Shown: one piece after another, positions 1 to 64,000 of the stretch
How the letters are laid out: every line of letters starts with the position of its first letter
How positions within the stretch are numbered: the stretch's first letter is position 1
Origin: an uncultured Chloroflexia bacterium
Lineage (GTDB): Bacteria; Chloroflexota; Limnocylindria; Limnocylindrales; CSP1-4
Assembly (NCBI GenBank): GCA_963713975.1
Contig: OY970218.1
Coordinates: 3,520,001 to 3,584,000 of the forward strand
Reading direction: 5' to 3'
DNA: 64,000 nucleotides
The notes under the pieces: model-generated
What the model saw: the letters and a program-made list of their open reading frames with translations, nothing else
What the model was told of the DNA's origin: nothing
The model's database searches: none
Program-made: the position numbers and the translations under genes

Positions 1-79
1 GGATCTTGACGGTGATGGAGACGGATTGGCCCGGCTCGACCGCGACGGCCGGCGTGACCAGCGTGACGGAGGCTCCCAC
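1..79 (-). CDS. Partial gene (5' end only), Ig-like/COG1470-type protein of the kind often found beside actinobacterial-type CIS loci
   Basis: Not in the ORF track. GTG at 79 reads MGASVTLVTPAVAVEPGQSVSITVKI and runs off the window edge. A TACACT -10 box lies 7 nt upstream (leaderless). The family call rests on the V-x-PG-x-S-x-x-I-x-V pattern only. Confidence 0.5.
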   Translation of the reverse strand, partial: MGASVTLVTPAVAVEPGQSVSITVKI

Positions 80-390
80 GGCCGGAAGTGTAGCGAGGCG
101 GCCGTGCTGCGGATAGGGGGCAGAAGGGGTCCGTTCGGGGTGTGATCGTGTCCGTTGAGGCAGGTCGGGTCTGCCCGTTCGTCCCGGATCCAGCCGAACC
201 CGGACGACGGCCAGACCGCAGTGCACGATCGCCGCCAGTTGCCCGGCGCTACGAGGGGCTGGGACTTTAGTCCGCCGCGGCGCGTCCATACGGATGAGTG
301 CGCCGGGCGCGCCGAGGATCGAAGATGGGTCGGTGCCGTCCCGCACCATGCCGGTGCTCGTGGTGCGACCGCAACCGACTGAGCCTGCCG

Positions 391-3240
391 ATGACCCCAT
401 CCAAGCCGCCGATCGCCGACCGACGCCTGCGAGGCCGAGACGCCACGCGGCCGCCCCGCGCGGCGAGGCGAGCAGGAGACCTCCAGGACCCCCGTGACGA
501 GCTCACCCTCGATGGCGTCGAGTCGGTGGCCGAGATCGGCTCGTACTCGCTCGACATCGTCGGCGACCGGTGGACGAGCTCACGAGGGCTCGATGGGATC
601 CTCGGCATCGACAGGAGATTCGAGCGCTCATTCGCGGCTTGGGCATCCCTCGTGCATGCGGCGGACCGGGACGCGATGGTCGAGTATTTCGCGAGTGACG
701 TGCTCGGGAAGGGACGGCCGTTCGATCGTGAGTACCGGGTCGTCCGTCATGACACCGGCGAGACCCGCTGGGTCCACGGGCGCGGAACGCTCACCTTCGG
801 TCACGGTGGGCAACCCGTAAGGATGCTGGGCACGATCGCCGACGTGACAGAGCGTCACGCGCTGCTGACCAGGAACCACAGGCTTGCCGAGGCGGTCGCC
901 CACACGGCGGAGGCCATCCTCGTGACCAGCCCGACGGGCGAGGTCGAGTTCTCGAACCCGGCCTTCGACCGCCTCGGCGTGGTCGCGCCCGACGAAACCC
1001 TCCAGGACGCGCTCGGCCGCATCACCCATGACCTGCCGCCCGATGTGCTGCAGGACCTGACGGAGGCCCTGTCCACTGGACGCCCGTGGACCGGACTGGT
1101 CGGCTTTCGCGACACCGACGGTGCGGACAGGGTCACGGATATGTCCATCGCGCCGATCCTTGGTGCCGACGGCGTTCCACTGGGCCATATCATCATCGGG
1201 CGTGACATCACGGAGGAGGTCGATGCGCGGCGCGCGCTCGAGTCCTCGGAAGCGCGGCTGCGGAACGTGCTCGACGCGATTCTCGAGGGCGTCACCTTCC
1301 AGACGGCGATCCGGGACGATACCGGCCGGATCGTGGACTTCCGGATCGACTATGCCAACGCGCGCATCGGCAGCGTGTCCCGGGTCCCAGCCGGGGACCA
1401 GGTGGCCCGTGGGCTCCTCGAGCTGTTTCCCGCCCACCGCACCAACGGCCTGTTCGACGCCTACGTGGACGTCGTAGAGACCGGGATCCCGTTCGAATCA
1501 GACGCCTTCCACTACCGCGACCCGCATGCGGCGGGCGGGCCGCTGGACCAGGTGGTCGAGCACCGGGCCTCCAGGATGGGCGATGGCTACGTGCTGTCGG
1601 TCCGCGACATCTCCGAGCACCACCGCTCACGTGTCGAGATGGGCCGCCTGGCCACTGCGATCGAGCAGACGTCCGATGCGGTGGTCATCACGGACGCGAC
1701 CGGCACCATTGAATACGTGAATCCGGCATTCGAGCAGGTGAGCGGGTACACCCGCGACGAGGTCATCGGCCAGAACCCGCGGATCCTCAAGAGCGGCGTG
1801 CAGAGCGCCGCGTTCTATGCCGCCATGTGGGCGACGCTGGCGGGCGGCACCTCCTTCGTCGCGGACCTGACGAACCGGCGAAAGGACGGCAGCCTGTTCG
1901 AGGAGGAGGCCGTCATCTCGCCGATCCGTGACGAGTCGGGCGCAATCACGAGCTACGTCGCGGTCAAGCGTGACGTGACCCGCGAGCGCTCCATGGAGGC
2001 AAGACAGGCGCGTATGGCTCGCGAGCGCAGCCTGATCGCCGGGATGATCGCGGACCTGGTGATGCTGCCGACGCCGGCGGCGACCGCCGAGGCGATCTGC
2101 CGCAAGATCGTGACCGCGACGGGCCTCGCAAGCGCCAGCCTCTCGTACTTCAGCGCCGAGGGGCACGCGATCCAGCTGGCGTTCGTGCGAGCCGACGGGG
2201 GTCGGGTGCCGCTGCGCCGCATCCCCGCCCAACGGAGCCGACAGCTTTCGGAGCGGGCGGGAGAAGGACCGTGGGTGGAGGCCTGGGTCCCGCGTGCCTC
2301 GCATCCCTACGACAAGCTGCACTCGGAGATGGGCACCGTGGCCCTCGCCTTCGGCCCGATCCGCCACGGGACCAGGCTGATCGGCCATCTGACCGTCGCG
2401 TCGTCCAGGGTGGACGCCGTCGCGAGCCTGACAGAGGTCCTGCCCGGCCTGCTGGAGTTCGCGATGGCCAGCGGCGCCCTGGTTGGACCCGGCATCGAGT
2501 CGCTCCTCAGGGTCGACCTCCTGCGCTCGCGCATCCGCAAGGTGCTCAGGCAGTCGGCCTTCCAGCCGGTCTTCCAGCCAGTCGTCGACCTCGTGACGGG
2601 AATGCGCGTCGGGTACGAGGCCCTCTCCCGGTTCTCCGATGGGACTGCTCCCGATCTCGTCTTTGCAGACGCCCGGACCGCGGGCCTCGAGGCAGAGCTG
2701 GAGCTGGCGACGATGAGCGCGGCGATCGAGGCCGCCCGGCTGCTGCCGCGCGACGCGTGGCTCAGCCTCAACGTCTCACCGGCGCTGCTTGTGGGGAGCC
2801 GGAGGCTTGCCGCCGTGCTGCGGAAGGCAGACCGACCCATCGTGCTCGAAGTGACCGAGCACGTCGCTGTGGAGGACTACGCGATGCTCCGCGCCGCCGT
2901 CGGGCGGCTCCGGCCACCGGTGCGGGTAGCGGTCGATGACGCGGGCGCCGGAGTGGCCAACTTCGGCCACATCGTGGAGCTTCGGCCGGCGTTCGTGAAG
3001 CCCGACGTGGGGCTCGTGCGCGGGATCGATCAGGACCTGACGCGTCAGGCCCTGATCATGGGGCTCCTCCACTTCGCGAGCGAGTCGGCCAGCCAGACGA
3101 TCGCCGAGGGCGTGGAGACGGAAGCCGAGCTCGCGACGCTACGGCAGCTTGGCGTGCCCTTCGCCCAGGGGTATCTCCTCGCGCGTCCGGCACCCGCACA
3201 GACGTGGAGTCCGAAGGCGCGCCGCCTGCCTGGAGCATGA
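391..3240 (+). CDS. Multi-PAS/GAF-EAL c-di-GMP phosphodiesterase (no GGDEF domain)
   Basis: Several PAS/PAC motifs (RWVHGRG...GTIADVTE; YVNPAFEQVSGY...VKRDVT). The C-terminal EAL domain has GYEALSRF, SLNVS, LEVTE, DDAGAG, EGVET and QGY. Start moved from 298 to ATG 391 (uncertain). Confidence 0.88.
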   Translation: MTPSKPPIADRRLRGRDATRPPRAARRAGDLQDPRDELTLDGVESVAEIGSYSLDIVGDRWTSSRGLDGILGIDRRFERSFAAWASLVHAADRDAMVEYFASDVLGKGRPFDREYRVVRHDTGETRWVHGRGTLTFGHGGQPVRMLGTIADVTERHALLTRNHRLAEAVAHTAEAILVTSPTGEVEFSNPAFDRLGVVAPDETLQDALGRITHDLPPDVLQDLTEALSTGRPWTGLVGFRDTDGADRVTDMSIAPILGADGVPLGHIIIGRDITEEVDARRALESSEARLRNVLDAILEGVTFQTAIRDDTGRIVDFRIDYANARIGSVSRVPAGDQVARGLLELFPAHRTNGLFDAYVDVVETGIPFESDAFHYRDPHAAGGPLDQVVEHRASRMGDGYVLSVRDISEHHRSRVEMGRLATAIEQTSDAVVITDATGTIEYVNPAFEQVSGYTRDEVIGQNPRILKSGVQSAAFYAAMWATLAGGTSFVADLTNRRKDGSLFEEEAVISPIRDESGAITSYVAVKRDVTRERSMEARQARMARERSLIAGMIADLVMLPTPAATAEAICRKIVTATGLASASLSYFSAEGHAIQLAFVRADGGRVPLRRIPAQRSRQLSERAGEGPWVEAWVPRASHPYDKLHSEMGTVALAFGPIRHGTRLIGHLTVASSRVDAVASLTEVLPGLLEFAMASGALVGPGIESLLRVDLLRSRIRKVLRQSAFQPVFQPVVDLVTGMRVGYEALSRFSDGTAPDLVFADARTAGLEAELELATMSAAIEAARLLPRDAWLSLNVSPALLVGSRRLAAVLRKADRPIVLEVTEHVAVEDYAMLRAAVGRLRPPVRVAVDDAGAGVANFGHIVELRPAFVKPDVGLVRGIDQDLTRQALIMGLLHFASESASQTIAEGVETEAELATLRQLGVPFAQGYLLARPAPAQTWSPKARRLPGA

Positions 3241-3393
3241 CGTCGGGTCGGCGCGCGACGCGGGCCCGTCGAGTCCGGGGTTAAGCCCACGTTGACTGGC
3301 CGGGAAGGTCCACTGCCTAGGCTTGGGGGGCGTCCCCGGGGTATGCACGAGCATCGCGTCCAGCCCGGGTCGACGCTAAGGGAGAGTCGATCG

Positions 3394-4041
3394 ATGGTCG
3401 CGGAACCCGTTCCCTTCAAGGCCCGGATCCCGGTGGTGGTCGTCGCCGCTGACCCCCTGTCCCGGGCCGGGATCGTCAGCCAGCTGCGCAAGGTCCAGGG
3501 CTTCGGCGTGGCCGGAGACGGCGAGCTGCCCGAGGACGTCGTGGGTCTCGTGGTCGGCGAAGAGCTGGATGCCGAGGTCCTGGGGTCGATGCGGGCGCTG
3601 CGTGGGCGGGGCGTTCGCCGGGTTGTGCTCCTGGTCTCACGCGTCGACGACCGGAGCCTGATGGCCGCGGCCGAGGCCGGCGTGACCGGCGTGCTGCGCC
3701 GAAGCGAGGCAACCGCGGGCAATCTTGCCGCAGCGCTGCGCTCGGCTGCCGCCGGTGAGGGCTCCCTGCCACCCGACCTGCTGGGTCGGCTGCTGCGCCA
3801 GGTGGGCCAGCTCCAACGCCAGGTGCTCTCGCCGCGCGGCCTGACGTTCTCGGGCCTGACGGAGCGCGAGGCCGCGGTCGTGCGGCTGCTCGCCGACGGG
3901 CTGGACACCAGTGAGATCGCCCACCAGTTGTTCTACTCCGAGCGGACCGTGAAGAACATCATCCACGACATCACGTCGCGGCTCGAGCTCCGCAACCGGA
4001 CCCACGCCGTCGCCTACGCGATCCGCGAGGGGCTGATCTGA
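3394..4041 (+). CDS. LuxR/NarL-family HTH regulator with degenerate receiver domain (CIS-associated)
   Basis: C-terminal LTEREAAVVRLLADGLDTSEIAHQLFYSERTVKNIIHDITSRLELRNRTHAVAYA. The receiver lacks the acidic pocket (VVAAD; no clear phospho-Asp). RBS AAGGGAG precedes ATG 3394. Confidence 0.88.
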   Translation: MVAEPVPFKARIPVVVVAADPLSRAGIVSQLRKVQGFGVAGDGELPEDVVGLVVGEELDAEVLGSMRALRGRGVRRVVLLVSRVDDRSLMAAAEAGVTGVLRRSEATAGNLAAALRSAAAGEGSLPPDLLGRLLRQVGQLQRQVLSPRGLTFSGLTEREAAVVRLLADGLDTSEIAHQLFYSERTVKNIIHDITSRLELRNRTHAVAYAIREGLI

Positions 4042-4114
4042 CACGGCCCTCGGGGCGAGACCTCCGGGATCGCGTGGTCCCACATCGCCCGTGTCGCGGG
4101 CGCTCGACGCCCGG

Positions 4115-4816
4115 TCAGCCTCCGCTCAGCGCGACGAACAGCCGCCCGCGGCGTGCCGCATCCGTCCGCAACGTCACCATCACCCGCACCTGGAGCCATT
4201 CGCCGGGTCCTGGGTCCAGCCCCTGATCGAGCGGCAGCGCCAGGGGCCAGCCGGCCCCCGCCTGCACCCACCGTGGCTGCCCGGTGGCGGCATCGCCGGC
4301 CGTGGTCCCCCACCGATCCACGGGCACGCCCGACGCGTCGATCCGGACGAGGCTGCACTCGATGGTCGAGACGTCCACCGCGAACGGCTCGCTGCCCACC
4401 GCGACCAGGCTCGCCCGGCCCGGATCGGCCACCAGCTCCAGCGCCGCGACGGGACACTCGGTCGCGCTGTCCACGAGCGCACGCAGGTGGTCGACCAGCA
4501 CGCCCCACGGACCACCCGGCGTGGCGTTGGAGCCCATCGATGCGACGACCTCGCCCTCGTCACCGATCGCGATGGTCTCGGTGGCCCCGTCGCGGGGTGT
4601 CTCGAGCCAGGGGCCGTCGCCCCGGCCGCACGCCGTGGCCTCGCCCCGGACGGCCTCCATGACGTCCTCGGGCAGGCTGCCCGCGAAGGAGCCGATCCGC
4701 GCCCCGGCCACGGTCCGGCGCGCCCGGAAGGAGCCGTCGGCGCGCAGCTCGAGGAGCTCGTCGTCCGCGGGTGGCCGGCCCCCGGAGCGCGAGTAGGTCA
4801 GAAGGATCGCGCTCAC
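4115..4816 (-). CDS. Hypothetical protein, putative immunity/partner of effector A
   Basis: Its GTG overlaps the effector A stop (GTGA). It is visibly paralogous to 9503-10165 (TYxR...ELLEL..DGS...IGxFxGxL...GPW..LV...AGxGW). Confidence 0.75.
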   Translation of the reverse strand: MSAILLTYSRSGGRPPADDELLELRADGSFRARRTVAGARIGSFAGSLPEDVMEAVRGEATACGRGDGPWLETPRDGATETIAIGDEGEVVASMGSNATPGGPWGVLVDHLRALVDSATECPVAALELVADPGRASLVAVGSEPFAVDVSTIECSLVRIDASGVPVDRWGTTAGDAATGQPRWVQAGAGWPLALPLDQGLDPGPGEWLQVRVMVTLRTDAARRGRLFVALSGG

Positions 4817-7107
4817 GCTGATCCCTTCACGATCCGCCAGGCACCCGGCCGGTTCCGCCCGACCAGCTCCGCGAAATGCCGGACATGTCGCTCCGCGATC
4901 GGGTGGTCATGGGGGTTCACGGGTGCGTTGAAGCTCTGCATCTCACCCATCAGGGACCGGTTGCTGTAGCCGAATGGCGCGGTGGCCGCCGTCTCGGGCG
5001 CGTTGCGCCCCGGGATGCGGGCCGCGATGTCGTCCTCGATGTGGGCAGCGGGATCGTTCACCACCACGGGCCCACTGGGGCCATTGTCCTCGCGCTGGAG
5101 GTTACCGGCATTGGCGCGCTCGTAGGCGATGCCGACCCTCTGGGCGAACGCGCCCTGCGCCAGCGAGTACTTGGTGGCGACCACGGCCTGGGCCTTGATC
5201 CCCCGCTGGTTGGCCGGGCTGCTGGTGACGGCCGTCCGGATCTCGGCGGCGATCGTGTCGGGGGCGATGGGGGCACCGCTCGCATCGGTGGGGGCGTCGG
5301 TGGCACCCGTGAAGGGCTGCTCGCCGGTGATGATCGTGTACTGCTCGGGTCCCGTGTTGTACTCGTCCTGGAGGCCCAGGAGGTGGCCGAACTCGTGTGG
5401 CGCGAGCGCCGCGTCCGTGTCGCCCGTGTGGTACTCCCCGGCGTTCGAGCGGCCCGGCGTCCCGCCCGGCGGCGTCACGATGACGCGGACGGTCGCGTCG
5501 GCCGGCGACCCGCTGCCGACCACGAACCGGATCGGCAGCTCTGTGCCCGGGTGATCGTCATCGACCACCTTGAAGGTGTTCCAGGCGTTCATCATCTGCT
5601 GGCGCCAGGTCGCCACCATCGGGTGGCCGGGCGCGCCGGTGAACCGGATGTTGACCGAGATCTCGAGCCGGTCGGGGTGCAGCCTCCAGGTGAACCGCGT
5701 GGGGCCCCCGTACTGGGAGCCCTCCACGCGCTCGTTCGACTCGAACTCCTCCCGGCCGACCGTCACCGGACCGGCCACGGCGTCGAGGGCGGTCCAGGTT
5801 GCCGCATTGGCGACCCCGGTGATCGGCAGGGGTGGCGTGCGCGAGCCCTGGAACTCGCGGACGGCGCTCCGGGTCGGCTGGTCGAACCGACCGTTCGCCG
5901 TTGGCCGGGTCGGGACCTGCGCCGCGTCCATCGTCAGCAGCTTCTGCTGGAGCTCTTCCACCGCGGCGCCCCGGTTGTTGAGGCGCACGGTTGGGTGGAT
6001 CGTGCCGCCGGTCGGCACGCCGCGTGCCTCCGCCGGCACGGGACCCTCGATGACGGCACGCCCGTGTCGGAAGACCCTCGGGGCCAGCTGGTCCAGCTTG
6101 AGCCAGGTCTCGAGCGTGGCGATCCCGTTCGCCGCGAGGGGCGGGTGGGCGGCCTGGAACGCCGACACGGCTGCCGTGGTCTCGGGCCCGAACATCGCGG
6201 TGATCCGCAACGGCGGCGCGGCCCCCGTGGCGTTGAGCGCCTGCTGCATCACGCCGATCTCAGGGTTGGGCCCGTCCCCCTCGGCGTAGACCGCCCGGAG
6301 CAGCCCCAGGGCCTGGTCGAGGTCGTCGCCCGAGAGCTCATCGCGGACCTCGTCCACGAGGACCTTGCCCGTCAGATCGTGGTACTCCCGGGCGACCTCC
6401 ATGATCTCGTAGGGACTCCGTCCGGTGAGGGCGTTGATCAGCTGGCTCTCGTCGGTCCCGAGGTCCCGCATCGCCTCGTCCGCCTGGCGGGCCACATCCC
6501 GGGCGCGAACCGCCCGTTGCTCCAGCGCTTCCTCGGCATTGGCCACCGCGTCGTCCGCGACAGCGGTGGCCATCAGCTGGCGCGCTCGTGCCAGCTCGGA
6601 CGCGGTCAGCTCGTCCTCGAGGTCCGCATCGAGGCTCCCGTTCATGGCCATTGGCTGGTACGCCGCGACGATCGCGTCGAGGTCGGCCCGCCGTCGACCC
6701 GACAGCGCGCCGTAGATCGCCTCCTCGTCGGTCCCCCAGCGGTCCATCGCCGTGAGCAGCTGGCGGGCGACGCGGCCCGCCTGGTCGGCCGACATCGCGC
6801 GCTGGATGGTCGGGCGGGCCGGTCCCGCGCCTGTGGCGCCGCGGTCGGGAGCCGTGCGCCGCACGAGCCCGTCCACGGCCGCGTTCCCGGCCGTTCGCTG
6901 CAGCCCCATCACCATGCGGGGCAGCACACCGGGCGGCAGCGCACCGCCCGGCCCCAGGATCTCCGAAGACGCGGGCCCGAAGGTGGCTCCGTGAACGCCG
7001 TCACCGTCGGCGGGAACCAGCACGTCCGCGGCCGGGCGTGCCGGGCTCGGCCGGGGGCCGCGGAGGGCATCCGGAGAAGCCTGCCGGGGAACTGTGGAGT
7101 CCGACAT
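4813..7107 (-). CDS. Putative CIS effector A: LQRxAGN leader + 2 annexin repeats + 2 peptidoglycan-binding domains + HExxH zinc metalloprotease
   Basis: Leader LQRTAGNAAV. Annexin repeats AMDRWGTDEEAI...EDEL and AMRDLGTDESQL...RDELSGD. PGBD-like QQAL...FGPETTAAVSAFQ...ANGIA..ETW and LQQKL...GRFDQPTRSAVREFQ...ITGVA..ATW. HEFGHLLGLQDEY at 5359-5397 and a candidate Met-turn SLMG. Confidence 0.82.
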   Translation of the reverse strand: MSDSTVPRQASPDALRGPRPSPARPAADVLVPADGDGVHGATFGPASSEILGPGGALPPGVLPRMVMGLQRTAGNAAVDGLVRRTAPDRGATGAGPARPTIQRAMSADQAGRVARQLLTAMDRWGTDEEAIYGALSGRRRADLDAIVAAYQPMAMNGSLDADLEDELTASELARARQLMATAVADDAVANAEEALEQRAVRARDVARQADEAMRDLGTDESQLINALTGRSPYEIMEVAREYHDLTGKVLVDEVRDELSGDDLDQALGLLRAVYAEGDGPNPEIGVMQQALNATGAAPPLRITAMFGPETTAAVSAFQAAHPPLAANGIATLETWLKLDQLAPRVFRHGRAVIEGPVPAEARGVPTGGTIHPTVRLNNRGAAVEELQQKLLTMDAAQVPTRPTANGRFDQPTRSAVREFQGSRTPPLPITGVANAATWTALDAVAGPVTVGREEFESNERVEGSQYGGPTRFTWRLHPDRLEISVNIRFTGAPGHPMVATWRQQMMNAWNTFKVVDDDHPGTELPIRFVVGSGSPADATVRVIVTPPGGTPGRSNAGEYHTGDTDAALAPHEFGHLLGLQDEYNTGPEQYTIITGEQPFTGATDAPTDASGAPIAPDTIAAEIRTAVTSSPANQRGIKAQAVVATKYSLAQGAFAQRVGIAYERANAGNLQREDNGPSGPVVVNDPAAHIEDDIAARIPGRNAPETAATAPFGYSNRSLMGEMQSFNAPVNPHDHPIAERHVRHFAELVGRNRPGAWRIVKGSA

Positions 7108-7155
7108 GATGGATGGTCGAGGCTGGTGGCGGCTCGGCGCAAGAGGGTCGCCGGC

Positions 7156-7794
7156 TCACATCTGCAGCTCTTCTTCTTCCTCCTCACCCGATTCCTGGCG
7201 CTGGACGGACGTCATGACCTCGTCGGCCGTCTGCTCGGCCGCGTGCTCGAAGCGATCCGACGGGCTCGACACCCGGATGCCGCCCGCCGCGTCGCTGCCG
7301 TCCACGGGGCCCTGGGACTGCTGGACGACATGGGCCAGCTCGTGAGCCAGCGTGCGCTGGCCAGTCGGGGTGGCCGGGTTGAACTGGCCGCCCCGGAAGA
7401 CCACATCGTTGCCGACGGTGTAGGCATTGGCACCGACGGCCTCGGCGGACTTCGACGCCCGGTCATCGGTATGGACGCGCACTCCCCCGAAGCTGGCGCC
7501 AAACGCGGACTCCATGTTCGTCCGGAGGCCCTCGTCTAGGGGCGACCCACCCCCGGAACCGATGACATCGTGCACCGGGGAGCGATCCTCCTTGTCACCG
7601 GCCAGCATCTGGACGACGCCCTGGTTCCCGGCCGTCCGCTGGAGGTGCATCACGGACGCCGCGTCCATGGCCGGCGAGCGGACGAGCGCGGGCGGGGCGC
7701 CGACCGCCCCGGCTGCCCGGGACTCGGGCGTCGGGCTCCCGGTTGTCCGGTGTGACGCCCGGCGTGCGGGCGGGTCCAGCTCGAAGTCATGCAT
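7156..7794 (-). CDS. Stand-alone DUF4157 (eCIS core domain) protein
   Basis: GSPLDEGLRTNMESAFGASFGGVRVHTD...ANAYTVGNDVVF...LAHELAHVVQQ is the DUF4157 signature. AGGAGG RBS precedes ATG 7794 (the ORF track over-extends it to 8994). It ends VQRQESGEEEEEELQM with no toxin domain. Confidence 0.9.
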   Translation of the reverse strand: MHDFELDPPARRASHRTTGSPTPESRAAGAVGAPPALVRSPAMDAASVMHLQRTAGNQGVVQMLAGDKEDRSPVHDVIGSGGGSPLDEGLRTNMESAFGASFGGVRVHTDDRASKSAEAVGANAYTVGNDVVFRGGQFNPATPTGQRTLAHELAHVVQQSQGPVDGSDAAGGIRVSSPSDRFEHAAEQTADEVMTSVQRQESGEEEEEELQM

Positions 7795-7876
7795 CTGCCT
7801 GTCCTCCTGTGGCAACCGACAGCATCCGCCACCGACCGGGCCATCGCAATGGCGTCGAGCTGGACCGCCCGGAAGT

Positions 7877-7892
7877 CTGCCCGTATGGGCAG
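7877..7892. promoter_or_regulatory. Palindromic operator CTGCCC-N4-GGGCAG in the divergent effector promoter
   Basis: CTGCCC GTAT GGGCAG, centred 42.5 nt upstream of ATG 7927, which follows TAGCAT (7914-7919). The same palindrome occurs at 13108-13123. Confidence 0.6.
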
Positions 7893-7926
7893 CCCGGCAG
7901 CCTTGCCGACGCGTAGCATCCGGGCC

Positions 7927-9486
7927 ATGCGGACACATGCCACGAGGTCCCAGCCCGCTCCGCAGCGCCCCGCCGGCCACACGACTCCGGCCCGGCTCCA
8001 GGACACAGACGTCCGGAACGTCGCACCGGACCGGATCACCCCGGGCGTCGTGGCCCAGCTGCAGACGGCGGCTGGCAACCGTGCGGTCGGCCCCGTCGTC
8101 CAGCGTGCCATCAGCTGGGACCATGCGGTCAGCCTCGCCCGCCGGCTCGAGGACGCGATGTCGGGGCTCGGCACAGACGAGGAGGCGATCTACGGAGCCC
8201 TGGCGGGCCGCACCGCCGACGACATGGTGAACGTGCGCGACGCTTACCGCCAGATGTACTCCGAGAGCCTTGACGCGGCCATCCGGGACGAGCTGACCGA
8301 AGACGAGTACGAGCGAGTCCGCGCCACCCTGGAGGCACCGGCCGAGGCGGCAATGACCGCGGCCGAGCGCCGGACGGCCACGGCGGATGCGGCCGCCGCG
8401 ATCGCCGGCCAGCTGCACGATGCGATGGAAGGCCTCGGCACGGAGGAGGACCAGATCTTCAACGCCCTCACGGGCCGGACCCCGTCCGAGATCGAGGCGA
8501 TCAGCCGGGCCTATACCGCCCGCTTCGGGGCCCTGCTCGCCGACGACCTGCGCGACGATCTCAGCGGCGACGATCTCGTCCGGGCCCTGCGCCTGATCGG
8601 GCTCGAGGACACGGGCTCGTTCGAGAACGCGCTCCAGCAGCGCATGACCGAGGGGGCGACGACCGTCGTCCGGGGCCGCTTCACCTACACCCTCACCGAG
8701 GACTCGCTGGACGTGGACGTCGCGGCGAAGTTCGCGCCGTCCGAGGGCGTTGAGGTTCCCCTCGACACGTGGAACTCGCAGATCGCGGACACGTGGAACC
8801 GGTTCTGGATCAGCGAGCCCGGGGGCCGCTCGATCGACCTCCAGATGCACCTGCGGGACGATCCCGGCGAGACACGGCGGATCCGGGTCGTGGAGAACGC
8901 GCGGCCCAACGTGTACGGATATCCCGACCGCGCCAACGCCGGGATGTGGTACCCGGTCATGCCGGCGAGCACGGCCCCGCACGAGTTCGGGCACCTGGTC
9001 GGCCTGCCCGACGAGTACCAGCGGACCGCCGCCGACTTCGAGGCCATCACCGGCGCGGGCAGGAGCGGTCCCGAGAACGAGTCAGGCAAGACCGAGGCCG
9101 AGATCGCGACGGAGCTCCACGCGGCCCTGACGGTCGCCGACGCGGCGCAGCGCGCACCGGGCGCGACGACCATCCTGCGCGCCTGCGGCCTGATCTCCGA
9201 CGGGCGTCCCCAGCAGGGCGACTTCGCCCAGGCGGTGATGACCGCCTACAACGACGCCTATGGTGACGAGACCGCCGACCAGCTGCTGCCGGTGCTTCAG
9301 CACCTCCCGGACGGGACGAACTGGACCCTGATGACCGTGTTCTCGTTTGCCAGTGGGACGATCATGGGCAATCCCGAGGAGGTCGGGGTCGCCGAACACG
9401 AGCACCCGGTGGAACCACGCCACCTCTCGGAGTTCAAGTCCATCGTCAGGAACCGCTGGCCGGACCTCGACTGGGCGGTCGAATGA
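7927..9486 (+). CDS. Putative CIS effector B: LQxAAGN leader + 2 annexin repeats + HExxH zinc metalloprotease
   Basis: Leader LQTAAGNRAV. AMSGLGTDEEAI and AMEGLGTEEDQI each have D/E exactly 38 residues after GxGT. HEFGHLVGLPDEY at 8980-9018, candidate Met-turn TIMG. The C-terminus aligns with effector A (HP...RH...F...V). Likely leaderless start at ATG 7927. Confidence 0.82.
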   Translation: MRTHATRSQPAPQRPAGHTTPARLQDTDVRNVAPDRITPGVVAQLQTAAGNRAVGPVVQRAISWDHAVSLARRLEDAMSGLGTDEEAIYGALAGRTADDMVNVRDAYRQMYSESLDAAIRDELTEDEYERVRATLEAPAEAAMTAAERRTATADAAAAIAGQLHDAMEGLGTEEDQIFNALTGRTPSEIEAISRAYTARFGALLADDLRDDLSGDDLVRALRLIGLEDTGSFENALQQRMTEGATTVVRGRFTYTLTEDSLDVDVAAKFAPSEGVEVPLDTWNSQIADTWNRFWISEPGGRSIDLQMHLRDDPGETRRIRVVENARPNVYGYPDRANAGMWYPVMPASTAPHEFGHLVGLPDEYQRTAADFEAITGAGRSGPENESGKTEAEIATELHAALTVADAAQRAPGATTILRACGLISDGRPQQGDFAQAVMTAYNDAYGDETADQLLPVLQHLPDGTNWTLMTVFSFASGTIMGNPEEVGVAEHEHPVEPRHLSEFKSIVRNRWPDLDWAVE

Positions 9487-9502
9487 ACGGGAGCCCGGAC
9501 CG

Positions 9503-10165
9503 ATGACCCTGGTGACGTATCGCCGCCTGGCGGATGCCCCACCTCCCGAACGCGAGCTCCTGGAGCTGGATCCGGATGGCAGCGCCCGCGTGTGGCGCTC
9601 CAATGGGCCGGCGATAGGACGTTTCGGTGGCACGCTCGACGATGTCGCCGCGCTCCGGGCCGCAGTCGCCTCAGCGGCAGCGGCCGATCCGCCGGCGGTC
9701 GGGTCGCTCCCGTCGGGCGCCGCCGTGGAGGTCGTGGACGCCGCCGGACGGACGGCCCGCCTCGAGGCGCGGGCGCCCGTCGAGGGCCCGTGGGCGCCGC
9801 TCGTGGAGCGCTGCCGCCGCGTGCTCGATGCCCAGGTCGAAGCACCGCTCGCGGCGATCGCGGGCGTGCTGGACGTGGATGGCGGCCTCCGGCTCGAGCA
9901 CCGGGGGACTGCGGTGCTGCCGGTGGAGCTCGGGGCGCTCGCCGTCGACTTCACGCTCTGGCGGGACGGTGCGGAGGCCGCACGCGGCCGGATCACGGGT
10001 AGCCCGCTCGGGCATGCCGAGGCTGGTCCAGGCTGGGCCACGACTATCCCCTCGCCCGAGCCGGACCTCGCCGGGAGCGGAACCCTGGTCGTGGTCGCGT
10101 CCTTCGTCGCGGACGATGCCGGGATCGACGTGCCCGTGGCGATCACGGTCGTCCGGGAGCCTTGA
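9503..10165 (+). CDS. Hypothetical protein, putative immunity/partner of effector B
   Basis: Starts 16 nt after the effector B stop with a GGGAG RBS. Paralog of 4115-4816. Confidence 0.75.
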   Translation: MTLVTYRRLADAPPPERELLELDPDGSARVWRSNGPAIGRFGGTLDDVAALRAAVASAAAADPPAVGSLPSGAAVEVVDAAGRTARLEARAPVEGPWAPLVERCRRVLDAQVEAPLAAIAGVLDVDGGLRLEHRGTAVLPVELGALAVDFTLWRDGAEAARGRITGSPLGHAEAGPGWATTIPSPEPDLAGSGTLVVVASFVADDAGIDVPVAITVVREP

Positions 10166-10217
10166 GGCAAGGCAGCGCGGTCCTCGTGCCGGGCGTGGCC
10201 AGGCCCGCCCGACGGGA

Positions 10218-12326
10218 TCAGCCGCCGGCAAGCTCCAGGTACTCGCCGAACTCCGCCTCCACCATCAGCCGACCGAGCTTGCGGTACTCGCGCTCGGTGG
10301 CCCGGACCAGGTCCGTCATCCCCACCGGGCGCCCGTCGGCCGCGGCGAGGTAGGCGGCGGTCACGCAGACGTTGCGGATGTTCCCGCCAGAGATCTTGAA
10401 CCGGCCGGCCAGGAAGTCGATGTCGATGTCGCCGGCGACCGGCAGCTCCGGCGAGAGGTTGCGGGCCCACAGGCGGAGCCGGTGCTCCACCTCGGGCATC
10501 GGGAAGTCCACGATGGCATCCAGCCGCCGGACGAATGCCTCGTCCACGTTGGAGCGCAGATTCGTGGTCAGGATGGCCAGGCCGTCGAAGCGCTCCATCC
10601 GCTGGAGCAGGTAGGCGACCTCGACGTTGGCGTAGCGGTCACGGGCGTCCTTGACCTCGGACCGCTTGCCGAACAGGGCGTCCGCCTCGTCGAACAGGAG
10701 GATGCCGTTGACCCGGTCCGCCTCGGTGAAGATGCGGTCCAGGTTCTTCTCGGTCTCGCCGATGTACTTGTCCACCACGGTGGAGAGGTCGATGACGTAG
10801 ACGTCGAAGCCGAGGTCGGCGGCCAGGACCTCGGCCGACATCGTCTTGCCGGTGCCTGAGTCGCCGGCGAAGAGCGCCGTGATGCCGAGCCCTCGCGCGC
10901 CCTTGGTGCCCATCCGCCACTCGCCGACCACACGCTCCCGGTGGCGCGCCCGGGCGAGCAGCTCGCGCAGCTGCTGCTCGACGACCGCGGGCAGCACGAG
11001 GTCCTCCCAGCCGACGGACGGCACGATCCGCCGGGCGAGGCGCTCCAGTCCGGCCGTGTTCTGGGCACGGGCCCCGGCCGAGACGTCGTCCACGGTCATC
11101 GGCCGGCCGGCGGCGAGCGCGGTCCGGCGGGCGGCCCGGGCGGCCCGGTCGATCTGCTCGGGGGCAAGGCGGAACGCGATGGTGGCCACGGCCGGGTCGA
11201 AGCCGTCAGGGGCGTCACCATTGAGGCTGCGGATCCACAGGTCGTGGCGGGCCTCGACGTCGGGCACAGGGACCTCGAGGACGAGCGGCGGCTCGCGGGA
11301 CCACACGGGATCCCAGGCACGGCCGCCCACCAGGATCACGGGGCCGGGGAGCTCGGCGAACGCCCGGACCGCGGCCGCGCCGCGCTCTCCGAGCGCCTCC
11401 ACGGGACCCACCACCAGGCCCGCGCCGCGGAGGCGCGCCTCGCGCGAGGAGGCGGCGGCGATCGCCGCCGGGTCGGCCGCGGCAGCGAGGCGGGTGAGGT
11501 CAAGGGCGATGGCGGTCCGCCCCCAGCGAGCCAGGGCCGTGCAGGCGAGCGACCGCCCCGAGGCGCCCGCCCGCTCCTCGAGGTAGACGAGCTCGAGGCC
11601 GGCCTCGAGGCCCCGGACCACGGCGTCCACCTCCGGCCCCTCGACGGCGATCGTCGTGGTCAGCAGGGAGCTCACGACGGGGTCCGGTGCGTCATCACCC
11701 AGGAGGTGGGCCGTCACCCGGTCCGGAACCCGAAGCGGCCTCGTGAGCGAGGGGCGGTCGGGCTCCTCGACCAGCAGCAGGTGGCCGACGAGGAGCGGCG
11801 CGAGCGGCCCCAGTCGGTCCCGGCCGAGGACCCCGCCGGATCCGAGGCCACAGAGCTCCAGGGCCAGGCCGACGCTCGCGCGTCGGCGGGAGACGTCATC
11901 GTGGAGGTAGCCGTAGAGCCGCTCGAAGCGCGGGTCCAGGTCCGGGGCAAGGGCGACCAGGAGCAGTTCCACGTCGGCGGGCACCAGCCCGAAGGTGCGG
12001 GAGAGCTCGAGCAGCCGGATCCGCGTCCCGTCCGCCTCCGCGGAGGCAGCGTGGGCATCGAGGTCGGCCAGCAGGCCGGCGGCGGCGCCCTCCGCCACGG
12101 ACGGCACGAGCGGGCCCGGCGTGCCGGCCAGGAGCGCATCCACCTGGTGTTCCGAGATGTAGAGGCCGCGGAACTGGTCCTCCGGATCCGGGTCGGCCGC
12201 ACGCCGGCGGTCCACGGCGGCGCGGACGCGGGCCTCGAGGAGACGGAGACGGGCCAGGAGATAGGCAACCGAGGGATCCTCGGCACGCGCGACCAGCGTG
12301 CCGTCCCGCGCGCGGACCTCGTTCAC
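10218..12326 (-). CDS. eCIS AAA+ ATPase (Afp15/Pvc15-like)
   Basis: Walker A GDSGTGKT, Walker B LLFDEADALFGKRSEVKD.RDRYAN, KYIGETEKNL, and the N-terminal APDLDPRFERLYGYLHDD motif typical of this family. Confidence 0.93.
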   Translation of the reverse strand: MNEVRARDGTLVARAEDPSVAYLLARLRLLEARVRAAVDRRRAADPDPEDQFRGLYISEHQVDALLAGTPGPLVPSVAEGAAAGLLADLDAHAASAEADGTRIRLLELSRTFGLVPADVELLLVALAPDLDPRFERLYGYLHDDVSRRRASVGLALELCGLGSGGVLGRDRLGPLAPLLVGHLLLVEEPDRPSLTRPLRVPDRVTAHLLGDDAPDPVVSSLLTTTIAVEGPEVDAVVRGLEAGLELVYLEERAGASGRSLACTALARWGRTAIALDLTRLAAAADPAAIAAASSREARLRGAGLVVGPVEALGERGAAAVRAFAELPGPVILVGGRAWDPVWSREPPLVLEVPVPDVEARHDLWIRSLNGDAPDGFDPAVATIAFRLAPEQIDRAARAARRTALAAGRPMTVDDVSAGARAQNTAGLERLARRIVPSVGWEDLVLPAVVEQQLRELLARARHRERVVGEWRMGTKGARGLGITALFAGDSGTGKTMSAEVLAADLGFDVYVIDLSTVVDKYIGETEKNLDRIFTEADRVNGILLFDEADALFGKRSEVKDARDRYANVEVAYLLQRMERFDGLAILTTNLRSNVDEAFVRRLDAIVDFPMPEVEHRLRLWARNLSPELPVAGDIDIDFLAGRFKISGGNIRNVCVTAAYLAAADGRPVGMTDLVRATEREYRKLGRLMVEAEFGEYLELAGG

Positions 12327-13039
12327 GTCCTGCGGCCGCGCACCCGGAGCGTGACACCGGACCTGCCCTGCTCGGGGCCGGCCGGCACGGTCTCCTCCGG
12401 CAGCGGCACCTCCGCCCCCGGAGCGCCGCCACGCCGCCCGCCGGCGCCCGTCGCGGACTCCGACGTGCCCGCGGCGCTGAGCCCGATCGTGGGGCCCTCG
12501 AGCACGGGCGGCCCGAAGTAGGTGTCCTGGGTGACGACCACCGGCGCCGTGACCACCACGTCCAGTGAGGGCTTCATCTCGCCTCCCAGCGCCGACCAGA
12601 TGTCGGCCAGGGACCGCTCCTGGGTCTCCGGCTGGCCCACCTCGATGTAGACCGGGAGGCCCGACTCATCCAGCGAGCCTCCCAGGTCTCCGGGCTTGAG
12701 CATCGGGTTGCGCAGCATGCAGATCAGCAGCGACGACAGGAGCCGGTGCTCGTCCTCGGGCCGCTGGGTCCAGGCCGTGACGAGGTACGCGAGCCGGAAC
12801 CGCCGCGGCGGCTGCGCGCGCCCGACGACCCGGCCGTCGACGCCACGCGCGTCCTCCCAGGCGGGCACCCGCCGCTGGAGGTCCTCGCGGATGTCGTACA
12901 GGTAGAGGTTGACGGCCGGTCCGCTGCGGCGGGCGACCCAGTCCTTGGTCGGCGCGTCGAAGACGAGGTCCACCGACGATCCGTTGAGGGCGTCGCGGCG
13001 GACCAGCCGCTCGAGCAGCTGATCGACATCGTGGATCAC
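12323..13039 (-). CDS. DUF4255 / Afp16-Pvc16-like tail terminator (cap) protein
   Basis: MIHDVD...FDAPTKDW...VNLYLYDIRED...YLVTAW...DEHRLL...WSALGGEMKPSL. GTG start at 13039. Its stop overlaps the ATPase start. Confidence 0.88.
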   Translation of the reverse strand: MIHDVDQLLERLVRRDALNGSSVDLVFDAPTKDWVARRSGPAVNLYLYDIREDLQRRVPAWEDARGVDGRVVGRAQPPRRFRLAYLVTAWTQRPEDEHRLLSSLLICMLRNPMLKPGDLGGSLDESGLPVYIEVGQPETQERSLADIWSALGGEMKPSLDVVVTAPVVVTQDTYFGPPVLEGPTIGLSAAGTSESATGAGGRRGGAPGAEVPLPEETVPAGPEQGRSGVTLRVRGRRT

Positions 13040-13107
13040 CCAGCGATCGTCCGCCTCGCGCGCGCGCCCTGCCACCCGTCGACGGGCATGCGAGGGGGCA
13101 CCTGTGG

Positions 13108-13123
13108 CTGCCCCATCGGGCAG
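13108..13123. promoter_or_regulatory. Palindromic operator CTGCCC-N4-GGGCAG in the DUF4255/sheath divergent promoter
   Basis: GGCTGCCC CATC GGGCAGCC, with extra GGGCA half-sites at 13084-13088 and 13096-13100. Confidence 0.58.
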
Positions 13124-13224
13124 CCCCGCTCGCCCTACCGCGCGCCCCGTCGCACCTTGTTCCCGCCACCAGGCGGTGGGACCGTCCACTCGTCGGGATC
13201 CCAACCATCGGGAGAGGGCCACGC

Positions 13225-14736
13225 ATGCCGAACTATCTGTCACCCGGCGTCTACGTCGAGGAGGTGGAAGCCGGGTCGCGTCCCATCGAGGGCGTCGGCA
13301 CGGCTGTCGCCGCATTCGTCGGACTCGCCGCCCGCGGACCCGCGAACACCCCCACGCTGGTCACGAACTGGAACCAGTTCACGGCCACCTTCGGGGAGTT
13401 CGTGGAGAGCTCCTACCTCGCACACGCGGTGTACGGCTACTTCCTCAACGGAGGGGGGGCCGCCTACGTCGTACGGGTTGGCGCCGACGGCGTCATGCCC
13501 ACCGCGTCGGCCGAGCTGCCCAGCGCCACCGAGAAGGGCAAGCCGGCATTCCGGGTGGCCGCCCTGGAGGCGGGTGCCGAGGGCAATGACCTGAGCGTCG
13601 AGGTGGAGGCCCCGGGCGACGGCGCCGAGGGCAACTTCAAGCTCGTCGTCAAGCAGGGCGGCAAGCCGGTCGAGACGTTCGACAACGTCACCACCGGCAG
13701 GGGCAAGACCAACGTCGCGACCGTGGTCAAGTCGCAGTCGAAAACCATCACGATCGAGGAGGTTGGCGCCCTGACCGCCCCGTCGACCGGATCCGTCTCC
13801 CTTGCGGGCGGCGGCGCCGCGGTGCCGGCCCGGGTAACGCCCACGGATTATGTGGGCAGCTCGGCCGATCGCACCGGCTTCGCCGGTCTCGAGGCCGTGG
13901 ACGAGGTCACCATGCTGTCCGTGCCGGACCTCATGGCCGTCTACGAGCAGGGCATCATCGACCTCGAGGGCCTCCAGGCCGTCCAGCTTGCGATGCTCGC
14001 CCACTGCGAGCTGATGGGCGATCGCGTCGCCATCCTGGACTCGCCGCCCGGGCTCAACGCCCAGCAGGTGAAGGAGTGGCGGGTCGACAAGGCGGGCTAC
14101 GACAGCAAGTACGCGACCCTCTACTGGCCGTGGATCAAGGTCTTCGACCCCCTCGCCGGCCAGGCCCGGTTCGTGCCCCCGTCCGGCCACGTCGCCGGGA
14201 TCTGGGCTCGTAACGACGACACCCGCGGCGTCCACAAGGCGCCGGCCAACGAGGTGGTCCGGGGCGCCATCAGCCTGGCGCTGAACCTGACCAAGGCCGA
14301 GCACGACCAGCTGAACCCCAACGGGATCAACTGCATCCGCGCGTTCCCCGGTCGCGGCATCCGGATCTGGGGAGCCCGCACCATCTCGAGCGATCCGTCG
14401 TGGCGCTACCTGAACGTCCGGCGGCTGTTCAACTACGTCGAGGAGTCGATCTTCGAGGGCACCCAGTGGGTGGTCTTCGAGCCCAACGACGTCCGGCTCT
14501 GGGGCCGGGTCAAGCGGACGATCAACTCGTTCCTGCTCCGGGTATGGCGCGATGGCGCCCTGTTCGGGGCGACACCGGACCAGGCGTTCTTCGTCAAGTG
14601 CGACGAGGAGAACAACCCGCCGGAGGTCCGCGACGCGGGCCAGCTGATCGTCGATATCGGGATTGCGCCGGTCAAGCCGGCCGAGTTCGTCGTGTTCCGG
14701 ATCGCTCAGTTCTCCGGATCCCCGGACGCCGAGTAG
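13225..14736 (+). CDS. Contractile tail sheath protein
   Basis: MPNYLSPGVYVEEV...IEGVGTAVAAFVG; PPSGHVAGIWARND..RGVHKAPAN; WRYLNVRRL; GIAPVKPAEFVVFRI. Confidence 0.96.
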   Translation: MPNYLSPGVYVEEVEAGSRPIEGVGTAVAAFVGLAARGPANTPTLVTNWNQFTATFGEFVESSYLAHAVYGYFLNGGGAAYVVRVGADGVMPTASAELPSATEKGKPAFRVAALEAGAEGNDLSVEVEAPGDGAEGNFKLVVKQGGKPVETFDNVTTGRGKTNVATVVKSQSKTITIEEVGALTAPSTGSVSLAGGGAAVPARVTPTDYVGSSADRTGFAGLEAVDEVTMLSVPDLMAVYEQGIIDLEGLQAVQLAMLAHCELMGDRVAILDSPPGLNAQQVKEWRVDKAGYDSKYATLYWPWIKVFDPLAGQARFVPPSGHVAGIWARNDDTRGVHKAPANEVVRGAISLALNLTKAEHDQLNPNGINCIRAFPGRGIRIWGARTISSDPSWRYLNVRRLFNYVEESIFEGTQWVVFEPNDVRLWGRVKRTINSFLLRVWRDGALFGATPDQAFFVKCDEENNPPEVRDAGQLIVDIGIAPVKPAEFVVFRIAQFSGSPDAE

Positions 14737-14774
14737 CCACCAACGCCTGACCAGGACACGTCACGGAGGCACGA

Positions 14775-15209
14775 ATGCCGACCACTGATCCCCTTCTGCA
14801 AGGGAACGTACTGCTCGACATCGACGGCGTGGGCGTCGTCGCGAACTTCAGCTCGGTCTCGGGTGTCTCGAGCGAGGTGGAGATCGTCGACAACCCGTAC
14901 GTCACAGAACAGGGCAAGGTCTACATCGGGAAGCTGCCAGGCAAGCCCAAGACCCCCACCGTCACCCTCAAGCGCGGCCTCACCGGGGCAACCGAGCTCT
15001 GGGAGTGGCACACCGCGGTGATGCAGGGGACGCCGGACCGCCGCAACGGCTCGGTCATCCTCATGAACACCGTCGGCGAGGAGGTCCTCCGCTACAACTT
15101 CACGAACGCGATGGTCTCCAAGATCAGCCTGTCCGAGGGCGGCGCCACGACCAGCGGCGTCCAGATCGAAGAGGCCACGCTGTCCTGTGAAACGCTGATC
15201 AAGGGCTAG
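14775..15209 (+). CDS. Tail tube protein (T4 gp19-like, Afp1/5)
   Basis: FSSVSG...KLPGK...VTLKRG...WEW...RRNGSVIL...YNFTNA. Located directly after the sheath gene. Confidence 0.9.
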   Translation: MPTTDPLLQGNVLLDIDGVGVVANFSSVSGVSSEVEIVDNPYVTEQGKVYIGKLPGKPKTPTVTLKRGLTGATELWEWHTAVMQGTPDRRNGSVILMNTVGEEVLRYNFTNAMVSKISLSEGGATTSGVQIEEATLSCETLIKG

Positions 15210-15264
15210 CCCCTTGACCGCCGCGACCCTGCCCGAGATCCCGGTCGAGCGCGGGAGCACGAAC

Positions 15265-15648
15265 GTGTCCGAGGACCTCCGCACCGAATATGCGTTCGTG
15301 CTCCCCCGCGGCTACGTGGACGGGGCCGGGACGGTCCACCGCGACGGCGTCATGCGCCTCGCGACGGCCCGCGACGAGATCATCCCCCAGCGCGATCCAC
15401 GGGTCCGGGAGAACGAGGCCTACCTCACCGTCCTCCTGCTCTCGCGCGTGATCACCAGGCTGGGCACGCTGGCGCAGGTCCATACCGGCGTGATCGAGGG
15501 GCTGTTCGCCTCCGACCTCGCCTTTCTCCAGGATCTCTACCGGCGGATCAACCAGGAGGGACACACGCAGGCCTCGGTGACGTGTCCCGCCTGCAATCAC
15601 GCCTTCACCGTCGACGTGGCGGGTGAGCAGCGCCTGGGGGAATCGTGA
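15265..15648 (+). CDS. Putative tail assembly chaperone (G/E-like)
   Basis: LRTEYAFVLPRGYVD.AGTVHRDGVMRLATARDEI...DLAFLQDLYRRIN...CPAC, a CIS protein conserved after the tube gene. Start is GTG 15265 (GGGAG RBS) or TTG 15214. It ends LGES on a slippery GGGGGAA. Confidence 0.8.
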   Translation: MSEDLRTEYAFVLPRGYVDGAGTVHRDGVMRLATARDEIIPQRDPRVRENEAYLTVLLLSRVITRLGTLAQVHTGVIEGLFASDLAFLQDLYRRINQEGHTQASVTCPACNHAFTVDVAGEQRLGES

Positions 15649-15691
15649 CGTACGCGACCGACCGACTGTTCGAAGAGGTCGCGTACGTCGC
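15636..15691 (+). other. Candidate programmed -1 ribosomal frameshift signal (slippery GGGGGAA + downstream hairpin)
   Basis: G GGG GAA at 15636-15642. Perfect 13-bp stem GACGTACGCGACC (15647-15659) / GGTCGCGTACGTC (15677-15689). The -1 frame is open into 15645-15803. Confidence 0.7.
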
Positions 15692-15803
15692 CTATCACTT
15701 CCACTGGCCGATGGACACGATCCTCGACCTCGAGCACCCCCTGCGGCTGCAATTCGTCGAAGAGATCGGCCGGATCAACAAGCGCCTGTCCGAGGAGGAG
15801 TGA
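15645..15803 (+). CDS. DUF6760-like small protein / C-terminal extension of the frameshifted chaperone (P2 gpE'-like)
   Basis: Absent from the ORF track (52 aa): MTYATDRLFEEVAYVAYHFHWPMDTILDLEHPLRLQFVEEIGRINKRLSEEE. The AxxFHWP motif resembles phage GpE-type chaperone extensions. Confidence 0.85.
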   Translation: MTYATDRLFEEVAYVAYHFHWPMDTILDLEHPLRLQFVEEIGRINKRLSEEE

Positions 15804-15808
15804 GCCCC

Positions 15809-17851
15809 GTGCGCCTGCCCTGGCCGTTCGGCCGCAGGACGCCGCCGGAAGGGCCCTCCCCGGTCATGCCGGAGGGGCCCGCCGCGAGCGAGCCGGCGGC
15901 CGCCGCACCCGCGAACGCCGCCGTCGCGCCGCCGACTGGCGCGTGGGCCACGCTGCCCCCGATCCAGCGAACCGTCGAGGCACCACCCGTCGTTGCCCCG
16001 GCGGCGCCGTTCCTGGCCGCCGTGCCCGGCCATCGCCCGCTGCCCCCGATCGTCGGGCAGCTGGGTCACGACACGGGTCCCGGTGCACCCCCGGGGCTGG
16101 TCGTCGCGCGATCGTCGACCGTGCCCAGCCTGACGTCGCAGGCGGCGATGCCGACGCGGCCGATGCCGCGCCCGCCCGGAGACGCCGCCGATCACGGTTC
16201 TGCGCTCGACTCAGGTGCCGGCCCGGGCGCAGAGCACGCTCCCGCCGCGGCGACCGTGCCCGTCAGGCAGCTGGCGTCCGTGCCACCCGCCGCAACTGTG
16301 ATGCCCGCACCCCGGCCCTTGACCCTGGCTGCGAATCCCGTGCCCGTGGCCAGGCGTTCGAGCGGGCCGGCGCACGCCCCGGCAGCATCGGTGCAGGCGT
16401 CCCGAAGCGCGCCGGCGTCGACGTCGTTGACACCGGCCACCGGGCCGGCTGCCGGCGGTCCCCTGCCACCCCTCCATGGCACCGCTCCGGCCCGCGTCCG
16501 CAGCCGCTGGTCGGAGACCCCGACGTCGGCCGACGGCGGGCGGCCCGCCGGCCTCGGTGCTCCCCTGAACGTGGCCACCGACGGCGCCCGGTCCGGGTCG
16601 GCAAGCATGCCTGCCGAGGCCGCCCCGACACGGTCCGCGGGCGCCCAGCCCGCGCCTGCCTCCGTCTCACGACGGGCGGGCCTCGGTCTCCCGTTGTCGT
16701 TCCCGCCGCCCACGGCCGTGGCCCAGCGGCTGCCCGATGGCGGCTCCAGGCCGGCTGGGACCGGGTCGCCGCTTGCGACCGCCACAGGGCCGGCCGGACC
16801 TGCCTCCGCGTCCCGGGCCTCAGCCGGCGCCCCTGGTGTCGCGGCGGGGCTCGGCCAACCGTCGATCGGATCGCAGGGCTCCCAGCTGCCGGCTCGGTCC
16901 CTGCCCGTCCTTGCCGTCGCACGCCACCGGTCCGGGGAGCCCCCGTCACCCGGCCCCATCGCCATGTGGCCCAGCCCCGTGGCCACGCCGCCCACCCCGG
17001 GCGCAGGCCAGGCATCAGCCGGCCCGACGCCTCCGTCCGCGCTGCGTGCCGGGGCCGTCCTGCCAACCCTCGGAGCGCGGCCGCTGCGGGCCGCGACGGC
17101 TGTCCAGCGCGAGCCCGCGACGGCGGGGCCGGCCGCGGGACAGCCAACCGCCCGACAGCCGGCCCAGGTGGCCGCCAAGTGGACGGCCGGGGCCGATCTC
17201 CCGGCCACGGTCCGGAGCGTGGCGCCAGTGACCGTCACCACCCCGGGTTCGGGACCCGTGTTGCTGCAGCGGCTGACCGACCAGGTCGCCGAACCGGCCG
17301 CCACGATCCCCGGCCTCGGCCTCTCCAGCGAGATCGTGTTCCCCGCGCGCACTGGCGCAACGGGTGATCATGCGGTTGGCTCGCACGGCGTCGCAACGGC
17401 CGCGGTGCCCGGGATCGCCGGGATCCAGCGCGTTGCGGCGGCCGGCATCCCCTCGTGGGCTCCCCAGATGACGAGCCCTGGCAACCGGCCGGAGCACGCA
17501 AGCTCACATTCGTCGACGCCCGCCCGCGGGCTCCTGGCCCTCGCCCGCCCGCAGGTCGGGACCACCCAGGCGGCCGTGGCGCGGCTCGCGGCGTCGGCCC
17601 CATCACCGGCCGCGACGCCCTCAGTGCAGGCCATCGCCACCCAGGGTCCGGCCGATGTCGGCGGCGTGACCGCCACGCCCATGGTCCAGCGCGTGGACGG
17701 CGCGGCTCCGGCGGCCCCGTCCGAGCAGGGCCGCTCCGAGTCGGAGCTGGACGAGCTCGCCCGCGCGCTGTTCGGCCGCATCCGCACCCACCTCCGCACG
17801 GAGGTCATCCACGAGCGTGAGGCCAAGGGCCTCACCTTCGACGCTTTCTAA
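15809..17851 (+). CDS. Pro/Ala-rich low-complexity protein, putative tape-measure-like CIS component
   Basis: GTG 15809 follows a GGAGGAG RBS. About 680 aa of low complexity with a conserved-looking C-terminal helix ELDELARALFGRIRTHLRTEVIHERE. It occupies the tape-measure position (after the chaperones, before tube 2). Confidence 0.7.
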   Translation: MRLPWPFGRRTPPEGPSPVMPEGPAASEPAAAAPANAAVAPPTGAWATLPPIQRTVEAPPVVAPAAPFLAAVPGHRPLPPIVGQLGHDTGPGAPPGLVVARSSTVPSLTSQAAMPTRPMPRPPGDAADHGSALDSGAGPGAEHAPAAATVPVRQLASVPPAATVMPAPRPLTLAANPVPVARRSSGPAHAPAASVQASRSAPASTSLTPATGPAAGGPLPPLHGTAPARVRSRWSETPTSADGGRPAGLGAPLNVATDGARSGSASMPAEAAPTRSAGAQPAPASVSRRAGLGLPLSFPPPTAVAQRLPDGGSRPAGTGSPLATATGPAGPASASRASAGAPGVAAGLGQPSIGSQGSQLPARSLPVLAVARHRSGEPPSPGPIAMWPSPVATPPTPGAGQASAGPTPPSALRAGAVLPTLGARPLRAATAVQREPATAGPAAGQPTARQPAQVAAKWTAGADLPATVRSVAPVTVTTPGSGPVLLQRLTDQVAEPAATIPGLGLSSEIVFPARTGATGDHAVGSHGVATAAVPGIAGIQRVAAAGIPSWAPQMTSPGNRPEHASSHSSTPARGLLALARPQVGTTQAAVARLAASAPSPAATPSVQAIATQGPADVGGVTATPMVQRVDGAAPAAPSEQGRSESELDELARALFGRIRTHLRTEVIHEREAKGLTFDAF

Positions 17852-17860
17852 GGAGCAGCG

Positions 17861-18346
17861 ATGGGCGATCCCGCCATCAGCGTCGCCTACAAGTGCACGA
17901 TCGACGGCCTCATCCCGCTGGGGATCTGGACCAAGATCGAGGGCCTGGGCTTCGAGTACCAGGTGACGGAGTACCGCGAGGGCGGGGTCAACGGGTACAC
18001 CCACAAGATCCTGGGACCCTGCAAGTACACGAACCTGCGCCTGAGCCGGCCCGTGGACTCCACCTCCGAGTTCCTCATGCTGTGGCTCCAGTCGCAGATG
18101 ATCGCCGTGCTGCCCATGACGATGTCGATCACGGCCTGCACGGCGAGCGGCGAGGACATCACCACCTGGAACCTGGCCGGCGTGGTGCCGGTCAAGTGGG
18201 GCGGACCCAGCCTCGACGTCATGAGCAACAACGTGGCCACGGAGACGCTCGAGATCTCCTACCAGGAGATCATCGGGCTTGGGGCCCTGGGGGCCGCCCT
18301 GACCGGCGCCCTGTCCGTCTCCGCCTCCGCGTCCGTGTCGTTCTGA
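17861..18346 (+). CDS. Second tail tube-like protein (gp19-like)
   Basis: EGLG.EY.VTEYREGGVNGY.HKILG..KYTNLRLSRP...WNL.GVVPVKWGGPSLD...VATETLEI. Confidence 0.9.
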   Translation: MGDPAISVAYKCTIDGLIPLGIWTKIEGLGFEYQVTEYREGGVNGYTHKILGPCKYTNLRLSRPVDSTSEFLMLWLQSQMIAVLPMTMSITACTASGEDITTWNLAGVVPVKWGGPSLDVMSNNVATETLEISYQEIIGLGALGAALTGALSVSASASVSF

Positions 18347-18356
18347 GGCCGCCGCA

Positions 18357-19094
18357 ATGGTGATGGAAGCAGCCGGATCGGCCGTCAGCGCGGTCGGCGA
18401 GGCGCTCGGCCTGCTCAAGCCCGACAAGGCCAAGATCGTCTGCGTCGGCGACAACATGCCCTCGGGCAAGCCCGAGATCGAGTGCATGTTCAACCCGACC
18501 GAGTACCGCCTCACCCAGACGCTCAACGTCACCCGCAACCAGACCCCGGCCAAGGACGGCGGCACGCCCGAATTCTCGGGCACCAACGCGATGACCCTGA
18601 CGACCCAGCTGTTCTTCGATGACTTCGGGTCGATGGAGGGCGACGTCACCCCCAAGATCACGACGCTGCTGGGCTGGACACACCCGACCTCGGCCTCGCT
18701 GGGCAAGAAGAAGCCCTGTCCGCCGCTGGTGTCATTCCGCTGGGGCGGCAACCCGCAGCTGGACGACTTCTCGGGGTTCCTCAAGAGCGTCGTCGTCAAC
18801 TACACGATCTTCCGCAAGGACGGGACCCCGGTCCAGGCCAAGGTGGACATCACCATCGAGGGCCAGCCCGAGTCGATCGGCGGGCAGAACCCGACCTCGC
18901 ACTCGATCAACAGCCGGCGCACCCACACGGTGATCGACGGCGACACGCTCCAGTCCGTGGCCTACGCGGAGCTGGGCAGGCCCGCCTACTGGCGCGCAAT
19001 CGCCGAGCTCAACGGGATCGACGACCCGCAGCGCGTGACGGCCGGCACAGTGCTCCTGATCCCGAGCCTCGCCGACGCGGCGCGCGGCGCCTGA
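18357..19094 (+). CDS. Tube initiator / LysM-domain CIS protein (Afp7-like)
   Basis: FNPTEY...PPLVSFRWG...F.KDGTPVQAKV, with C-terminal LysM HTVIDGDTLQSVAYAELG.PAYWRAIAELNGIDDP. Confidence 0.9.
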   Translation: MVMEAAGSAVSAVGEALGLLKPDKAKIVCVGDNMPSGKPEIECMFNPTEYRLTQTLNVTRNQTPAKDGGTPEFSGTNAMTLTTQLFFDDFGSMEGDVTPKITTLLGWTHPTSASLGKKKPCPPLVSFRWGGNPQLDDFSGFLKSVVVNYTIFRKDGTPVQAKVDITIEGQPESIGGQNPTSHSINSRRTHTVIDGDTLQSVAYAELGRPAYWRAIAELNGIDDPQRVTAGTVLLIPSLADAARGA

Positions 19095-19103
19095 GCCACG
19101 ACG

Positions 19104-20789
19104 ATGCCCACCAGCACGGCCTCCATCCAGCGGATCGTCGAGATCGACGGCACGGAGCTGGCTCCGGACCTCGAGGGCCAGCTCGAGAGCGCCCTGGTGG
19201 TGGACCGCCTGGCCATGCCCGACATGTTCGCCCTCGTGTTCCGGGACCCCACCCGGGACATCCTGGGCAGGGCGGGCCTCGAGATCGGCAAGGTCGTGCG
19301 GATCTCCACGACGTCGCTCACGGGTGACAGCCCCGAGCCGCTCATCACCGGTGAGGTGACGTCCATCGAGGCCGAGTACGACACGCTGGGGACCCGGGCC
19401 GTGGTCCGCGGCTACGACAAGTCACACCGCCTGGCGGCGGGCCGCCGGACCGCCACCTATCAGAACACGAAGTACTCGGACATCGCCCAGCAGATCGCCG
19501 GGGACGCAGGCCTCCAGGCCGAGGTCGATACGTCGGACGGCACGTACGAGCACGTGTTCCAGGTGAACCAGTCCGACCTGGACTTCCTGTACGGGCTCGC
19601 CCGCGAGATCGGCTTCGACTGTCACGTGGACGACGAGACGCTCAAGTTCAAGAAGCCGATCGAGTCCACTGGGGCGCCCGGAGAGGGCGACTTCGAGAGT
19701 GCGGATCCGGTCCAGCTGGTGTGGGGCAGCAACCTGCTCGAGTTCCGGGCACGGATGAGCGCCGTGGCCCAGGTCGCGAGCGTTGAGGTCCGGGGCTGGG
19801 ATCCCGCCGCCAAGCAGGAGGTCATCGGGACGGCCGATGCCACCGCGACCAACGCCGAGCTGTCGACCACCGCCGCGGACCTGGCCGAGCTGGTCGGCGG
19901 CCAGACCCTCGTCGTGGTCAACCACGGGGTCCAGAGCCAGCAGGCCGCCGACCAGCTGGCCCAGGCGAGGGCGGAGCAGATCGGCAGCGCCGGGTTCGAG
20001 GCCACGGCCGTCGCCGTCGGCTCGCCGGCGCTCCGGGCGGGCACACCCGTCAGCGTGTCGGGCATCGACCCGGCCCTCGCGGGCAAGTGGGTGATCTCCG
20101 GCTCCCGCCACGAGTTCGGTGCCGGTGCCTATCGGACGGCGCTCGAGTTCACCGGGCGCCAGGACCGCTCGATCCTGGGGCTGGTCAGCCAGGGGTCGGC
20201 CGGAACCCCCGATCGGCTGCCGGGGGTCGTGATCGCGCTGGTCGACGACAACGATGATCCCGAGGCGATGGGTCGCGTGCGGCTCCGCTTCCCGTGGATG
20301 GGCGAGGACGCCGTCTCCTTCTGGGCGCGCGTGGCGATGCCGGGCGCCGGCAAGGACTACGGCGTGGTCTGGATGCCCCAGGTCGGCGACGAGGTGCTGG
20401 TGGCCTTCGAGCACGGCGATCCGTCGCGGCCCTTCGTCCTGGGCGGGCTATGGAACGGCACGGACACGCCGCCACTGGGCGATTCGCTGTTCGACGCCGG
20501 CAAGGTGACCCGTTCGGGGTTCGTCTCGCGAGCCGGGCACAAGCTGGTGTTCTTCGACGACCCAGGCGAATCCGGGATCGCGCTGATCAGCGCCGACAAC
20601 AAGTTCCGGGTCTCGCTCAACGAGACCAAGGGGCAGGTCCACGTCTACTTCGACGGCAAGCTCCTGCTCGAGGGGACCGGCGACGTGGAGGTGAAGACGC
20701 AGGGCAGCTTCAAGGTCGACGCCTCGGGTGTCGAGATCAAGGCATCGGGCCAGACGGCCATCAAGGGCGCCACCGTGGCGCTCAACTAG
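19104..20789 (+). CDS. vgrG: VgrG-like spike protein (Afp8)
   Basis: gp27-like N-terminal part (QVNQSDLDFL...VEVRGWDP..KQ) plus OB-fold DPEAMGRVRLRFPW...WARV...PQVGDEVLVAFEHGDPSRPFVLGGLWNG. Confidence 0.93.
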   Translation: MPTSTASIQRIVEIDGTELAPDLEGQLESALVVDRLAMPDMFALVFRDPTRDILGRAGLEIGKVVRISTTSLTGDSPEPLITGEVTSIEAEYDTLGTRAVVRGYDKSHRLAAGRRTATYQNTKYSDIAQQIAGDAGLQAEVDTSDGTYEHVFQVNQSDLDFLYGLAREIGFDCHVDDETLKFKKPIESTGAPGEGDFESADPVQLVWGSNLLEFRARMSAVAQVASVEVRGWDPAAKQEVIGTADATATNAELSTTAADLAELVGGQTLVVVNHGVQSQQAADQLAQARAEQIGSAGFEATAVAVGSPALRAGTPVSVSGIDPALAGKWVISGSRHEFGAGAYRTALEFTGRQDRSILGLVSQGSAGTPDRLPGVVIALVDDNDDPEAMGRVRLRFPWMGEDAVSFWARVAMPGAGKDYGVVWMPQVGDEVLVAFEHGDPSRPFVLGGLWNGTDTPPLGDSLFDAGKVTRSGFVSRAGHKLVFFDDPGESGIALISADNKFRVSLNETKGQVHVYFDGKLLLEGTGDVEVKTQGSFKVDASGVEIKASGQTAIKGATVALN

Positions 20790-20801
20790 GCGGAGCGGGA
20801 G

Positions 20802-21191
20802 ATGGCGCAGCCGCTCGTCATGGGCGACAAGATCCAGGGCCAGTGCGCGGTCCACCAGGTGCCGAACCCGGCATCGGGGGCGCCGCAGCCCTCCCCTGCC
20901 CCGATGCCCTTCTCGGCACCCCTCCTGACCGGGCTCGAGCCGACGGTCACGATCGGCGGCAAGGCGGTTGCTGTCATGGGCTCGTCCGGCTACAACACGC
21001 CGCCCCACGTGGGCCTCCACCCGTCGGACCCGTTCATGGTCCCCACGATGCAGCAGGGCATGGTCCTGTCCGGCAGCCCCACCGTGATGGCCGGTGGCAA
21101 GCCCATCGCGACGACCGACTCGCAGACCGCCATGTGCGCCCAGGTGCCGGGCCAGCCCGTGTCCACCGTCGGCGACGTGACGGTGGCGTGA
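20802..21191 (+). CDS. PAAR-like spike tip protein
   Basis: Small protein after VgrG with PTVTIGGK.VA and GSPTVMAGGKPIA repeats and His/Cys residues. Confidence 0.75.
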   Translation: MAQPLVMGDKIQGQCAVHQVPNPASGAPQPSPAPMPFSAPLLTGLEPTVTIGGKAVAVMGSSGYNTPPHVGLHPSDPFMVPTMQQGMVLSGSPTVMAGGKPIATTDSQTAMCAQVPGQPVSTVGDVTVA

Positions 21192-21201
21192 GGAGGGTGA
21201 T

Positions 21202-21600
21202 GTGAGCGACGAGTTCATCGGACGCGGCTGGGCCTTCCCGCTGCGCACGGACGCCACCGGCAGCATCGCCCTGGTCTCACGCGAGCGCGAGATCGAGGAG
21301 GCGATTCGCCTGATCCTCGGCACGTCGCCGGGCGAGCGGCCGATGCGTCCCGAGTTCGGCTGCCGGATCCACGAGCACGTGTTCGCCTCGGCGGACGGCG
21401 GCACGGCGTCGGCGATGGCCGCCGAGGTCAAGGCCGCGCTCCGTCGCTGGGAGCCGCGGATCGAGGTCGAGGACGTGGTCGTCACGTTCGACAGCCGCGA
21501 GGCCACGACCCTCTACATCGACATCCGCTACGCCATCCGGCCGACCAACGACCGCCGCAACCTCGTGTTCCCCTTCTACGTGATCCCGGGAGGAGACTGA
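21202..21600 (+). CDS. GPW/gp25 baseplate protein (Afp9)
   Basis: FIGRGWAFP...ILGTSPGERPMRPEFGC...WEPRIEV...NLVFPFY. Confidence 0.94.
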   Translation: MSDEFIGRGWAFPLRTDATGSIALVSREREIEEAIRLILGTSPGERPMRPEFGCRIHEHVFASADGGTASAMAAEVKAALRRWEPRIEVEDVVVTFDSREATTLYIDIRYAIRPTNDRRNLVFPFYVIPGGD

Positions 21601-21602
21601 CC

Positions 21603-26135
<4,533 letters not shown>

Positions 26136-26180
26136 CGTCCCGCGGTCGTGGTCGCTTGCCGACCTGGTCCGCAAGCGGGG

Positions 26181-29177
26181 TCAGGGGGCGGCGACCGCCG
26201 GATCGACCGATACGCCCAGCGTCTCCAGGACGAGGGCGTACTCGCGGCGGTCGCGTGATGCCGCGCCTGCCTCGCCGCCGCGATCCCGGGCGCTGATCAG
26301 CATGCGCCACAGGGCATCCTGGTAGCGATCCAGCTCCAGGCCGAACCTGCAGGCCCGAACGACGGTGGACAGGTCTCCCGCCAGCAGACTCTCCTGGGCG
26401 AGCCGTTCCGCGGCCTCGATGGCCCGCGTCCGGTACTGGTCACGGCGCTCGGCCACCCAGTCGGCCGGGCCCTCCTCGGGGAGCAGGTCGCCGGTGTAGA
26501 GGTCCAGGATCGTGGCGAACGCAGCCGACGACGCCTCCCCGCGCGCCGTGGCGGCACGACCGGCGGAGAGGGCGCGATCGAAGCGGCCGATGTCGACGTC
26601 CTCCGGCGCGACCGCGAGCCGGTAGGCATCGCCGTCGCGGACGACGAGGTGGCTGCCGGGCGGGCACACCGCCTCGTCGAGAAGCCGGCGCAGGGCGGAC
26701 AGGGCGACATGGAGGCTGCGGGCGCCTGCGCCCGCATCGACATCGGGCCACAGCGCCTCCTGGATCACCTCGCGGTGGACCGGCGCCCCCGCGTGCATCG
26801 CAAGCAGGCGCAGCAGCGACCGGACCCGTGGCTTGACGCCATCGAGCTCGACACGGCGACCATCGACCTCCAGGACGCAACCGCCCAGCGTGCGTACCCG
26901 AATTGCGGGCCCTGCGCCTTCCTGCCGCTCGGGTGCCACATCCGGAGCGAGCACCGCGGGGGCCGCCGCCACACCCTCGTCCGGACCTTCCTCGGCGCCA
27001 TCGGACCTCCGCACCCACGGGGGCTCGTTGAGCCCCGTCTCCATGGCGGCCGCCTGGGCGACTTGGTGGTGATCGTCGCGCCGGCCGGGGTCCGCCTCGG
27101 CGAGGGCGAGGTGCGCCAGCATCCGCGCCGCCGGCGTCCCGGTCGCGCGCGCGAGGCCCTCGGCCGCGGCGGCCTGGTCTCGGGCGTCGGGCAGTCCAGA
27201 CCGGGCCGCGGCCAGTGCTCCAAGCGAGCGTGCCCACGACTCCAGGACGCCTGCCCCGAGCCGCCGGAAGGTGTCCGCCCCGGCGTCGGCCGCGTCGAGC
27301 ACATCGGCCGGATCCCCGTGACCGCACCAAGCTGCGGCCAGGTCGAGCAGGGCGGAGCCCCACGTCTCGTCGACGGTGAGCGTGGTCTGGCGGTCGCCGG
27401 CACCGGCTCCGGCGGCGGCGAGGCTCCCTCCCAGCGCCCGGCCGAGGCGCGCCAGCCACGCGACCCCTGCCCGCTCGGCATCCTCGACCGCCCGATCGAA
27501 GGCTCGCATGTCACATGGCTCACCGGCGAGCACCGCCGCAACGGTTGCGCCAAGGCGGGCCGCGGCAGCCGCGATCGGTCCGCCGGACCCGGCGTCAGCG
27601 GCATCCTCGAGGATGCCGTGAGCCGTGACGACCTCACCGGCAGCCAGCAGGAGCAGGCCCCGAGCGACCGGTGCCGACGGTTCCGGCCGACGGGCGAGGT
27701 CGCGAGCCGTGCGGCCCGGGTCACGAACCAGGCCCTGGCGGAGCACGCCGACAGGGTCATGCGGCGGGATTGCTCCCGGGTCCAGCCAGGCGGCCAGGGC
27801 CAGCCTCTCGGTGCGAGGGACCTCCGCGGCGCGGGCCGGACCCAGTCCCGCCTCCGCGTGCGCATACGCGGCCATGGCCGCAGGCCAGCGACCGTCGTTC
27901 CGGGCACGCCGCGCCGCCGCGAGCGCCACCCACGGATCGTGCCGTTCGATGGCCGGTGGGAGGGCATCGATCCATCGGCCCTCGTCGCTGGCGGCCAGGC
28001 GTTCGCCCTCCCCACCGAGCAGCGCGCGCACCGCATCCCAGTCCTCGGCCCGCGAAAAGGCACGCAGCGCCTCCGGAAACGCGCCGTCCTCCTCGAGCAG
28101 GCGACCTGCTCGACCGTGACGCTCGCGGGCCGTCGCCTCGCCGGCCTCCTCCACGAGCATCCGGTCGAGGTGCTGGCGGAGGACCTCGTGGTAGCGGTAG
28201 GCGTCCGTCCCGTCCTCGATAGGCACGGTGAACACCCCGCGTCGGGCCAGCTCGTCGAGCGTGGCCCGGCTGCCTCCGGCGTCGCGCACCCGATCGCACA
28301 GCGGCCCGGACAGCCGCCCAAGGACGCAGGTGTCGACGAGGAACCGCTGCAGGTCCGCGGGCAGGCCGGCCATCACGTTCTGGGCGAGGTACTCGCGCAG
28401 CAGACGGCCGCTGGAGCCCGGCCCGCCCAGCACCCGGCGCCGCTCCTCCGGCGAACGGCCCTGGGTGGCGAGATGGAACAGCTGCAGGCCCGCCGCCCAG
28501 CCCTCCGTGCGGCGCGCGAGGACCGCCAGGTCCGCCGGTGCCACCGGATCGTGGTACACGTCGCGGAAGAGCTGCTCGACCTCCCAGGCCCGGAACCGCA
28601 GGTCATCCGGGCCCACCTCGAGCAACTGGTCGGCGACGCGCAGCCGCGAGAGGTTGAGGCCCGGCGCAACGCGTGTGGCGAGCACGATCGTCAGCCACGA
28701 AGGCGCGTAGTCGACCAGGCGCCCGAACGCTGCCTCGGCTGGCGTGTCCTCCAGGCAATAGAAGTCGTCGATCATGAGCAGGACGGGCACCGGCGGCGAG
28801 CCCGCGGCGGCGTCGAGCGCCCTCGCCGCGTCCTCCACCCGGCGCCAGCCGGTCGCGAGCCCCGGAACCACCGCGGCGAGCGACGCCTCGACATGCCGCA
28901 CGAGGGAGGCCTCGTCGGCATCCCAGGACTCGGCGCGGTACCAGGCGACCGGTGCACCGGCCGTCGCCGCGAAGCGCGCAAGCAGCGTGGTCTTGCCGGA
29001 CCCGGCGGGGGCGACCACGAGCGTCAGACGCTTCCCGAAGGAAGCACCGAGGAGGGCCTCCAGGCGCTCTCTGGGAAGGGCGGCAAGCACCGGCACCCGG
29101 ACCTTCGCCGGTACCACCTGTTGCGCCCCGAGTGCGGCCGTATGGCCGAGTTCCGCGCCCCCGCGCGCGTCTCGCAA
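26181..29177 (-). CDS. MalT-like STAND ATPase + winged-HTH + BTAD transcriptional regulator
   Basis: VVAPAGSGKTTLL, DLRFRAWEVEQLF, TEGWAAGLQL and YRYHEVLR, followed by C-terminal VRTLGG...VHREVIQEALWP...SLHVALSALRR...LYTGDLLPEE (BTAD). TTG start after GGAGGGAG. Confidence 0.88.
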   Translation of the reverse strand: MRDARGGAELGHTAALGAQQVVPAKVRVPVLAALPRERLEALLGASFGKRLTLVVAPAGSGKTTLLARFAATAGAPVAWYRAESWDADEASLVRHVEASLAAVVPGLATGWRRVEDAARALDAAAGSPPVPVLLMIDDFYCLEDTPAEAAFGRLVDYAPSWLTIVLATRVAPGLNLSRLRVADQLLEVGPDDLRFRAWEVEQLFRDVYHDPVAPADLAVLARRTEGWAAGLQLFHLATQGRSPEERRRVLGGPGSSGRLLREYLAQNVMAGLPADLQRFLVDTCVLGRLSGPLCDRVRDAGGSRATLDELARRGVFTVPIEDGTDAYRYHEVLRQHLDRMLVEEAGEATARERHGRAGRLLEEDGAFPEALRAFSRAEDWDAVRALLGGEGERLAASDEGRWIDALPPAIERHDPWVALAAARRARNDGRWPAAMAAYAHAEAGLGPARAAEVPRTERLALAAWLDPGAIPPHDPVGVLRQGLVRDPGRTARDLARRPEPSAPVARGLLLLAAGEVVTAHGILEDAADAGSGGPIAAAAARLGATVAAVLAGEPCDMRAFDRAVEDAERAGVAWLARLGRALGGSLAAAGAGAGDRQTTLTVDETWGSALLDLAAAWCGHGDPADVLDAADAGADTFRRLGAGVLESWARSLGALAAARSGLPDARDQAAAAEGLARATGTPAARMLAHLALAEADPGRRDDHHQVAQAAAMETGLNEPPWVRRSDGAEEGPDEGVAAAPAVLAPDVAPERQEGAGPAIRVRTLGGCVLEVDGRRVELDGVKPRVRSLLRLLAMHAGAPVHREVIQEALWPDVDAGAGARSLHVALSALRRLLDEAVCPPGSHLVVRDGDAYRLAVAPEDVDIGRFDRALSAGRAATARGEASSAAFATILDLYTGDLLPEEGPADWVAERRDQYRTRAIEAAERLAQESLLAGDLSTVVRACRFGLELDRYQDALWRMLISARDRGGEAGAASRDRREYALVLETLGVSVDPAVAAP

Positions 29178-29309
29178 TGCTCCCTCCCTCGCCGTCGGGA
29201 CCCCACGGCGGCCCCGGGGACCCTATCGTGCCACCGCGAGCCATAGCCGGTCTAGGGGGAAGCCTGCCCTATGGGCCATGGCCAGTAGTGACGAGGCGCC
29301 CTACCAGTG

Positions 29310-29347
29310 ACGAAGCGCCCTCCCCGCAATCGGGGAGGGCGCTTCGT
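29310..29347. terminator. 17-bp perfect hairpin downstream of ppdK (probable terminator)
   Basis: ACGAAGCGCCCTCCCCG-CAAT-CGGGGAGGGCGCTTCGT, about 45 nt after the ppdK stop. The U-tract is weak. Confidence 0.7.
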
Positions 29348-29390
29348 TCATGCGCGTGACGTTGCCGGGCCACGGGCCCGGCAGAAGGTG

Positions 29391-32192
29391 CTACTTGTCG
29401 TGCGAGGTCGCCAGCACGGCCTGGGCCGCCGCGAGGCGGGCCACCGGCACGCGGAACGGCGAGCAGGACACGTAGTTGAGGCCGATCTTCTCGCACTTGT
29501 GGATCGACGCCGGGTCGCCACCGTGCTCGCCGCAGATCCCGACCTTGAGGTTCGGGCGCGTCGATCGACCCTTGTCCACGGCCATCTGCATCTCGTCGGC
29601 GATCACGTCGTCCAGGGTCTGGAACGGGTTCTCGGCGAGGATCGGGTACGGCTTGTCCCCACCCGGGAGAGCGACGCCCTCGACGTACTTGAGGAGGAAG
29701 CCCCCCTCGGCGTCGTCACGGCTGTAGCCGAACGTCATCTGGGTGAGGTCGTTGGTGCCGAAGCTGAAGAACTCGGCATGCTCGGCGATCTTGTCCGCGA
29801 CCCAGACGGCCCGCGGGATCTCGATCATGGTTCCGAACTTGAAGTCGATCTCCTCGCCCGCGGCGGCGACGACGGCGTCGGCCTCGGCGTCGAGCAGGGC
29901 GCGGGTCGCGATCAGCTCGTTCACGTGACCCACGAGCGGGATCATGATCTCGGGCCGCGGATCCTTGCCTGCCTTCTTCACCGCCACCGCGGCGTTGAGG
30001 ATGGCGCGGGTCTGGATCTTCACGAAGTCCGGAATCATCAGGCCCAGGCGGCAGCCGCGCAGTCCGAGCATCGGGTTCTGCTCGTGCATCGACTTGATGG
30101 TGGCAAGGAGCTCCTTGTCTTCATCGGTCGCCGCATCGCCGGCCTTGGTCACCTTGACCAGCTGCTCCTCCAGGTTGGGGAGGAACTCGTGGAGCGGGGG
30201 GTCGATCAGGCGGACGACGACCGGCAGGCCGCTCATTGCCGCGAGAATCCCCTCGAAGTCGCCCTGCTGGAGCACCTCGAGCTTGGCCATGGCGTCGTCG
30301 AACGTGGTGAGGGCCTCGGTCTCGTCGGCCGAGAGCGCCTCGCCGGCGGCGACCTTCGCCTTGGCCCGGGTGGCGACGTTGGCGACGAGGATCGCGCCGC
30401 GCACGATCTCCAGCCGCTCGCCCTCGCGGAACATGTGCTCGGTCCGGCAGAGGCCGATGCCCTGGGCGCCGTAGCCGCGGGCCTGCTCAGCCTCCTCCGG
30501 CTTGTCGGCGTTGGTCCAGATCTGCATCCGGCGGATCTTGTCGGCCCAGCCGAGGATCTGCTGCAGCTCCGGCTGGTCCTCGAACCGGGCCTCGACCGTC
30601 GGCAGCGCGCCGACGAAGACCTCGCCCGTGGAGCCGTCCACGCTGATCCAGTCACCCTCGTTGAAGGTGACCTCGGACAGCGATGAGCGGGCGGAGTTGG
30701 TCCCGTAGTCCACGAGCAGCTCGGCGCAGCCCGCGACGCACGGCTTGCCGATCTGGCGTGCAACGACGGCCGCGTGCGACGTGGCGCCACCGCGGGCGGT
30801 CAGGATGCCCTGGGCAACGGCCATCCCGTGGAAGTCGTCGGGGCTGGTCTCGACGCGCACGAGGACGACCTTCTCGCCCCGCTCGACCCACTCGACGGCG
30901 GTGTCGGCGTTGAAGACCGCGCGCCCAACGGCCGCGCCGGGCGACGCGTTGAGGCCCTTGGCGATCTTGGCCGCGCCCTTGCGGGCGTTGGGGTCGAACT
31001 GCGCGCGCAGGAGCTGGTCAACCTGGGCGGGTTCGATGCGCTCGACGGCCTCCTGCTCGGAGATCACGCCTTCCTCGACCATCTGGACGGCGATCTTGAC
31101 GGCCGCCGCCGCGGTCCGCTTGGCGATGCGCGTCTGGAGCATGTACAGCTTGCCGCGCTCGATCGTGAACTCGAGGTCCTGGACGTCCCGGTAGTGGGCC
31201 TCCAGCTGGTTCCCGATCTTGAGGAACTCCTCGTACGCCGCGGGCATCTCGACCTTGAGGTGGCTGATGTCCTCGGGGGTGCGGATGCCGGCGACGACGT
31301 CCTCGCCCTGGGCGTTGACGAGGTACTCGCCGTAGAGCTCCTTGGTACCGTCGAACGTGTTGCGCGTGAACGCGACCCCAGTCCCGGAGTCGTCGCCCAT
31401 GTTGCCGAAGACCATGGTCACGATGTTCACGGCGGTGCCGAGATCGTGGGCGATCTTCTGGCTGTTGCGGTAGTCGTTGGCGCGCTTGCCGAACCAGGAG
31501 GCGAACACCGCCTTGATGGCGAGGTCCAGCTGCTCGTTGGGGTCGGTCGGGAAGTCGCGGCCGGTGTCCTCGCGGACGACCTGCTTGAACTCGGCGACGA
31601 GGGCCTTGAGATCTTCGACCGTCAGGTCGGTGTCCTTGGCGTCTGCGCCGTGGGCATGCTTGCGGAGCTCGAGCGGCTCGTCGAAGCGCGCGGCATCGAC
31701 GCCCATAACGATCCGGCCGAACATGCCGATGAACCGCCGGTAGGCGTCCCAGCCGAAGCGCTCGTTGCCCGACAGGTCGATGAGGCCCTGGAGGGTCTCC
31801 TCGTTGAGGCCCAGGTTGAGGACCGTGTCCATCATGCCCGGCATCGAGAACTTGGCGCCCGAGCGGACGGAGACGAGGAGCGGGTTGCCGGCGTCGCCGA
31901 AGCCCTTGCCGGAGCGCTCCTCGACCTGCTTCATCGCGGCGACCGTGTCATCCCACAGGCCGGCGGGGAGCTGCTTGCCGGCGTTGAAGTAGTCGTTGCA
32001 GGCCTCGGTCGTGATCGTGAATCCCGGCGGGGTCGGCAGGCCGGCGAGGGTCATCTCGGCCAGGCCGGCGCCCTTGCCGCCGAGCAGATCCTTCATGGTG
32101 CCGTTGCCTTCGGCCGTGCCCGCGCCCCAGGCGTAGATGTAGCGCTTGGCGGCGGCGTGCGGCCGATCGGACGTGGTTGGGCTCTGGGCCAT
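29391..32192 (-). CDS. ppdK: Pyruvate, phosphate dikinase
   Basis: LLGGKGAGLAEM, LLVSVRSGA..SMPGMMDTVLNLG, GGATSHAAVVAR (phospho-His), FFSFGTNDLTQ and GICGEHGGDP. ATG 32192 with AAGGAG RBS. Confidence 0.97.
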   Translation of the reverse strand: MAQSPTTSDRPHAAAKRYIYAWGAGTAEGNGTMKDLLGGKGAGLAEMTLAGLPTPPGFTITTEACNDYFNAGKQLPAGLWDDTVAAMKQVEERSGKGFGDAGNPLLVSVRSGAKFSMPGMMDTVLNLGLNEETLQGLIDLSGNERFGWDAYRRFIGMFGRIVMGVDAARFDEPLELRKHAHGADAKDTDLTVEDLKALVAEFKQVVREDTGRDFPTDPNEQLDLAIKAVFASWFGKRANDYRNSQKIAHDLGTAVNIVTMVFGNMGDDSGTGVAFTRNTFDGTKELYGEYLVNAQGEDVVAGIRTPEDISHLKVEMPAAYEEFLKIGNQLEAHYRDVQDLEFTIERGKLYMLQTRIAKRTAAAAVKIAVQMVEEGVISEQEAVERIEPAQVDQLLRAQFDPNARKGAAKIAKGLNASPGAAVGRAVFNADTAVEWVERGEKVVLVRVETSPDDFHGMAVAQGILTARGGATSHAAVVARQIGKPCVAGCAELLVDYGTNSARSSLSEVTFNEGDWISVDGSTGEVFVGALPTVEARFEDQPELQQILGWADKIRRMQIWTNADKPEEAEQARGYGAQGIGLCRTEHMFREGERLEIVRGAILVANVATRAKAKVAAGEALSADETEALTTFDDAMAKLEVLQQGDFEGILAAMSGLPVVVRLIDPPLHEFLPNLEEQLVKVTKAGDAATDEDKELLATIKSMHEQNPMLGLRGCRLGLMIPDFVKIQTRAILNAAVAVKKAGKDPRPEIMIPLVGHVNELIATRALLDAEADAVVAAAGEEIDFKFGTMIEIPRAVWVADKIAEHAEFFSFGTNDLTQMTFGYSRDDAEGGFLLKYVEGVALPGGDKPYPILAENPFQTLDDVIADEMQMAVDKGRSTRPNLKVGICGEHGGDPASIHKCEKIGLNYVSCSPFRVPVARLAAAQAVLATSHDK

Positions 32193-32544
32193 CGTGGTGG
32201 GGCTCCTTGGTGCAACTGGCGGGCACGGTGGGACGCAGCCCGCGGTACCTCTTGGTCGATCACCGCAATTGTACGCCGCGGTGTCCCATCGGCCGGGTTT
32301 CGCAGGGGCTGCCAAGGCATGGGCCGGAGCGCCCGCCGAATGGGGCCATTCGGCGGGATGCCGGGGGCCGAGCGGGGCTGTCCGCCGATCTCGCGTGCGA
32401 GACGCCCGGTGAAGGCGCGGTTCGGCACGGCCCGGCGCGGCCCGGCGCGGCCCGGCGCGAGGCGGGCGGTACACTCAGGAACGGGTCGCGCGTCCCCGAC
32501 GCACCCACCCGCTCGCATGCTTTCCGGTTCAGGAGCCCCATCCC

Positions 32545-33354
32545 GTGACCAGCCAGGCAGAGGACACCCGCGTAATCGACCAGCAGGCCGAGGCCTACAA
32601 CGCGACCCTCGTGAAGCGCATCGACTTGACGTCCGACCTCGCGTACTTCTGGGTGAAGATGGATGGCACGGCCACGCCGTTCGAGCCCGGCCAGTACATG
32701 ACCACCGGCGTCATGGCCGACGGCAAGCTGCTGCAGCGGCCGTACTCCGTCGCATCGGCGCCGTCCGTGGCCGACACCGAGGGCTACGAGCTGTTCGTGC
32801 GCCACGTGCCCATCATCCGGTTTACCACCGCGCTCTGGCGGCTCGAGCTGGGGCACCGGATGCGGCTGATCGGGCCGAAGGGCAAGTTCATGCTGGAGCC
32901 CGACGACTCCCGGACGCACCTGTACGTGTCGACCGGGACCGGGATCGCGCCGTTCGTCTCCATGGTCCGGGAGGGCATGGCCCAGGGCAAGCCGCGCAAG
33001 ACCGTGCTTATCAACGGCTGCTCCTTCGCGCCCGAGCTCGGCTACCGCGATGAGCTCGAAGGCTGGGGGCGGGACCCGGCGTACCGCCTCACGTACGTCC
33101 CCACGGTCTCGCGGCCCGACGACCCGCGCAACGCCGGCTGGACCGGACGGGTGGGCCGGGCCGAGCAGGTCATCACGGACACGTGCAAGGAGCTGGGGCT
33201 CAAGCCGGACCGCACCGTCGTCTACATCTGCGGCAACCCCGAGATGATCCTCAACGTGGAGCGGACGCTGATGGATCGCGGCTTCCCGGAGTTCCATGTG
33301 AAGAAGGAGCTCTACTGGCCAAAGGGGAAGGCCCCAGCTCCGACTCCGGGCTGA
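32545..33354 (+). CDS. fpr: Ferredoxin/flavodoxin-NADP+ reductase (bacterial Fpr type)
   Basis: FEPGQY, RPYSVAS, STGTGIAPF, YICGNPEM and terminal ELYW. Confidence 0.88.
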   Translation: MTSQAEDTRVIDQQAEAYNATLVKRIDLTSDLAYFWVKMDGTATPFEPGQYMTTGVMADGKLLQRPYSVASAPSVADTEGYELFVRHVPIIRFTTALWRLELGHRMRLIGPKGKFMLEPDDSRTHLYVSTGTGIAPFVSMVREGMAQGKPRKTVLINGCSFAPELGYRDELEGWGRDPAYRLTYVPTVSRPDDPRNAGWTGRVGRAEQVITDTCKELGLKPDRTVVYICGNPEMILNVERTLMDRGFPEFHVKKELYWPKGKAPAPTPG

Positions 33355-33597
33355 CGGCCACAGGTACCCCACCCGCGCCCGTCGGACGGCGGGCCCTCAG
33401 CGGCGCGCGCCGGACGCCCGGAGCCAGCATCCACCATCCGGGTGCATGATTGGGGCACACACCCAGCCCCGCAAAGGCCCCGCAATGGCCCGGCCCCGTC
33501 GTGACCTTCGGACCGCAGCGCGGGGCCATGGGCAGGTAACGTGCGCGCGACCCCATGGGCCACCATCTCTGGGGTCACCATCAACCAGCGAGGTTCC

Positions 33598-34455
33598 ATG
33601 CATTCCGTCGTCGAGCGCGAGCAGCTCTCCCCGAACGTCGTCCGCCTCGTCGTCGAGGCCCCCCGGATCGCCAAGATCCGGCGTCCCGGCCAGTTCGTCA
33701 TCGTCCGCAAGGGTCCGGGCTCCGAGCGCATCCCGCTGACGATCGCCGACAACGACGCCGAGGCAGGGACCATCACGCTGATGATCCAGGCGATCGGCGT
33801 CAGCACCACCGAGCTCACCGACCTCCAGGCCGGCGACGAGATCCAGGACGTGGCGGGCCCGCTCGGCCGCGAGACGGACCTGATCTCGTCCGGCCACGCC
33901 GTCTGCGTCGGCGGTGGCGTGGGCACCGCGGTCATCCTGCCCATCGTCCGGGCCCTCTCGGAGAATGGCGTCCACGTGACGAGCGTGATCGGCGGCCGCT
34001 CCAAGGAGTGGGTCATCCTGGAGCCGGAGCTCCGGGCGTGCGGCGATGTCGTCGTGTGCACGGATGACGGCTCGTACGGCCGTCACGGCTTCGTCACCCA
34101 GGCGCTCAAGGACCTGCTCGACGCGGGCGGCGTCGATGCGGTCTACGCGATCGGGCCCGTGCCGATGATGAAGGCCGTCTCCGAGATGACCCAGCCGTAC
34201 GACGTCGAGACGACGGTCTCGCTCAACGCGATCATGGTCGACGGGACCGGGATGTGCGGCGGCTGCCGCGTGACCATCGCGGGTGAGACCAAGTACGCAT
34301 GCGTCGACGGCCCCGAGTTCAACGCCCACGACGTCAACTTCCAGGAGCTCGCCGACCGCCTGACCACCTACCGCTCCTTCGAGACCAAGGCGCTCGCGCA
34401 GCAGAAGGAGGAGGAGGCCAAGGGCGCCTGCGCAACCACCGAGGTGAAGGCATGA
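33598..34455 (+). CDS. nfnA: NfnA/SudB-type FAD/NAD-binding [2Fe-2S] subunit
   Basis: PGQFVIVR...ERIPLTIAD, GPLG, GGGVG and IMVDGTGMCGGCRV...ACVDGPEF. Confidence 0.88.
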   Translation: MHSVVEREQLSPNVVRLVVEAPRIAKIRRPGQFVIVRKGPGSERIPLTIADNDAEAGTITLMIQAIGVSTTELTDLQAGDEIQDVAGPLGRETDLISSGHAVCVGGGVGTAVILPIVRALSENGVHVTSVIGGRSKEWVILEPELRACGDVVVCTDDGSYGRHGFVTQALKDLLDAGGVDAVYAIGPVPMMKAVSEMTQPYDVETTVSLNAIMVDGTGMCGGCRVTIAGETKYACVDGPEFNAHDVNFQELADRLTTYRSFETKALAQQKEEEAKGACATTEVKA

Positions 34456-35978
34456 CCGAGCCCGCGTCCCCGGTGCCGGCCGACGAGGACGGTGCCGCAG
34501 CTCCCCAGAAGGCCCCGCTCAGCAACAAGGAGCGGATGACGATCGGCCGGGTCTCGATGCCCGAGCAGGCCGGTGAGGTCCGGGCCCAGAACTTCGAAGA
34601 GGTCAACCTGGGCCTCTCCTACCAACTGGCGATGATGGAGGCGGAGCGCTGCATCCAGTGCCCCAAGCCGTTCTGCGTCGACGGCTGCCCGGTCCGGGTC
34701 GACATCCCGCGCTTCATCAAGTTCCTGCGCGACGGCGACCTGCCGTCGGCCGCGGAGAGCCTCCTCAGCGACAACGCCCTGCCGTGCGTCACCGGCCGCG
34801 TCTGCCCGCAGGAGAGCCAGTGTGAGGGCGTCTGCATCCGGACCAAGAAGGGTGACTCGGTGGCCATCGGCTACCTCGAGCAATTCGTCGCGGACTGGGC
34901 GCTCCAGCACCTCGACGAGCTGCCCAAGGCACAGCCCGTCGCGACCGGCAAGAAGGTCGGCATCGTGGGCTCCGGCCCGGCCGGTCTGACGGCGGCGGGC
35001 GAGCTTGCCCGCAAGGGCCACGACGTGACGGTGTTCGAGGCGTTCCACGCCCCCGGTGGCGTCCTGATCTACGGCATCCCGGAGTTCCGCCTGCCCAAGG
35101 ACATCGTCCAGGCGGAGGTTGACCGGCTGGTGGCTGATGGCGTCAAGATCGAGGTCGACGCGATCGTCGGCCGGACCTACACCGTCCCCGAGCTGCGGGA
35201 GGAGTACGACGCGCTGTTCCTGGCCGTGGGCGCGGGCCTGCCGGTGTTCATGAACGTCCCCGGCGAGAACTACAAGGGCGTGTACTCGGCCAATGAGTAC
35301 CTGACCCGCGTCAACCTGATGGGCGCCTGGAGCCCGGACTCCAAGACCCCGATCCTCCACGGCCAGCGGGTCGTGGTCGTCGGTGGTGGCAACGTGGCCA
35401 TGGATGCGGTCCGGACCGCCAAGCGGCTCGGCGCGACCGAGGCAACGATCGTCTACCGCCGGTCCTTCGACGAGCTGCCTGCCCGGAAGGAGGAGGTCCA
35501 CCACGCCAAGGACGAGGGCGTCCGGTTCGAGCTGCTGACCGCCCCGGAGGAGGTCCTCGCCGACGACGAGCGGTGGGTGACCGGCCTGCGCTGCAGCAAG
35601 ATGGAGCTTGGCGAGCCGGATGCGAGCGGCCGCCGCCGGCCCATCAAGATCAAGGGCTCGGAGCACGTCATCGACTGCGACCTCGTGGTCGTGGCCATCG
35701 GCACCCGGGCCAACCCGCTGCTCACCGGCAGTGCCCCCGAGCTCAAGGTCAACGAGTACGGCTACATGATCACGGACGAGTTCGGCATGACCAGCATGCC
35801 GGGCGTGTTCGCCGGTGGCGACATCGTGCGGGGCGCGGCGACCGTGATCCTGGCCATGGGCGACGGCAAGGACTCCGCGAAGGCCATCGACTCCTACCTC
35901 AACGGCGTCTGGCCACCCGTCGCTCCCGTGGAGGCGACGAAGGAGAACGTCAAGGCGACCGCAGCCGCGAAGGGCTGA
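34452..35978 (+). CDS. nfnB: NfnB/SudA-type (GltD-like) NADPH-dependent flavo-iron-sulfur subunit
   Basis: ATGA overlap with nfnA. EAERCIQC...CVDGCPV, GRVCPQESQCE, GSGPAGL, YGIPEFRLPK, GGGNVAMD and GGDIVRGAATVILAMG. Confidence 0.88.
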   Translation: MTEPASPVPADEDGAAAPQKAPLSNKERMTIGRVSMPEQAGEVRAQNFEEVNLGLSYQLAMMEAERCIQCPKPFCVDGCPVRVDIPRFIKFLRDGDLPSAAESLLSDNALPCVTGRVCPQESQCEGVCIRTKKGDSVAIGYLEQFVADWALQHLDELPKAQPVATGKKVGIVGSGPAGLTAAGELARKGHDVTVFEAFHAPGGVLIYGIPEFRLPKDIVQAEVDRLVADGVKIEVDAIVGRTYTVPELREEYDALFLAVGAGLPVFMNVPGENYKGVYSANEYLTRVNLMGAWSPDSKTPILHGQRVVVVGGGNVAMDAVRTAKRLGATEATIVYRRSFDELPARKEEVHHAKDEGVRFELLTAPEEVLADDERWVTGLRCSKMELGEPDASGRRRPIKIKGSEHVIDCDLVVVAIGTRANPLLTGSAPELKVNEYGYMITDEFGMTSMPGVFAGGDIVRGAATVILAMGDGKDSAKAIDSYLNGVWPPVAPVEATKENVKATAAAKG

Positions 35979-36408
35979 GCGCCCGCGGGGCGGAAACGCT
36001 ATCCGCATCTCCAGGCGGGCGACGCCCAGCGTTGCCCGCCGTTCCATGTCCGTGCGCTCCGGGGATGGGCGCGATCGCGACATGGATGGGCGCAGCCGTC
36101 TGAGGAATGCCTTCACGACGACCGCGCCCGTGTCGCTGACTCTGGAACGCCCCGGCAGGACGCTCCATGACCCGGGAGTCCCCCGCGGTGCTGGCGGGCA
36201 CCGGACTGCCGTGCGGTGCGCGGGCGCGACGCCGCGCAGATCCGGGTTGGTGTCGACTGTTCAGGCGTCGATCGGCGGCTCGGACAGGCGCGGGCCCAGG
36301 ACCCGCGCGATCACCGCCGCCACCCGCGCGACGTCCACGGGTTCCGGCTGGTAGGGCCCGAGCCCTCCGTCATCGGGCAAGGTGTGCGTGGCGCGCACGG
36401 AATTCGGT

Positions 36409-36502
36409 CGCGAAGGTCGCCTCCGTGCCTGGGACGCACTGGGACGACGCAGTGGTCGTCGATGTCGGGCGCGCGAAGGTCGTCACCGTGCCTGGGGCGC
36501 AC
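36409..36502. repeat. Two 31-bp direct repeats separated by 32 bp in an intergenic region
   Basis: CGCGAAGGTCGCCTCCGTGCCTGGGACGCAC (36409-36439) versus CGCGAAGGTCGTCACCGTGCCTGGGGCGCAC (36472-36502), 3 mismatches. Confidence 0.8.
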
Positions 36503-36593
36503 ACCCGCCGCGGCCCGCGCCCGACTTCGTGCCCGCGGCACACGGCGCGCGGCTCCCGGACTGCCGCACGCACAGGCCCCGGCCCGGCCAACC

Positions 36594-38003
36594 CTAGGGC
36601 CGGACGGCGTCCATCCGGTCCATGATCAGGCGCTTCACGCCCTCCACGGGGACCCGCTCCTGGGTCATGGAATCGCGGTCACGGATCGTGACCGCCCCGT
36701 CCTCCAGCGAGTCCACGTCCACGGTCACGCACCACGGCGTGCCGATCTCGTCCTGGCGCCGGTACAGCTTCCCGATCGCGGCGGTGTCGTCGTAGACGGC
36801 CATCATGTCGCGCTTGAGGTCGCCGAGAAGGCGATGGCACAGCTCCACGATCTCGGGTCGCTTCTTGAGCAGCGGGAGGACGGCCACCTTGTACGGCGCC
36901 AGGTCGGGGTGCAGGCCCAGCACGACCCGCGTATCCTCGCGGACCTGCTCCTCGCGGTAGGCGTCGATCAGGAACGTGAAGGCCGCACGGTCGGCTCCGG
37001 CGGCGGTCTCGACGATCCACGGGATGAAGTGCTCGCCCGAAGCCTGGTCGAAATACTCGAGGTTCTCGCCGGACGACTTGGCGTGGTTGCCAAGGTCGAA
37101 GTCGCCACGGTTGTGGATCCCCTCGAGCTCCTTCCAGCCGAACGGGAAGCGGTATTCCACGTCGATCGCCTTCTTGGCGTAGTGGGCAAGTTCGTCCGGC
37201 GCGTGCTCCCGGAACCGGAGGCGGGACGGCGTCACGCCATACGCCTCGTACCAGGCCTTGCGCCGGGGCAGCCAGAACTCGAAGGCCTCCGCGGCACCCT
37301 CCTCCGGGCGCACGAAGTACTGCATCTCCATCTGCTCGAACTCGCGCATCCGGAACACGAAGTTGCCCGGGCTGATCTCGTTGCGGAAGGACTTGCCGAC
37401 CTGCGCGATGCCGAACGGGATCTTCTTGCGCGAGCTCTGCTGGACGTTCTTGAAGTTGACGTAGCTGCCCTGCGCGGTCTCCGGGCGGAAGTAGACGATG
37501 GATCCCTCGTCCTCGACAGGGCCCATGTGCGAGGTGAACATGAGGTTGAACCGGCGGGGCGGCGACAGGGGGCCGCCGTCGTTGGGGCACACCAGGCCCA
37601 GTCGGGCGACGACGGTCTCGTCACGGAGATCGGTCGCCGACAGGTCCTCGGCACCGGGCAGCTCATCCAGACGGAACCGGCGGCGGCAGGTCGCGCACTC
37701 GACCAGCGGATCGCTGAAGGACCCCACGTGGCCGGAGGTGACCCAGACCTGCGGGTGCATCAGGATCCCGGCATCCAGGCCGACGATGTCGTTGCGGTCC
37801 TGGACCATCGCGCGCCACCAGGCCCGCTTCACGTTGTTCTTGAGCTCCACGCCCAAGGGCCCGTAGTCCCACACGGCGTTGATGCCACCGTAGATCTCGG
37901 ACGACGGGAAGATGAAGCCGCGGCGCTTGGACAGCGAGACGATGGTCTCGAGGCTGGCCACGGCGGGCGCGACGGCGTTGGGATCAACGATGGGGTCGGT
38001 CAC
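36594..38003 (-). CDS. glyQS: Glycine--tRNA ligase (homodimeric alpha2 type)
   Basis: [15 protein letters not shown]...[52 protein letters not shown] and [14 protein letters not shown]. Confidence 0.97.
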
Positions 38004-38131
38004 GAGGGGACTCCGAGGGCCCGCGGCCTTGGCAGGGACACGGGCAGGCGATGGCTGGACGGGACGCGGCCGACTCTAGCAGACGGGCGCCCGGCCCCAT
38101 GGAGCGGGCCTCGCCGCGAACCCCCGGAACC

Positions 38132-38926
38132 TCAGGCTCCCGATTCGAAGCGGTAGCCCAGGCCGTACTCAGTGGCGATGAACGTCCGGTCCGGCGATGC
38201 GGCGGCAAGCTTCGCGCGCAGGTTGCGCATGGTCACCCGGAGCAGCTGGGTCTCCTCGCCGTAGGCGGGGCCCCAGACGCCGCGCAGGAGCTCCGCGTGG
38301 CTGCGGAGCGTCCCCGGATGACGGGCAAGCGTGACCAGGAGCCGGAACTCCGTGGGCGTCAGGTGGACCTCGGCCGCCTCCCCCATCACCCGGTGCGTGA
38401 CGAGCTCGATGCGCAGGCCAGGAACCTCGATGGGCTCCTGGTCGTGCGGGACTTCCACGAACTGCACCCGGCGCAACGCCGCCGCGATCCGCGCCACGAG
38501 CTCGGACATGCGGACAGGCTTCGTCAGGTAGTCGTCCGCACCGGCTACCAGGCCGCGGACGACGTCGGCTTCGGAGCCCATCGCCGTGACCATCAGGACG
38601 GGCACCGTGCTGACCCCGCGGATCCACTCGATCACCGCCCAACCGTCCATGCCGGGAAGGTTGAGATCAAGGAGCACGAGCTCCGGCTCCTCTGCTCCGA
38701 ACAGGCGCGTCGCCTCCAGCCCGTCGGCTGCGACCGCGGTACGCCATCCATGGCGGCTGACCCACAGCTCCACGAGGTCCCGGAACTCGGGCTCGTCCTC
38801 CACGATCAGCACCAGCTCGCCGTGCCCGGGCTGTGGGCGGGACGGCGACGGGGGCGGGACGTTCCGCAGGCCATTGGGCGGCCGTGAGCCGTCGACGGGC
38901 AGGGGGCCGCTTCCTTCCCGGCTCAT
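38132..38926 (-). CDS. OmpR/KdpE-family response regulator
   Basis: LIVEDE, LLDLNLPGMDG, GADDYLTKP, LTPTEFRLL...VWG...LRVTMRNLRAKL...TEYGLGYRF. ATGA overlap with the kinase stop. Confidence 0.92.
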   Translation of the reverse strand: MSREGSGPLPVDGSRPPNGLRNVPPPSPSRPQPGHGELVLIVEDEPEFRDLVELWVSRHGWRTAVAADGLEATRLFGAEEPELVLLDLNLPGMDGWAVIEWIRGVSTVPVLMVTAMGSEADVVRGLVAGADDYLTKPVRMSELVARIAAALRRVQFVEVPHDQEPIEVPGLRIELVTHRVMGEAAEVHLTPTEFRLLVTLARHPGTLRSHAELLRGVWGPAYGEETQLLRVTMRNLRAKLAAASPDRTFIATEYGLGYRFESGA

Positions 38927-40533
38927 GCCGGCGTCGCATCCGGCTGGTCCCCGCCCGGCGTCGTGGCGCGGCCCGCGATCGGCATGCTGAACGAGATGGC
39001 GCTGCGATCCGATCCCGGCTCCACCCAGATCCGGCCGCCGTGCGCCTCCACGAGGCGGCGGCACACGTGGAGCCCGATGCCGCGGGCCCCCGGCCAGGTC
39101 TCGCGCGCATTCCGCCCCCGGTACAAGCGATCGAACACGAGCACCCGCTCATCGGGCGGGATGCCGGGACCGTCGTCCTCCACCGTGACCACCACCACCC
39201 CCTGGTGCTGCCGCGCGCCGATCGCGATCGACCCCGGCCCACCGTACTTGCGAGCGTTGTCGACGAGGTTCACCAGGACGTGTCCGACCTGGACGGCATC
39301 CACGTCCACCGGCGGCAGATCGGCCGGCAGCCTCACGAGGATCGGCGGCATGCCGGGCCACTCGCCGAGTCCTCCGATCACGGTCTCCAGCATCGTCGCC
39401 ACGTCGGTGCGAGTCCTGTGGAGTGCGAGGCTGGCGTGCTCGAGCTGCGTCAGGTCCAACAGCTCATCAACGAGCTGTTGCAGGCGACCGGCGGCGGCCC
39501 CGATCCGCTCGACGGAGCGCCGCTGGGCCACCGGATCGAGGCCGAGGTCGAGCAGGCTGTCCACGTACCCGGAGATCAGGGCCAGCGGCGTCCGCAGCTC
39601 GTGGGAGACCGCGGCCAGGAAGCTCCCCCGGAGTTCCTCGGCTGCGTGATCCGGACGAAGGTCACGGAGCACCACCACGGCGCCGTGCTCGGGGCCCGGC
39701 ATGGCGGAGAACGAGGCCGCCACCGGGATCTCGGCCCCGGCCCAGGCCGGCAGCCGCAGCTCGGTATCCACGATCCTGTCCGGTCCGGCCATCACCTCCT
39801 CGAAGCGGCATCGCGGCCCACAGCGCAGCCCGTCCCCCTGCGCACACCCCAGGACGGTCTCGCAGGTCGCCGGGTCTGCCGGCAGCCGCCCCCCGAGCAG
39901 CGACACGGCCGCCCGGTTCATGCGGACCACGAACCGCTGCTCGTCCACGGCCACGATCCCCTCGGTGGCCCCGTCGAGGATCGCGGAGAGGAGCGCCTGC
40001 TCGCCGGCGAGCGCAGCGCGCAGCTGCGCCGCCCGGAACGCGATCGCCAGCTCGTGCCGCGCGAGCCCGAGCAACCTGATTCGATCCGGTGCCAGCTCCA
40101 CGCCCGCCGCTGGGCGCAGGGCGACGAACCCGACCACGCGCGCGCCGAGCCTCCCCTCACCCAGGGCCCGACGCTCTTCGAGCGAGACGCCCTGCCATCC
40201 ATGGTCGTGGGCCCAGGTGATTGCCGCCACGGCCGATGGGAAGCTGGCCGGAAGTGCCGGCGAGGGTGCCGCCACACGGTCCGGGTCGGCGGCGACGAGG
40301 CGAAGGTCGTCCTCGTCCGGCGTCGCGAGCCACATGGCGCCGTCCACGGCATCGGTGGCCCGGACGAGCTCCCCGATGACCGATCCCGCCATGAGGGCCA
40401 CGTCATCGCCCAGGGCGAGGAGCTGGCTCAGCTGGTACTGCGCGAAGACGGTGTCCGCCTGGCGCTGCGCCTCCTCGAGGCTCGTGCGGAGCTCCGCCTC
40501 GGTCAGGGCGGCCATCCCGGTTCGCTGTGTCAT
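38923..40533 (-). CDS. Cytoplasmic GAF/PAS sensor histidine kinase
   Basis: H-box VSHELRTPL, N-box NLVDNARKY, DDGPGI and GIGL. The PAS region has a Cys cluster and no TM segment is evident. ATGA overlap with the upstream dhaL-like gene. Confidence 0.9.
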   Translation of the reverse strand: MTQRTGMAALTEAELRTSLEEAQRQADTVFAQYQLSQLLALGDDVALMAGSVIGELVRATDAVDGAMWLATPDEDDLRLVAADPDRVAAPSPALPASFPSAVAAITWAHDHGWQGVSLEERRALGEGRLGARVVGFVALRPAAGVELAPDRIRLLGLARHELAIAFRAAQLRAALAGEQALLSAILDGATEGIVAVDEQRFVVRMNRAAVSLLGGRLPADPATCETVLGCAQGDGLRCGPRCRFEEVMAGPDRIVDTELRLPAWAGAEIPVAASFSAMPGPEHGAVVVLRDLRPDHAAEELRGSFLAAVSHELRTPLALISGYVDSLLDLGLDPVAQRRSVERIGAAAGRLQQLVDELLDLTQLEHASLALHRTRTDVATMLETVIGGLGEWPGMPPILVRLPADLPPVDVDAVQVGHVLVNLVDNARKYGGPGSIAIGARQHQGVVVVTVEDDGPGIPPDERVLVFDRLYRGRNARETWPGARGIGLHVCRRLVEAHGGRIWVEPGSDRSAISFSMPIAGRATTPGGDQPDATPA

Positions 40534-41273
40534 TGCCCGTGCCTGCCGGACGCAAGGAGGGCTCGGAACAGGAGGTAGCAGGACGTGGCCCCGGGGTCCT
40601 GGTGACCGCGGGATCGCTCGCCCAGGCGCAGCGCCAGTCCGCGCCGCGCCACCATCGGCGTCGTGGCGTGCATGCCGTCCCGTGCCGCGCGGATGGCGGA
40701 CCGGATCGCCGCCTCCCGACCCGCGCCCGCCGCGATCGCCGCCGCGAAGGCATCGGCGGCTGGTCGCAGCGAGTCGTAGATGGTCTTGTCCCCCATCCGG
40801 CACCTGCCTCGTCGCGCCAGTCCCTCCGCGGCGGCATCCAGCGCCCGGGCGGTGTCCTCCGGCGCGAGCGCCCGCAGGCCCGCGACCGCGATGCCGGCCT
40901 CGATGAAGGCCGTCCCGTACAGGGAACCCCCCGCCCCGCCGACACCAGAGACCAGCTGGTGCCCCAGCCGGCGCAGGACGTCCCCCACATCGTCTGAAGT
41001 GCCCGCCGGCTCGAGGGCCCGGACCGCGTCGCCAAAACCCGCGGCCATGTTCTCGCCGTGGTCGCCGTCACCGAGCTCTGCGTCCAGGCGGTCGAGGAGG
41101 ATCCGGTTCCGGGCGAGCAGGCGGAACGCCCGGACGACGACCGCTGTCAGGTCGGTCCCGTCGAACGACCCCGACGGATGGCCGTCGCTGCGCCCGATGC
41201 CGCCACCTGGCCGGCTCCCGGTGTCGCCCGCGGGGTGGAGCGTGGAGGGCTCATCGCCGCTGCGGGTGCTCAT
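40530..41273 (-). CDS. DhaL-like protein (divergent DAK2 domain), likely regulatory
   Basis: LDAELGDGDHGENM, VGGAGGSLYG, GDKTIYD and GHQDPGA are present, but GRASY is replaced by GLALR. Confidence 0.82.
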   Translation of the reverse strand: MSTRSGDEPSTLHPAGDTGSRPGGGIGRSDGHPSGSFDGTDLTAVVVRAFRLLARNRILLDRLDAELGDGDHGENMAAGFGDAVRALEPAGTSDDVGDVLRRLGHQLVSGVGGAGGSLYGTAFIEAGIAVAGLRALAPEDTARALDAAAEGLARRGRCRMGDKTIYDSLRPAADAFAAAIAAGAGREAAIRSAIRAARDGMHATTPMVARRGLALRLGERSRGHQDPGATSCYLLFRALLASGRHGQ

Positions 41274-41384
41274 GCTCCAGCGTAGTGTATGGCCCAGCGC
41301 CGGTCCCGCGGACGGCTCGCCGCGATCGCCTGGGCGAGATGCGGCGGCTCGATGCGCAACGGCGCCGAACGGAGGATCGTCGGC

Positions 41385-41792
41385 TTGGTCGGTCTGGTGC
41401 TGGTGGCGCACAGCCAGGACGTGGTGCGTGGCCTGATGGCCATGGTGGCCCAGGCCGCCCCGGCCGTGCCCGTCGCCGGGGCCGGCGGCCTGGGTGGGGA
41501 CCGGCTGGGTACAAATGGCCTCGAGGTCGCCGATGCGCTCCGCGATGCCCTCGCGCGGACGGCGGACGACGGTGTGCTGGTGCTGCTGGACCTGGGCAGC
41601 GCCTCGCTCGCCCTGGACGTGGCGCTCGACGAGCTCGACCCAGGGGTGCGAGGCCTCGTCCGCGTCACGGAGGCGCCCTTCGTCGAGGGCGCGGTGATGG
41701 CCGCGGTGGCGGCTGCGGGCGGCGCCAACCTGGACGCCGTGGCCATGGCCGCCGATGGCGCGTGCTCATTACCCAAGCGGCCCCGCGACTGA
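41385..41792 (+). CDS. dhaM: DhaM-like PTS EIIA(Man)-type phosphotransferase
   Basis: TTG after GGAGGA. MVGLVLVAHS...AGG....LGT...LLDLGSA...APFVEGAV. Confidence 0.82.
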   Translation: MVGLVLVAHSQDVVRGLMAMVAQAAPAVPVAGAGGLGGDRLGTNGLEVADALRDALARTADDGVLVLLDLGSASLALDVALDELDPGVRGLVRVTEAPFVEGAVMAAVAAAGGANLDAVAMAADGACSLPKRPRD

Positions 41793-41793
41793 G

Positions 41794-42525
41794 GTGGCAG
41801 CCACGTCCGCGGCGCCCGACCCGTTCCGGGGCCAAGTGGGCGTCATCGAGGCGTGGCTGCGCTGCGCCGCCGAACGCGTCCACGAGCACCGGATCTGGCT
41901 GACCGACCTCGACGCGGCGATCGGTGACGGCGACCACGGCATCAACATGGATCGGGGCTTCACCGCCCTGGTGGCCGACCTGGACGCAGGGGCCCTCCCG
42001 ACCGACGGCATCGGCCGCCTCCTGGCCGCGGCCGGCCGGCGCCTGCTGGGCAACGTGGGTGGCGCCAGCGGCGCGTTGTACGGCCGAGGCCTCATGGCAG
42101 CCGGCGACCGCATCGGAGGGGGGTCGATCGACGCCGATGCCGGCGGTCGGACCCTCCTGGAGCTCGCCCTCGCGGCGGCCGTCGACGGCGTTGCAGCGCT
42201 GGGGCGATCGGGCCCGGGGGACAAGACGATGCTCGATGCCCTCGTCCCGGCGCTGGCTGCGATCCGAGCGACCGCCCCGGCCATGCCGGTCGCGCAGGTG
42301 GTGGCCCTGGCCGCAGGGGCCGCCGAGGCGGGTGCCGCGGGCACGATCCCGATGGTCGCGCGGAGAGGGCGGGCCAGCTACCTGGGAGAGCGGGCCGCCG
42401 GGCACCTCGATCCCGGGGCGGCATCGAGCGCCATCCTGGTGCGCGCCCTCGCGGACGTCCTCGCCGCAGTCGAGTCCGGGGCCGAGCATGAGCCACGCCG
42501 CAGAGAAGGTCCCACGCGACCCTGA
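41794..42525 (+). CDS. dhaL: DhaL paralog (DAK2 domain)
   Basis: [40 protein letters not shown] and [19 protein letters not shown]. Start uncertain. Confidence 0.85.
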   Translation: MAATSAAPDPFRGQVGVIEAWLRCAAERVHEHRIWLTDLDAAIGDGDHGINMDRGFTALVADLDAGALPTDGIGRLLAAAGRRLLGNVGGASGALYGRGLMAAGDRIGGGSIDADAGGRTLLELALAAAVDGVAALGRSGPGDKTMLDALVPALAAIRATAPAMPVAQVVALAAGAAEAGAAGTIPMVARRGRASYLGERAAGHLDPGAASSAILVRALADVLAAVESGAEHEPRRREGPTRP

Positions 42526-42836
42526 AACGCCGGTCGGACCGGGATGCGACCGGGTGGCGGCAAGGATGCAGAACGGATTCACGTTGTCTTGAGATTCCGC
42601 GACCCGGCACGCCCCTAGAGTCCACTTAACCGCGCTTGCAGCGGCGGGTCTTGGCACGACCGGGTCGCCCGGCCCGCCCGTCGATGGTTGCGAAAGGAGG
42701 AGCCACCGGAGGAGGGATAGCCCGACACGGCCCACCTGCCCGCGCCGCGCCAACAGTTCGCCGCAGGGCCGCAGACCGGGCCACCGTCGATCGAGCCCCG
42801 GGGACCGGGGCCAATCCACTAGAGGGAGTTCGAGGC

Positions 42837-43580
42837 ATGGTTTGGGATACCAACATTTTCCTCGCCGAAGTGTTCGGGACGGGACTCCTCGTCCTGCTCG
42901 GTGACGGCGTGGTCGCAGGCGTCCTGCTCGCGAAGTCCAAGTCCAACAACGCTGGCTGGATCGTCATCACAGCGGCATGGGCGTTCGCCGTGTTCGTCGG
43001 CGTCGTCGTCGCCGGCCCGATCAGCGGCGCGCACCTGAACCCGGCGGTCACGATCGGCCTCGCCGTCCAGGGCGCCACCCCGTGGGACCAGGTCCCCGTG
43101 TACCTGCTGGGCGAGTTCGTCGGGGCCTTCATCGGCGCGACGCTCGTCACGATCCACTATTGGGATCACTACAAGCAGACCGAGGACCAGGGCCTCAAGC
43201 TCGCCACGTACTGCACCGCTCCGAACATCCGCAACTACCCGCTCAACTTCGTCTCAGAGGTCATCGGCACCTTCGTGCTGGTGTTCGTGATCTTCACGTT
43301 CGGCACCAACGGCAGCTCGGCCGGCCTCGCATCGCTGGGGGCCCTGCCCGTCGCGATCCTCGTGTTCTCGATCGGCATGTCGCTCGGCGGCACGACCGGG
43401 TACGCGATCAACCCGGCCCGTGACCTCGGGCCCCGCATCATCCACGCGATCCTGCCGGTCCCGGGCAAGGGTGGCTCGGACTGGGAGTACTCCTGGGTTC
43501 CGGTCGTCGGCCCGGTTGTCGGTGGAATCCTGGCGGCGTTGGTCTACAACGGCGTCTGGGTCAACGTGATGGGGATGTAG
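42837..43580 (+). CDS. glpF: Glycerol uptake facilitator (MIP/aquaglyceroporin)
   Basis: SGAHLNPAVT and GYAINPARDLGPR motifs with multiple TM helices. Confidence 0.95.
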   Translation: MVWDTNIFLAEVFGTGLLVLLGDGVVAGVLLAKSKSNNAGWIVITAAWAFAVFVGVVVAGPISGAHLNPAVTIGLAVQGATPWDQVPVYLLGEFVGAFIGATLVTIHYWDHYKQTEDQGLKLATYCTAPNIRNYPLNFVSEVIGTFVLVFVIFTFGTNGSSAGLASLGALPVAILVFSIGMSLGGTTGYAINPARDLGPRIIHAILPVPGKGGSDWEYSWVPVVGPVVGGILAALVYNGVWVNVMGM

Positions 43581-43667
43581 CGACACCATCCTGACGAACG
43601 GCGCGCTCGTCGCCGGGGCGCCCTCCGGTCCCCGGCGGCGATCCCTCCACCAGTACGGGGAGAGCTC

Positions 43668-44666
43668 ATGAAGAAGCTCATCAACGCACCCGAGAACGTC
43701 GTCGACGAGGCCCTCGCGGGGATGCTCGCCGCCCACCCGGGCTACATCCGGGTCGAGGAGCCGAACATCGTCGTCCGCAAGGACGCCCCGCGCGCCGGCA
43801 AGGTCGGCGTGATCTCGGGTGGTGGCTCGGGCCACGAGCCGATGCACGGCGGCTTCGTCGGCATGGGCATGCTCGACGCGGCCTGCCCGGGTGCCGTGTT
43901 CACGTCGCCCGTCCCGGACCAGATGCTCGCGGCCACCAAGGCCGTGGACGGTGGCGCGGGCGTGCTCCACATCGTCAAGAACTACACCGGCGACATCATG
44001 AACTTCGAGATGGCGGCCGAGATGGCACGCGCCGAAGGGCTCGAGGTCACGGCGGTCGTCATCGCGGACGACGTCGCGGTCAAGGATTCGCTGTACACGG
44101 CCGGCCGGCGCGGCGTCGGCGGCACGGTGCTCGCGGAGAAGATCGTCGGCGCGGCCGCCGAGGCGGGTGCCGACCTGGCCACCGTCACGGCGCTCTGCCA
44201 GAAGGTCCAGGACAACGTCCGCTCCATGGGCATGGCCCTCACGAGCTGCACGGTGCCCATGGCCGGCAAGCCGACATTCGAGATCGCGGACGACGAGATG
44301 GAGATCGGCGTCGGCATCCATGGTGAGCCGGGCCGGTCCCGCGAGAAGCTCGCCACGGCCGACGAGATCACCGAGATGCTCGCCACGCCGATCCTCGACG
44401 ACCTGCCCTTCGAGAGCGGGGACAACGTCCTCGCGTTCGTGAACGGCCTCGGCGGCACCCCGCTCGTCGAGCTCTATGTCGTCTACAACAAGCTTGCCCA
44501 GATGTGCGCCGCACGAGGCGTGACGATCACCCGCAACCTCATCGGCAGCTACATCACGTCGCTCGACATGGCCGGCTGCTCCATCACCCTGCTCAAGCTC
44601 GACGACGAGCTGACGAAGTACTGGGACGCCCCGGTCAACACGCCTGCGCTCCGGTGGGGCGTCTGA
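43668..44666 (+). CDS. dhaK: Dihydroxyacetone kinase subunit K
   Basis: [40 protein letters not shown] and GIHGEPG. Confidence 0.96.
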
Positions 44667-44700
44667 CCCGGCGACCCGATCTGCGAGCGGGAGAACCACG

Positions 44701-45348
44701 ATGAGCACCGCGCCACACATCAGCTACGACGACGTCGTGGCATGGGTCAGTCTGCTGGCCGAGCGGTTCCACGCCGAGAAGGAGTACCTCACGGCGCTGG
44801 ACTCCGCGATCGGGGATGCCGACCACGGCATCAACATGGATCGCGGCCTCGGGGCCGTGATGGTCAAGCTGCCGGCGCTGCCAACCGGCGATGTCGGCGC
44901 CTTCCTCAAGGGCGTGGGGATGACGCTCGTCTCCACCGTCGGCGGCGCGAGCGGTCCGCTCTACGGCACCTTCTTCCTCCAGCTCGGTGGCGCGACCGCC
45001 GGCAGGACGGAGATCGAGCTCGGTGACTTCGCCACGGGGCTGGAGGCCGGCGTCGCCGGGATCCAGCGCCTGGGCAAGGCCGAGCCGGGCGACAAGACCA
45101 TGCTCGACGCACTCCTGCCGGCACGCGACGCGCTGCGCGCGGGCGTTGACCGGGGCGACAGCCCGGCCGACGCTCTTGGCGCGGCCGTCGCGGCGGCCGA
45201 GCAGGGCATGGTCGCCACCATCCCGCTCGTCGCCCGCAAGGGTCGGGCGAGCTACCTCGGGGAGCGCAGCGCGGGTCACCAGGACCCGGGTGCGACGTCC
45301 TCCCATCTCCTCCTCAAGGCTGCCGCCGATTCCTGGTTCCAAGCCTAG
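44701..45348 (+). CDS. dhaL: Dihydroxyacetone kinase subunit L
   Basis: [33 protein letters not shown] and [23 protein letters not shown]. Confidence 0.95.
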
Positions 45349-45379
45349 GCATCCTTCACACACAGGAGCTCGCATCTTC

Positions 45380-46876
45380 ATGACCAAGTATGTCGGGGCC
45401 CTCGACCAGGGCACCACGAGCACCCGCTTCATGATCTTCGACCACGCGGGCGGCGTGGTCGCCATCGACCAGAAGGAGCACGAGCAGATCTTCCCCAAGC
45501 CCGGCTGGGTAGAGCACGACGCGATCGAGATCTGGACCCGCTGCCGGGAAGTCATCAAGGGCGCCATGGCCAAGGCCGGCATCACCGCCGCCGACCTCGC
45601 CGCCGTGGGCATCACCAACCAGCGCGAGACCGCGCTGGTCTGGGACAGGAAGACCGGCATGCCGGTCTTCAACGCGATCGTCTGGCAGGACACTCGAACC
45701 GACGTCCTCGTGAACGAGTTCGCCAAGGAGGGCGGGCAGGACCGCTTCCGCGCGAAGGTCGGCCTGCCGCTGGCCACGTACTTCTCGGGGCCCAAGGTCC
45801 GCTGGATCCTGGACAACGTCCCCGGCGCGCGCGCAAAGGCGGAGGCCGGCGACCTGGTGTTCGGCAACATGGACACCTGGTGCATCTGGAACCTCACGGG
45901 CGGCGTCAACGGCGGCGTCCATGTGACGGACGTCACCAACGCCAGCCGCACCATGCTCATGGACCTCGAGACCCTGTCCTGGGACGATGAGATCCTCGGC
46001 ATCATGGGCATCCCGAAGTCCATGCTCCCGGAGATCAAGGCATCGTCCGAGGTCTACGGCACCTGTGTCGGCGACCTCGCCGGCGTGCCGGTTGCGGGCG
46101 ACCTCGGCGACCAGCAGGCGGCCCTGTTCGGCCAGACGTGCTTCTCGCCCGGCGAGGCGAAGAACACCTACGGCACCGGCTGCTTCATGCTCATGAACAC
46201 GGGCGAGAAGGCTGTCCCGTCCAAGAGCGGCCTGCTCACCACGATGAGCTACAAGATCGGCGACCAGCCGGCGGTGTACGCCCTCGAGGGGTCCATCGCG
46301 ATCACCGGCGCGCTCGTGCAGTGGCTGCGCGACAACCTCGGCATGATCGCCAAGTCCGAGGACGTGGAGGCGCTCGCGGCCACGGTCGATGACAACGGCG
46401 GCGTCTACTTCGTCCCCGCGTTCTCCGGCCTGTTCGCCCCGTACTGGAAGAGCGACGCTCGCGGTGTCATCGCGGGCCTCACCCGTTACGTGAACAAGGG
46501 TCACATCGCGCGTGCCGTCCTCGAGGCGACGGCGTGGCAGACCCGCGAAGTGCTCGACGCCATGAACACCGACTCCGGTGTTCCGCTGACGGCCCTCAAG
46601 GTCGACGGTGGCATGGTGTTCAACAACATGCTCATGCAGTTCCAGGCCGATGTCCTGGGCGTCCCGGTCATCCGGCCGGTCGTCGCCGAGACCACGGCCC
46701 TGGGCGCGGCCTATGCCGCCGGCCTCGCGGTCGGCTACTGGGCCGAGATCGAGGACCTGCGCGAGAACTGGGCGCGTGACGCCGAGTGGACCCCGGAGAT
46801 GGCTGCCGAGATCCGCGAGAAGGACTACGCCCAGTGGAAGAAGGCCGTCACGCGGACCTTCAACTGGGTCGACTAG
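45380..46876 (+). CDS. glpK: Glycerol kinase
   Basis: [60 protein letters not shown] and [16 protein letters not shown]. Confidence 0.97.
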
Positions 46877-46900
46877 CCTCCGTTCGCGTCTGAACGGACC

Positions 46901-46933
46901 CGGCCCCGACGCCCATCACGGGCGTCGGGGCCG
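46901..46933 (+). terminator. 14-bp hairpin after glpK (terminator or mRNA stabiliser)
   Basis: CGGCCCCGACGCCC-ATCAC-GGGCGTCGGGGCCG, without a U-tract. Confidence 0.55.
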
Positions 46934-46953
46934 TCACCTGACAGGGAGGGATC

Positions 46954-47358
46954 ATGCAACCAGGCGTCGCCTGCGTCGGGCTCGTCGTGGTCTCACACTC
47001 GAGCCGGATCGCCGAGGGAACGGCCGAGCTGGCCGGACAGATGGCCGGACCCGACGTCCGCATCCGGCCGGCCGGAGGGATGGAGGACGGCTCCATCGGC
47101 ACGGATGCCGCCCGCATCGCCATGGCCATCGGCGAGGCCGATGCCGGCGCGGGGGTCGTGGTCGTGGCGGACCTCGGCAGCGCCGTGCTCGCCACCCGCA
47201 CGGCACTGGAGCTGCTGGGTGACCCGGGGAACGTGCGCCTCAGCCGCGGCCCGATCGTCGAGGGCGCGGTCATGGCCGCCGTCCAGTCGAGCACGGGTTC
47301 TGACCTGGAGCAGGTCCTCGAGGCGGCCGAGGGTGCCGCGTCCCTGCCCAAGGGTTAG
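46954..47358 (+). CDS. dhaM: DhaM PTS EIIA(Man)-type phosphotransferase subunit
   Basis: VGLVVVSHS..IAEG, AGG..DGSIGTD, ADLGSAV and PIVEGAV. Confidence 0.9.
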   Translation: MQPGVACVGLVVVSHSSRIAEGTAELAGQMAGPDVRIRPAGGMEDGSIGTDAARIAMAIGEADAGAGVVVVADLGSAVLATRTALELLGDPGNVRLSRGPIVEGAVMAAVQSSTGSDLEQVLEAAEGAASLPKG

Positions 47359-47446
47359 AGTGGGGGCCGGGCGTCCGCCCGTGGCGGGCCCGCGAACGAG
47401 TCAGCTTGGGCGCGTCGGCCTGCGCCCACACAGCGAGGTGAACCAC

Positions 47447-49129
47447 ATGACGGTGCCGCACGCCGTCGACGTCCTCGTCATCGGAGGAGGCGCGACGGGT
47501 GCCGGGGTCCTCCGCGACCTGGCGCGGAGGGGCCTGCGGGCCCTGCTCGTGGAGCGCAGCGACTTCGGGACCGGGACGACGGGCCGCTACCACGGCCTGC
47601 TGCACTCCGGCGGCCGTTACGTGGGCAAGGACAAGGTCGCCGCCCGTGAGTGCATCGTCGAGAACCGCGTTCTGCGCCGGATCGCCCCCGCGAGCATCGA
47701 GGATACGGGCGGCTACTTCGTGGCCACGCCCGACGATCCCGACGACTACGTGGAGGCATTCGCGGAGAACTGCCGCCTCTCCGGTGTCGACTGCGAGGAG
47801 GTCAAGGTCGCGGACCTGCTTGCCCGCGAGCCGGCGCTCAACCCGAGGATCCGGCGGGCATTCCGCGTGCCGGACGGCTCCGTGGAACCGTGGCAGCTGA
47901 TCGAGGCGACCGTCACCGACGCCCGCCGCCACGGCAGCGAGGCCCTCGCCTACCAGCGCGTGATCGGGATGGATCTCAGCGGCGGCCGGATCGCGGCCGT
48001 GACCTTGCGCGACGAGCGGACGGGCACTGTGTCGCAGGTCTGGACCCACTTCGTGATCTCGGCGGCCGGCGCCTGGGCGGGACAGATCGCCGCCCTGGCG
48101 AGGGTCAACGTCGAGATGACCCCCGGCAAGGGCACGATGCTCATCTTCAATCACCGGATGACCGATGCCGTGGTCAATCGCTGCCATCGCTCAGCGGACG
48201 GCGACATCATGGTCCCCGTCCACACGGTGGCCATCCTGGGCACCACCGACATCAAGGTTCCCGATCCCGACGACTACGAGATCACCCGGGAGGAGGTTCG
48301 GCGTCTCGTCGGCGAGGGCTCCAAGATGTTCCCGGATCTCCCGCGGATGCGCATCCTTCGCGCGTATGCGGGCGTGCGTCCCCTCTACCAACCGCCGGCG
48401 GCAACGGTGGCCGAAGCGGGCAATCGGGCGATCACCCGGGCCCACTCCATCCTCGACCATGCCGACCAGGGCGTGGAGAACTTCGTCTCGATCGTTGGGG
48501 GCAAGCTGACCACGCACCGCCTGATGGCCGAGGAGACCGTGGACGCGGTCGCGGCCAGGATGGGCGTCTCGGCGCCGTGCACGACGGCGGACGAGGTCCT
48601 GCCGGACCAGGACGGCGGTCACACCTACTGGCTGGGCCACCGCCTCGCAGACCACGAGCAGGAGGGCGGCGGTGACGCCAACCTCGTATGCGAGTGCGAG
48701 ATCGTCACCCGGAAGATGGTAGAAGGCTACCTGGACACGCACTGGCCCTGCTCCATCGACGACGTCCGGCGTGGCACCCGCGTCGGCATGGGACCGTGCC
48801 AGGGGGCGTTCTGCACCTTCCGGGTCGCGGGCCTCATGGCGGAGCGACTCGATGCGCACACGGCGGCCACAGGGCAGCCGGCGCCGGGTGCCCACGTCGT
48901 CGACGGGCACCACCCTGGGAGCAGCGCGCTGCACGCGGCCATCGCGGACCGGGCGCTGACGGCATTCCTCCGGGAACGGTTCAAGGGCACCCGGCCCATC
49001 GCCGACGGCCGGCAGCTCCAGGAGCTGATGATGACCAACGGGATCTATCTCGGCGTCCTGGGCCTGGAATCGATGGTGTCCGCGCCGGTCCCGGCGCTCG
49101 ACGAGGAGAGCCTCGATGCCGCACGCTGA
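47447..49129 (+). CDS. glpA: Anaerobic glycerol-3-phosphate dehydrogenase subunit A
   Basis: IGGGATGAG, GTTGRYHGLLHSGGRY, YAGVRPL and GGKLTT, plus C-terminal BFD-like CECE...RVGMGPCQG.FC. Confidence 0.93.
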   Translation: MTVPHAVDVLVIGGGATGAGVLRDLARRGLRALLVERSDFGTGTTGRYHGLLHSGGRYVGKDKVAARECIVENRVLRRIAPASIEDTGGYFVATPDDPDDYVEAFAENCRLSGVDCEEVKVADLLAREPALNPRIRRAFRVPDGSVEPWQLIEATVTDARRHGSEALAYQRVIGMDLSGGRIAAVTLRDERTGTVSQVWTHFVISAAGAWAGQIAALARVNVEMTPGKGTMLIFNHRMTDAVVNRCHRSADGDIMVPVHTVAILGTTDIKVPDPDDYEITREEVRRLVGEGSKMFPDLPRMRILRAYAGVRPLYQPPAATVAEAGNRAITRAHSILDHADQGVENFVSIVGGKLTTHRLMAEETVDAVAARMGVSAPCTTADEVLPDQDGGHTYWLGHRLADHEQEGGGDANLVCECEIVTRKMVEGYLDTHWPCSIDDVRRGTRVGMGPCQGAFCTFRVAGLMAERLDAHTAATGQPAPGAHVVDGHHPGSSALHAAIADRALTAFLRERFKGTRPIADGRQLQELMMTNGIYLGVLGLESMVSAPVPALDEESLDAAR

Positions 49130-50450
49130 CGTCGTCGTCATCGGTGCCGGGCTCGCCGGGATGGTCGCCGCGACACGGCTCGCCGAGGCGGGCGCAGTGG
49201 TGACGCTGGTCGCCAAGGGCCACGCGAGCACCCACTGGGGCTCGGGCGGGCTGGACGTCGCGGCGCCGACCGGTGCAGCCACCACGGCCGACGGGGTCGC
49301 GCGCCTCGCGAGGCTCGAGCACCCGTACGCGTTCCTGGCTCCGGACGTCGCGCCGTCCGTCGGCTGGCTCCTCGATCGGCTGGAGGCAGGGGGGCTCCCC
49401 TACTCAGGAACGCTCGACACGCCCATCCGGCGCGTGCCCACGGCCATCGGCGGCACGCGGCGCGTCGCGATCGTGCCCGAGGCCCAGGCCGCGGCGCAGC
49501 GGGCATGGCAGGGGGACGAGGTCCTGGTGGTCGCCGGCCCAACCGGGTTCAAGGACTTCTGGCCGGCCGCGATCGCGGGCAGCCTGGGTCGTGAGGCCGT
49601 GTGGCACGGCGCGGACCGGCCGGACCGGCTGGTGGGCGTGGCCGTGGACCTGCCCGGTCTCTCGGAGCGGAACAACCTGAACGCGCTCCTGCTGGCGGGC
49701 CGATTCGATGACCCGTCCCGGTGGTCGGACGACATCGGCCGGATCGCCAAGGCAGTCGAGCGGGCCGCCGGGGGTCGGCCGGGGCGCGTCGCCCTGCCCG
49801 CGATCTTCGGCCTGAGCCGGCACACGGAGATCTGGGCCGAGCTCCGGGCGCGGCTGTCCCTCGAGCCGTTCGAGGTTCCGCTGGTGCCCCCCAGCATCCC
49901 GGGCATCCGCCTGTGGCGGCTGCTCCGCGAGCACCTCCGAGCGGCCGGCGGTCGCATCCAGGTGGGTGAGGCCGTGGCGAGGATCCACGTCGAGGCAGGT
50001 CGAGTGACCGCGGTGGAGATGGAGGCCGCCACCCGGACCCACCTGATCCGCACCGAGGCCATCGTCCTGGCAACGGGCGGCATCGCCGGGGGCGGGCTCG
50101 TTGCCCACGGCGACGGCCGCCTGGCCGAACCCCTGCTCGACCTGCGCGTCGACGCCCCCGAGCACGACCTGTGGCTGGTCAAGGACGCCCTGGACCCGGC
50201 GGGCCACCCGATCGAGGCGGCGGGCGTGCCGACGGATCCCGGCCTCCGGCCGCTCGGCCCCGCACACCAGGTCTCGCACGCCAACGTGCTCGTCGCCGGT
50301 GCGCTCCTCGCCCGACAGCGCGCCCTGCGGGAGCGCTGCGGGGACGGCGTGGCCGTCGCATCGGGCTGGCGCGCCGCCAACCAGTTGGCCGCCGGCGCCA
50401 CCCGCCATCCTGTCGGCCGCGAGCCGGTGACCCCGAGGTTCGAGCAGTGA
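49116..50450 (+). CDS. glpB: Anaerobic glycerol-3-phosphate dehydrogenase subunit B
   Basis: VIGAGLAG, PTAIG..R, PPSIPGIRL, LATGG..GGGL and CGDGVAVASG. Lies between glpA and glpC. Confidence 0.9.
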   Translation: MPHADVVVIGAGLAGMVAATRLAEAGAVVTLVAKGHASTHWGSGGLDVAAPTGAATTADGVARLARLEHPYAFLAPDVAPSVGWLLDRLEAGGLPYSGTLDTPIRRVPTAIGGTRRVAIVPEAQAAAQRAWQGDEVLVVAGPTGFKDFWPAAIAGSLGREAVWHGADRPDRLVGVAVDLPGLSERNNLNALLLAGRFDDPSRWSDDIGRIAKAVERAAGGRPGRVALPAIFGLSRHTEIWAELRARLSLEPFEVPLVPPSIPGIRLWRLLREHLRAAGGRIQVGEAVARIHVEAGRVTAVEMEAATRTHLIRTEAIVLATGGIAGGGLVAHGDGRLAEPLLDLRVDAPEHDLWLVKDALDPAGHPIEAAGVPTDPGLRPLGPAHQVSHANVLVAGALLARQRALRERCGDGVAVASGWRAANQLAAGATRHPVGREPVTPRFEQ

Positions 50451-51784
50451 GCATCGCCGACGTCGTCCGGGAGGCGGCCGCAGACCGGCCCGTGTCGTCC
50501 ACCGCCGACGAGTGCCTCAAGTGCAACGTCTGCAACACGGTCTGCCCGGTGATGCGGGTCACGGACCTGTTCGCCGGCCCCAAGTACGAGGGCCCGCAGG
50601 CGCAGCGCCTACGCATGGCCGCCGGGCAGGTGATCCAGGGGCCGCACTCGAGCAATCCGCGCTCCCCCGACCACTCGGTGGACTACTGCTCCGGCTGCGG
50701 CTGGTGCACGACCGCGTGTCCGGCGGGCGTGAAGATCGCCGAGATGAACAACCAGGCCCGCGGGCGGCTCCGCGAGGGCAAGCGGCCCAGGCTTCGTGAC
50801 TGGACCCTCGGCCAGACCGACCTCACGGGGTCGATGGGCGTGCTCTTCTCGCCGCTCGCCAACTTCGCCTTCCACAACCGCGTCGTGCGGGCGGTGGTCG
50901 AGGTCGGCTTCGGCGTCCACCGCAAGGCGCCGTTCCCCCGGTTCGCGAAACGCACCTTCGCCTCGACCTGGAAGAAGCGCCAGGCCAGGAGCGGCGACGG
51001 GGGAAGGCCGAAGGGCCGGCCGGGTCCGGACGCGGCCATCGTCTATTTCCATGGCTGCTCGGCCAACTACTACGAGCCGCACGTGGCCGAGGCCGCGATC
51101 TGGGTGCTCAAGCGGAACGGCTTCGAGACGATCGTCCCCGAGCAGGTCTGCTGCGGACTGCCGCTGATCAGCAACGGGCTCTACGACGACGCTCGCGAGC
51201 GTGCGTGCACGAACACGAAGGTGCTCGCCGAGTACGCCCGGGCCGGCTACCGGATCATCGGCACCTCCACCTCCTGCACCCACACGCTCAAGGCCGAGTA
51301 CGAGGAGATGCTCGACATGCGCGACGACGATACCCGCGCCGTCGCCCATGCCACCTGGGACATCTGCGAGTTCCTGCTGCACCTGCACGAGGAAGGGCGC
51401 CTCGACACCGGCTTCGGCCGCCTGGACGAGGACCTCGCCTACCACGCCCCGTGCCAGCTCCGGAGCCACGGCATCGGGCTGCCGGCGCTCGATCTGTTCG
51501 CCCTCGTCCCGGGGCTGCGGGCCGTGGACATGGACCACGACTGCTGCGGCATGGCGGGCACGTATGGCCTCAAGCGCGAGAAGTACGACATCGCGGCCAG
51601 GGTCGGCGAGCCGCTCTTCCGTAAGGTCAGGGAATCGGGCGCCAGCGAGGCGGCCTGCGACTCCGAGACCTGCCGCTGGCAGATCGAGACGGCGACCGGG
51701 GTCCGGACCCGTCACCCGGTCGAGATCCTGCGGGACGCCTACCGGTCCGCGGACGAGGCGACGGCACCCGCCACAGCGGGTTGA
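50447..51784 (+). CDS. glpC: Anaerobic glycerol-3-phosphate dehydrogenase subunit C
   Basis: CLKCNVCNTVCP and CSGCGWCTTACP ferredoxin motifs and two CCG domains (VCCGLP, DCCGMAGTYG). GTG overlaps the glpB stop. Confidence 0.92.
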   Translation: MSIADVVREAAADRPVSSTADECLKCNVCNTVCPVMRVTDLFAGPKYEGPQAQRLRMAAGQVIQGPHSSNPRSPDHSVDYCSGCGWCTTACPAGVKIAEMNNQARGRLREGKRPRLRDWTLGQTDLTGSMGVLFSPLANFAFHNRVVRAVVEVGFGVHRKAPFPRFAKRTFASTWKKRQARSGDGGRPKGRPGPDAAIVYFHGCSANYYEPHVAEAAIWVLKRNGFETIVPEQVCCGLPLISNGLYDDARERACTNTKVLAEYARAGYRIIGTSTSCTHTLKAEYEEMLDMRDDDTRAVAHATWDICEFLLHLHEEGRLDTGFGRLDEDLAYHAPCQLRSHGIGLPALDLFALVPGLRAVDMDHDCCGMAGTYGLKREKYDIAARVGEPLFRKVRESGASEAACDSETCRWQIETATGVRTRHPVEILRDAYRSADEATAPATAG

Positions 51785-51885
51785 GGGTTCGGACGGCCCA
51801 TCAAGGTCACCTTCCGGGCCCCGAGGACGGTCGGATCGACACTCGACACGAGTGCGGTCGGGGCGCGAACCTTGTCTCGATTGCG

Positions 51886-53073
51886 ATGGAGTCAAGCAGC
51901 GCTCCTCAGGTGGTGATCGTCGGTGGCGGTGGCACAGGCGGTGCTCTCGCCCACGACCTCACGCTCCGTGGACTCAGGGTCGTGCTCGTAGAGCGCCACG
52001 GGCTGACGTCCGGGACCACGGGGCGCCACCATGGACTGTTCCATTCGGGCGCCAGGTACGCGGTCAACGACCCCGAATCCGCCGCCGAGTGCATCCGCGA
52101 GAACCGCATCCTCCGTCGGATCTGTCCCGGCTCGTTCGAGCTCAACGACGGCCTGTTCGTTGCGCTCGACGAAGAGGACTTGGACTTCCGCGAACGGTTC
52201 ATGCCCGCCTGCGAGGCCTCCGGCATCCCCGTCCGCTGGCTGACCGCCGCCGAGGCACTGCGCCTCGAGCCCAACCTCGACCCCGGACTCCTGGGCGCCG
52301 CCCAGGTTCCCGATGGGACCATGGATGCGATGCGCCTGCCGCTGCGCTTCTTTGCGACCGCCCTGGCCAACGGCGCCGCCATCAACCCGTACACCGAGGT
52401 CACGGGCCTGAATGGCTCCTCCGGTTGCGTGACGGGCGTCCGGGTCCTGGACCGGATGACGGGTCGGGCCTATGCCATCGGCGCCGATGTCGTCGTCAAT
52501 GCCGCTGGCCCGTGGGGCGGCCAGGTCGGACGGATGGCCGGTGTCGACGTGCCGGTGCGGCCGTCGCCGGGCGTACTCGTGGCGATGTGCGGCCGCCACA
52601 GCGAGATGGTCGTGAGCCGCCTGCACGCATCGTCAGACGGCGACATCGTGGTGCCCCAGCGGGCACTCTCGATCATCGGGACCAGCTCCTGGCTGGCGGA
52701 GGACCCGGACGAGCTCGACGTACCCGAGGATCACGTCCAGCGGATGCTCACGGAAGGTGCCCGGCTCCTCCCGTCGCTGCGGGGAGCGGAGATGCGGGCC
52801 GCGTGGTCGGCGGCGCGGCCGCTGGTCGGCGATCGCGGCGGGGAGACCGGGCGCGAGCTGAGCCGCACCTTCAAGTGCTTCGACCACGCGGCGGACGACG
52901 GCGTCGAGGGCTTCGTCACGATCTCCGGCGGCAAGGGGACGACCCTGCGCGGCATGGCGGAGCTCACGGCGGACGTCGTCTGCCGCAAGCTGGGGATCGA
53001 AACCCCGTGCCGCACGGCGGAGACGGTCCTGCTGCCCCACACCGCCTTCCATCGCGTCCCGGTGGCGGCCTGA
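51886..53073 (+). CDS. Second, short GlpA-like FAD-dependent dehydrogenase (no C-terminal BFD domain)
   Basis: VGGGGTG, GTTGRHHGLFHSGARYAV.D.ESA.ECI.EN, NAAGPW, WSAARPL and GGKGTT.R.MAE. It ends right after PCRTAE. Start uncertain. Confidence 0.88.
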   Translation: MESSSAPQVVIVGGGGTGGALAHDLTLRGLRVVLVERHGLTSGTTGRHHGLFHSGARYAVNDPESAAECIRENRILRRICPGSFELNDGLFVALDEEDLDFRERFMPACEASGIPVRWLTAAEALRLEPNLDPGLLGAAQVPDGTMDAMRLPLRFFATALANGAAINPYTEVTGLNGSSGCVTGVRVLDRMTGRAYAIGADVVVNAAGPWGGQVGRMAGVDVPVRPSPGVLVAMCGRHSEMVVSRLHASSDGDIVVPQRALSIIGTSSWLAEDPDELDVPEDHVQRMLTEGARLLPSLRGAEMRAAWSAARPLVGDRGGETGRELSRTFKCFDHAADDGVEGFVTISGGKGTTLRGMAELTADVVCRKLGIETPCRTAETVLLPHTAFHRVPVAA

Positions 53074-53074
53074 C

Positions 53075-53863
53075 ATGACGACCCTGCTCGATCGGTCGGC
53101 CGAGGCGCCCGAGGCGGCGCCCGTGCCGTCCCGCCCGTTCCGGATCCTGCGCCACCACCGGGGCCGGGAGCCTCGCTGGGACCACTACCGGGCGCCCGTG
53201 ACGTCCGCACGGACGACGGTCCTGGATGCCCTGACCTGGATCCGTGCCCACCTGGATCCGACCCTGGATGTCCGCCACTCGTGCTTCCACGCCTCGTGCG
53301 GGACATGCGGCATGCGCGTCAACGGCCGCGACGTGCTCGCCTGTGTCACGCGGCTGGCCGACCTCGGCCCGGGCGAGGTGACCGTCGAGCCGCTGCTCAA
53401 CCAGCCGATCGTGAGCGACCTGGTCGTGGACATCGAGGCACTCTACGAAGCGTTTGACGGAGTGGGCCTGCCGCTCGTCCGCCGGTCCGAGGCCATGGGC
53501 GGCTCGCGCCCGGCTGATGGCGTGGACCACCTGACCCGATTCGAGGACTGCATCGAGTGCGGGCTGTGCGTGTCGGCCTGCCCGATCGAGGCCAGCGACG
53601 CCGCCTACGTCGGCCCCGGCGTGCTCGCGGCCGCCTGGAGGGTCATCGACGAGCCCCGTGACGCAGATCCGGCGCGAGCCTTCGCGCTCGTCGACGGCGA
53701 CCAGGGCGCGTGGCGCTGCCACCTGGCCTTCGAGTGCAGCGAGGCGTGCCCGTCGGGTGCGCTGCCAGCCGAACAGATCATGCACCTTCGGCGCGGGCTC
53801 CTGCGCCACCGCCTCCGGGCGGTGTTCGGACGCGCGGCCGGAGGTGACGGGAGGGCGTCGTGA
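53075..53863 (+). CDS. SdhB/FrdB-like iron-sulfur subunit
   Basis: TVLDAL..I, SCFHASCGTCGMRVNG..VLAC ([2Fe-2S]), CIECGLCVSACP ([4Fe-4S]) and CHLAFECSEACP ([3Fe-4S]). Confidence 0.92.
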   Translation: MTTLLDRSAEAPEAAPVPSRPFRILRHHRGREPRWDHYRAPVTSARTTVLDALTWIRAHLDPTLDVRHSCFHASCGTCGMRVNGRDVLACVTRLADLGPGEVTVEPLLNQPIVSDLVVDIEALYEAFDGVGLPLVRRSEAMGGSRPADGVDHLTRFEDCIECGLCVSACPIEASDAAYVGPGVLAAAWRVIDEPRDADPARAFALVDGDQGAWRCHLAFECSEACPSGALPAEQIMHLRRGLLRHRLRAVFGRAAGGDGRAS

Positions 53864-54270
53864 TGGACCGCGTCGAAGGGCGACGGGCGGACGCGCCACG
53901 GAGGCGCGGCATCGCCGGCTGGTTCGATCCGCGCCACCGGCATCTCGGCGAATGGGCGTTCGCCCTCAACCGCCTGTCGGGACTGGGCGTGCTGCTCTAC
54001 CTGTACCTGCACCTCGTGATCCTGTCGCTGCTTGCGCGCGGCCCGGATGAGTGGGACGCCTTCGTCGGCATCGCGACGAGCCCGGCGATCCTCGTCTTCG
54101 ATGTGGTGCTGCTTGCCGGGCTGCTCATCCACGGCTTCAACGGCGTCCGCCTCACCCTGCTGGGCTCCGGGCTGGTGGTCGGCCGCCAGAAGGCGCTCTA
54201 TGTGGCGCTGATGGTGATCGCCGGGGTCGTGCTGCTGACCGGTGCCATCCGGATCTTCGAGGTGGCCTGA
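53860..54270 (+). CDS. SdhC-like cytochrome b membrane anchor
   Basis: WAFALNRLSG...YLYLHL...LIHGFNGVR with three hydrophobic helices. Confidence 0.88.
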   Translation: MMDRVEGRRADAPRRRGIAGWFDPRHRHLGEWAFALNRLSGLGVLLYLYLHLVILSLLARGPDEWDAFVGIATSPAILVFDVVLLAGLLIHGFNGVRLTLLGSGLVVGRQKALYVALMVIAGVVLLTGAIRIFEVA

Positions 54271-54271
54271 C

Positions 54272-54655
54272 ATGGCCGTGACGTGGACCCCGGAAGCCGC
54301 CGAGCGCATCCGAGCCGAACGGGACTGGGCATGGGTCATCCAGGCCGCGACGGGGGCCGCGGTGCTGGTCCTGGTCACGGTCCACATGATCGCGAACCAC
54401 TTCATCCTGCCCGATGGGCTGCGGGGCTTCGCGGAGGTCGTGGCCTACCTGTCCAACCCGGTGATCGTCGCTCTTGAGCTCACCTTCCTCGTGACGGTGA
54501 CTTGGCACGCGCTGCTGGGTGTCCGGGCCGTGCTGTTCGACTTCGGGTTCTCGTCGCGGGCCGAGATCCGGATCACGCGCCTGTTGGCCGTCGTCGGCGT
54601 GCTCACGGTCGGGTATGGTCTCTGGCTCACGGCGGTGATCACCGGCCAGGGCTGA
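54272..54655 (+). CDS. SdhD-like hydrophobic membrane anchor
   Basis: W.W.IQAATG...VTVHM...TWHALLGVRAVLFD with three hydrophobic helices. Confidence 0.85.
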   Translation: MAVTWTPEAAERIRAERDWAWVIQAATGAAVLVLVTVHMIANHFILPDGLRGFAEVVAYLSNPVIVALELTFLVTVTWHALLGVRAVLFDFGFSSRAEIRITRLLAVVGVLTVGYGLWLTAVITGQG

Positions 54656-54683
54656 TCGCCGCTCGACCCTCAGGAGGAGCGAC

Positions 54684-55754
54684 GTGCCCGAAGCGCCCGA
54701 AGCGCCAGCACCGCTGCGGGTGGTGGTGATCGGGTCCGGCGCCGTGGGCTCGTTCCTGGGGGGCTCGCTGGCTGCCGCTGGTCACGCCGTGACCCTGCTG
54801 GGCCGGCGGCCGGCCACGGGTGCCGATGCCGGGCTGCTGCTCCTCGAGGGCCCGGACGAGACGCGCCGGGTGCCCGTCCAGCAGACACATGACGCGGCGG
54901 AGGCGGACGTCCCGCAGCTCGCCATCGCTGCCGTCAAGATGTTCGATCTCGAGGAGGCGCTGGCAACGGCGGCCCGCTGGCCGGACGCCGTGATCATGAC
55001 CGTCCAGAACGGCGTGGGCGCCGAGGAGGTCGCGCGGGCGGCCCGGACGTCACCCCTGATCGCCGCTTCCCTCACCACGGCCGTGGAGCCCGTCCCGGGC
55101 GGCGTGCGACGGCTGCGCACCGGGGGCATTGGCGTGGCCGCGGTACCCGGCGACGGCACCGCCGCCGCGGGTGCGACGGCCCGGCGTCTCGCGGAGTCCC
55201 TGGCCGCGGCCGGCCTGCCGGCGCGCGTCTACCCCGATGCCGCCGCGATGAAGTGGTCCAAGCTCCTCGCGAACCTCGTCGGCAACGCGACGAGCGCCAT
55301 CCTGGACATGAGCCCGGGCGAGATCTACGCGGACCGCCGCCTCTACCCCATCGAGCGGCGCCAGCTCCAGGAGGCGGCAGCGGTGATGCGGGCCCTCGGC
55401 CTGGAGACGGTGGCACTGCCCGGGGCGCACGTGCAGCTGCTGCTGAGGGGCCTGGCTCTGCCAGCGGCGATCGGCCGCCCCGTGATCGCCCGGGCGATCG
55501 CCGGCGCCCGGGGCGGCAAGTCCCCATCCCTCCGCCTGCATGTCAGGGGTGGCGGCAGCGGCCCGACCGAGGCGCGCTGGCTCAACGGCGCAGTCGCAAC
55601 CGCGGGCATCCGGACCGGCGTGCCAGCACCCGTCAATGCCTGCCTGGCCGCGCTCGTGGACGAGGTGGCGGCGGACCCTGGACGCGCTGCGTGGTTCGCC
55701 GGCAGGCCGGACCGGCTCGCGGACGCCGTGGCCGCGTGGCCGACACGCCCGTAA
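54684..55754 (+). CDS. panE: Ketopantoate reductase (PanE/ApbA) family protein
   Basis: VIGSGAVG, AVK, QNGVG.EE, KWSKLL.N, KSPSL, TEARWLNGAV and PAPVN. Confidence 0.8.
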   Translation: MPEAPEAPAPLRVVVIGSGAVGSFLGGSLAAAGHAVTLLGRRPATGADAGLLLLEGPDETRRVPVQQTHDAAEADVPQLAIAAVKMFDLEEALATAARWPDAVIMTVQNGVGAEEVARAARTSPLIAASLTTAVEPVPGGVRRLRTGGIGVAAVPGDGTAAAGATARRLAESLAAAGLPARVYPDAAAMKWSKLLANLVGNATSAILDMSPGEIYADRRLYPIERRQLQEAAAVMRALGLETVALPGAHVQLLLRGLALPAAIGRPVIARAIAGARGGKSPSLRLHVRGGGSGPTEARWLNGAVATAGIRTGVPAPVNACLAALVDEVAADPGRAAWFAGRPDRLADAVAAWPTRP

Positions 55755-55783
55755 CGAACGCCCCGGGCCTATACTCCGCCTCC

Positions 55784-56413
55784 GTGGAACCCTTCGACCT
55801 CCTGCGCGCCGTCCTCATCGTGGCCGCCGCCTACCTGATCGGTGGCATCCCCTGGGGCGTCATCGTCGCCAAGGTCACGGGGGGGCCGGATCCGCGCAGC
55901 ATGGGCAGCGGCCGGACAGGCGGCGCCAACACGATGCGGGCCCTCGGGCCGCGCCTGGCCCTCGTCTCGGGGCTGCTCGACATGCTCAAAGGCACGGTCG
56001 CGGTGCTCCTGGCGCAGGCGCTCGGTGGCGGCGTGGGCGTCGAGGTCGCGGCGGCTCTGGCGGCGATCGTCGGCCACAGCCGCTCCCCGTTCCTGGGCTT
56101 CGGGGGTGGACGCGGCGTCGCGCCAGCCTTCGGCGGGCTCCTGGCCTTCCAGCCGCTCATCGCCCTGGCCATCATCCCGCTCTTCGCCGGGGTGATCCTG
56201 GTCACCCGCTACTCGTCGCTGGGCTCGCTGGCCGGCTCAGCCGCGGCAGGGATCCTGCTGGTCATCGCGACCGTGACCGTCCCCCTGGACCCGTGGATGT
56301 ACGTCTACGCGGTGGGCGGCACCGGGCTCGTCTGGCTGTTCCACATGGACAACATCCACCGGCTCCTCAACGGCCAGGAGCGCAAGCTCGGGTCCCCGCG
56401 ACCCGAGGAGTGA
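55784..56413 (+). CDS. plsY: Glycerol-3-phosphate acyltransferase PlsY
   Basis: AYLIGGIP.G, DPRSMGSG.TGGAN..R, DMLKG, GHS.SPFL.F.GGRGVA, YSSLGS and H..NI.RL..G.E. TATACT lies 8 nt upstream (leaderless). Confidence 0.93.
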   Translation: MEPFDLLRAVLIVAAAYLIGGIPWGVIVAKVTGGPDPRSMGSGRTGGANTMRALGPRLALVSGLLDMLKGTVAVLLAQALGGGVGVEVAAALAAIVGHSRSPFLGFGGGRGVAPAFGGLLAFQPLIALAIIPLFAGVILVTRYSSLGSLAGSAAAGILLVIATVTVPLDPWMYVYAVGGTGLVWLFHMDNIHRLLNGQERKLGSPRPEE

Positions 56414-56448
56414 CCCGGGAAGTCGCCCGGACCTCGAGGCCGTCACCC

Positions 56449-56733
56449 TCAGTCGGGGATCGCCTCGCCCATCCCGCCGTCGACGAACCCCTCGAGGGTC
56501 TCGATGGCGGTGTCCTCGTCCTCGCCCTCCGCCACCAGCCGGATCCGGTGGCCCTTCGCCACCCCGCTGCCCATCACCATCAGGATCGACTTGGCATCCA
56601 CCGGTGCCGAACCCCGCTCGAGGTTCTCGAGGGTGATCCTGGAGGTGAACGACGCCGCGGTCCTGACGAACATGGCGGCCGGACGCGCATGCAGGCCGCT
56701 GGGGTTGAGAACGGTCCGTTCGGTGCTCCGCAT
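56449..56733 (-). CDS. ptsH: Phosphocarrier protein HPr
   Basis: NPSGLHARPAA (His15 motif), VDAKSIL (Ser46 motif) and AEGEDE. ATG 56733 with TACCCT 6 nt upstream. Confidence 0.93.
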   Translation of the reverse strand: MRSTERTVLNPSGLHARPAAMFVRTAASFTSRITLENLERGSAPVDAKSILMVMGSGVAKGHRIRLVAEGEDEDTAIETLEGFVDGGMGEAIPD

Positions 56734-56765
56734 GTCCGCAGGGTACCCGACGCGTGTCCTCCTGA

Positions 56766-57950
56766 TCAGGCGTCGGGCAGGGTGGCGGCCATCACCCGCA
56801 GCACGTTCTCGCCCATCACCGCGCGGATCGCGGCGTCCTCCAGGCCCGCGGCCAGCAGCGCGTCCGTGAGCCAGACCACGTTGGCCGCGTCGAAGGGGAC
56901 GGCCACCGCGCCGTCCCAGTCCGAGCCCAGGGCGACGTGCTCCACGCCCACGCGCTCCACGGCGTAGGCGATCGAGCGCGCGATGGCAGCCGCGTCCGGA
57001 CCGCCGCTCGCCGTCTCCCAGAAGCCGATCCCCACCAGGCCGCCGGTCGCGGCGATCCCCTCGAGGTGCTCGTCGGAGAGATTGCGGGCGTTGTCGCAGA
57101 TCCCTCGGACACCGGTGTGCGACGCGACAACCGGCCGGCTGGAGATCGCCAGGGCGTCGTCGATGGTCCGTGCCGAGCTGTGCGCGACGTCGAGGACCAC
57201 GCCCCGGGCCTCCATCCGGTGGATCATCTCGCGCCCGGCGCCCGTGAGGCCGTGCTGCTCCACGCCATGGGCAGAGCCACCGAACGCCGTGTCGAAGAAA
57301 TGGGCGGGCGAGATCATCCGGATCCCCGCATCGGCGACGACATCCACGTTGGCCGGGTCGCCGTCGAGCGCGTGGGCGCCCTCGATCGACAGCATGCCGG
57401 CGGTGATCGCCTCGTTGCCCGCGCGGTCGGCCAGGTAGGCCGCCAGCTCCGCCCGCGTCCCGATGATCCGGAAGGCGCCGTCGGACGCCGCCGCAAACCG
57501 TCGGGCGCTTGCCGCCAGGTGCAGGACACGTGGCATCAGGCGGCGCCACGTCGCCGGCGGCCAACGCTTGGCCAGGGCGAGCCTGATCACGTCGTCCGAG
57601 GTGTCCTCGTTGCGATCGATGTTGAGGCCGCGCGGCGTCTTGACTGCCATCGAGAATACCTGGAGCGCCACCCGGCCCTCGATCATCCGCGGCACGTCCA
57701 CGTGGCCGCGGTCGCTGCGACGCAGCAGGTCACGACCGAACAAGAGGGAATCCGCGTGGAGGTCCGCGACGCGCAGGGTCGCGTGGAGCTTGCGCGCACG
57801 ATCACCGACCGGCCCGGAGGGTTCGGGCCCCACGGGGTTCATCTGCGCCTCGGTACGGGCCACCAGGGCGTCCAGTGCCGGCCGTGCGGCGACCAGGGCA
57901 CCTGCGACCGCCACGCCGGTGGCCAGGGCCGCGACCCGCCGGCCGCTCAT
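56766..57950 (-). CDS. Membrane dipeptidase (peptidase M19) with N-terminal signal/anchor
   Basis: VADLHADS, GHVDVPRM, SIEGAH, LDVAH, ASHTG and HVALGSDWDG. Confidence 0.9.
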   Translation of the reverse strand: MSGRRVAALATGVAVAGALVAARPALDALVARTEAQMNPVGPEPSGPVGDRARKLHATLRVADLHADSLLFGRDLLRRSDRGHVDVPRMIEGRVALQVFSMAVKTPRGLNIDRNEDTSDDVIRLALAKRWPPATWRRLMPRVLHLAASARRFAAASDGAFRIIGTRAELAAYLADRAGNEAITAGMLSIEGAHALDGDPANVDVVADAGIRMISPAHFFDTAFGGSAHGVEQHGLTGAGREMIHRMEARGVVLDVAHSSARTIDDALAISSRPVVASHTGVRGICDNARNLSDEHLEGIAATGGLVGIGFWETASGGPDAAAIARSIAYAVERVGVEHVALGSDWDGAVAVPFDAANVVWLTDALLAAGLEDAAIRAVMGENVLRVMAATLPDA

Positions 57951-58372
57951 GCGCCGAAGGCCCGGCCGCGGGTGGGGCGGATCCGCAGCGGCACGTTGTA
58001 GATCGTCGCCATCTCCTCGGCCGACGTGAGGTAGTCGGTGATCCACGCTCCGTACTTGGCGAGGTACGCAGCGTGGTCGGGGACCTGCGGCGTCGCCTGG
58101 TCCACGCGCGCCTCGCCCTCGATGACGACGACGTCGCCACCCTTCCCGTCGTCGTTGAGGTGGAGGGTGACCCGCGGATTGTGGGTGATGTTCAGGTTCC
58201 GCTTGGCGCGCTTGTCCGAGAAGACCAGCGCCTCGCCGTCCTCCCACAGGAACCAGATCGGGAAGGTCTGGGGCTGGCCATCGGGCGTGACGGTCGTCAG
58301 CCAGCCGATCATGTCCGTCCGGAGGCGCGCGAGCGCGTGCGCGTCCGCTTCGGAGCCGGAGTCGAAGACCAT
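57947..58372 (-). CDS. PPOX-class F420-dependent oxidoreductase family protein
   Basis: IGWLTTV.PDGQPQ..PIWF.W...K..NI..NPRV.L...G.DVVVIEG.A...Y..KY. Confidence 0.85.
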   Translation of the reverse strand: MVFDSGSEADAHALARLRTDMIGWLTTVTPDGQPQTFPIWFLWEDGEALVFSDKRAKRNLNITHNPRVTLHLNDDGKGGDVVVIEGEARVDQATPQVPDHAAYLAKYGAWITDYLTSAEEMATIYNVPLRIRPTRGRAFGA

Positions 58373-58388
58373 CGGGTATCCCTCCACG

Positions 58389-59174
58389 TCAGGCCGGCGC
58401 GGGCTTGGCCGCAGGCCGGTGTCGAACCTCGTCCAGGAATGCGAGCGAGCGCGGGTCCCGCTCCAGCGCGATCCGCATGAACTCGCGCATCGCCCCCTCC
58501 ACCTCACGTTCCACCGCGGGCGACAGGCGGAGGGTCGCGATCGCCTCGATGTCCAGGCGCTGGTAGGCCTTGAGCAGCTTGAGCGCGTCGAGCGACAGGG
58601 CGACGCGGTCGGCCGGCGGCCCCGGGCAGCGGGCGCAGATCACGCCTCCCAGCGGCGGGACCCAGCGGAACGCCTCCGTGGCATCCAGCATCCGGTCGCA
58701 CTCCACGCAGCGGTCCACCTCGGGGCGCTGGCCCAGCTCGTCCGCGAGGTGCATCTCGTACCAGCGGGCGACGCGTCCGGGCGCCATGCCGGCATCCAGC
58801 AGTTCGTAGGCGCGGCGAAGGAGCGCGTACAGCGGCTGCGCCTCGTGGCGCTCCTCCAGGCTGCGATCCGCCAGCTCCGCCAGGTACCACGCGGTGGCGG
58901 CGCTCTCGAGGCTGTCGCGCAGGCGGAGCCAGGCGTGGCCGACGCGGACCTCGGTCACGACGTCGAATGTCCGCCCGCGGGCGAGCGCGACGGTCAGCTC
59001 GGCGAACGGCTCCAGGGAGCCGCCCAGGCGCGACGTCGGGCGGCGGATGCCCTTGGCGATCGCTTTGAGCTTGCCGTGCTCGGGGGTGACCAGGGTCAGC
59101 ACCCGGTCGGCCTCCCCCAGGTCGAACCGGGAGAGGACGATCGCATCGGTGACGTAGCGGCGCGGCGCGGGCAC
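58389..59174 (-). CDS. recO: DNA repair protein RecO
   Basis: AIVL....LGEADR..TL.T.EHGK..AIAKG.RR..SRL.G.LEPF plus a Zn finger CVEC...GGVIC..C. Confidence 0.95.
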   Translation of the reverse strand: MPAPRRYVTDAIVLSRFDLGEADRVLTLVTPEHGKLKAIAKGIRRPTSRLGGSLEPFAELTVALARGRTFDVVTEVRVGHAWLRLRDSLESAATAWYLAELADRSLEERHEAQPLYALLRRAYELLDAGMAPGRVARWYEMHLADELGQRPEVDRCVECDRMLDATEAFRWVPPLGGVICARCPGPPADRVALSLDALKLLKAYQRLDIEAIATLRLSPAVEREVEGAMREFMRIALERDPRSLAFLDEVRHRPAAKPAPA

Positions 59175-59284
59175 GCTCGGACGGTAGCACTCCCGAGCAC
59201 GGAGGTCCGGCGGCCACCGGGCCGCACCAACAGGCTACTTTCAGCGAACACGTTTAGGGTCGGACCCGGTACACTCGCTCCACC

Positions 59285-60307
59285 ATGACCGTGACGAACG
59301 ACATCGATCTCGCCCAGCTCCTGGCAGACACGGAGGCGGAGATCCTGCGCGTCGTGGGCGAGCGCGACGGCGCCACGGCCGGCGTCTACGAGATGATCCG
59401 GTACCACCTGGGGCTGGACGGATCGGACGGGCCGCGCGGCAAGCGCATGCGCCCCCTGCTGGGCCTGCTCGCCTACTCCTCGATCGCCGGCGAGCACGCC
59501 CGTGCCCTGCCCGGCGCGGCGGCCGTGGAGCTTGGCCACAACTTCAGCCTGGTCCACGACGACATCGAGGACGGAGACGTCGAGCGGCGACATCGGGCGA
59601 CCCTGTGGGCGCTCCACGGCGTGCCGCAGGCGATCAACACGGGCGACCTCATCTTCAGCCTCAGCCGCGTCGCGCTGCACCGGCTGACGGACCTGGGGTT
59701 CAGCGACGCCAAGGTCCTGCGCCTCATGCGGTTGTACGACGAGACCTGCGTCCTGCTCTGCGAGGGCCAGTACATCGACATCGCCACGTCGGCTTCCGAC
59801 GAGCCCATGACCGTCGAGCTCTACTTCGACATGATCGGGCGCAAGACGGCTGCCCTCATCTCGGGGTCCATCGAAGCCGGCGCGCTGCTTGCGACCGACG
59901 ACGAGGCGGTGATCGGCGGCTACCGCCGGTTCGGCTGGGCGCTGGGCCTTGCCTTCCAGCTCAACGACGACCTCCTGGGCATCTGGGGCGTGGAGCAGCA
60001 GACGGGCAAGGTGCCCACCGACATCGCGCGCCGCAAGAAGACCCTGCCGGTGCTCTACGCGTTCCAGCACGGCACGCCCGCGGACAGGGGGCGCCTGGCG
60101 GACCTGTACGCGGTTGCCGAGCCGGATGCGGCCGGCATCGACGAGATCGTCGCCATCCTGGAGCGGTCCGGTGCGCGCGAGTTCACCCGGTCCGAGGCGC
60201 AGCGCTACCGCGACCAGTGCCTGGCGGAGCTGGACGCCCTCACGATCGTGGACTCCGCGGCGCGTGAGCGGCTCCAGGGGATCATCGTCTCCGTCATCAG
60301 CGCGTAG
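59285..60307 (+). CDS. Polyprenyl (geranylgeranyl) diphosphate synthase
   Basis: GKRMRP, HNFSLVHDDIED.D..RR.R (FARM), INTGD, EGQ..D, KTA and AFQL.DD.LGIWG (SARM). Confidence 0.93.
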   Translation: MTVTNDIDLAQLLADTEAEILRVVGERDGATAGVYEMIRYHLGLDGSDGPRGKRMRPLLGLLAYSSIAGEHARALPGAAAVELGHNFSLVHDDIEDGDVERRHRATLWALHGVPQAINTGDLIFSLSRVALHRLTDLGFSDAKVLRLMRLYDETCVLLCEGQYIDIATSASDEPMTVELYFDMIGRKTAALISGSIEAGALLATDDEAVIGGYRRFGWALGLAFQLNDDLLGIWGVEQQTGKVPTDIARRKKTLPVLYAFQHGTPADRGRLADLYAVAEPDAAGIDEIVAILERSGAREFTRSEAQRYRDQCLAELDALTIVDSAARERLQGIIVSVISA

Positions 60308-60328
60308 CGCGTCGCGGGTCCGGCCCGG

Positions 60329-61666
60329 CTATTCGTCCTCGCCAGCCATCGACCGGTCATCGATCGAGCGCTCGCGCACCACGAGCACCTTGCCGACCCG
60401 GCGGCCGTCCGTGGTCTCCACGGTCAGGCGCAGGCCGTCCACGCGGATCTCGTCACCGGGTGCCGGCACACCGCCGATCCGGTGGTACACGAGGCCGCCG
60501 ACCGTGTCGTACTCGTCGTCGTCCTCGAGCTGCGTCCTCATGTCCCAGATCTCGAGCATGTCCTCCACGGACGCGCGGCCGTCGACGCGGGCACGATCCG
60601 GGTCGAGCTGCTCGATGAGCGGCTCCTCCTCGTCGTACTCGTCCTGGATCTCGCCCACGATCTCCTCGAGCAGATCCTCGATAGTCACCAGGCCGGCCGT
60701 GCCGCCGTACTCGTCGAGCACGATCGCGATATGGACCTTGCGGCGCTGGAACTCGTGGAGCAGGTCGTCGATGGACATGGACTCCGGGACGAACACCGGT
60801 GTCCGGAGCATGGCCCGCACGTCGGGCCGGACGGCGGCGTCGGACTTGAGGTACGGGAGCAGGTCCTTGGCGTAGAGGATGCCGACGACCTCGTCCACCG
60901 TGGACTCGTAGACCGGTACCCTGGAGTGGCCCTCCTCGATGATCGTGTCAATCGCCTCGTCGAAGGAGGAGGACACGGGCAGTGCGGCGATGGCGATTCG
61001 CGGGACCATGACCTCGTGGATGCGACGGCCACCGAGCTCGATGACGGCGTTGATCATCTGCTCCTCCTCGGCCTCCAGGATGCCCTGCTCGCCACCCCGC
61101 TCCACGATCAGCCGCAGCTCGTCCGCGGTGATCCTCGCCTCCGTGCTGACGTCGGCCCCGAGCAGGCCTGTGACCCAGCGGGTGATCCCGGTCAACAGGG
61201 CCACGATCGGCGCCACGACGCGTCCGAGCACGTCGAGCGGGGCCGACAGGGTGAGAGCGAACCGCTCCGGGTGGGCAAGCGCGAGGGTCTTGGGCACGAG
61301 CTCGGCGAAGACGATCGTGAACAGTGCCAGGAGGACCGTCACGACCACGAGGGCCATCACGTCCGCGGTGCCGGCATCCATCCCCGCGTCGGCCAGCAGC
61401 GCGCCCAGGCCCTGGCTGAGGCTGACGGCGGCGAAGGCCGACGCCAGGAAGCCGATGAACGTCAGGCCGAGCTGGCTCACGGCGAGGAAGCGGCCCGGGT
61501 CCGCAAGCATGGCCTGCACCCGGCGCGCGCCCGGCCGCTTCTCGTCCACGAGCTGCTCGACGCGGCTCCGCCGGATCGACACCAGCGCGATCTCCGCCGC
61601 CACGAAGAAGGCCTCCAGCAGGGTCAGGAGGATCAGGAACAGGATCTCGGGGATGGGAAAGCTCAC
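60329..61666 (-). CDS. HlyC/CorC (CNNM-CBS-CorC) family transporter-associated protein
   Basis: FFVAAEIALVS, ELVPK, MVPR, GHSRVPVY, VLDEYGGTAGLVTIEDLLEEIVGEI.DEYD and TVGG. Confidence 0.93.
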   Translation of the reverse strand: MSFPIPEILFLILLTLLEAFFVAAEIALVSIRRSRVEQLVDEKRPGARRVQAMLADPGRFLAVSQLGLTFIGFLASAFAAVSLSQGLGALLADAGMDAGTADVMALVVVTVLLALFTIVFAELVPKTLALAHPERFALTLSAPLDVLGRVVAPIVALLTGITRWVTGLLGADVSTEARITADELRLIVERGGEQGILEAEEEQMINAVIELGGRRIHEVMVPRIAIAALPVSSSFDEAIDTIIEEGHSRVPVYESTVDEVVGILYAKDLLPYLKSDAAVRPDVRAMLRTPVFVPESMSIDDLLHEFQRRKVHIAIVLDEYGGTAGLVTIEDLLEEIVGEIQDEYDEEEPLIEQLDPDRARVDGRASVEDMLEIWDMRTQLEDDDEYDTVGGLVYHRIGGVPAPGDEIRVDGLRLTVETTDGRRVGKVLVVRERSIDDRSMAGEDE

Positions 61667-63126
61667 CCGGCGGGATCCTCGGGCGAGGGTCCCGCGGCGG
61701 CTTCGGGATCGTTCACCGCCGGCGGCGCGGACGCGGCCTCCACGACCTGGGTGAAGCGCGGCTCGCGGATACGGGCCGGGACGCCCACGGCGAGCTTGCC
61801 CGGCGGGACGTCACGCGTGACGACGGCGCCGGCGCCGGTCTTGCTGTCGTCGCCCAGGGTCACCGGGGCGCGCAGCATCGTGTCGACACCCAGGAACACG
61901 CGCTCGCCGATCGTGGTTCGGTACTTGTGGACGCCGTCGTAGTTGGCGGTGATCGTGCCCGCACCGACGTTCGTGTCGGCGCCCACGTCGGCATCGCCGA
62001 GGTAGCTGTTGTGGTGCTGCCGGACGTGCTCGCCGAGGCGGCTGTTCTTGATCTCGGCGTAGTTCCCGATCTCCGACCGCGTCCCGATGTGCGCTCCGGG
62101 CCTGAGGTGGCTGAACGGCCCGATCGTGACCCGGTCCTCGACGGTGGAGCGCTCGATGACGCTCGCCCAGATGACGCAGTCCGCCCCGACCACCGAATCC
62201 ATGATCTGCGAGCCCGTGGCGATGCGCGTCCGCTCCCCCACCCTGGTGGCCCCGCGCAGGATCACGTTGGGCTCCAGGATCACGTCCGGGGCCAGCTCGA
62301 CGCCGTGGTCCAGGTAGACCGTGGACGGGTCGGTCATCGTGACCCCGGCCCGCATCCAGCGGTCATTGACCTCGACCCGCATGTCCCACTCGGCGCGGGC
62401 GAGCTGGGCGCGGTCGTTGATGCCGGTGAGGCGCCCGTCATCGTCGACGTCGACCACGGCCACGATCCGCCCGTCCTCGCGCGCGTAGCGCACGAGGTCC
62501 GTGAGGTACAGCTCGCCGGTGGCGGGCGATGGGCGCAGGTCGCCGATCCGGTGCCGCAGCCACGCGGAATCGAAGGCGTAGAGCCCGGCGTTGATCTCGG
62601 CGACCTGGCGCTCGTCGTCCGTGGCGTCCTTGTCCTCGACGATCCGCTCGACCGTGCCGCCCTCGTTCCGGATCACCCGGCCGAGGCCCGTGGGATCGAT
62701 GGCGTCCACCGCGACGAGCGAGATCGCCGCGTGGTCCATCGCCCGGGCCTCGAGCAGACCCAGGAGCAGGTCCGCGCGGACCAGCGGCACGTCGCCAGAG
62801 ACCACGAGGATGTCCGCGACGTCGTCGTCCAGCATGTCGAGCGCGGCCCGGAGCGCGTCGCCCGTTCCGCGCGGCTCATCCTGGATGGCCGTGTCGGCCC
62901 GATCGATGACCACGGCGCGGATGGCCTCGGTCGCCGGCGAGACCACCACCATCGGCCGGGATCGTGTCGCGGTGATGGCGGCGTCGAGGACGTAGTCGAC
63001 CATGGGGCGCCCGCAGATCGGGTGCAGCACCTTGGGCAGGTTCGACTTCATCCGGGTTCCCAGGCCCGCGGCCAGCACCACGGCGACCGTGCGGCGCGGG
63101 AACGTGGATGTATTCGGGGTGGTCAC
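61663..63126 (-). CDS. glmU: Bifunctional UDP-GlcNAc pyrophosphorylase / GlcN-1-P acetyltransferase
   Basis: LAAGLGTRMKS.LPKVLH, RGTGDA, EIN.G.Y, ELYLTD, GPFSHLRPG and SYLGDA.VG..TNVGAGTITANYDG. Confidence 0.96.
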   Translation of the reverse strand: MTTPNTSTFPRRTVAVVLAAGLGTRMKSNLPKVLHPICGRPMVDYVLDAAITATRSRPMVVVSPATEAIRAVVIDRADTAIQDEPRGTGDALRAALDMLDDDVADILVVSGDVPLVRADLLLGLLEARAMDHAAISLVAVDAIDPTGLGRVIRNEGGTVERIVEDKDATDDERQVAEINAGLYAFDSAWLRHRIGDLRPSPATGELYLTDLVRYAREDGRIVAVVDVDDDGRLTGINDRAQLARAEWDMRVEVNDRWMRAGVTMTDPSTVYLDHGVELAPDVILEPNVILRGATRVGERTRIATGSQIMDSVVGADCVIWASVIERSTVEDRVTIGPFSHLRPGAHIGTRSEIGNYAEIKNSRLGEHVRQHHNSYLGDADVGADTNVGAGTITANYDGVHKYRTTIGERVFLGVDTMLRAPVTLGDDSKTGAGAVVTRDVPPGKLAVGVPARIREPRFTQVVEAASAPPAVNDPEAAAGPSPEDPAG

Positions 63127-63291
63127 GGGGTCCGGTGCCGCACGTCTGGCATTCGTGCCGCGGCAGCCGCCGAAACGGCGGCGCCGGCGCCCGGGAGGGT
63201 CAAGTGGATCGACATGTGAGGCAGGCCGATTCTGGGGTGGCTCACTGGGGGTGTCAACCGACGCCTCCGGAGCCCGCGGCGCGTGGTGGCG

Positions 63292-63678
63292 TCATCCGTG
63301 GACACGACGGGCGATCGCCTCGATCTCCACGAGGCCTCCCTTGGGCAGCGCCGCGACCTGCACGGTGGACCGCGCGGGGGGCGGCACCGGCATGAACCGC
63401 CCGTAGATCGCATTCACGGCGGCGAAGTCCGCGATGTCCGCGAGGAAGATCGTGGTCTTCACCACGTCGGACCAGCCCAGCCCTGCGGCATCGAGCACCG
63501 CCGAGAGGTTGCGCATCGATCGCTCGGCCTGTGCCTCAACGCCCTCCACCATGTCTCCCGTCGCCGGGTCGAGGCCCAACTGTCCGCTGCAGAAGAGGAG
63601 CCCGTCGACGGCGATAGCCTGGCTGTAGGGGCCGATGGCAGCGGGCGCGCCACTGGTGGCGATGGCCTGGCGGGTCAT
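63292..63678 (-). CDS. ridA: RidA family reactive-intermediate deaminase
   Basis: APAAIGPYSQA, SGQ, VVKTTIFL, F..VN.IY and PARSTVQVAALPKGGLVEIEAIA. Confidence 0.94.
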   Translation of the reverse strand: MTRQAIATSGAPAAIGPYSQAIAVDGLLFCSGQLGLDPATGDMVEGVEAQAERSMRNLSAVLDAAGLGWSDVVKTTIFLADIADFAAVNAIYGRFMPVPPPARSTVQVAALPKGGLVEIEAIARRVHG

Positions 63679-64000
63679 GGGTTCCTCCGGTGATCCTGTT
63701 CGGCACGGCGATCGTGGCTCGGGGGGATGATGCGGGTAGCCGCGACGAACGGTTCGCGCGGGCCCGGTGCGGTCAGGTCGCCGGCGGTGATCGCCGCACG
63801 GACGGCGTCGGCGGCGACTGCAGCCTCGGCATGTGAAGGATAGAGCGCCCAGTGCGTGGGGCCGGAGCCGGAAACGCCGACCGGCCGGCCAAGGAGGCGC
63901 AGCAGGGCCCGCTTGAACGGGACGAGCCCGGGCTCGACGACCGCGGCGGCGGGCGCCAGATCGTTGGCGGAGGCGAGCACGGACGCCCGTGCCAGCAGGT
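63675..64000 (-). CDS. ispE: Partial 4-diphosphocytidyl-2-C-methyl-D-erythritol kinase (C-terminus)
   Basis: GHMP C-terminal motifs ANDL and SGSGPT. Sits upstream of ridA-glmU, and the start lies beyond the window. Confidence 0.78.
   Translation of the reverse strand, partial: LLARASVLASANDLAPAAAVVEPGLVPFKRALLRLLGRPVGVSGSGPTHWALYPSHAEAAVAADAVRAAITAGDLTAPGPREPFVAATRIIPPSHDRRAEQDHRRNP

Follow-up and report, generated by a model that had tools for sequence, protein, structure and literature searches.

Eukaryotic annexins act as four-repeat cores, and we are not aware of any case in which a two-repeat annexin module has been shown to bind membranes by itself. The function of bacterial annexins is uncharacterised. 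Bacterial annexin-metalloprotease fusions and the enrichment of annexins in eCIS loci are already published. In the survey of Kodavali et al. 2014, proteins of Haliangium ochraceum join DUF4157 and/or Peptidase_M90 to annexin domains, and two-domain annexins are reported for Gemmatimonas, Haliangium and Rhodococcus; the annexin domains were suggested to work in pairs or fours, and neighbouring annexin genes to interact (PMC3894181). No effectors of Chloroflexota CIS were found described in the literature searched. The word ‘annexin’ does not occur in an eCIS toxin classifier paper (PMC11297309), the PROCIS preprint or a Chloroflexota CIS paper (PMC12998442), and annexin effectors are not described in the available text of the Chloroflexota and Streptomyces CIS papers (PMC12998442, PMC12237407). 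Here, we describe two annexin-containing proteins, effectors A and B, from a soil-type member of the Chloroflexota, a phylum missing from the list of phyla in the abstract of the 2014 survey (PMC3894181). As far as the available text of that survey goes, they share with its bacterial annexins true annexin domains, a conserved GxGTD, and a zinc metalloprotease and DUF4157 that are fused or adjacent (PMC3894181). A bacterial protease whose annexin repeats have canonical sites extends the published surveys and does not constitute a new category; to the earlier cases, this locus adds the explicit setting of a CIS operon and a conserved partner gene. The combination of a compact, conserved two-repeat annexin that keeps its calcium sites with an enzyme and a candidate inhibitor makes it a tractable system for membrane binding by half an annexin core, for the role of annexins in prokaryotes and for the question of how CIS cargo finds its site.

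The window, i.e. the whole stretch of 64,000 nucleotides that was analysed, contains a minus-strand operon that begins with the gene for a DUF4157 (also referred to as eCIS_core) protein of 212 aa (7156..7794; Pfam PF13699, E 1.7e-32), which has its own LQRTAGNQG motif and a HELAH sequence, and continues with effector A (764 aa, 4813..7107) and the partner gene smallA (233 aa, 4115..4816), whose GTG start overlaps the stop of A by 4 nt (GTGA). On the plus strand, effector B (519 aa, 7927..9486) is 100% identical over 519 aa to P0002, its length being set by the start of the public gene call in a frame that is open from 7789, and is followed by the partner gene smallB (221 aa, 9500..10165), which begins 14 nt past the stop of B. 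Next come a CIS AAA+ ATPase (702 aa, 10218..12326, minus strand; Pfam WHD, E 1.9e-26, and AAA, E 1.1e-23) and the CIS structural operon (13225..23549, plus strand), in which Pfam matches give the order sheath (Phage_sheath_1), tube (Phage_T4_gp19), two unassigned ORFs, second tube (again Phage_T4_gp19), LysM tube protein (CIS_tube+LysM), VgrG-like spike (Phage_base_V/GPD), PAAR (PAAR_motif), gp25 (GPW_gp25) and Baseplate_J. A and B are paralogues whose annexin parts are 42% and whose protease parts are 30% identical. Effector A consists of a disordered N-terminus, the motif LQRTAGNAA (6877..6903, minus strand, from a six-frame motif search of the window), two annexin repeats, two PG_binding_1 domains and a C-terminal zincin domain; the two peptidoglycan-binding domains occupy residues ~290-450 (approximately 5758..6240, minus strand) and match Pfam PF01471 in 2 stretches with 70.7 bits (E 1.1e-19), the best being residues 379-441. 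Effector B is built similarly from a disordered N-terminus, LQTAAGNRA (8059..8085, plus strand), two annexin repeats and a zincin domain.

A and B are confirmed to carry genuine annexin repeats with canonical type II site geometry. An earlier note on this DNA had pointed to GLGT followed after 38 residues by E or D in both repeats of B, and a script finds them as described. In repeat 1 (ORF residues 112-182, 8122..8334, plus strand), GLGT occupies residues 126-129, starting at nt 8164, and E168 lies at +39, an offset at which exactly 38 residues separate the T from the acidic residue; in repeat 2 (ORF residues 201-271, 8389..8601, plus strand), GLGT occupies residues 215-218, starting at nt 8431, with D257 again at +39. 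The two-repeat region from 8134 to 8597 (plus strand), corresponding to effector B residues 116-269, is free of stops. The note had also read the same spacing in A repeat 2 and a one-residue insertion in A repeat 1, at about 6300-6795, and both hold: repeat 2 (residues 201-271, 6295..6507, minus strand; repeat-HMM envelope E 1.6e-24) has DLGT at residue 215 and E at +39, whereas repeat 1 (residues 109-180, 6568..6783, minus strand; repeat-HMM envelope E 2.5e-27) has RWGT at residue 123 and its aligned E at +40, and the coordinates agree with the two envelopes. The note had passed over the replacement of the first Gly of the latter site by Arg; because of this RWGT and the shift of the acidic residue by one inserted residue, the calcium site of A repeat 1 is, judged by its residues, degenerate. 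RWGT and the insertion are common to the three closest A orthologues (L011, L018, L025), and GWGT is found in more distant A-type proteins (L010, L022, L067). The type II site feature is present in the remaining repeats, i.e. B repeats 1 and 2 and A repeat 2.

The assignment to the annexin family is borne out by profile searches. With the Pfam Annexin model (PF00191; curated cut-off 25 bits), A scores 72.3 bits (E 3.6e-20) and B 92.2 bits (E 2.2e-26), each in two stretches, and a search of the whole genome yields four annexin repeats and no more, a pair in each of A and B, every repeat being individually above the cut-off. A phmmer search against PDB chains returned 78 distinct sequences at E<=1, of which the best 60 of 78 are all annexins or annexin fusions; the best match among those listed is annexin VI (1avc), with E 4e-35 and an alignment that has no gaps between the GxGT loop and the acidic residue. 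Read in six frames, the window contains the pattern G.GT-38-[DE] five times, twice as the B repeats and otherwise at nt 255 on the plus strand and at 29160 and 59512 on the minus strand, and the annexin motif match is not due to chance. Among the relatives, repeat 1 has GxGTDE in 70 of 70 and an acidic residue at +39 in 70 of 70, and repeat 2 keeps G-T (70/70), the first G (66/70) and the acidic residue at +39 (70/70). The acidic ligand is thus kept throughout here, whereas Kodavali et al. 2014, in the available text, describe it as ‘less conserved’ (PMC3894181).

The AF2 model of effector B has a mean pLDDT of 86.8, with residues 1-35 below 50, and predicts five helices for repeat 1 (64-79, 85-92, 97-111, 115-122 and 125-135) and five for repeat 2 (145-168, 174-181, 186-200, 204-211 and 214-223), all ten with pLDDT values of 83-97. 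In each repeat, the model puts GxGT into the A-B loop and the acidic residue at the D-E turn. In VIA-align comparisons, the B pair superposes on the annexin A2 fusion chain 6t58 with Z 16.9 and rmsd 3.4 over 164 residues, and a single B repeat on annexin I domain 1 with Z 11.0 and rmsd 1.7 over 73 residues. The model resembles eukaryotic annexins (A2, A4, A5, A6, A8 and XII) and alpha-giardins in its five-helix repeat fold and in GxGT-38-D/E, which aligns gaplessly across the site, and matches these proteins with Z 13-17, rmsd ~3.4 over ~160 residues and a sequence identity of 16-27%. In contrast to eukaryotic annexins, which have four or eight repeats per chain, there are two here, and in B they are joined by a 24-residue helical linker. 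The repeats are also embedded in a multidomain enzyme, whereas extra domains of this type are not described for eukaryotic annexins in the available text of the 2014 survey (PMC3894181). No more annexin-like helices were found in the B model beyond residues 63-227, and a four-repeat core in one chain, a feature that characterises the core of eukaryotic annexins and not the repeat family as such, is absent from A and B alike.

From the presence of two repeats per effector, the earlier note had inferred that A and B, or homodimers of either, could rebuild a four-repeat core that docks the protease on membranes as Ca2+ rises; this core, and not the single pair, would then be the calcium-dependent membrane-binding unit. 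Such a pairing of half-cores would be in line with the genome total of four repeats, equally divided between A and B, with the position of the two genes as divergently transcribed neighbours, a pairing that recurs in L010, L011 and L018, and with the proteins P0116 and P0118, which carry four repeats in one chain. The B pair moreover superposes on annexin ranges spanning three or four repeats (annexin A8 91-325, Sm annexin 10-362), which suggests that, in the model, repeats 1 and 2 are placed like non-adjacent core repeats, and the proposal of Kodavali et al. 2014 that pairs or fours form the functional unit (PMC3894181) points the same way. The relatives of this family, at least 191 at E<=0.001, argue against it. 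Among 121 proteins scanned, the same protease is combined with 2 repeats in 90, 3 in 14, 4 in 2, 5 in 7, 1 in 1 and 0 in 7, as counted with a custom repeat HMM (nine proteins were spot-checked with Pfam, and one third-repeat match is doubtful); a variable domain number is likewise seen in the surveyed bacterial annexins (1, 2, 3 and 5, proteins with 1-5 domains being accepted members; PMC3894181). At 22 of 26 annexin-bearing loci there is a single annexin gene, some of the contigs being short. The B-type protein occurs alone in L001, L005 and L019, and in L004, L006 and L007 the A-type orthologue is without annexin while its B-type neighbour keeps its pair, so A:B association is not the general solution; in the clade studied here, A would in addition contribute the degenerate, first-Gly-lacking site of its repeat 1. 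A B:B fragment complex (residues 60-228 in P0002 numbering, 70-row alignment, run without controls) scored 0.00/0.01 against a mark of 0.42 and counts neither way. Nothing in the present data calls for a four-repeat core that is rebuilt by pairing, and we consider such a core improbable.

Both proteins carry a predicted C-terminal HExxH zinc-peptidase domain, in keeping with the protease of which the earlier note speaks. The motif HExxHxxGxxD reads HEFGHLLGLQDEY in A (5359..5397, minus strand, by regex) and HEFGHLVGLPDEY in B (8980..9018, plus strand), and 70 of 70 relatives retain, without exception, its H, E, H, G, D, E and Y. The Asp variant of the motif is, we presume, that of snapalysin (M7). 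Pfam and NCBIfam give no peptidase family for the domain at cut-off, which sets it apart from the proteases of the 2014 survey; below threshold, there are motif-level matches to Peptidase_M6, M64 and Peptidase_M7 (E 0.077). Foldseek with the whole B model returned only annexins, at a whole-chain rmsd of ~30, and is uninformative for the protease domain, which was instead compared by VIA-align over all representatives. Residues 259-510 of the model match metzincins with Z 5.1-6.3 over 118-140 aligned residues, e.g. ADAMTS-5 with 6.3, ulilysin with 6.1, mirolysin with 5.9 and astacin with 5.6 (values from the 519-residue model, the domain not having been folded alone). The motif agrees with the HExxHxxGxx(H/D) of these enzymes and of MMPs, and M480, conserved at 90% or more, is a candidate Met-turn residue. 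The motif together with the middling fold scores (Z ~6) suggests that the domain is metzincin-like. Near the C-terminus of B, there is also an HxH...H cluster, in which H491, H493 and H499 are invariant.

A homologue of the partner gene adjoins the protease gene at 52 of 65 loci. SmallA and smallB share 35% identity over 127 residues (E 2e-11), smallA matches no Pfam or NCBIfam family, and both are without signal peptides, from which we infer that they act in the cytoplasm. This location fits an inhibitor that acts before loading, and equally fits a protease with a cytoplasmic target; for effector A, smallA is a candidate inhibitor or chaperone in the cytoplasm. The AF2 model of smallB (pLDDT 95.1) comprises two domains and has no convincing structural match, Foldseek returning nothing at E<=0.001. 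Its C-terminal beta-sandwich (115-221) compares with the Bacillus subtilis intracellular proteinase inhibitor 3isy at Z 7.0, a value tied with many unrelated Ig-like folds, and the ESM Atlas neighbours of the partner at 0.86-0.89, below the 0.9 mark, include BsuPI/emfourin clusters. The N-terminal motif of the partner is one that we take to be emfourin-like. A BsuPI or emfourin identity is best regarded as a lead and not as a finding. Sequence profiles do not bear it out: with the Pfam models of BsuPI (PF12690) and emfourin (PF20242), 0 of 43 family members gave a match at E<=1; a PDB profile search likewise gave no inhibitor, only designed armadillo repeats that represent a low-complexity artefact.

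Effectors A and B lie beside a complete CIS and, in agreement with their designation as effectors in the earlier note, look like effectors of the adjacent injection system; we therefore read them as its cargo. The DUF4157 gene is located between A and B, and AAA+ ATPase, sheath, tube, spike, PAAR and baseplate genes are found within 4 kb. The layout DUF4157, B-type, partner, AAA+, sheath recurs at the Chloroflexota loci L001, L003-L007, L012, L018 and L019, and CIS genes are present within the fetched flanks at 18 of 26 annexin-bearing loci. Both proteins are without a Sec-like N-terminus, the maximal Kyte-Doolittle 15-residue mean in the first 85 aa being 0.99 for A and 0.61 for B. They share with the DUF4157 protein the motif LQxxAGNxA, for which these are the only three six-frame matches in the window; in 70 relatives, G50, N51 and A53 of the motif in B do not vary, and Q46 and A49 reach 90% or more. 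The cargo reading rests on the CIS and DUF4157 neighbours, the recurring synteny, the N-termini that are not Sec-like and the shared motif. In AlgoCIS, a disordered N-terminal sequence and an AAA+ ATPase load cargo, and an AAA+ ATPase of this class is needed for loading in other systems (10.64898/2026.05.27.728243). As far as the available texts go, A and B resemble eCIS toxins (PMC8213781) and the AlgoCIS cargo Cgo1/Cgo2 (10.64898/2026.05.27.728243) in their position beside CIS core and DUF4157 genes, their disordered N-terminus, their variable C-terminal toxin domain and the AAA+ ATPase nearby. The LQxxAGNxA N-terminus may serve as the loading signal. DUF4157 is encoded by a separate gene here, whereas it is fused in the relatives L023, L030 and L031. 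Five Acidimicrobiia loci with three-repeat homologues (L009, L014-L017) stand apart, CIS genes not being found in their flanks of up to 10 kb, and count against the cargo reading. That A has no Sec-like N-terminus although it has peptidoglycan-binding domains, on the other hand, speaks for it.

The annexin array appears, from domain arrangements, to be a portable module, since elsewhere (L003, L021, L023, L030, L031) it has DUF4157 or the N-terminal motif on one side and another type of peptidase, Aspzincin_M35-like, on the other. With such a position between loading signal and toxin domain, the repeats might be a spacer or handling module specific to CIS, a helical array that does not bind lipids, unfolds and refolds readily and has the AAA+ ATPase, the tube or the DUF4157 protein as its possible recognition partner. 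The copy number of the repeats would then be free to vary, and, according to the available texts, cargo is thought to be loaded unfolded, stably folded proteins loading poorly (10.64898/2026.05.27.728243), and long linkers are common between DUF4157 and toxin domains (PMC8213781). A mere spacer would not, however, be expected to conserve both the GxGT-type G-T and the acidic ligand throughout (70 of 70 relatives, both repeats), and annexin-less orthologues retain the N-terminal motif and the protease, which means that the repeats are dispensable for these common features. We regard a role of the repeats as spacers as quite unlikely.

On balance, we slightly favour a model in which A and B are CIS cargo combining a self-sufficient, two-repeat, calcium-gated membrane-docking module with a metzincin-like peptidase. 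In the proposed model, the annexin pair would stay inactive in the producer's cytoplasm, where calcium is low and the co-translated smallA or smallB probably checks or chaperones the protease. Expelled cargo would reach the cell-envelope space, in which the annexin pair could bind anionic lipids, and docking would place the peptidase, and in A also the wall-binding domains, at the interface of membrane and wall. An envelope target is suggested by the two PG_binding_1 domains of A, by the annexin-less relatives, most of which consist of PG_binding and protease with a partner, and by the CIS type reported for Chloroflexota, which is cytoplasmic.

A different destination follows from the literature on eCIS toxins. 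Geller et al. 2021, whose main text mentions annexin once (Supplementary Data 9-11 may list family members), include Annexin (PF00191) among the predicted anti-eukaryotic eCIS domains, a prediction based on the domain being mostly eukaryotic (PMC8213781). A and B could accordingly be injected by an extracellular CIS into a protist or other eukaryote, in which the annexin mimic would dock the protease on the inner leaflet as cytosolic calcium rises, e.g. at the puncture wound, and the calcium sites do match the eukaryotic spacing exactly. Against a eukaryotic target, A has two peptidoglycan-binding domains, and PG_binding and protease are also what most annexin-less relatives consist of. No tail-fibre family was recognised among the ORFs scanned downstream of the baseplate genes, Chloroflexota CIS in general are reported, in the available text, to belong to lineage IId, which is of the cytoplasmic type (PMC12998442), and the conserved partner gene suggests that the producer needs protection. 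With its Chloroflexota host, its eCIS-like gene set and its lack of a recognised tail fibre, the system resembles the cytoplasmic CIS described for Streptomyces and Chloroflexota (IId; PMC12237407, PMC12998442). We hold anti-eukaryotic effectors to be very unlikely here, and the evidence on A and B speaks against taking annexin domains in eCIS loci as markers of anti-eukaryotic toxins, as has been assumed in print.

The favoured model of calcium-gated docking in the envelope could be extended, tentatively and with considerable doubt, to annexin arrays at large, as a portable compartment sensor of CIS cargo that acts on bacterial and not on eukaryotic envelopes and for which two repeats suffice. 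Silent at cytoplasmic calcium, such an array would, after ejection through the membrane of the producer or of a neighbour, clamp the peptidase onto the anionic outer leaflet, next to peptidoglycan gripped by the PG_binding domains. If true, the two-repeat module would be the smallest natural functional annexin membrane binder, and annexins would be tied, in Chloroflexota, to the regulated cell death brought about by CIS of the cytoplasmic type.

Further members of the annexin-protease family may be listed in Table S1 of the 2014 survey (PMC3894181). At the end of the CIS operon, the window also encodes the membrane protein P0122 (24180..26135, plus strand), in which Pfam, sequence inspection and NCBIfam (NADase_discoid, 50.1 bits, cut-off 38) indicate a zinc ribbon, a long Pro/Glu-rich region, a second zinc ribbon, one hydrophobic helix and an outer discoidin-type glycan-binding domain. 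By eye, its layout is like that of CisA as presented in the available text (PMC12237407), i.e. a bitopic protein whose cytoplasmic part is long and disordered and whose outer domain is folded, encoded at the operon end, whereas the C-terminal domain of CisA resembles a substrate-binding domain (PMC12237407) and that of P0122, an NADase-type discoidin domain, belongs to a different fold family.

Effector B lies on the forward strand of a window whose GC fraction is about 0.72. The stretch 8134-8597 (+), to which the earlier note had assigned annexin repeats, translates without a stop as part of an ORF that spans 7789-9486, and the public gene call starts the protein at 7927 (7927-9486, +; 519 amino acids; P0002 in our alignments, 100% identical). 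Effector A (4813-7107, -; 764 amino acids) is its divergently transcribed paralogue, 42% identical in the annexin region and 30% in the C-terminal domain, and a DUF4157/eCIS_core gene (7156-7794, -; 212 amino acids; Pfam E 1.7e-32) separates the two. Effector A further carries two PG_binding_1 domains after its annexin pair (E 1.1e-19). Neither effector has a Sec-like hydrophobic stretch at its N-terminal region, and residues 1-35 of the effector B model are disordered. Both effectors and the DUF4157 protein share the motif L-Q-x-x-A-G-N-x-A, which a six-frame search of the window finds just three times, at 6877-6903 (-) in effector A, at about 7644 (-) in the DUF4157 protein and at 8059-8085 (+) in effector B; its G, N and A are invariant in the effector family.

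In the scan suggested by the earlier note, both effectors pass the 25-bit cut-off of the Pfam Annexin model, each in two stretches (A, 72.3 bits, E 3.6e-20; B, 92.2 bits, E 2.2e-26). The canonical type II spacing claimed for effector B was recovered by script as GLGT(126-129)-38-E168 and GLGT(215-218)-38-D257, with residues numbered on the ORF open from 7789, and the same spacing is indeed found in repeat 2 of effector A, as DLGT(215-218)-38-E. Repeat 1 of effector A, in which a one-residue insertion had been noticed, reads RWGT(123-126) with the homologous Glu shifted by one residue; that the first Gly is here an Arg had gone unmentioned. A search of PDB sequences gave matches to 78 distinct chains at E<=1, of which the best 60 listed are all annexins or annexin fusions (60/60), with annexin VI first at E 4e-35, and the alignments are gapless between the GxGT loop and the acidic residue, so that the spacing equals that of solved eukaryotic annexins. 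When 70 full-length relatives, 43-77% identical to effector B, were aligned, repeat 1 showed G-x-G-T-D-E and a D or E at +39 in 70/70, and repeat 2 showed G-T in 70/70, the first G in 66/70 and a D or E at +39 in 70/70. Judged by this conservation, the predicted calcium sites are under selection.

The AlphaFold2 model of effector B, built from the 70-relative alignment (mean pLDDT 86.8), has five helices per repeat, with GxGT in the A-B loops and the acidic residues at the D-E turn. Compared by VIA-align with 48,161 representative chains, it matched the annexin A2 fusion chain 6t58 (Z 16.9, rmsd 3.4, 164 residues), giardins and annexins A8 and VI (Z 13-14), and domain 1 of annexin I (Z 11.0, rmsd 1.7, 73 residues); the modelled fold of the repeat pair is thus that of an annexin. 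Since the target ranges cover three to four repeats (e.g. residues 91-325 of A8), repeats 1 and 2 of effector B take positions in the model that correspond to two repeats not next to each other in a eukaryotic core.

The earlier note had gone further and proposed that the two-repeat modules of A and B, or homodimers, could pair to rebuild a four-repeat core. The whole 3.62-Mb genome, in which the Annexin model finds four repeats, two in A and two in B, has exactly the 2+2 complement that such pairing would use, A-type and B-type annexin genes occur together in three related loci (L010, L011 and L018), and a few relatives carry four repeats in one chain. Relatives with three or five repeats speak against it: with an HMM built from 140 aligned repeats, 121 proteins (including P0001, a window fragment, and effector B) were found to hold two repeats in 90 cases, three in 14, four in 2, five in 7, one in a single short sequence and none in 7, one third-repeat match (P0057) being doubtful (E 0.01), and a Pfam check of nine of them gave a similar picture, with two, three or four passing stretches. 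In addition, 22 of the 26 annexin loci, some on short contigs, hold a single annexin gene (both stretches found in L017 lie within one ORF), B-type genes stand alone in L001, L005 and L019, and the A-type orthologues of L004, L006 and L007 pass from the N-terminal motif straight to PG_binding, without annexin. The repeat 1 site of effector A is itself altered, the RWGT and the insertion being confined to its three closest orthologues (L011, L018 and L025); distant A-types read GWGT, which indicates that this site is decaying in the clade of the window. We therefore regard pairing as unlikely, and nothing requires it. The observation of the earlier note is thus confirmed, and its reading of the genes as protease effectors with annexin repeats and a calcium site stands, but its pairing step gains no support.

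Both effectors end in a domain of about 280 residues with the sequence HEFGHL(V/L)GL(P/Q)DEY; all 70 relatives keep the H, E, H, G, D, E and Y of this zinc motif. Against Pfam and NCBIfam the domain gives only motif-level matches to M6, M7 and M64, and it passes the cut-off of no peptidase family in either. Residues 259-510 of the effector B model align by VIA-align to the metzincins ADAMTS-5 (Z 6.3), ulilysin (6.1), mirolysin (5.9), astacin (5.6) and MMP-9 (5.3), middling scores taken from the whole 519-residue model, and from this alignment and the HExxHxxGxxD motif the domain is predicted to be metzincin-like. An invariant H-x-H-x-V-x-x-R-H is found near the protease C-terminus (residues 491-499 of P0002, window about 9397-9423), with H491, H493, V495 and H499 in 70/70 relatives; this cluster may bind a second metal or a structural zinc ion.

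Each effector gene is followed by a small partner gene: smallA (4115-4816, -) overlaps the effector A stop by a 4-nt GTGA, and smallB (9500-10165, +) starts 14 nt past the effector B stop. The two products are 35% identical, and neither has a signal-like N-terminus; partner genes elsewhere likewise encode about 220-250 amino acids (e.g. L001:11605-12270 and L018:6221-6943). None of the 43 family members matches Pfam, a PDB profile search was uninformative, and Foldseek returned nothing at E<=0.001. The smallB model is confident (pLDDT 95.1), has two domains and aligns by VIA-align to Bacillus subtilis Ipi (3isy) with Z 7.0, tied with many Ig-like folds, and Atlas neighbours of the partner at 0.86-0.89 carry BsuPI and emfourin. 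Both results point weakly towards proteinase inhibitors of the BsuPI or emfourin type. From conserved adjacency, rather than from family assignment, we infer that the partner is a cognate cytoplasmic inhibitor or chaperone.

To place these genes among their relatives, one genome per species was scanned, giving 195 relative-encoding stretches, of which 70 loci were kept and their content determined by tblastn with the window proteins. Full-length relatives occur in Chloroflexota MAGs (Chloroflexia, Limnocylindrales) and in Acidimicrobiia (Ilumatobacteraceae), and the protease domain alone extends to Actinoplanes, Agromyces, Nocardioides and Kribbella. The protease domain is present in 65/70 loci, in 52 of which a partner-gene homologue directly adjoins it, and this adjacency extends to loci without annexin and without contractile injection system (CIS) genes in the fetched flanks. 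Annexin-coding sequence is found in 26/70 loci, with CIS genes in the fetched flanks of 18 of them, and the order DUF4157, B-type effector, partner, AAA+, sheath is repeated in L001, L003-L007, L012, L018 and L019. Annexin-less relatives mostly consist of PG_binding, protease and partner, and many are headed by an LQRxxGN form of the N-terminal motif (Agromyces, Nocardioides, Kribbella), which suggests that the annexin pair is an added module and that, ancestrally, the unit comprised a wall-binding peptidase tagged by the motif and the peptidase's partner. No CIS genes were found in the flanks scanned (up to 10 kb) of the motif-bearing Agromyces, Nocardioides and Kribbella loci; LQxxAGNxA may be a lineage-specific cargo-loading signal.

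Annexin arrays are also joined to a second, unrelated type of zinc peptidase. In L003 (7436-8797, -) and L021 (9599-11149, +) it is fused to a two-repeat array, and in the CIS loci L023 (9323-11233, +), L030 (9245-11266, +) and L031 (9002-11233, +), from Rhodospirillales, Pirellulaceae and Kiloniellales, DUF4157 is followed by about three annexin repeats and then an Aspzincin_M35-type domain. Pfam assigns Aspzincin_M35 in L023 and L030, and the similar HExxH...NPDSY C-terminus of L003 and L021 has no Pfam match. A DUF4157 N-terminus is present in some of these proteins and not in others, and all five loci are CIS loci, their hosts spanning Chloroflexota, Rhodospirillales, Pirellulaceae and Kiloniellales. 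The annexin array is therefore a recurrent insert, with the CIS signal or DUF4157 on one side of it and a zinc peptidase of one of two families on the other.

Downstream of effector B and its partner lie a divergent AAA+ ATPase gene (10218-12326, -) and the operon (13225-23549, +) of a complete CIS, encoding sheath, tube, two unassigned ORFs, a second tube, a LysM tube protein, a VgrG-like spike, PAAR, gp25 and Baseplate_J. Three forward-strand ORFs within the operon, at 15214-15648 (144 amino acids), 15623-17851 (742 amino acids) and 23218-24183 (321 amino acids), match nothing in Pfam or NCBIfam; the position of the 742-residue product between the two tube genes would suit a tape-measure protein or a cargo-like one. 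The operon is closed by the gene for P0122 (24180-26135, +; 651 amino acids). This protein has two zinc ribbons separated by about 250 Pro/Glu-rich low-complexity residues, then a single hydrophobic helix and, on the outer side, a glycan-binding discoidin domain of NADase type. The layout resembles that described for the Streptomyces CIS membrane adaptor CisA (PMC12237407). Chloroflexota CIS are described, in the portion of PMC12998442 available, as cytoplasmic particles of lineage IId that probably act like the Streptomyces system.

Bacterial annexin-metalloprotease fusions and eCIS-associated annexins are already known, and A and B add members. In the available text of Kodavali et al. 2014 (PMC3894181), about thirty bacterial annexins with one to five domains and a conserved GxGTD are described, including fusions to DUF4157, Peptidase_M90 metalloproteases and toxin domains; the domains were suggested to act in pairs or fours, and adjacent annexin genes to interact. 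Geller et al. 2021 (PMC8213781), in the part available, count Annexin as one of the domains associated with eCIS and conjecture that its role is anti-eukaryotic. Our search of the literature on bacterial annexins, CIS and DUF4157 found nothing more specific, and supplementary tables, which lay outside it, may list family members.

A working model rests directly on the domain order, the conserved calcium ligands, the CIS context, the lack of a Sec signal despite wall-binding domains and the conserved partner. The N-terminal motif region would direct AAA+-dependent loading of A and B, by analogy with AlgoCIS (10.64898/2026.05.27.728243, available part), and the partner would keep the peptidase harmless in the cytoplasm. 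Firing would release the cargo into the envelope space, where ambient calcium would let the annexin pair bind anionic lipid, and the PG_binding domains of effector A would bind the wall. The peptidase would then cut envelope proteins or peptides. Calcium would thus mark where the cargo is, and not a signalling 'rise'. The main weakness of the envelope model is that two-repeat annexins are not known to bind membranes, and a second is that a cytoplasmic partner would fit a cytoplasmic target equally well.

Just upstream of the effector genes are genes for a PAS-PAS-PAS-EAL protein (298-3240, +; 980 amino acids) and a putative response regulator with a LuxR/GerE-type helix-turn-helix, recognised by eye from the translation only (3292-4041, +), and a BTAD/AAA regulator is encoded at 26181-29177 (-); all three are possible candidates for regulators of the CIS locus.

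Follow-up and report, generated by a model that had tools for sequence, protein, structure and literature searches.

The closest described relative of the system reported here is "GlpA-SdhBCD (T. pendens)", which Schmerling et al. (Commun Biol 2025, Fig. 9b; PMC11962113) list as a synteny-inferred type of glycerol-3-phosphate (G3P) dehydrogenase in Thermofilum-related archaea. In the passages of that paper drawn on here, canonical bacterial glpA is said to co-occur consistently with glpB and glpC. No purified or assayed enzyme of the GlpA-SdhBCD type was found in the literature. The window (the whole 64-kb stretch of DNA that was analyzed) holds a bacterial gene set of this kind. An earlier note on this DNA had called the arrangement a new respiratory complex architecture, a claim that yields to the Thermofilum entry in the cited part of PMC11962113. 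What is new is the presence and wide spread of the system in Bacteria, contrary to the statement on bacterial glpA in the same passages. The central proposal of the earlier note, a chimeric G3P:quinone oxidoreductase that uses an SdhB/C/D wire independently of SdhA and exists alongside GlpABC, is strongly supported by synteny, glpK linkage, fusion proteins, a complex model, invariant ligands and a separate sdh operon. We give a probability of roughly 0.8 to the reading that GlpA2, SdhB2, SdhC2 and SdhD2 form one membrane-bound enzyme of this activity. The genes concerned are as follows.

42630..43580, + strand: glpF-like, MIP-family glycerol facilitator, first gene of the glycerol cluster (Pfam PF00230, 1.6e-47); coordinates are those of the open frame, and the true start is probably further in
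43668..44666, + strand: dhaK, Dak1 subunit of dihydroxyacetone kinase (Pfam PF02733, 2.1e-136; ORF list)
44701..45348, + strand: dhaL, Dak2 subunit of dihydroxyacetone kinase (Pfam PF02734, 8.1e-54)
45380..46876, + strand: glpK, glycerol kinase (NCBIfam TIGR01311, 741 bits, cut-off 590); start approximate, with the frame open from 44987 and TIGR01311 aligned from ORF residue 134
47447..49129, + strand: glpA1, canonical GlpA with a BFD [2Fe-2S] domain (TIGR03377, 581 bits, cut-off 552.8; PF01266 and PF04324); ORF from 47105, likely start the Met at 47447
49116..50450, + strand: glpB (TIGR03378, 179.9 bits, cut-off 174.15)
50450..51784, + strand: glpC, two 4Fe-4S clusters and CCG domains (NF008369, 470 bits, cut-off 278; PF02754 and Fer4); start approximate, ORF from 50171
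51886..53073, + strand: glpA2, short GlpA-type flavoprotein of 395 aa (DAO only), proposed catalytic subunit
53075..53863, + strand: sdhB2, SdhB/FrdB-type three-cluster iron-sulfur subunit, proposed electron wire
53860..54270, + strand: sdhC2, three-helix membrane anchor (PF01127, hydropathy, invariant His)
54242..54655, + strand: sdhD2, three-helix membrane anchor (PF01127, hydropathy, invariant His)
54684..55754, + strand: panE/ApbA-family NAD(P) oxidoreductase, directly downstream of sdhD2 (TIGR00745, 159.8 bits)

The cluster thus reads glpF-dhaK-dhaL-glpK-glpABC-glpA2-sdhBCD. A 1-nt gap separates the glpA2 stop from the sdhB2 start, sdhB2 and sdhC2 overlap by 4 nt, and sdhD2 has an alternative start (ATG 54272) 1 nt past the sdhC2 stop. 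The gene content described in the earlier note was borne out: a second GlpA-like gene that lacks the BFD domain; an intact three-cluster SdhB/FrdB-type subunit and two three-helix anchors joined by 1-nt gaps or overlaps (Pfam, NCBIfam and hydropathy); and a complete glpA1-glpB-glpC immediately upstream (47105..51784). Of the 80 genome loci, 12 have a panE/ApbA gene downstream, as do the same-genus genomes G005 and G009; its membership of the GlpA2-SdhBCD system is uncertain.

Related loci were collected by way of the short GlpA alone, yielding 160 (80 genome contigs and 80 metagenome contigs). An SdhB-like gene lies directly 3′ of short glpA in all 141 loci with enough downstream DNA; in the remaining 19 of the 160, at most 159 bp of DNA are left to the contig end. 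Because this order is conserved in 141/141 testable loci, a chance arrangement is excluded. The partners in the 141 loci are SdhB+C+D (89), SdhB with one detected anchor (3), an SdhB-CCG fusion (9), SdhB only (31) and SdhB cut by the contig end (9). The fused variant is a protein of 515-570 aa with Fer2_3, Fer4 and CCG domains. Record titles assign the loci to Chloroflexota (Anaerolineae, Ardenticatenaceae, Ca. Limnocylindrales), Actinomycetota (Solirubrobacterales, Aeromicrobium), Ca. Binatia and Planctomycetaceae, and the GlpA-SdhBCD system is widespread in the first two phyla. Both glpB and glpC are missing near short glpA in 78 of the 80 genome loci, the exceptions being L010 and L025.

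In 12 natural fusion proteins of 695-752 aa (P0275-P0286), DAO, Fer2_3 and Fer4 domains occur in one chain. Identity to GlpA2 is 65-68% for eleven of these and 46% for the twelfth; one of the 12 comes from an isolate named Actinotalea sp. At four loci glpA reads through in frame into sdhB. A FastTree phylogeny of 199 rows (a quick tree with a midpoint root) places all SdhB-partnered short GlpAs in one clade with local support of 95-99, separate from the BFD-type and GlpA-GlpB clade.

DAO is the sole Pfam domain of GlpA2 (PF01266, 172 bits). No Pfam match to Fer2_BFD (PF04324) was obtained for this protein, and the four-Cys BFD-like [2Fe-2S] domain is not present. GlpA2 is 39% identical to GlpA1 across 386 aa, and its C-terminus falls where the pre-BFD linker of GlpA1 begins, just before the BFD domain. 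Against the NCBIfam GlpA equivalog TIGR03377 (530 positions), GlpA2 aligns to positions 1-380 and scores 440.7 bits, under the cut-off of 552.8 because the C-terminal third is absent. For comparison, GlpA2 scores 62 bits with the ThiO model and 87 bits with the GlpD model (cut-off 360). Since GlpA2 is below the curated GlpA cut-off, its substrate assignment rests on context and motifs. The HSGxRY, RPL and GGK-TT motifs are common to GlpA2, GlpA1 and the solved G3P dehydrogenase 3da1. Within them, H53/R57/Y58, R311-P-L and G348-G-K350 are identical in 3da1 and GlpA1 and invariant in homologue alignment A1; these positions presumably correspond to the G3P-binding residues in GlpD/GlpO structures.

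The context is that of glycerol use. Upstream DNA of ≥1700 bp is available for 75 SdhB+C+D loci, and 63 of them have a glpK gene no more than 700 bp upstream. Both G005 and G009 carry glpF-dhaKL-glpK-glpA2-sdhBCD with the glpF homologues upstream in unchanged order, and neither a canonical GlpA nor a GlpD C-terminal domain was found in these two genomes (94% and 93% complete, respectively). The ancestral layout in the genus appears to be glpF-dhaKL-glpK-glpA2-sdhBCD-panE; in the window lineage a glpA1BC cassette stands between glpK and glpA2. The genome of the window also holds a GlpD-type gene besides GlpABC, which the earlier note had missed, and GlpA2 is its third G3P dehydrogenase. The presence of those two enzymes counts against a G3P:quinone oxidoreductase role for GlpA2-SdhBCD.

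We infer that G3P is the substrate of GlpA2. The four-subunit complex could instead be real and act physiologically on another polyol phosphate or on a 2-hydroxy or amino compound. The score below the GlpA equivalog cut-off is consistent with this, as is a sister clade of short GlpA and SdhB pairs at 43-57% identity: of its 26 loci with sufficient DNA upstream, none has glpK within 700 bp. At the two sister-clade loci inspected, a peptidase M20 gene is adjacent and there are no anchors. Because this clade is without a nearby glpK and, at those two loci, beside M20, the short-GlpA/SdhB pair may not always act on G3P. Many GlpA/FngA homologues are, moreover, tied to polyols besides glycerol in the portion of PMC13689815 used here. 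For loci of the window's own class, however, such a substrate is unlikely, given the 63/75 with glpK directly upstream, the shared motifs, the glpF and dhaKL genes in the window cluster, and the possession of glpK by G005 and G009, in which no other FAD-dependent G3P dehydrogenase was found.

SdhB2 contains Fer2_3 (PF13085, 89 bits) and 4Fe-4S dicluster domains and scores 173.6 bits with TIGR00384 (cut-off 88). Its Cys motifs for [2Fe-2S], [4Fe-4S] and [3Fe-4S] are complete (4+4+3 Cys: C70, C75, C78, C90; C159, C162, C165, C169; C215, C221, C225), and these 11 Cys are kept in 78-79 of 79 homologues. The best PDB match is 6lum_B, M. smegmatis Sdh2. Identity to the canonical SdhB1 of the genome is 31%, and the "CPSFW" region of SdhB1 reads "CPIEAS" in SdhB2. 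We take the Trp of this motif to line the quinone site of E. coli SQR; SdhB2 lacks it, and its Q-site may therefore differ.

PF01127 matches SdhC2 and SdhD2 with 40.9 and 45.8 bits, and hydropathy gives three hydrophobic segments apiece. The anchors resemble SdhC1 and SdhD1 of the same genome (32% and 28% identity, respectively), with His positions conserved. The two heme-ligand-like His per anchor pointed out in the earlier note were recovered: H51 and H91 of SdhC2 are present in 70/70 homologues, and H48, H53 and H89 of SdhD2 in 69/69. Both proteins have His in helix 1 and helix 2; in the usual classification, complex II with two anchors, each with His in these helices, is type A. We take these positions to be the bP and bD haem ligands, by analogy, and the SdhC2/D2 anchor would on the same grounds carry two haems b.

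No SdhA (PF02910) was found in the whole 64-kb window, in agreement with the earlier note. The single PF02910 match of the genome (G000:C1:3350561) is outside the window, ∼220 kb from glpA2, and belongs to a complete sdhC-sdhD-sdhA-sdhB operon beside SdhB1 and SdhC1/D1, which provides the separate full operon that had been anticipated. In 5/5 same-genus genomes tested, one strong SdhA adjoins SdhB1 and SdhB2 adjoins short glpA.

From the four-subunit assembly envisaged earlier, the GlpA2 and SdhB2 pair was modeled, and an interface between them is predicted. With FAD and 2Fe-2S riding along, the model scored 0.92, and the best of the 3 controls scored 0.00; these values express model confidence and are not a measurement. 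Of 157 solved complexes 116 reach this mark, as do 2 of 215 mismatched pairs, counts that are only roughly applicable here, as own alignments were used and ligands added. At least 80% of contacts agree between runs, and partner pLDDT is ≥77. The lowest-error contacts join GlpA2 40-47, the invariant TSGTTGRHH loop, to SdhB2 68-75, the [2Fe-2S] Cys70/Cys75 loop; the modeled GlpA2 surface toward SdhB2 comprises residues 38-47, 147-150, 304-307 and 384-390. The prediction supports contact between GlpA2 and SdhB2.

These data also bear on a reading in which SdhB2C2D2 borrows the distant SdhA to make a second succinate:quinone or fumarate reductase, with GlpA2 a free-standing, GlpD-like, peripheral neighbor. 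Some bacteria possess several Sdh/Frd isoenzymes, SdhB2 scores above the cut-off of TIGR00384, a generic model of the SdhB/FrdB subfamily, and the anchors share the His positions of SdhC1/D1. Against this stand the glpA-sdhB adjacency across phyla with start/stop overlaps, the in-frame GlpA::SdhB fusions, the absence of any PF02910 gene beside SdhB2 in all 6 genomes examined, the passing GlpA2-SdhB2 model with its controls at 0.00 and the low identity of SdhB2 to SdhB1. We consider a borrowed SdhA very improbable.

As a G3P:quinone oxidoreductase, GlpA2-SdhBCD would act on glycerol that enters via GlpF and is phosphorylated by GlpK. G3P would be oxidized to DHAP on the FAD of GlpA2 which, having no BFD [2Fe-2S] domain, would dock on the N-terminal ferredoxin domain of SdhB2 at the place of SdhA in complex II. 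Electrons would pass from FAD through [2Fe-2S], [4Fe-4S] and [3Fe-4S] within SdhB2. They would then reduce a quinone, probably menaquinone, at the interface of SdhB2/C2/D2 and/or via the haem(s) b of SdhC2/D2. The G3P/DHAP potential is printed as ∼−190 mV in the relevant part of PMC13689815, which makes quinone reduction the downhill direction. We infer both the quinone acceptor and this direction of electron flow. A complex that runs mainly in reverse (a quinol:DHAP reductase making G3P for lipids), or a decaying functionless duplicate, is the least probable reading. In its favor, two further G3P dehydrogenases are present in the genome, enzymes of the complex II type can in principle work in both directions, and one relative (L076) has a G3P acyltransferase-family gene ∼2 kb downstream. 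Against it, the cofactor ligands are all intact and invariant or nearly so, family members share 60-92% identity along their whole length and contain no stops, the surrounding genes (glpF, glpK, dhaKL) are catabolic and the potential favors quinone reduction.

On balance we lean slightly toward a broader view, that the short GlpA/SdhB pairs make up one old clade of modular respiratory dehydrogenases, very widespread in Bacteria, in which a DAO-fold flavoprotein replaced SdhA and the output module was swapped repeatedly (SdhCD, probably di-haem; a fused CCG; or none nearby). The M20-linked sister branch without glpK would have moved off G3P, and the clade would provide many Chloroflexota and Actinomycetota of soil and fresh water with their main, in some cases their only, respiratory G3P dehydrogenase. 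The SdhB/C/D subunits of the clade would at present be mis-scored as succinate dehydrogenase in genome annotation.

The pairing of SdhA with SdhB in complex II is generally regarded as fixed. An SdhB/C/D wire serving a flavoprotein of unrelated fold is a natural test of the modularity of the FAD-to-[2Fe-2S] junction, and biochemical testing is practical because there are natural fusions and cultured carriers (Actinotalea and Aeromicrobium records). A likely G3P dehydrogenase can be named for glycerol-using genomes where GlpD and GlpABC were not found, and SdhB/C/D matches in metagenome-assembled genomes need not signify succinate dehydrogenase. The generalization quoted above from PMC11962113, as worded in those passages, is corrected: bacterial glpA is not always accompanied by glpBC.

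Compared with GlpABC (E. coli, haloarchaea), the catalytic-subunit family and substrate context are the same, and in both systems electrons would exit the flavoprotein through iron-sulfur clusters. GlpA2, however, is without the BFD [2Fe-2S] domain, GlpB/GlpC near short glpA are seen only in the window, L010 and L025, and an SdhB three-cluster wire with haem-type anchors takes the place of the GlpC CCG module. SdhB2/C2/D2 share with complex II their domain content, cluster motifs, three-helix anchors and His pattern, but SdhA/FrdA is replaced by a DAO-fold flavoprotein and the likely substrate is G3P, not succinate. The aerobic, monotopic GlpD is likewise an FAD-dependent, DAO-fold, quinone-reducing G3P dehydrogenase, as GlpA2 would be; a DAO_C domain, missing from GlpA2, is present in GlpD, which is without an iron-sulfur partner. 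Nine of the related loci encode Fer2_3-Fer4-CCG proteins with the domain order of TfrB (thiol:fumarate reductase subunit B). Unlike TfrB/SdhB-CCG and non-classical Sdh with CCG-domain subunits, the window has separate SdhB and SdhC/D and no CCG.

The GlpA-CoxG system of Sulfolobus acidocaldarius, as described in the passages cited from PMC11962113, also pairs a truncated GlpA-like subunit without FeS cysteines with a separately encoded membrane partner. That partner is CoxG-like and has no clusters, whereas the partner of GlpA2 is a three-cluster SdhB with haem-type anchors. The Thermofilum pendens type, again as it appears in those passages, shares the gene order (glpA, then the putative b, c and d subunits of succinate dehydrogenase) and the proposed role of these subunits in anchoring to the membrane and transferring electrons for G3P oxidation. 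Both assignments derive from synteny, and the likeness is one of architecture. That type is archaeal; the system in the window is bacterial, widespread and found beside a canonical glpABC.

The source genome is a single contig of 3.62 Mb. In the window, which has a G+C content of ∼71%, the glycerol genes form one unbroken cluster on the + strand:

42630-43580, + strand, MIP-family facilitator (frame)
43668-44666, + strand, dhaK
44701-45348, + strand, dhaL
∼45380-46876, + strand, glpK
47105-51784, + strand, canonical glpA1 (with BFD domain), glpB and glpC together
51886-53073, + strand, glpA2, starting after a 101-nt spacer behind glpC
53075-53863, + strand, sdhB2
53860-54270, + strand, sdhC2
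54242-54655, + strand, sdhD2
54684-55754, + strand, PanE/ApbA-family reductase

The frames of glpA1 and glpK extend 114 codons (47105-47446) and ∼131 codons (44987-45379), respectively, ahead of the start of the family-model alignment, and the true starts probably lie close to 47447 and 45380. Scans of positions 44500-56200 returned no promoter-like site and a single terminator-like site (minus strand), with shuffles giving as many; they therefore say nothing for or against a separate glpA2 transcription unit. A PanE/ApbA-family NAD(P) oxidoreductase gene also lies 3′ of sdhD2 in several Chloroflexota relatives (loci L010, L012, L017, L019-L021, L024, L026, L027, L035, L043, L171 and L172). 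Given dhaKL in the same cluster, it may encode a dehydrogenase related to glycerol or DHA and not a ketopantoate reductase. At 55540-56967 and 56937-58001, two + strand ORFs lack Pfam matches and are probably spurious, since a minus-strand frame for a peptidase M19 membrane dipeptidase (56766-58247) overlaps them.

We consider it probable (about 0.8) that GlpA2-SdhB2C2D2 is a glycerol-3-phosphate (G3P):quinone oxidoreductase, in which a GlpA without BFD domain takes the place of SdhA on an SdhB/C/D module. At 395 aa, GlpA2 has no domain other than the DAO fold. Its alignment to the 530-position GlpA equivalog covers positions 1-380 and scores 440.7 bits, short of the cut-off of 552.8 bits. The protein shares 39% identity with GlpA1 and ends just ahead of the BFD domain of the latter. 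The earlier note had described a short GlpA lacking BFD, with SdhB, SdhC and SdhD behind it and no SdhA, and was correct in every particular. The family is large. That the short gene is a truncated pseudogene was rejected, as all 120 of the top matches listed are of like length (363-424 aa, 68-100% identity, 92-100% query coverage).

Conservation of the glpA-sdhBCD synteny, which had been proposed as a check, was assessed on 160 loci gathered by the flavoprotein alone (80 from one-genome-per-species contigs and 80 from metagenome contigs, the latter queried with a profile of more distant short GlpA forms, the 5-row alignment A4). Row L069:8219-8932 was left out of alignment A2 due to a stop in its translation. 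An SdhB-like gene lies directly 3′ of the short glpA in 141 loci, and the other 19 end no more than 159 bp past the glpA stop. By record title, the genome contigs belong to Chloroflexota, Actinomycetota, Ca. Binatia and Planctomycetaceae.

Partner genes found 3′ of short glpA, with number of loci
SdhB + SdhC + SdhD: 89
SdhB + one anchor detected: 3
SdhB-CCG fusion, 515-570 aa (Fer2_3 + Fer4 + CCG, TfrB-like): 9
Short SdhB, no anchor match: 31
SdhB cut off by contig end: 9

Of the SdhB + SdhC + SdhD loci, 75 have sufficient DNA upstream of the short glpA, and 63 of these carry glpK there at a distance of no more than 700 bp; this was seen at 0 of 9 CCG-type and 0 of 26 SdhB-only loci. The CCG-type loci (L016, L025, L028, L030, L041, L050, L072, L079 and L123) encode a single partner protein with no SdhC or SdhD after it and no glpK directly upstream. 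Among the genome contigs, they belong to one Binatia record and to Actinomycetota records of Solirubrobacterales type; L123 is a metagenome contig. The domain layout of the fusion, SdhB-like Fer2_3 and Fer4 followed by the cysteine-rich CCG domain, is like that of TfrB. Two loci of the kind with a short SdhB and no anchor match, of which there are 31 (L103:2381-5954 and L104:2518-5954), pair a distant short-GlpA-like protein (∼52% identity) with an SdhB-like one behind a peptidase M20-family gene, with neither glpK nor a membrane anchor found nearby. Such enzymes may be soluble or differently anchored and act on another substrate.

Natural fusions, which are classical evidence for joint function, suggest that GlpA2- and SdhB2-type proteins work together. 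A search among longer proteins yielded 12 single chains of short GlpA and SdhB (P0275-P0286; 695-752 aa; DAO + Fer2_3 + Fer4), with 65-68% identity to GlpA2 in 11 and 46% in one. An isolate recorded as Actinotalea sp. is the source of one fusion. At four loci (L081, L089, L114 and L158), the short glpA reads through in frame into sdhB. The linker is 70-150 aa long. Relatives of 920-1000 aa were rejected as GlpA-SdhB fusions, being GlpA-BFD-GlpB fusions; canonical GlpA-GlpB single chains of this size (DAO, BFD in some, FAD_binding_2) are P0143, P0146, P0162, P0164, P0165, P0167, P0175, P0181, P0198 and P0269. For one protein of 1486 aa (P0295), the precomputed Pfam domains are DAO, PEP-utilisers_N, PTS-HPr and Fer2_3, which points to a DhaM-like/GlpA/SdhB super-fusion or else to an error in gene calling.

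A direct GlpA2-SdhB interface, as had been postulated, is also predicted by complex modeling with GlpA2 (12-row alignment), SdhB2 (13-row alignment), FAD and one 2Fe-2S cluster. The model scored 0.92 (0.91-0.93 in three runs) versus 0.00 for the best of three controls. In benchmarking, this score mark was attained by 116 of the 157 complexes with a solved structure and by 2 of the 215 mismatched pairs, figures that apply only roughly here, due to the use of our own alignments and of ligands. Contact agreement between runs was at least 80%, and partner pLDDT was at least 77. Error is lowest for the contacts of GlpA2 residues 40-47, in the invariant TSGTTGRHH loop, with SdhB2 residues 68-75, the loop of ligands Cys70 and Cys75. 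In the model, SdhB2 is further contacted by GlpA2 residues 384-390, which form a conserved C-terminal tail. We know of no solved complex of a DAO-fold protein with SdhB, and it is therefore unlikely that the model passes from memorised structures.

The phylogeny of the flavoprotein was computed in a quick FastTree run (199 rows, local SH-like support, midpoint root). Rows comprised 30 random SdhB + SdhC + SdhD loci (of ∼90), the window, GlpA1 of the same genome, every SdhB-only and SdhB-CCG locus that gave a usable match, and 128 of 150 cluster representatives (after removal of any shorter than 375 aa and trimming of long ones to their first 460 residues). All SdhB-partnered short GlpAs group in a single clade (local support 95-99), separate from the clade of BFD-type GlpA and GlpA-GlpB fusions. 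Within it, the glpK-linked clade (46 rows, support 99) has the CCG-fusion forms nested among the SdhCD forms, and the SdhB-only pairs are its sister clade. Because support is local and the root is a midpoint, the tree is compatible with a single origin of the SdhB-partnered forms but is not proof of it.

The module had been taken to be independent of SdhA, and a separate full sdh operon is indeed present. The genome has a single match to PF02910 (the SdhA C-terminal domain), which sits ∼220 kb from glpA2-sdhBCD within a complete sdhC-sdhD-sdhA-sdhB operon; SdhB2, SdhC2 and SdhD2 share 31%, 32% and 28% identity, respectively, with these canonical subunits. All five of the same-genus genomes with short glpA that were tested have one strong SdhA beside canonical SdhB1 and a second SdhB beside the short glpA. 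Two of the five have an extra weak PF02910 match (56-58 bits) elsewhere, which may be an aspartate-oxidase-like gene.

SdhB2 carries the motifs of all three clusters, and each of its 11 cysteines is kept in 78-79 of 79 sequences aligned from related loci. SdhC2 and SdhD2 each match PF01127 and have three helices. In corresponding alignments, His51 and His91 of SdhC2 occur in 70 of 70 sequences and His48, His53 and His89 of SdhD2 in 69 of 69; SdhC2 Arg38 and SdhD2 Asp100 are likewise invariant. Two-haem anchors are marked by a His in each of helices 1 and 2 of both anchor subunits. Since this pattern is seen here and in the canonical SdhC1 and SdhD1 of the genome, two haems in the SdhC2/D2 anchor are plausible but unproven. 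At SdhB2 residues 170-174 (window ∼53582-53596), which follow the final Cys-Pro of the [4Fe-4S] motif, the sequence is IEAS, versus SFWA in SdhB1; 79 homologues have V/I-A/V-A/G-T and no Trp. This Trp lines the quinone site in E. coli SQR, and its absence from this stretch of SdhB2 means that the lining may differ from that of classical SQR.

G3P is proposed as the substrate partly from a survey of 25 genomes of the genus, that of the window included. Short GlpA (at least 68% identity) occurs in eight and canonical GlpA (∼40% identity) in 12; six encode both forms on one strand at a distance of ∼4.4 kb, like the window, two have the short form only (G005 and G009) and six the canonical form only. 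The 16 small sister-family genomes searched yielded neither form. The GlpD C-terminal domain was not found in G005 (94% complete) or G009 (93% complete), where the order is glpF-dhaK-dhaL-glpK-glpA2-sdhB-sdhC-sdhD-panE. The GlpA2 system is the only FAD-dependent G3P dehydrogenase (G3PDH) found downstream of glycerol kinase in these two genomes, and among the arguments from context, none speaks more strongly for G3P. Because glpK there stands directly ahead of glpA2, gene order suggests that glpA1BC was put between the two in the window's lineage. The window's genome also has a GlpD-type G3PDH outside the window (C1:2627252-2627623; PF16901 DAO_C, 88.7 bits; 547-aa open frame), and therefore encodes three FAD-dependent G3PDHs: GlpD, GlpABC and GlpA2-SdhBCD.

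One work returned by full-text literature search, and also returned as a preprint, names the arrangement: that of Schmerling et al. (Commun Biol 2025; PMC11962113). The retrieved passages list “GlpA-SdhBCD (T. pendens)” among archaeal G3PDH types inferred from synteny and report no biochemistry for it. A survey of GlpA/FngA homologues (PMC13689815) makes no mention of succinate dehydrogenase subunits, with 0 occurrences each of “succinate dehydrogenase” and “SdhB”. Occurrence in bacteria, its breadth, the GlpA-SdhB fusions and the CCG variant were not found in the literature searchable in full text. Of the interpretation in the earlier note, the chimeric G3P:quinone oxidoreductase is supported, but that of an entirely novel architecture is not, given the archaeal type named in PMC11962113. 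The GlpA-SdhBCD architecture is already known as an archaeal prediction, and GlpA2-SdhBCD is a bacterial case of this known but uncharacterised architecture.
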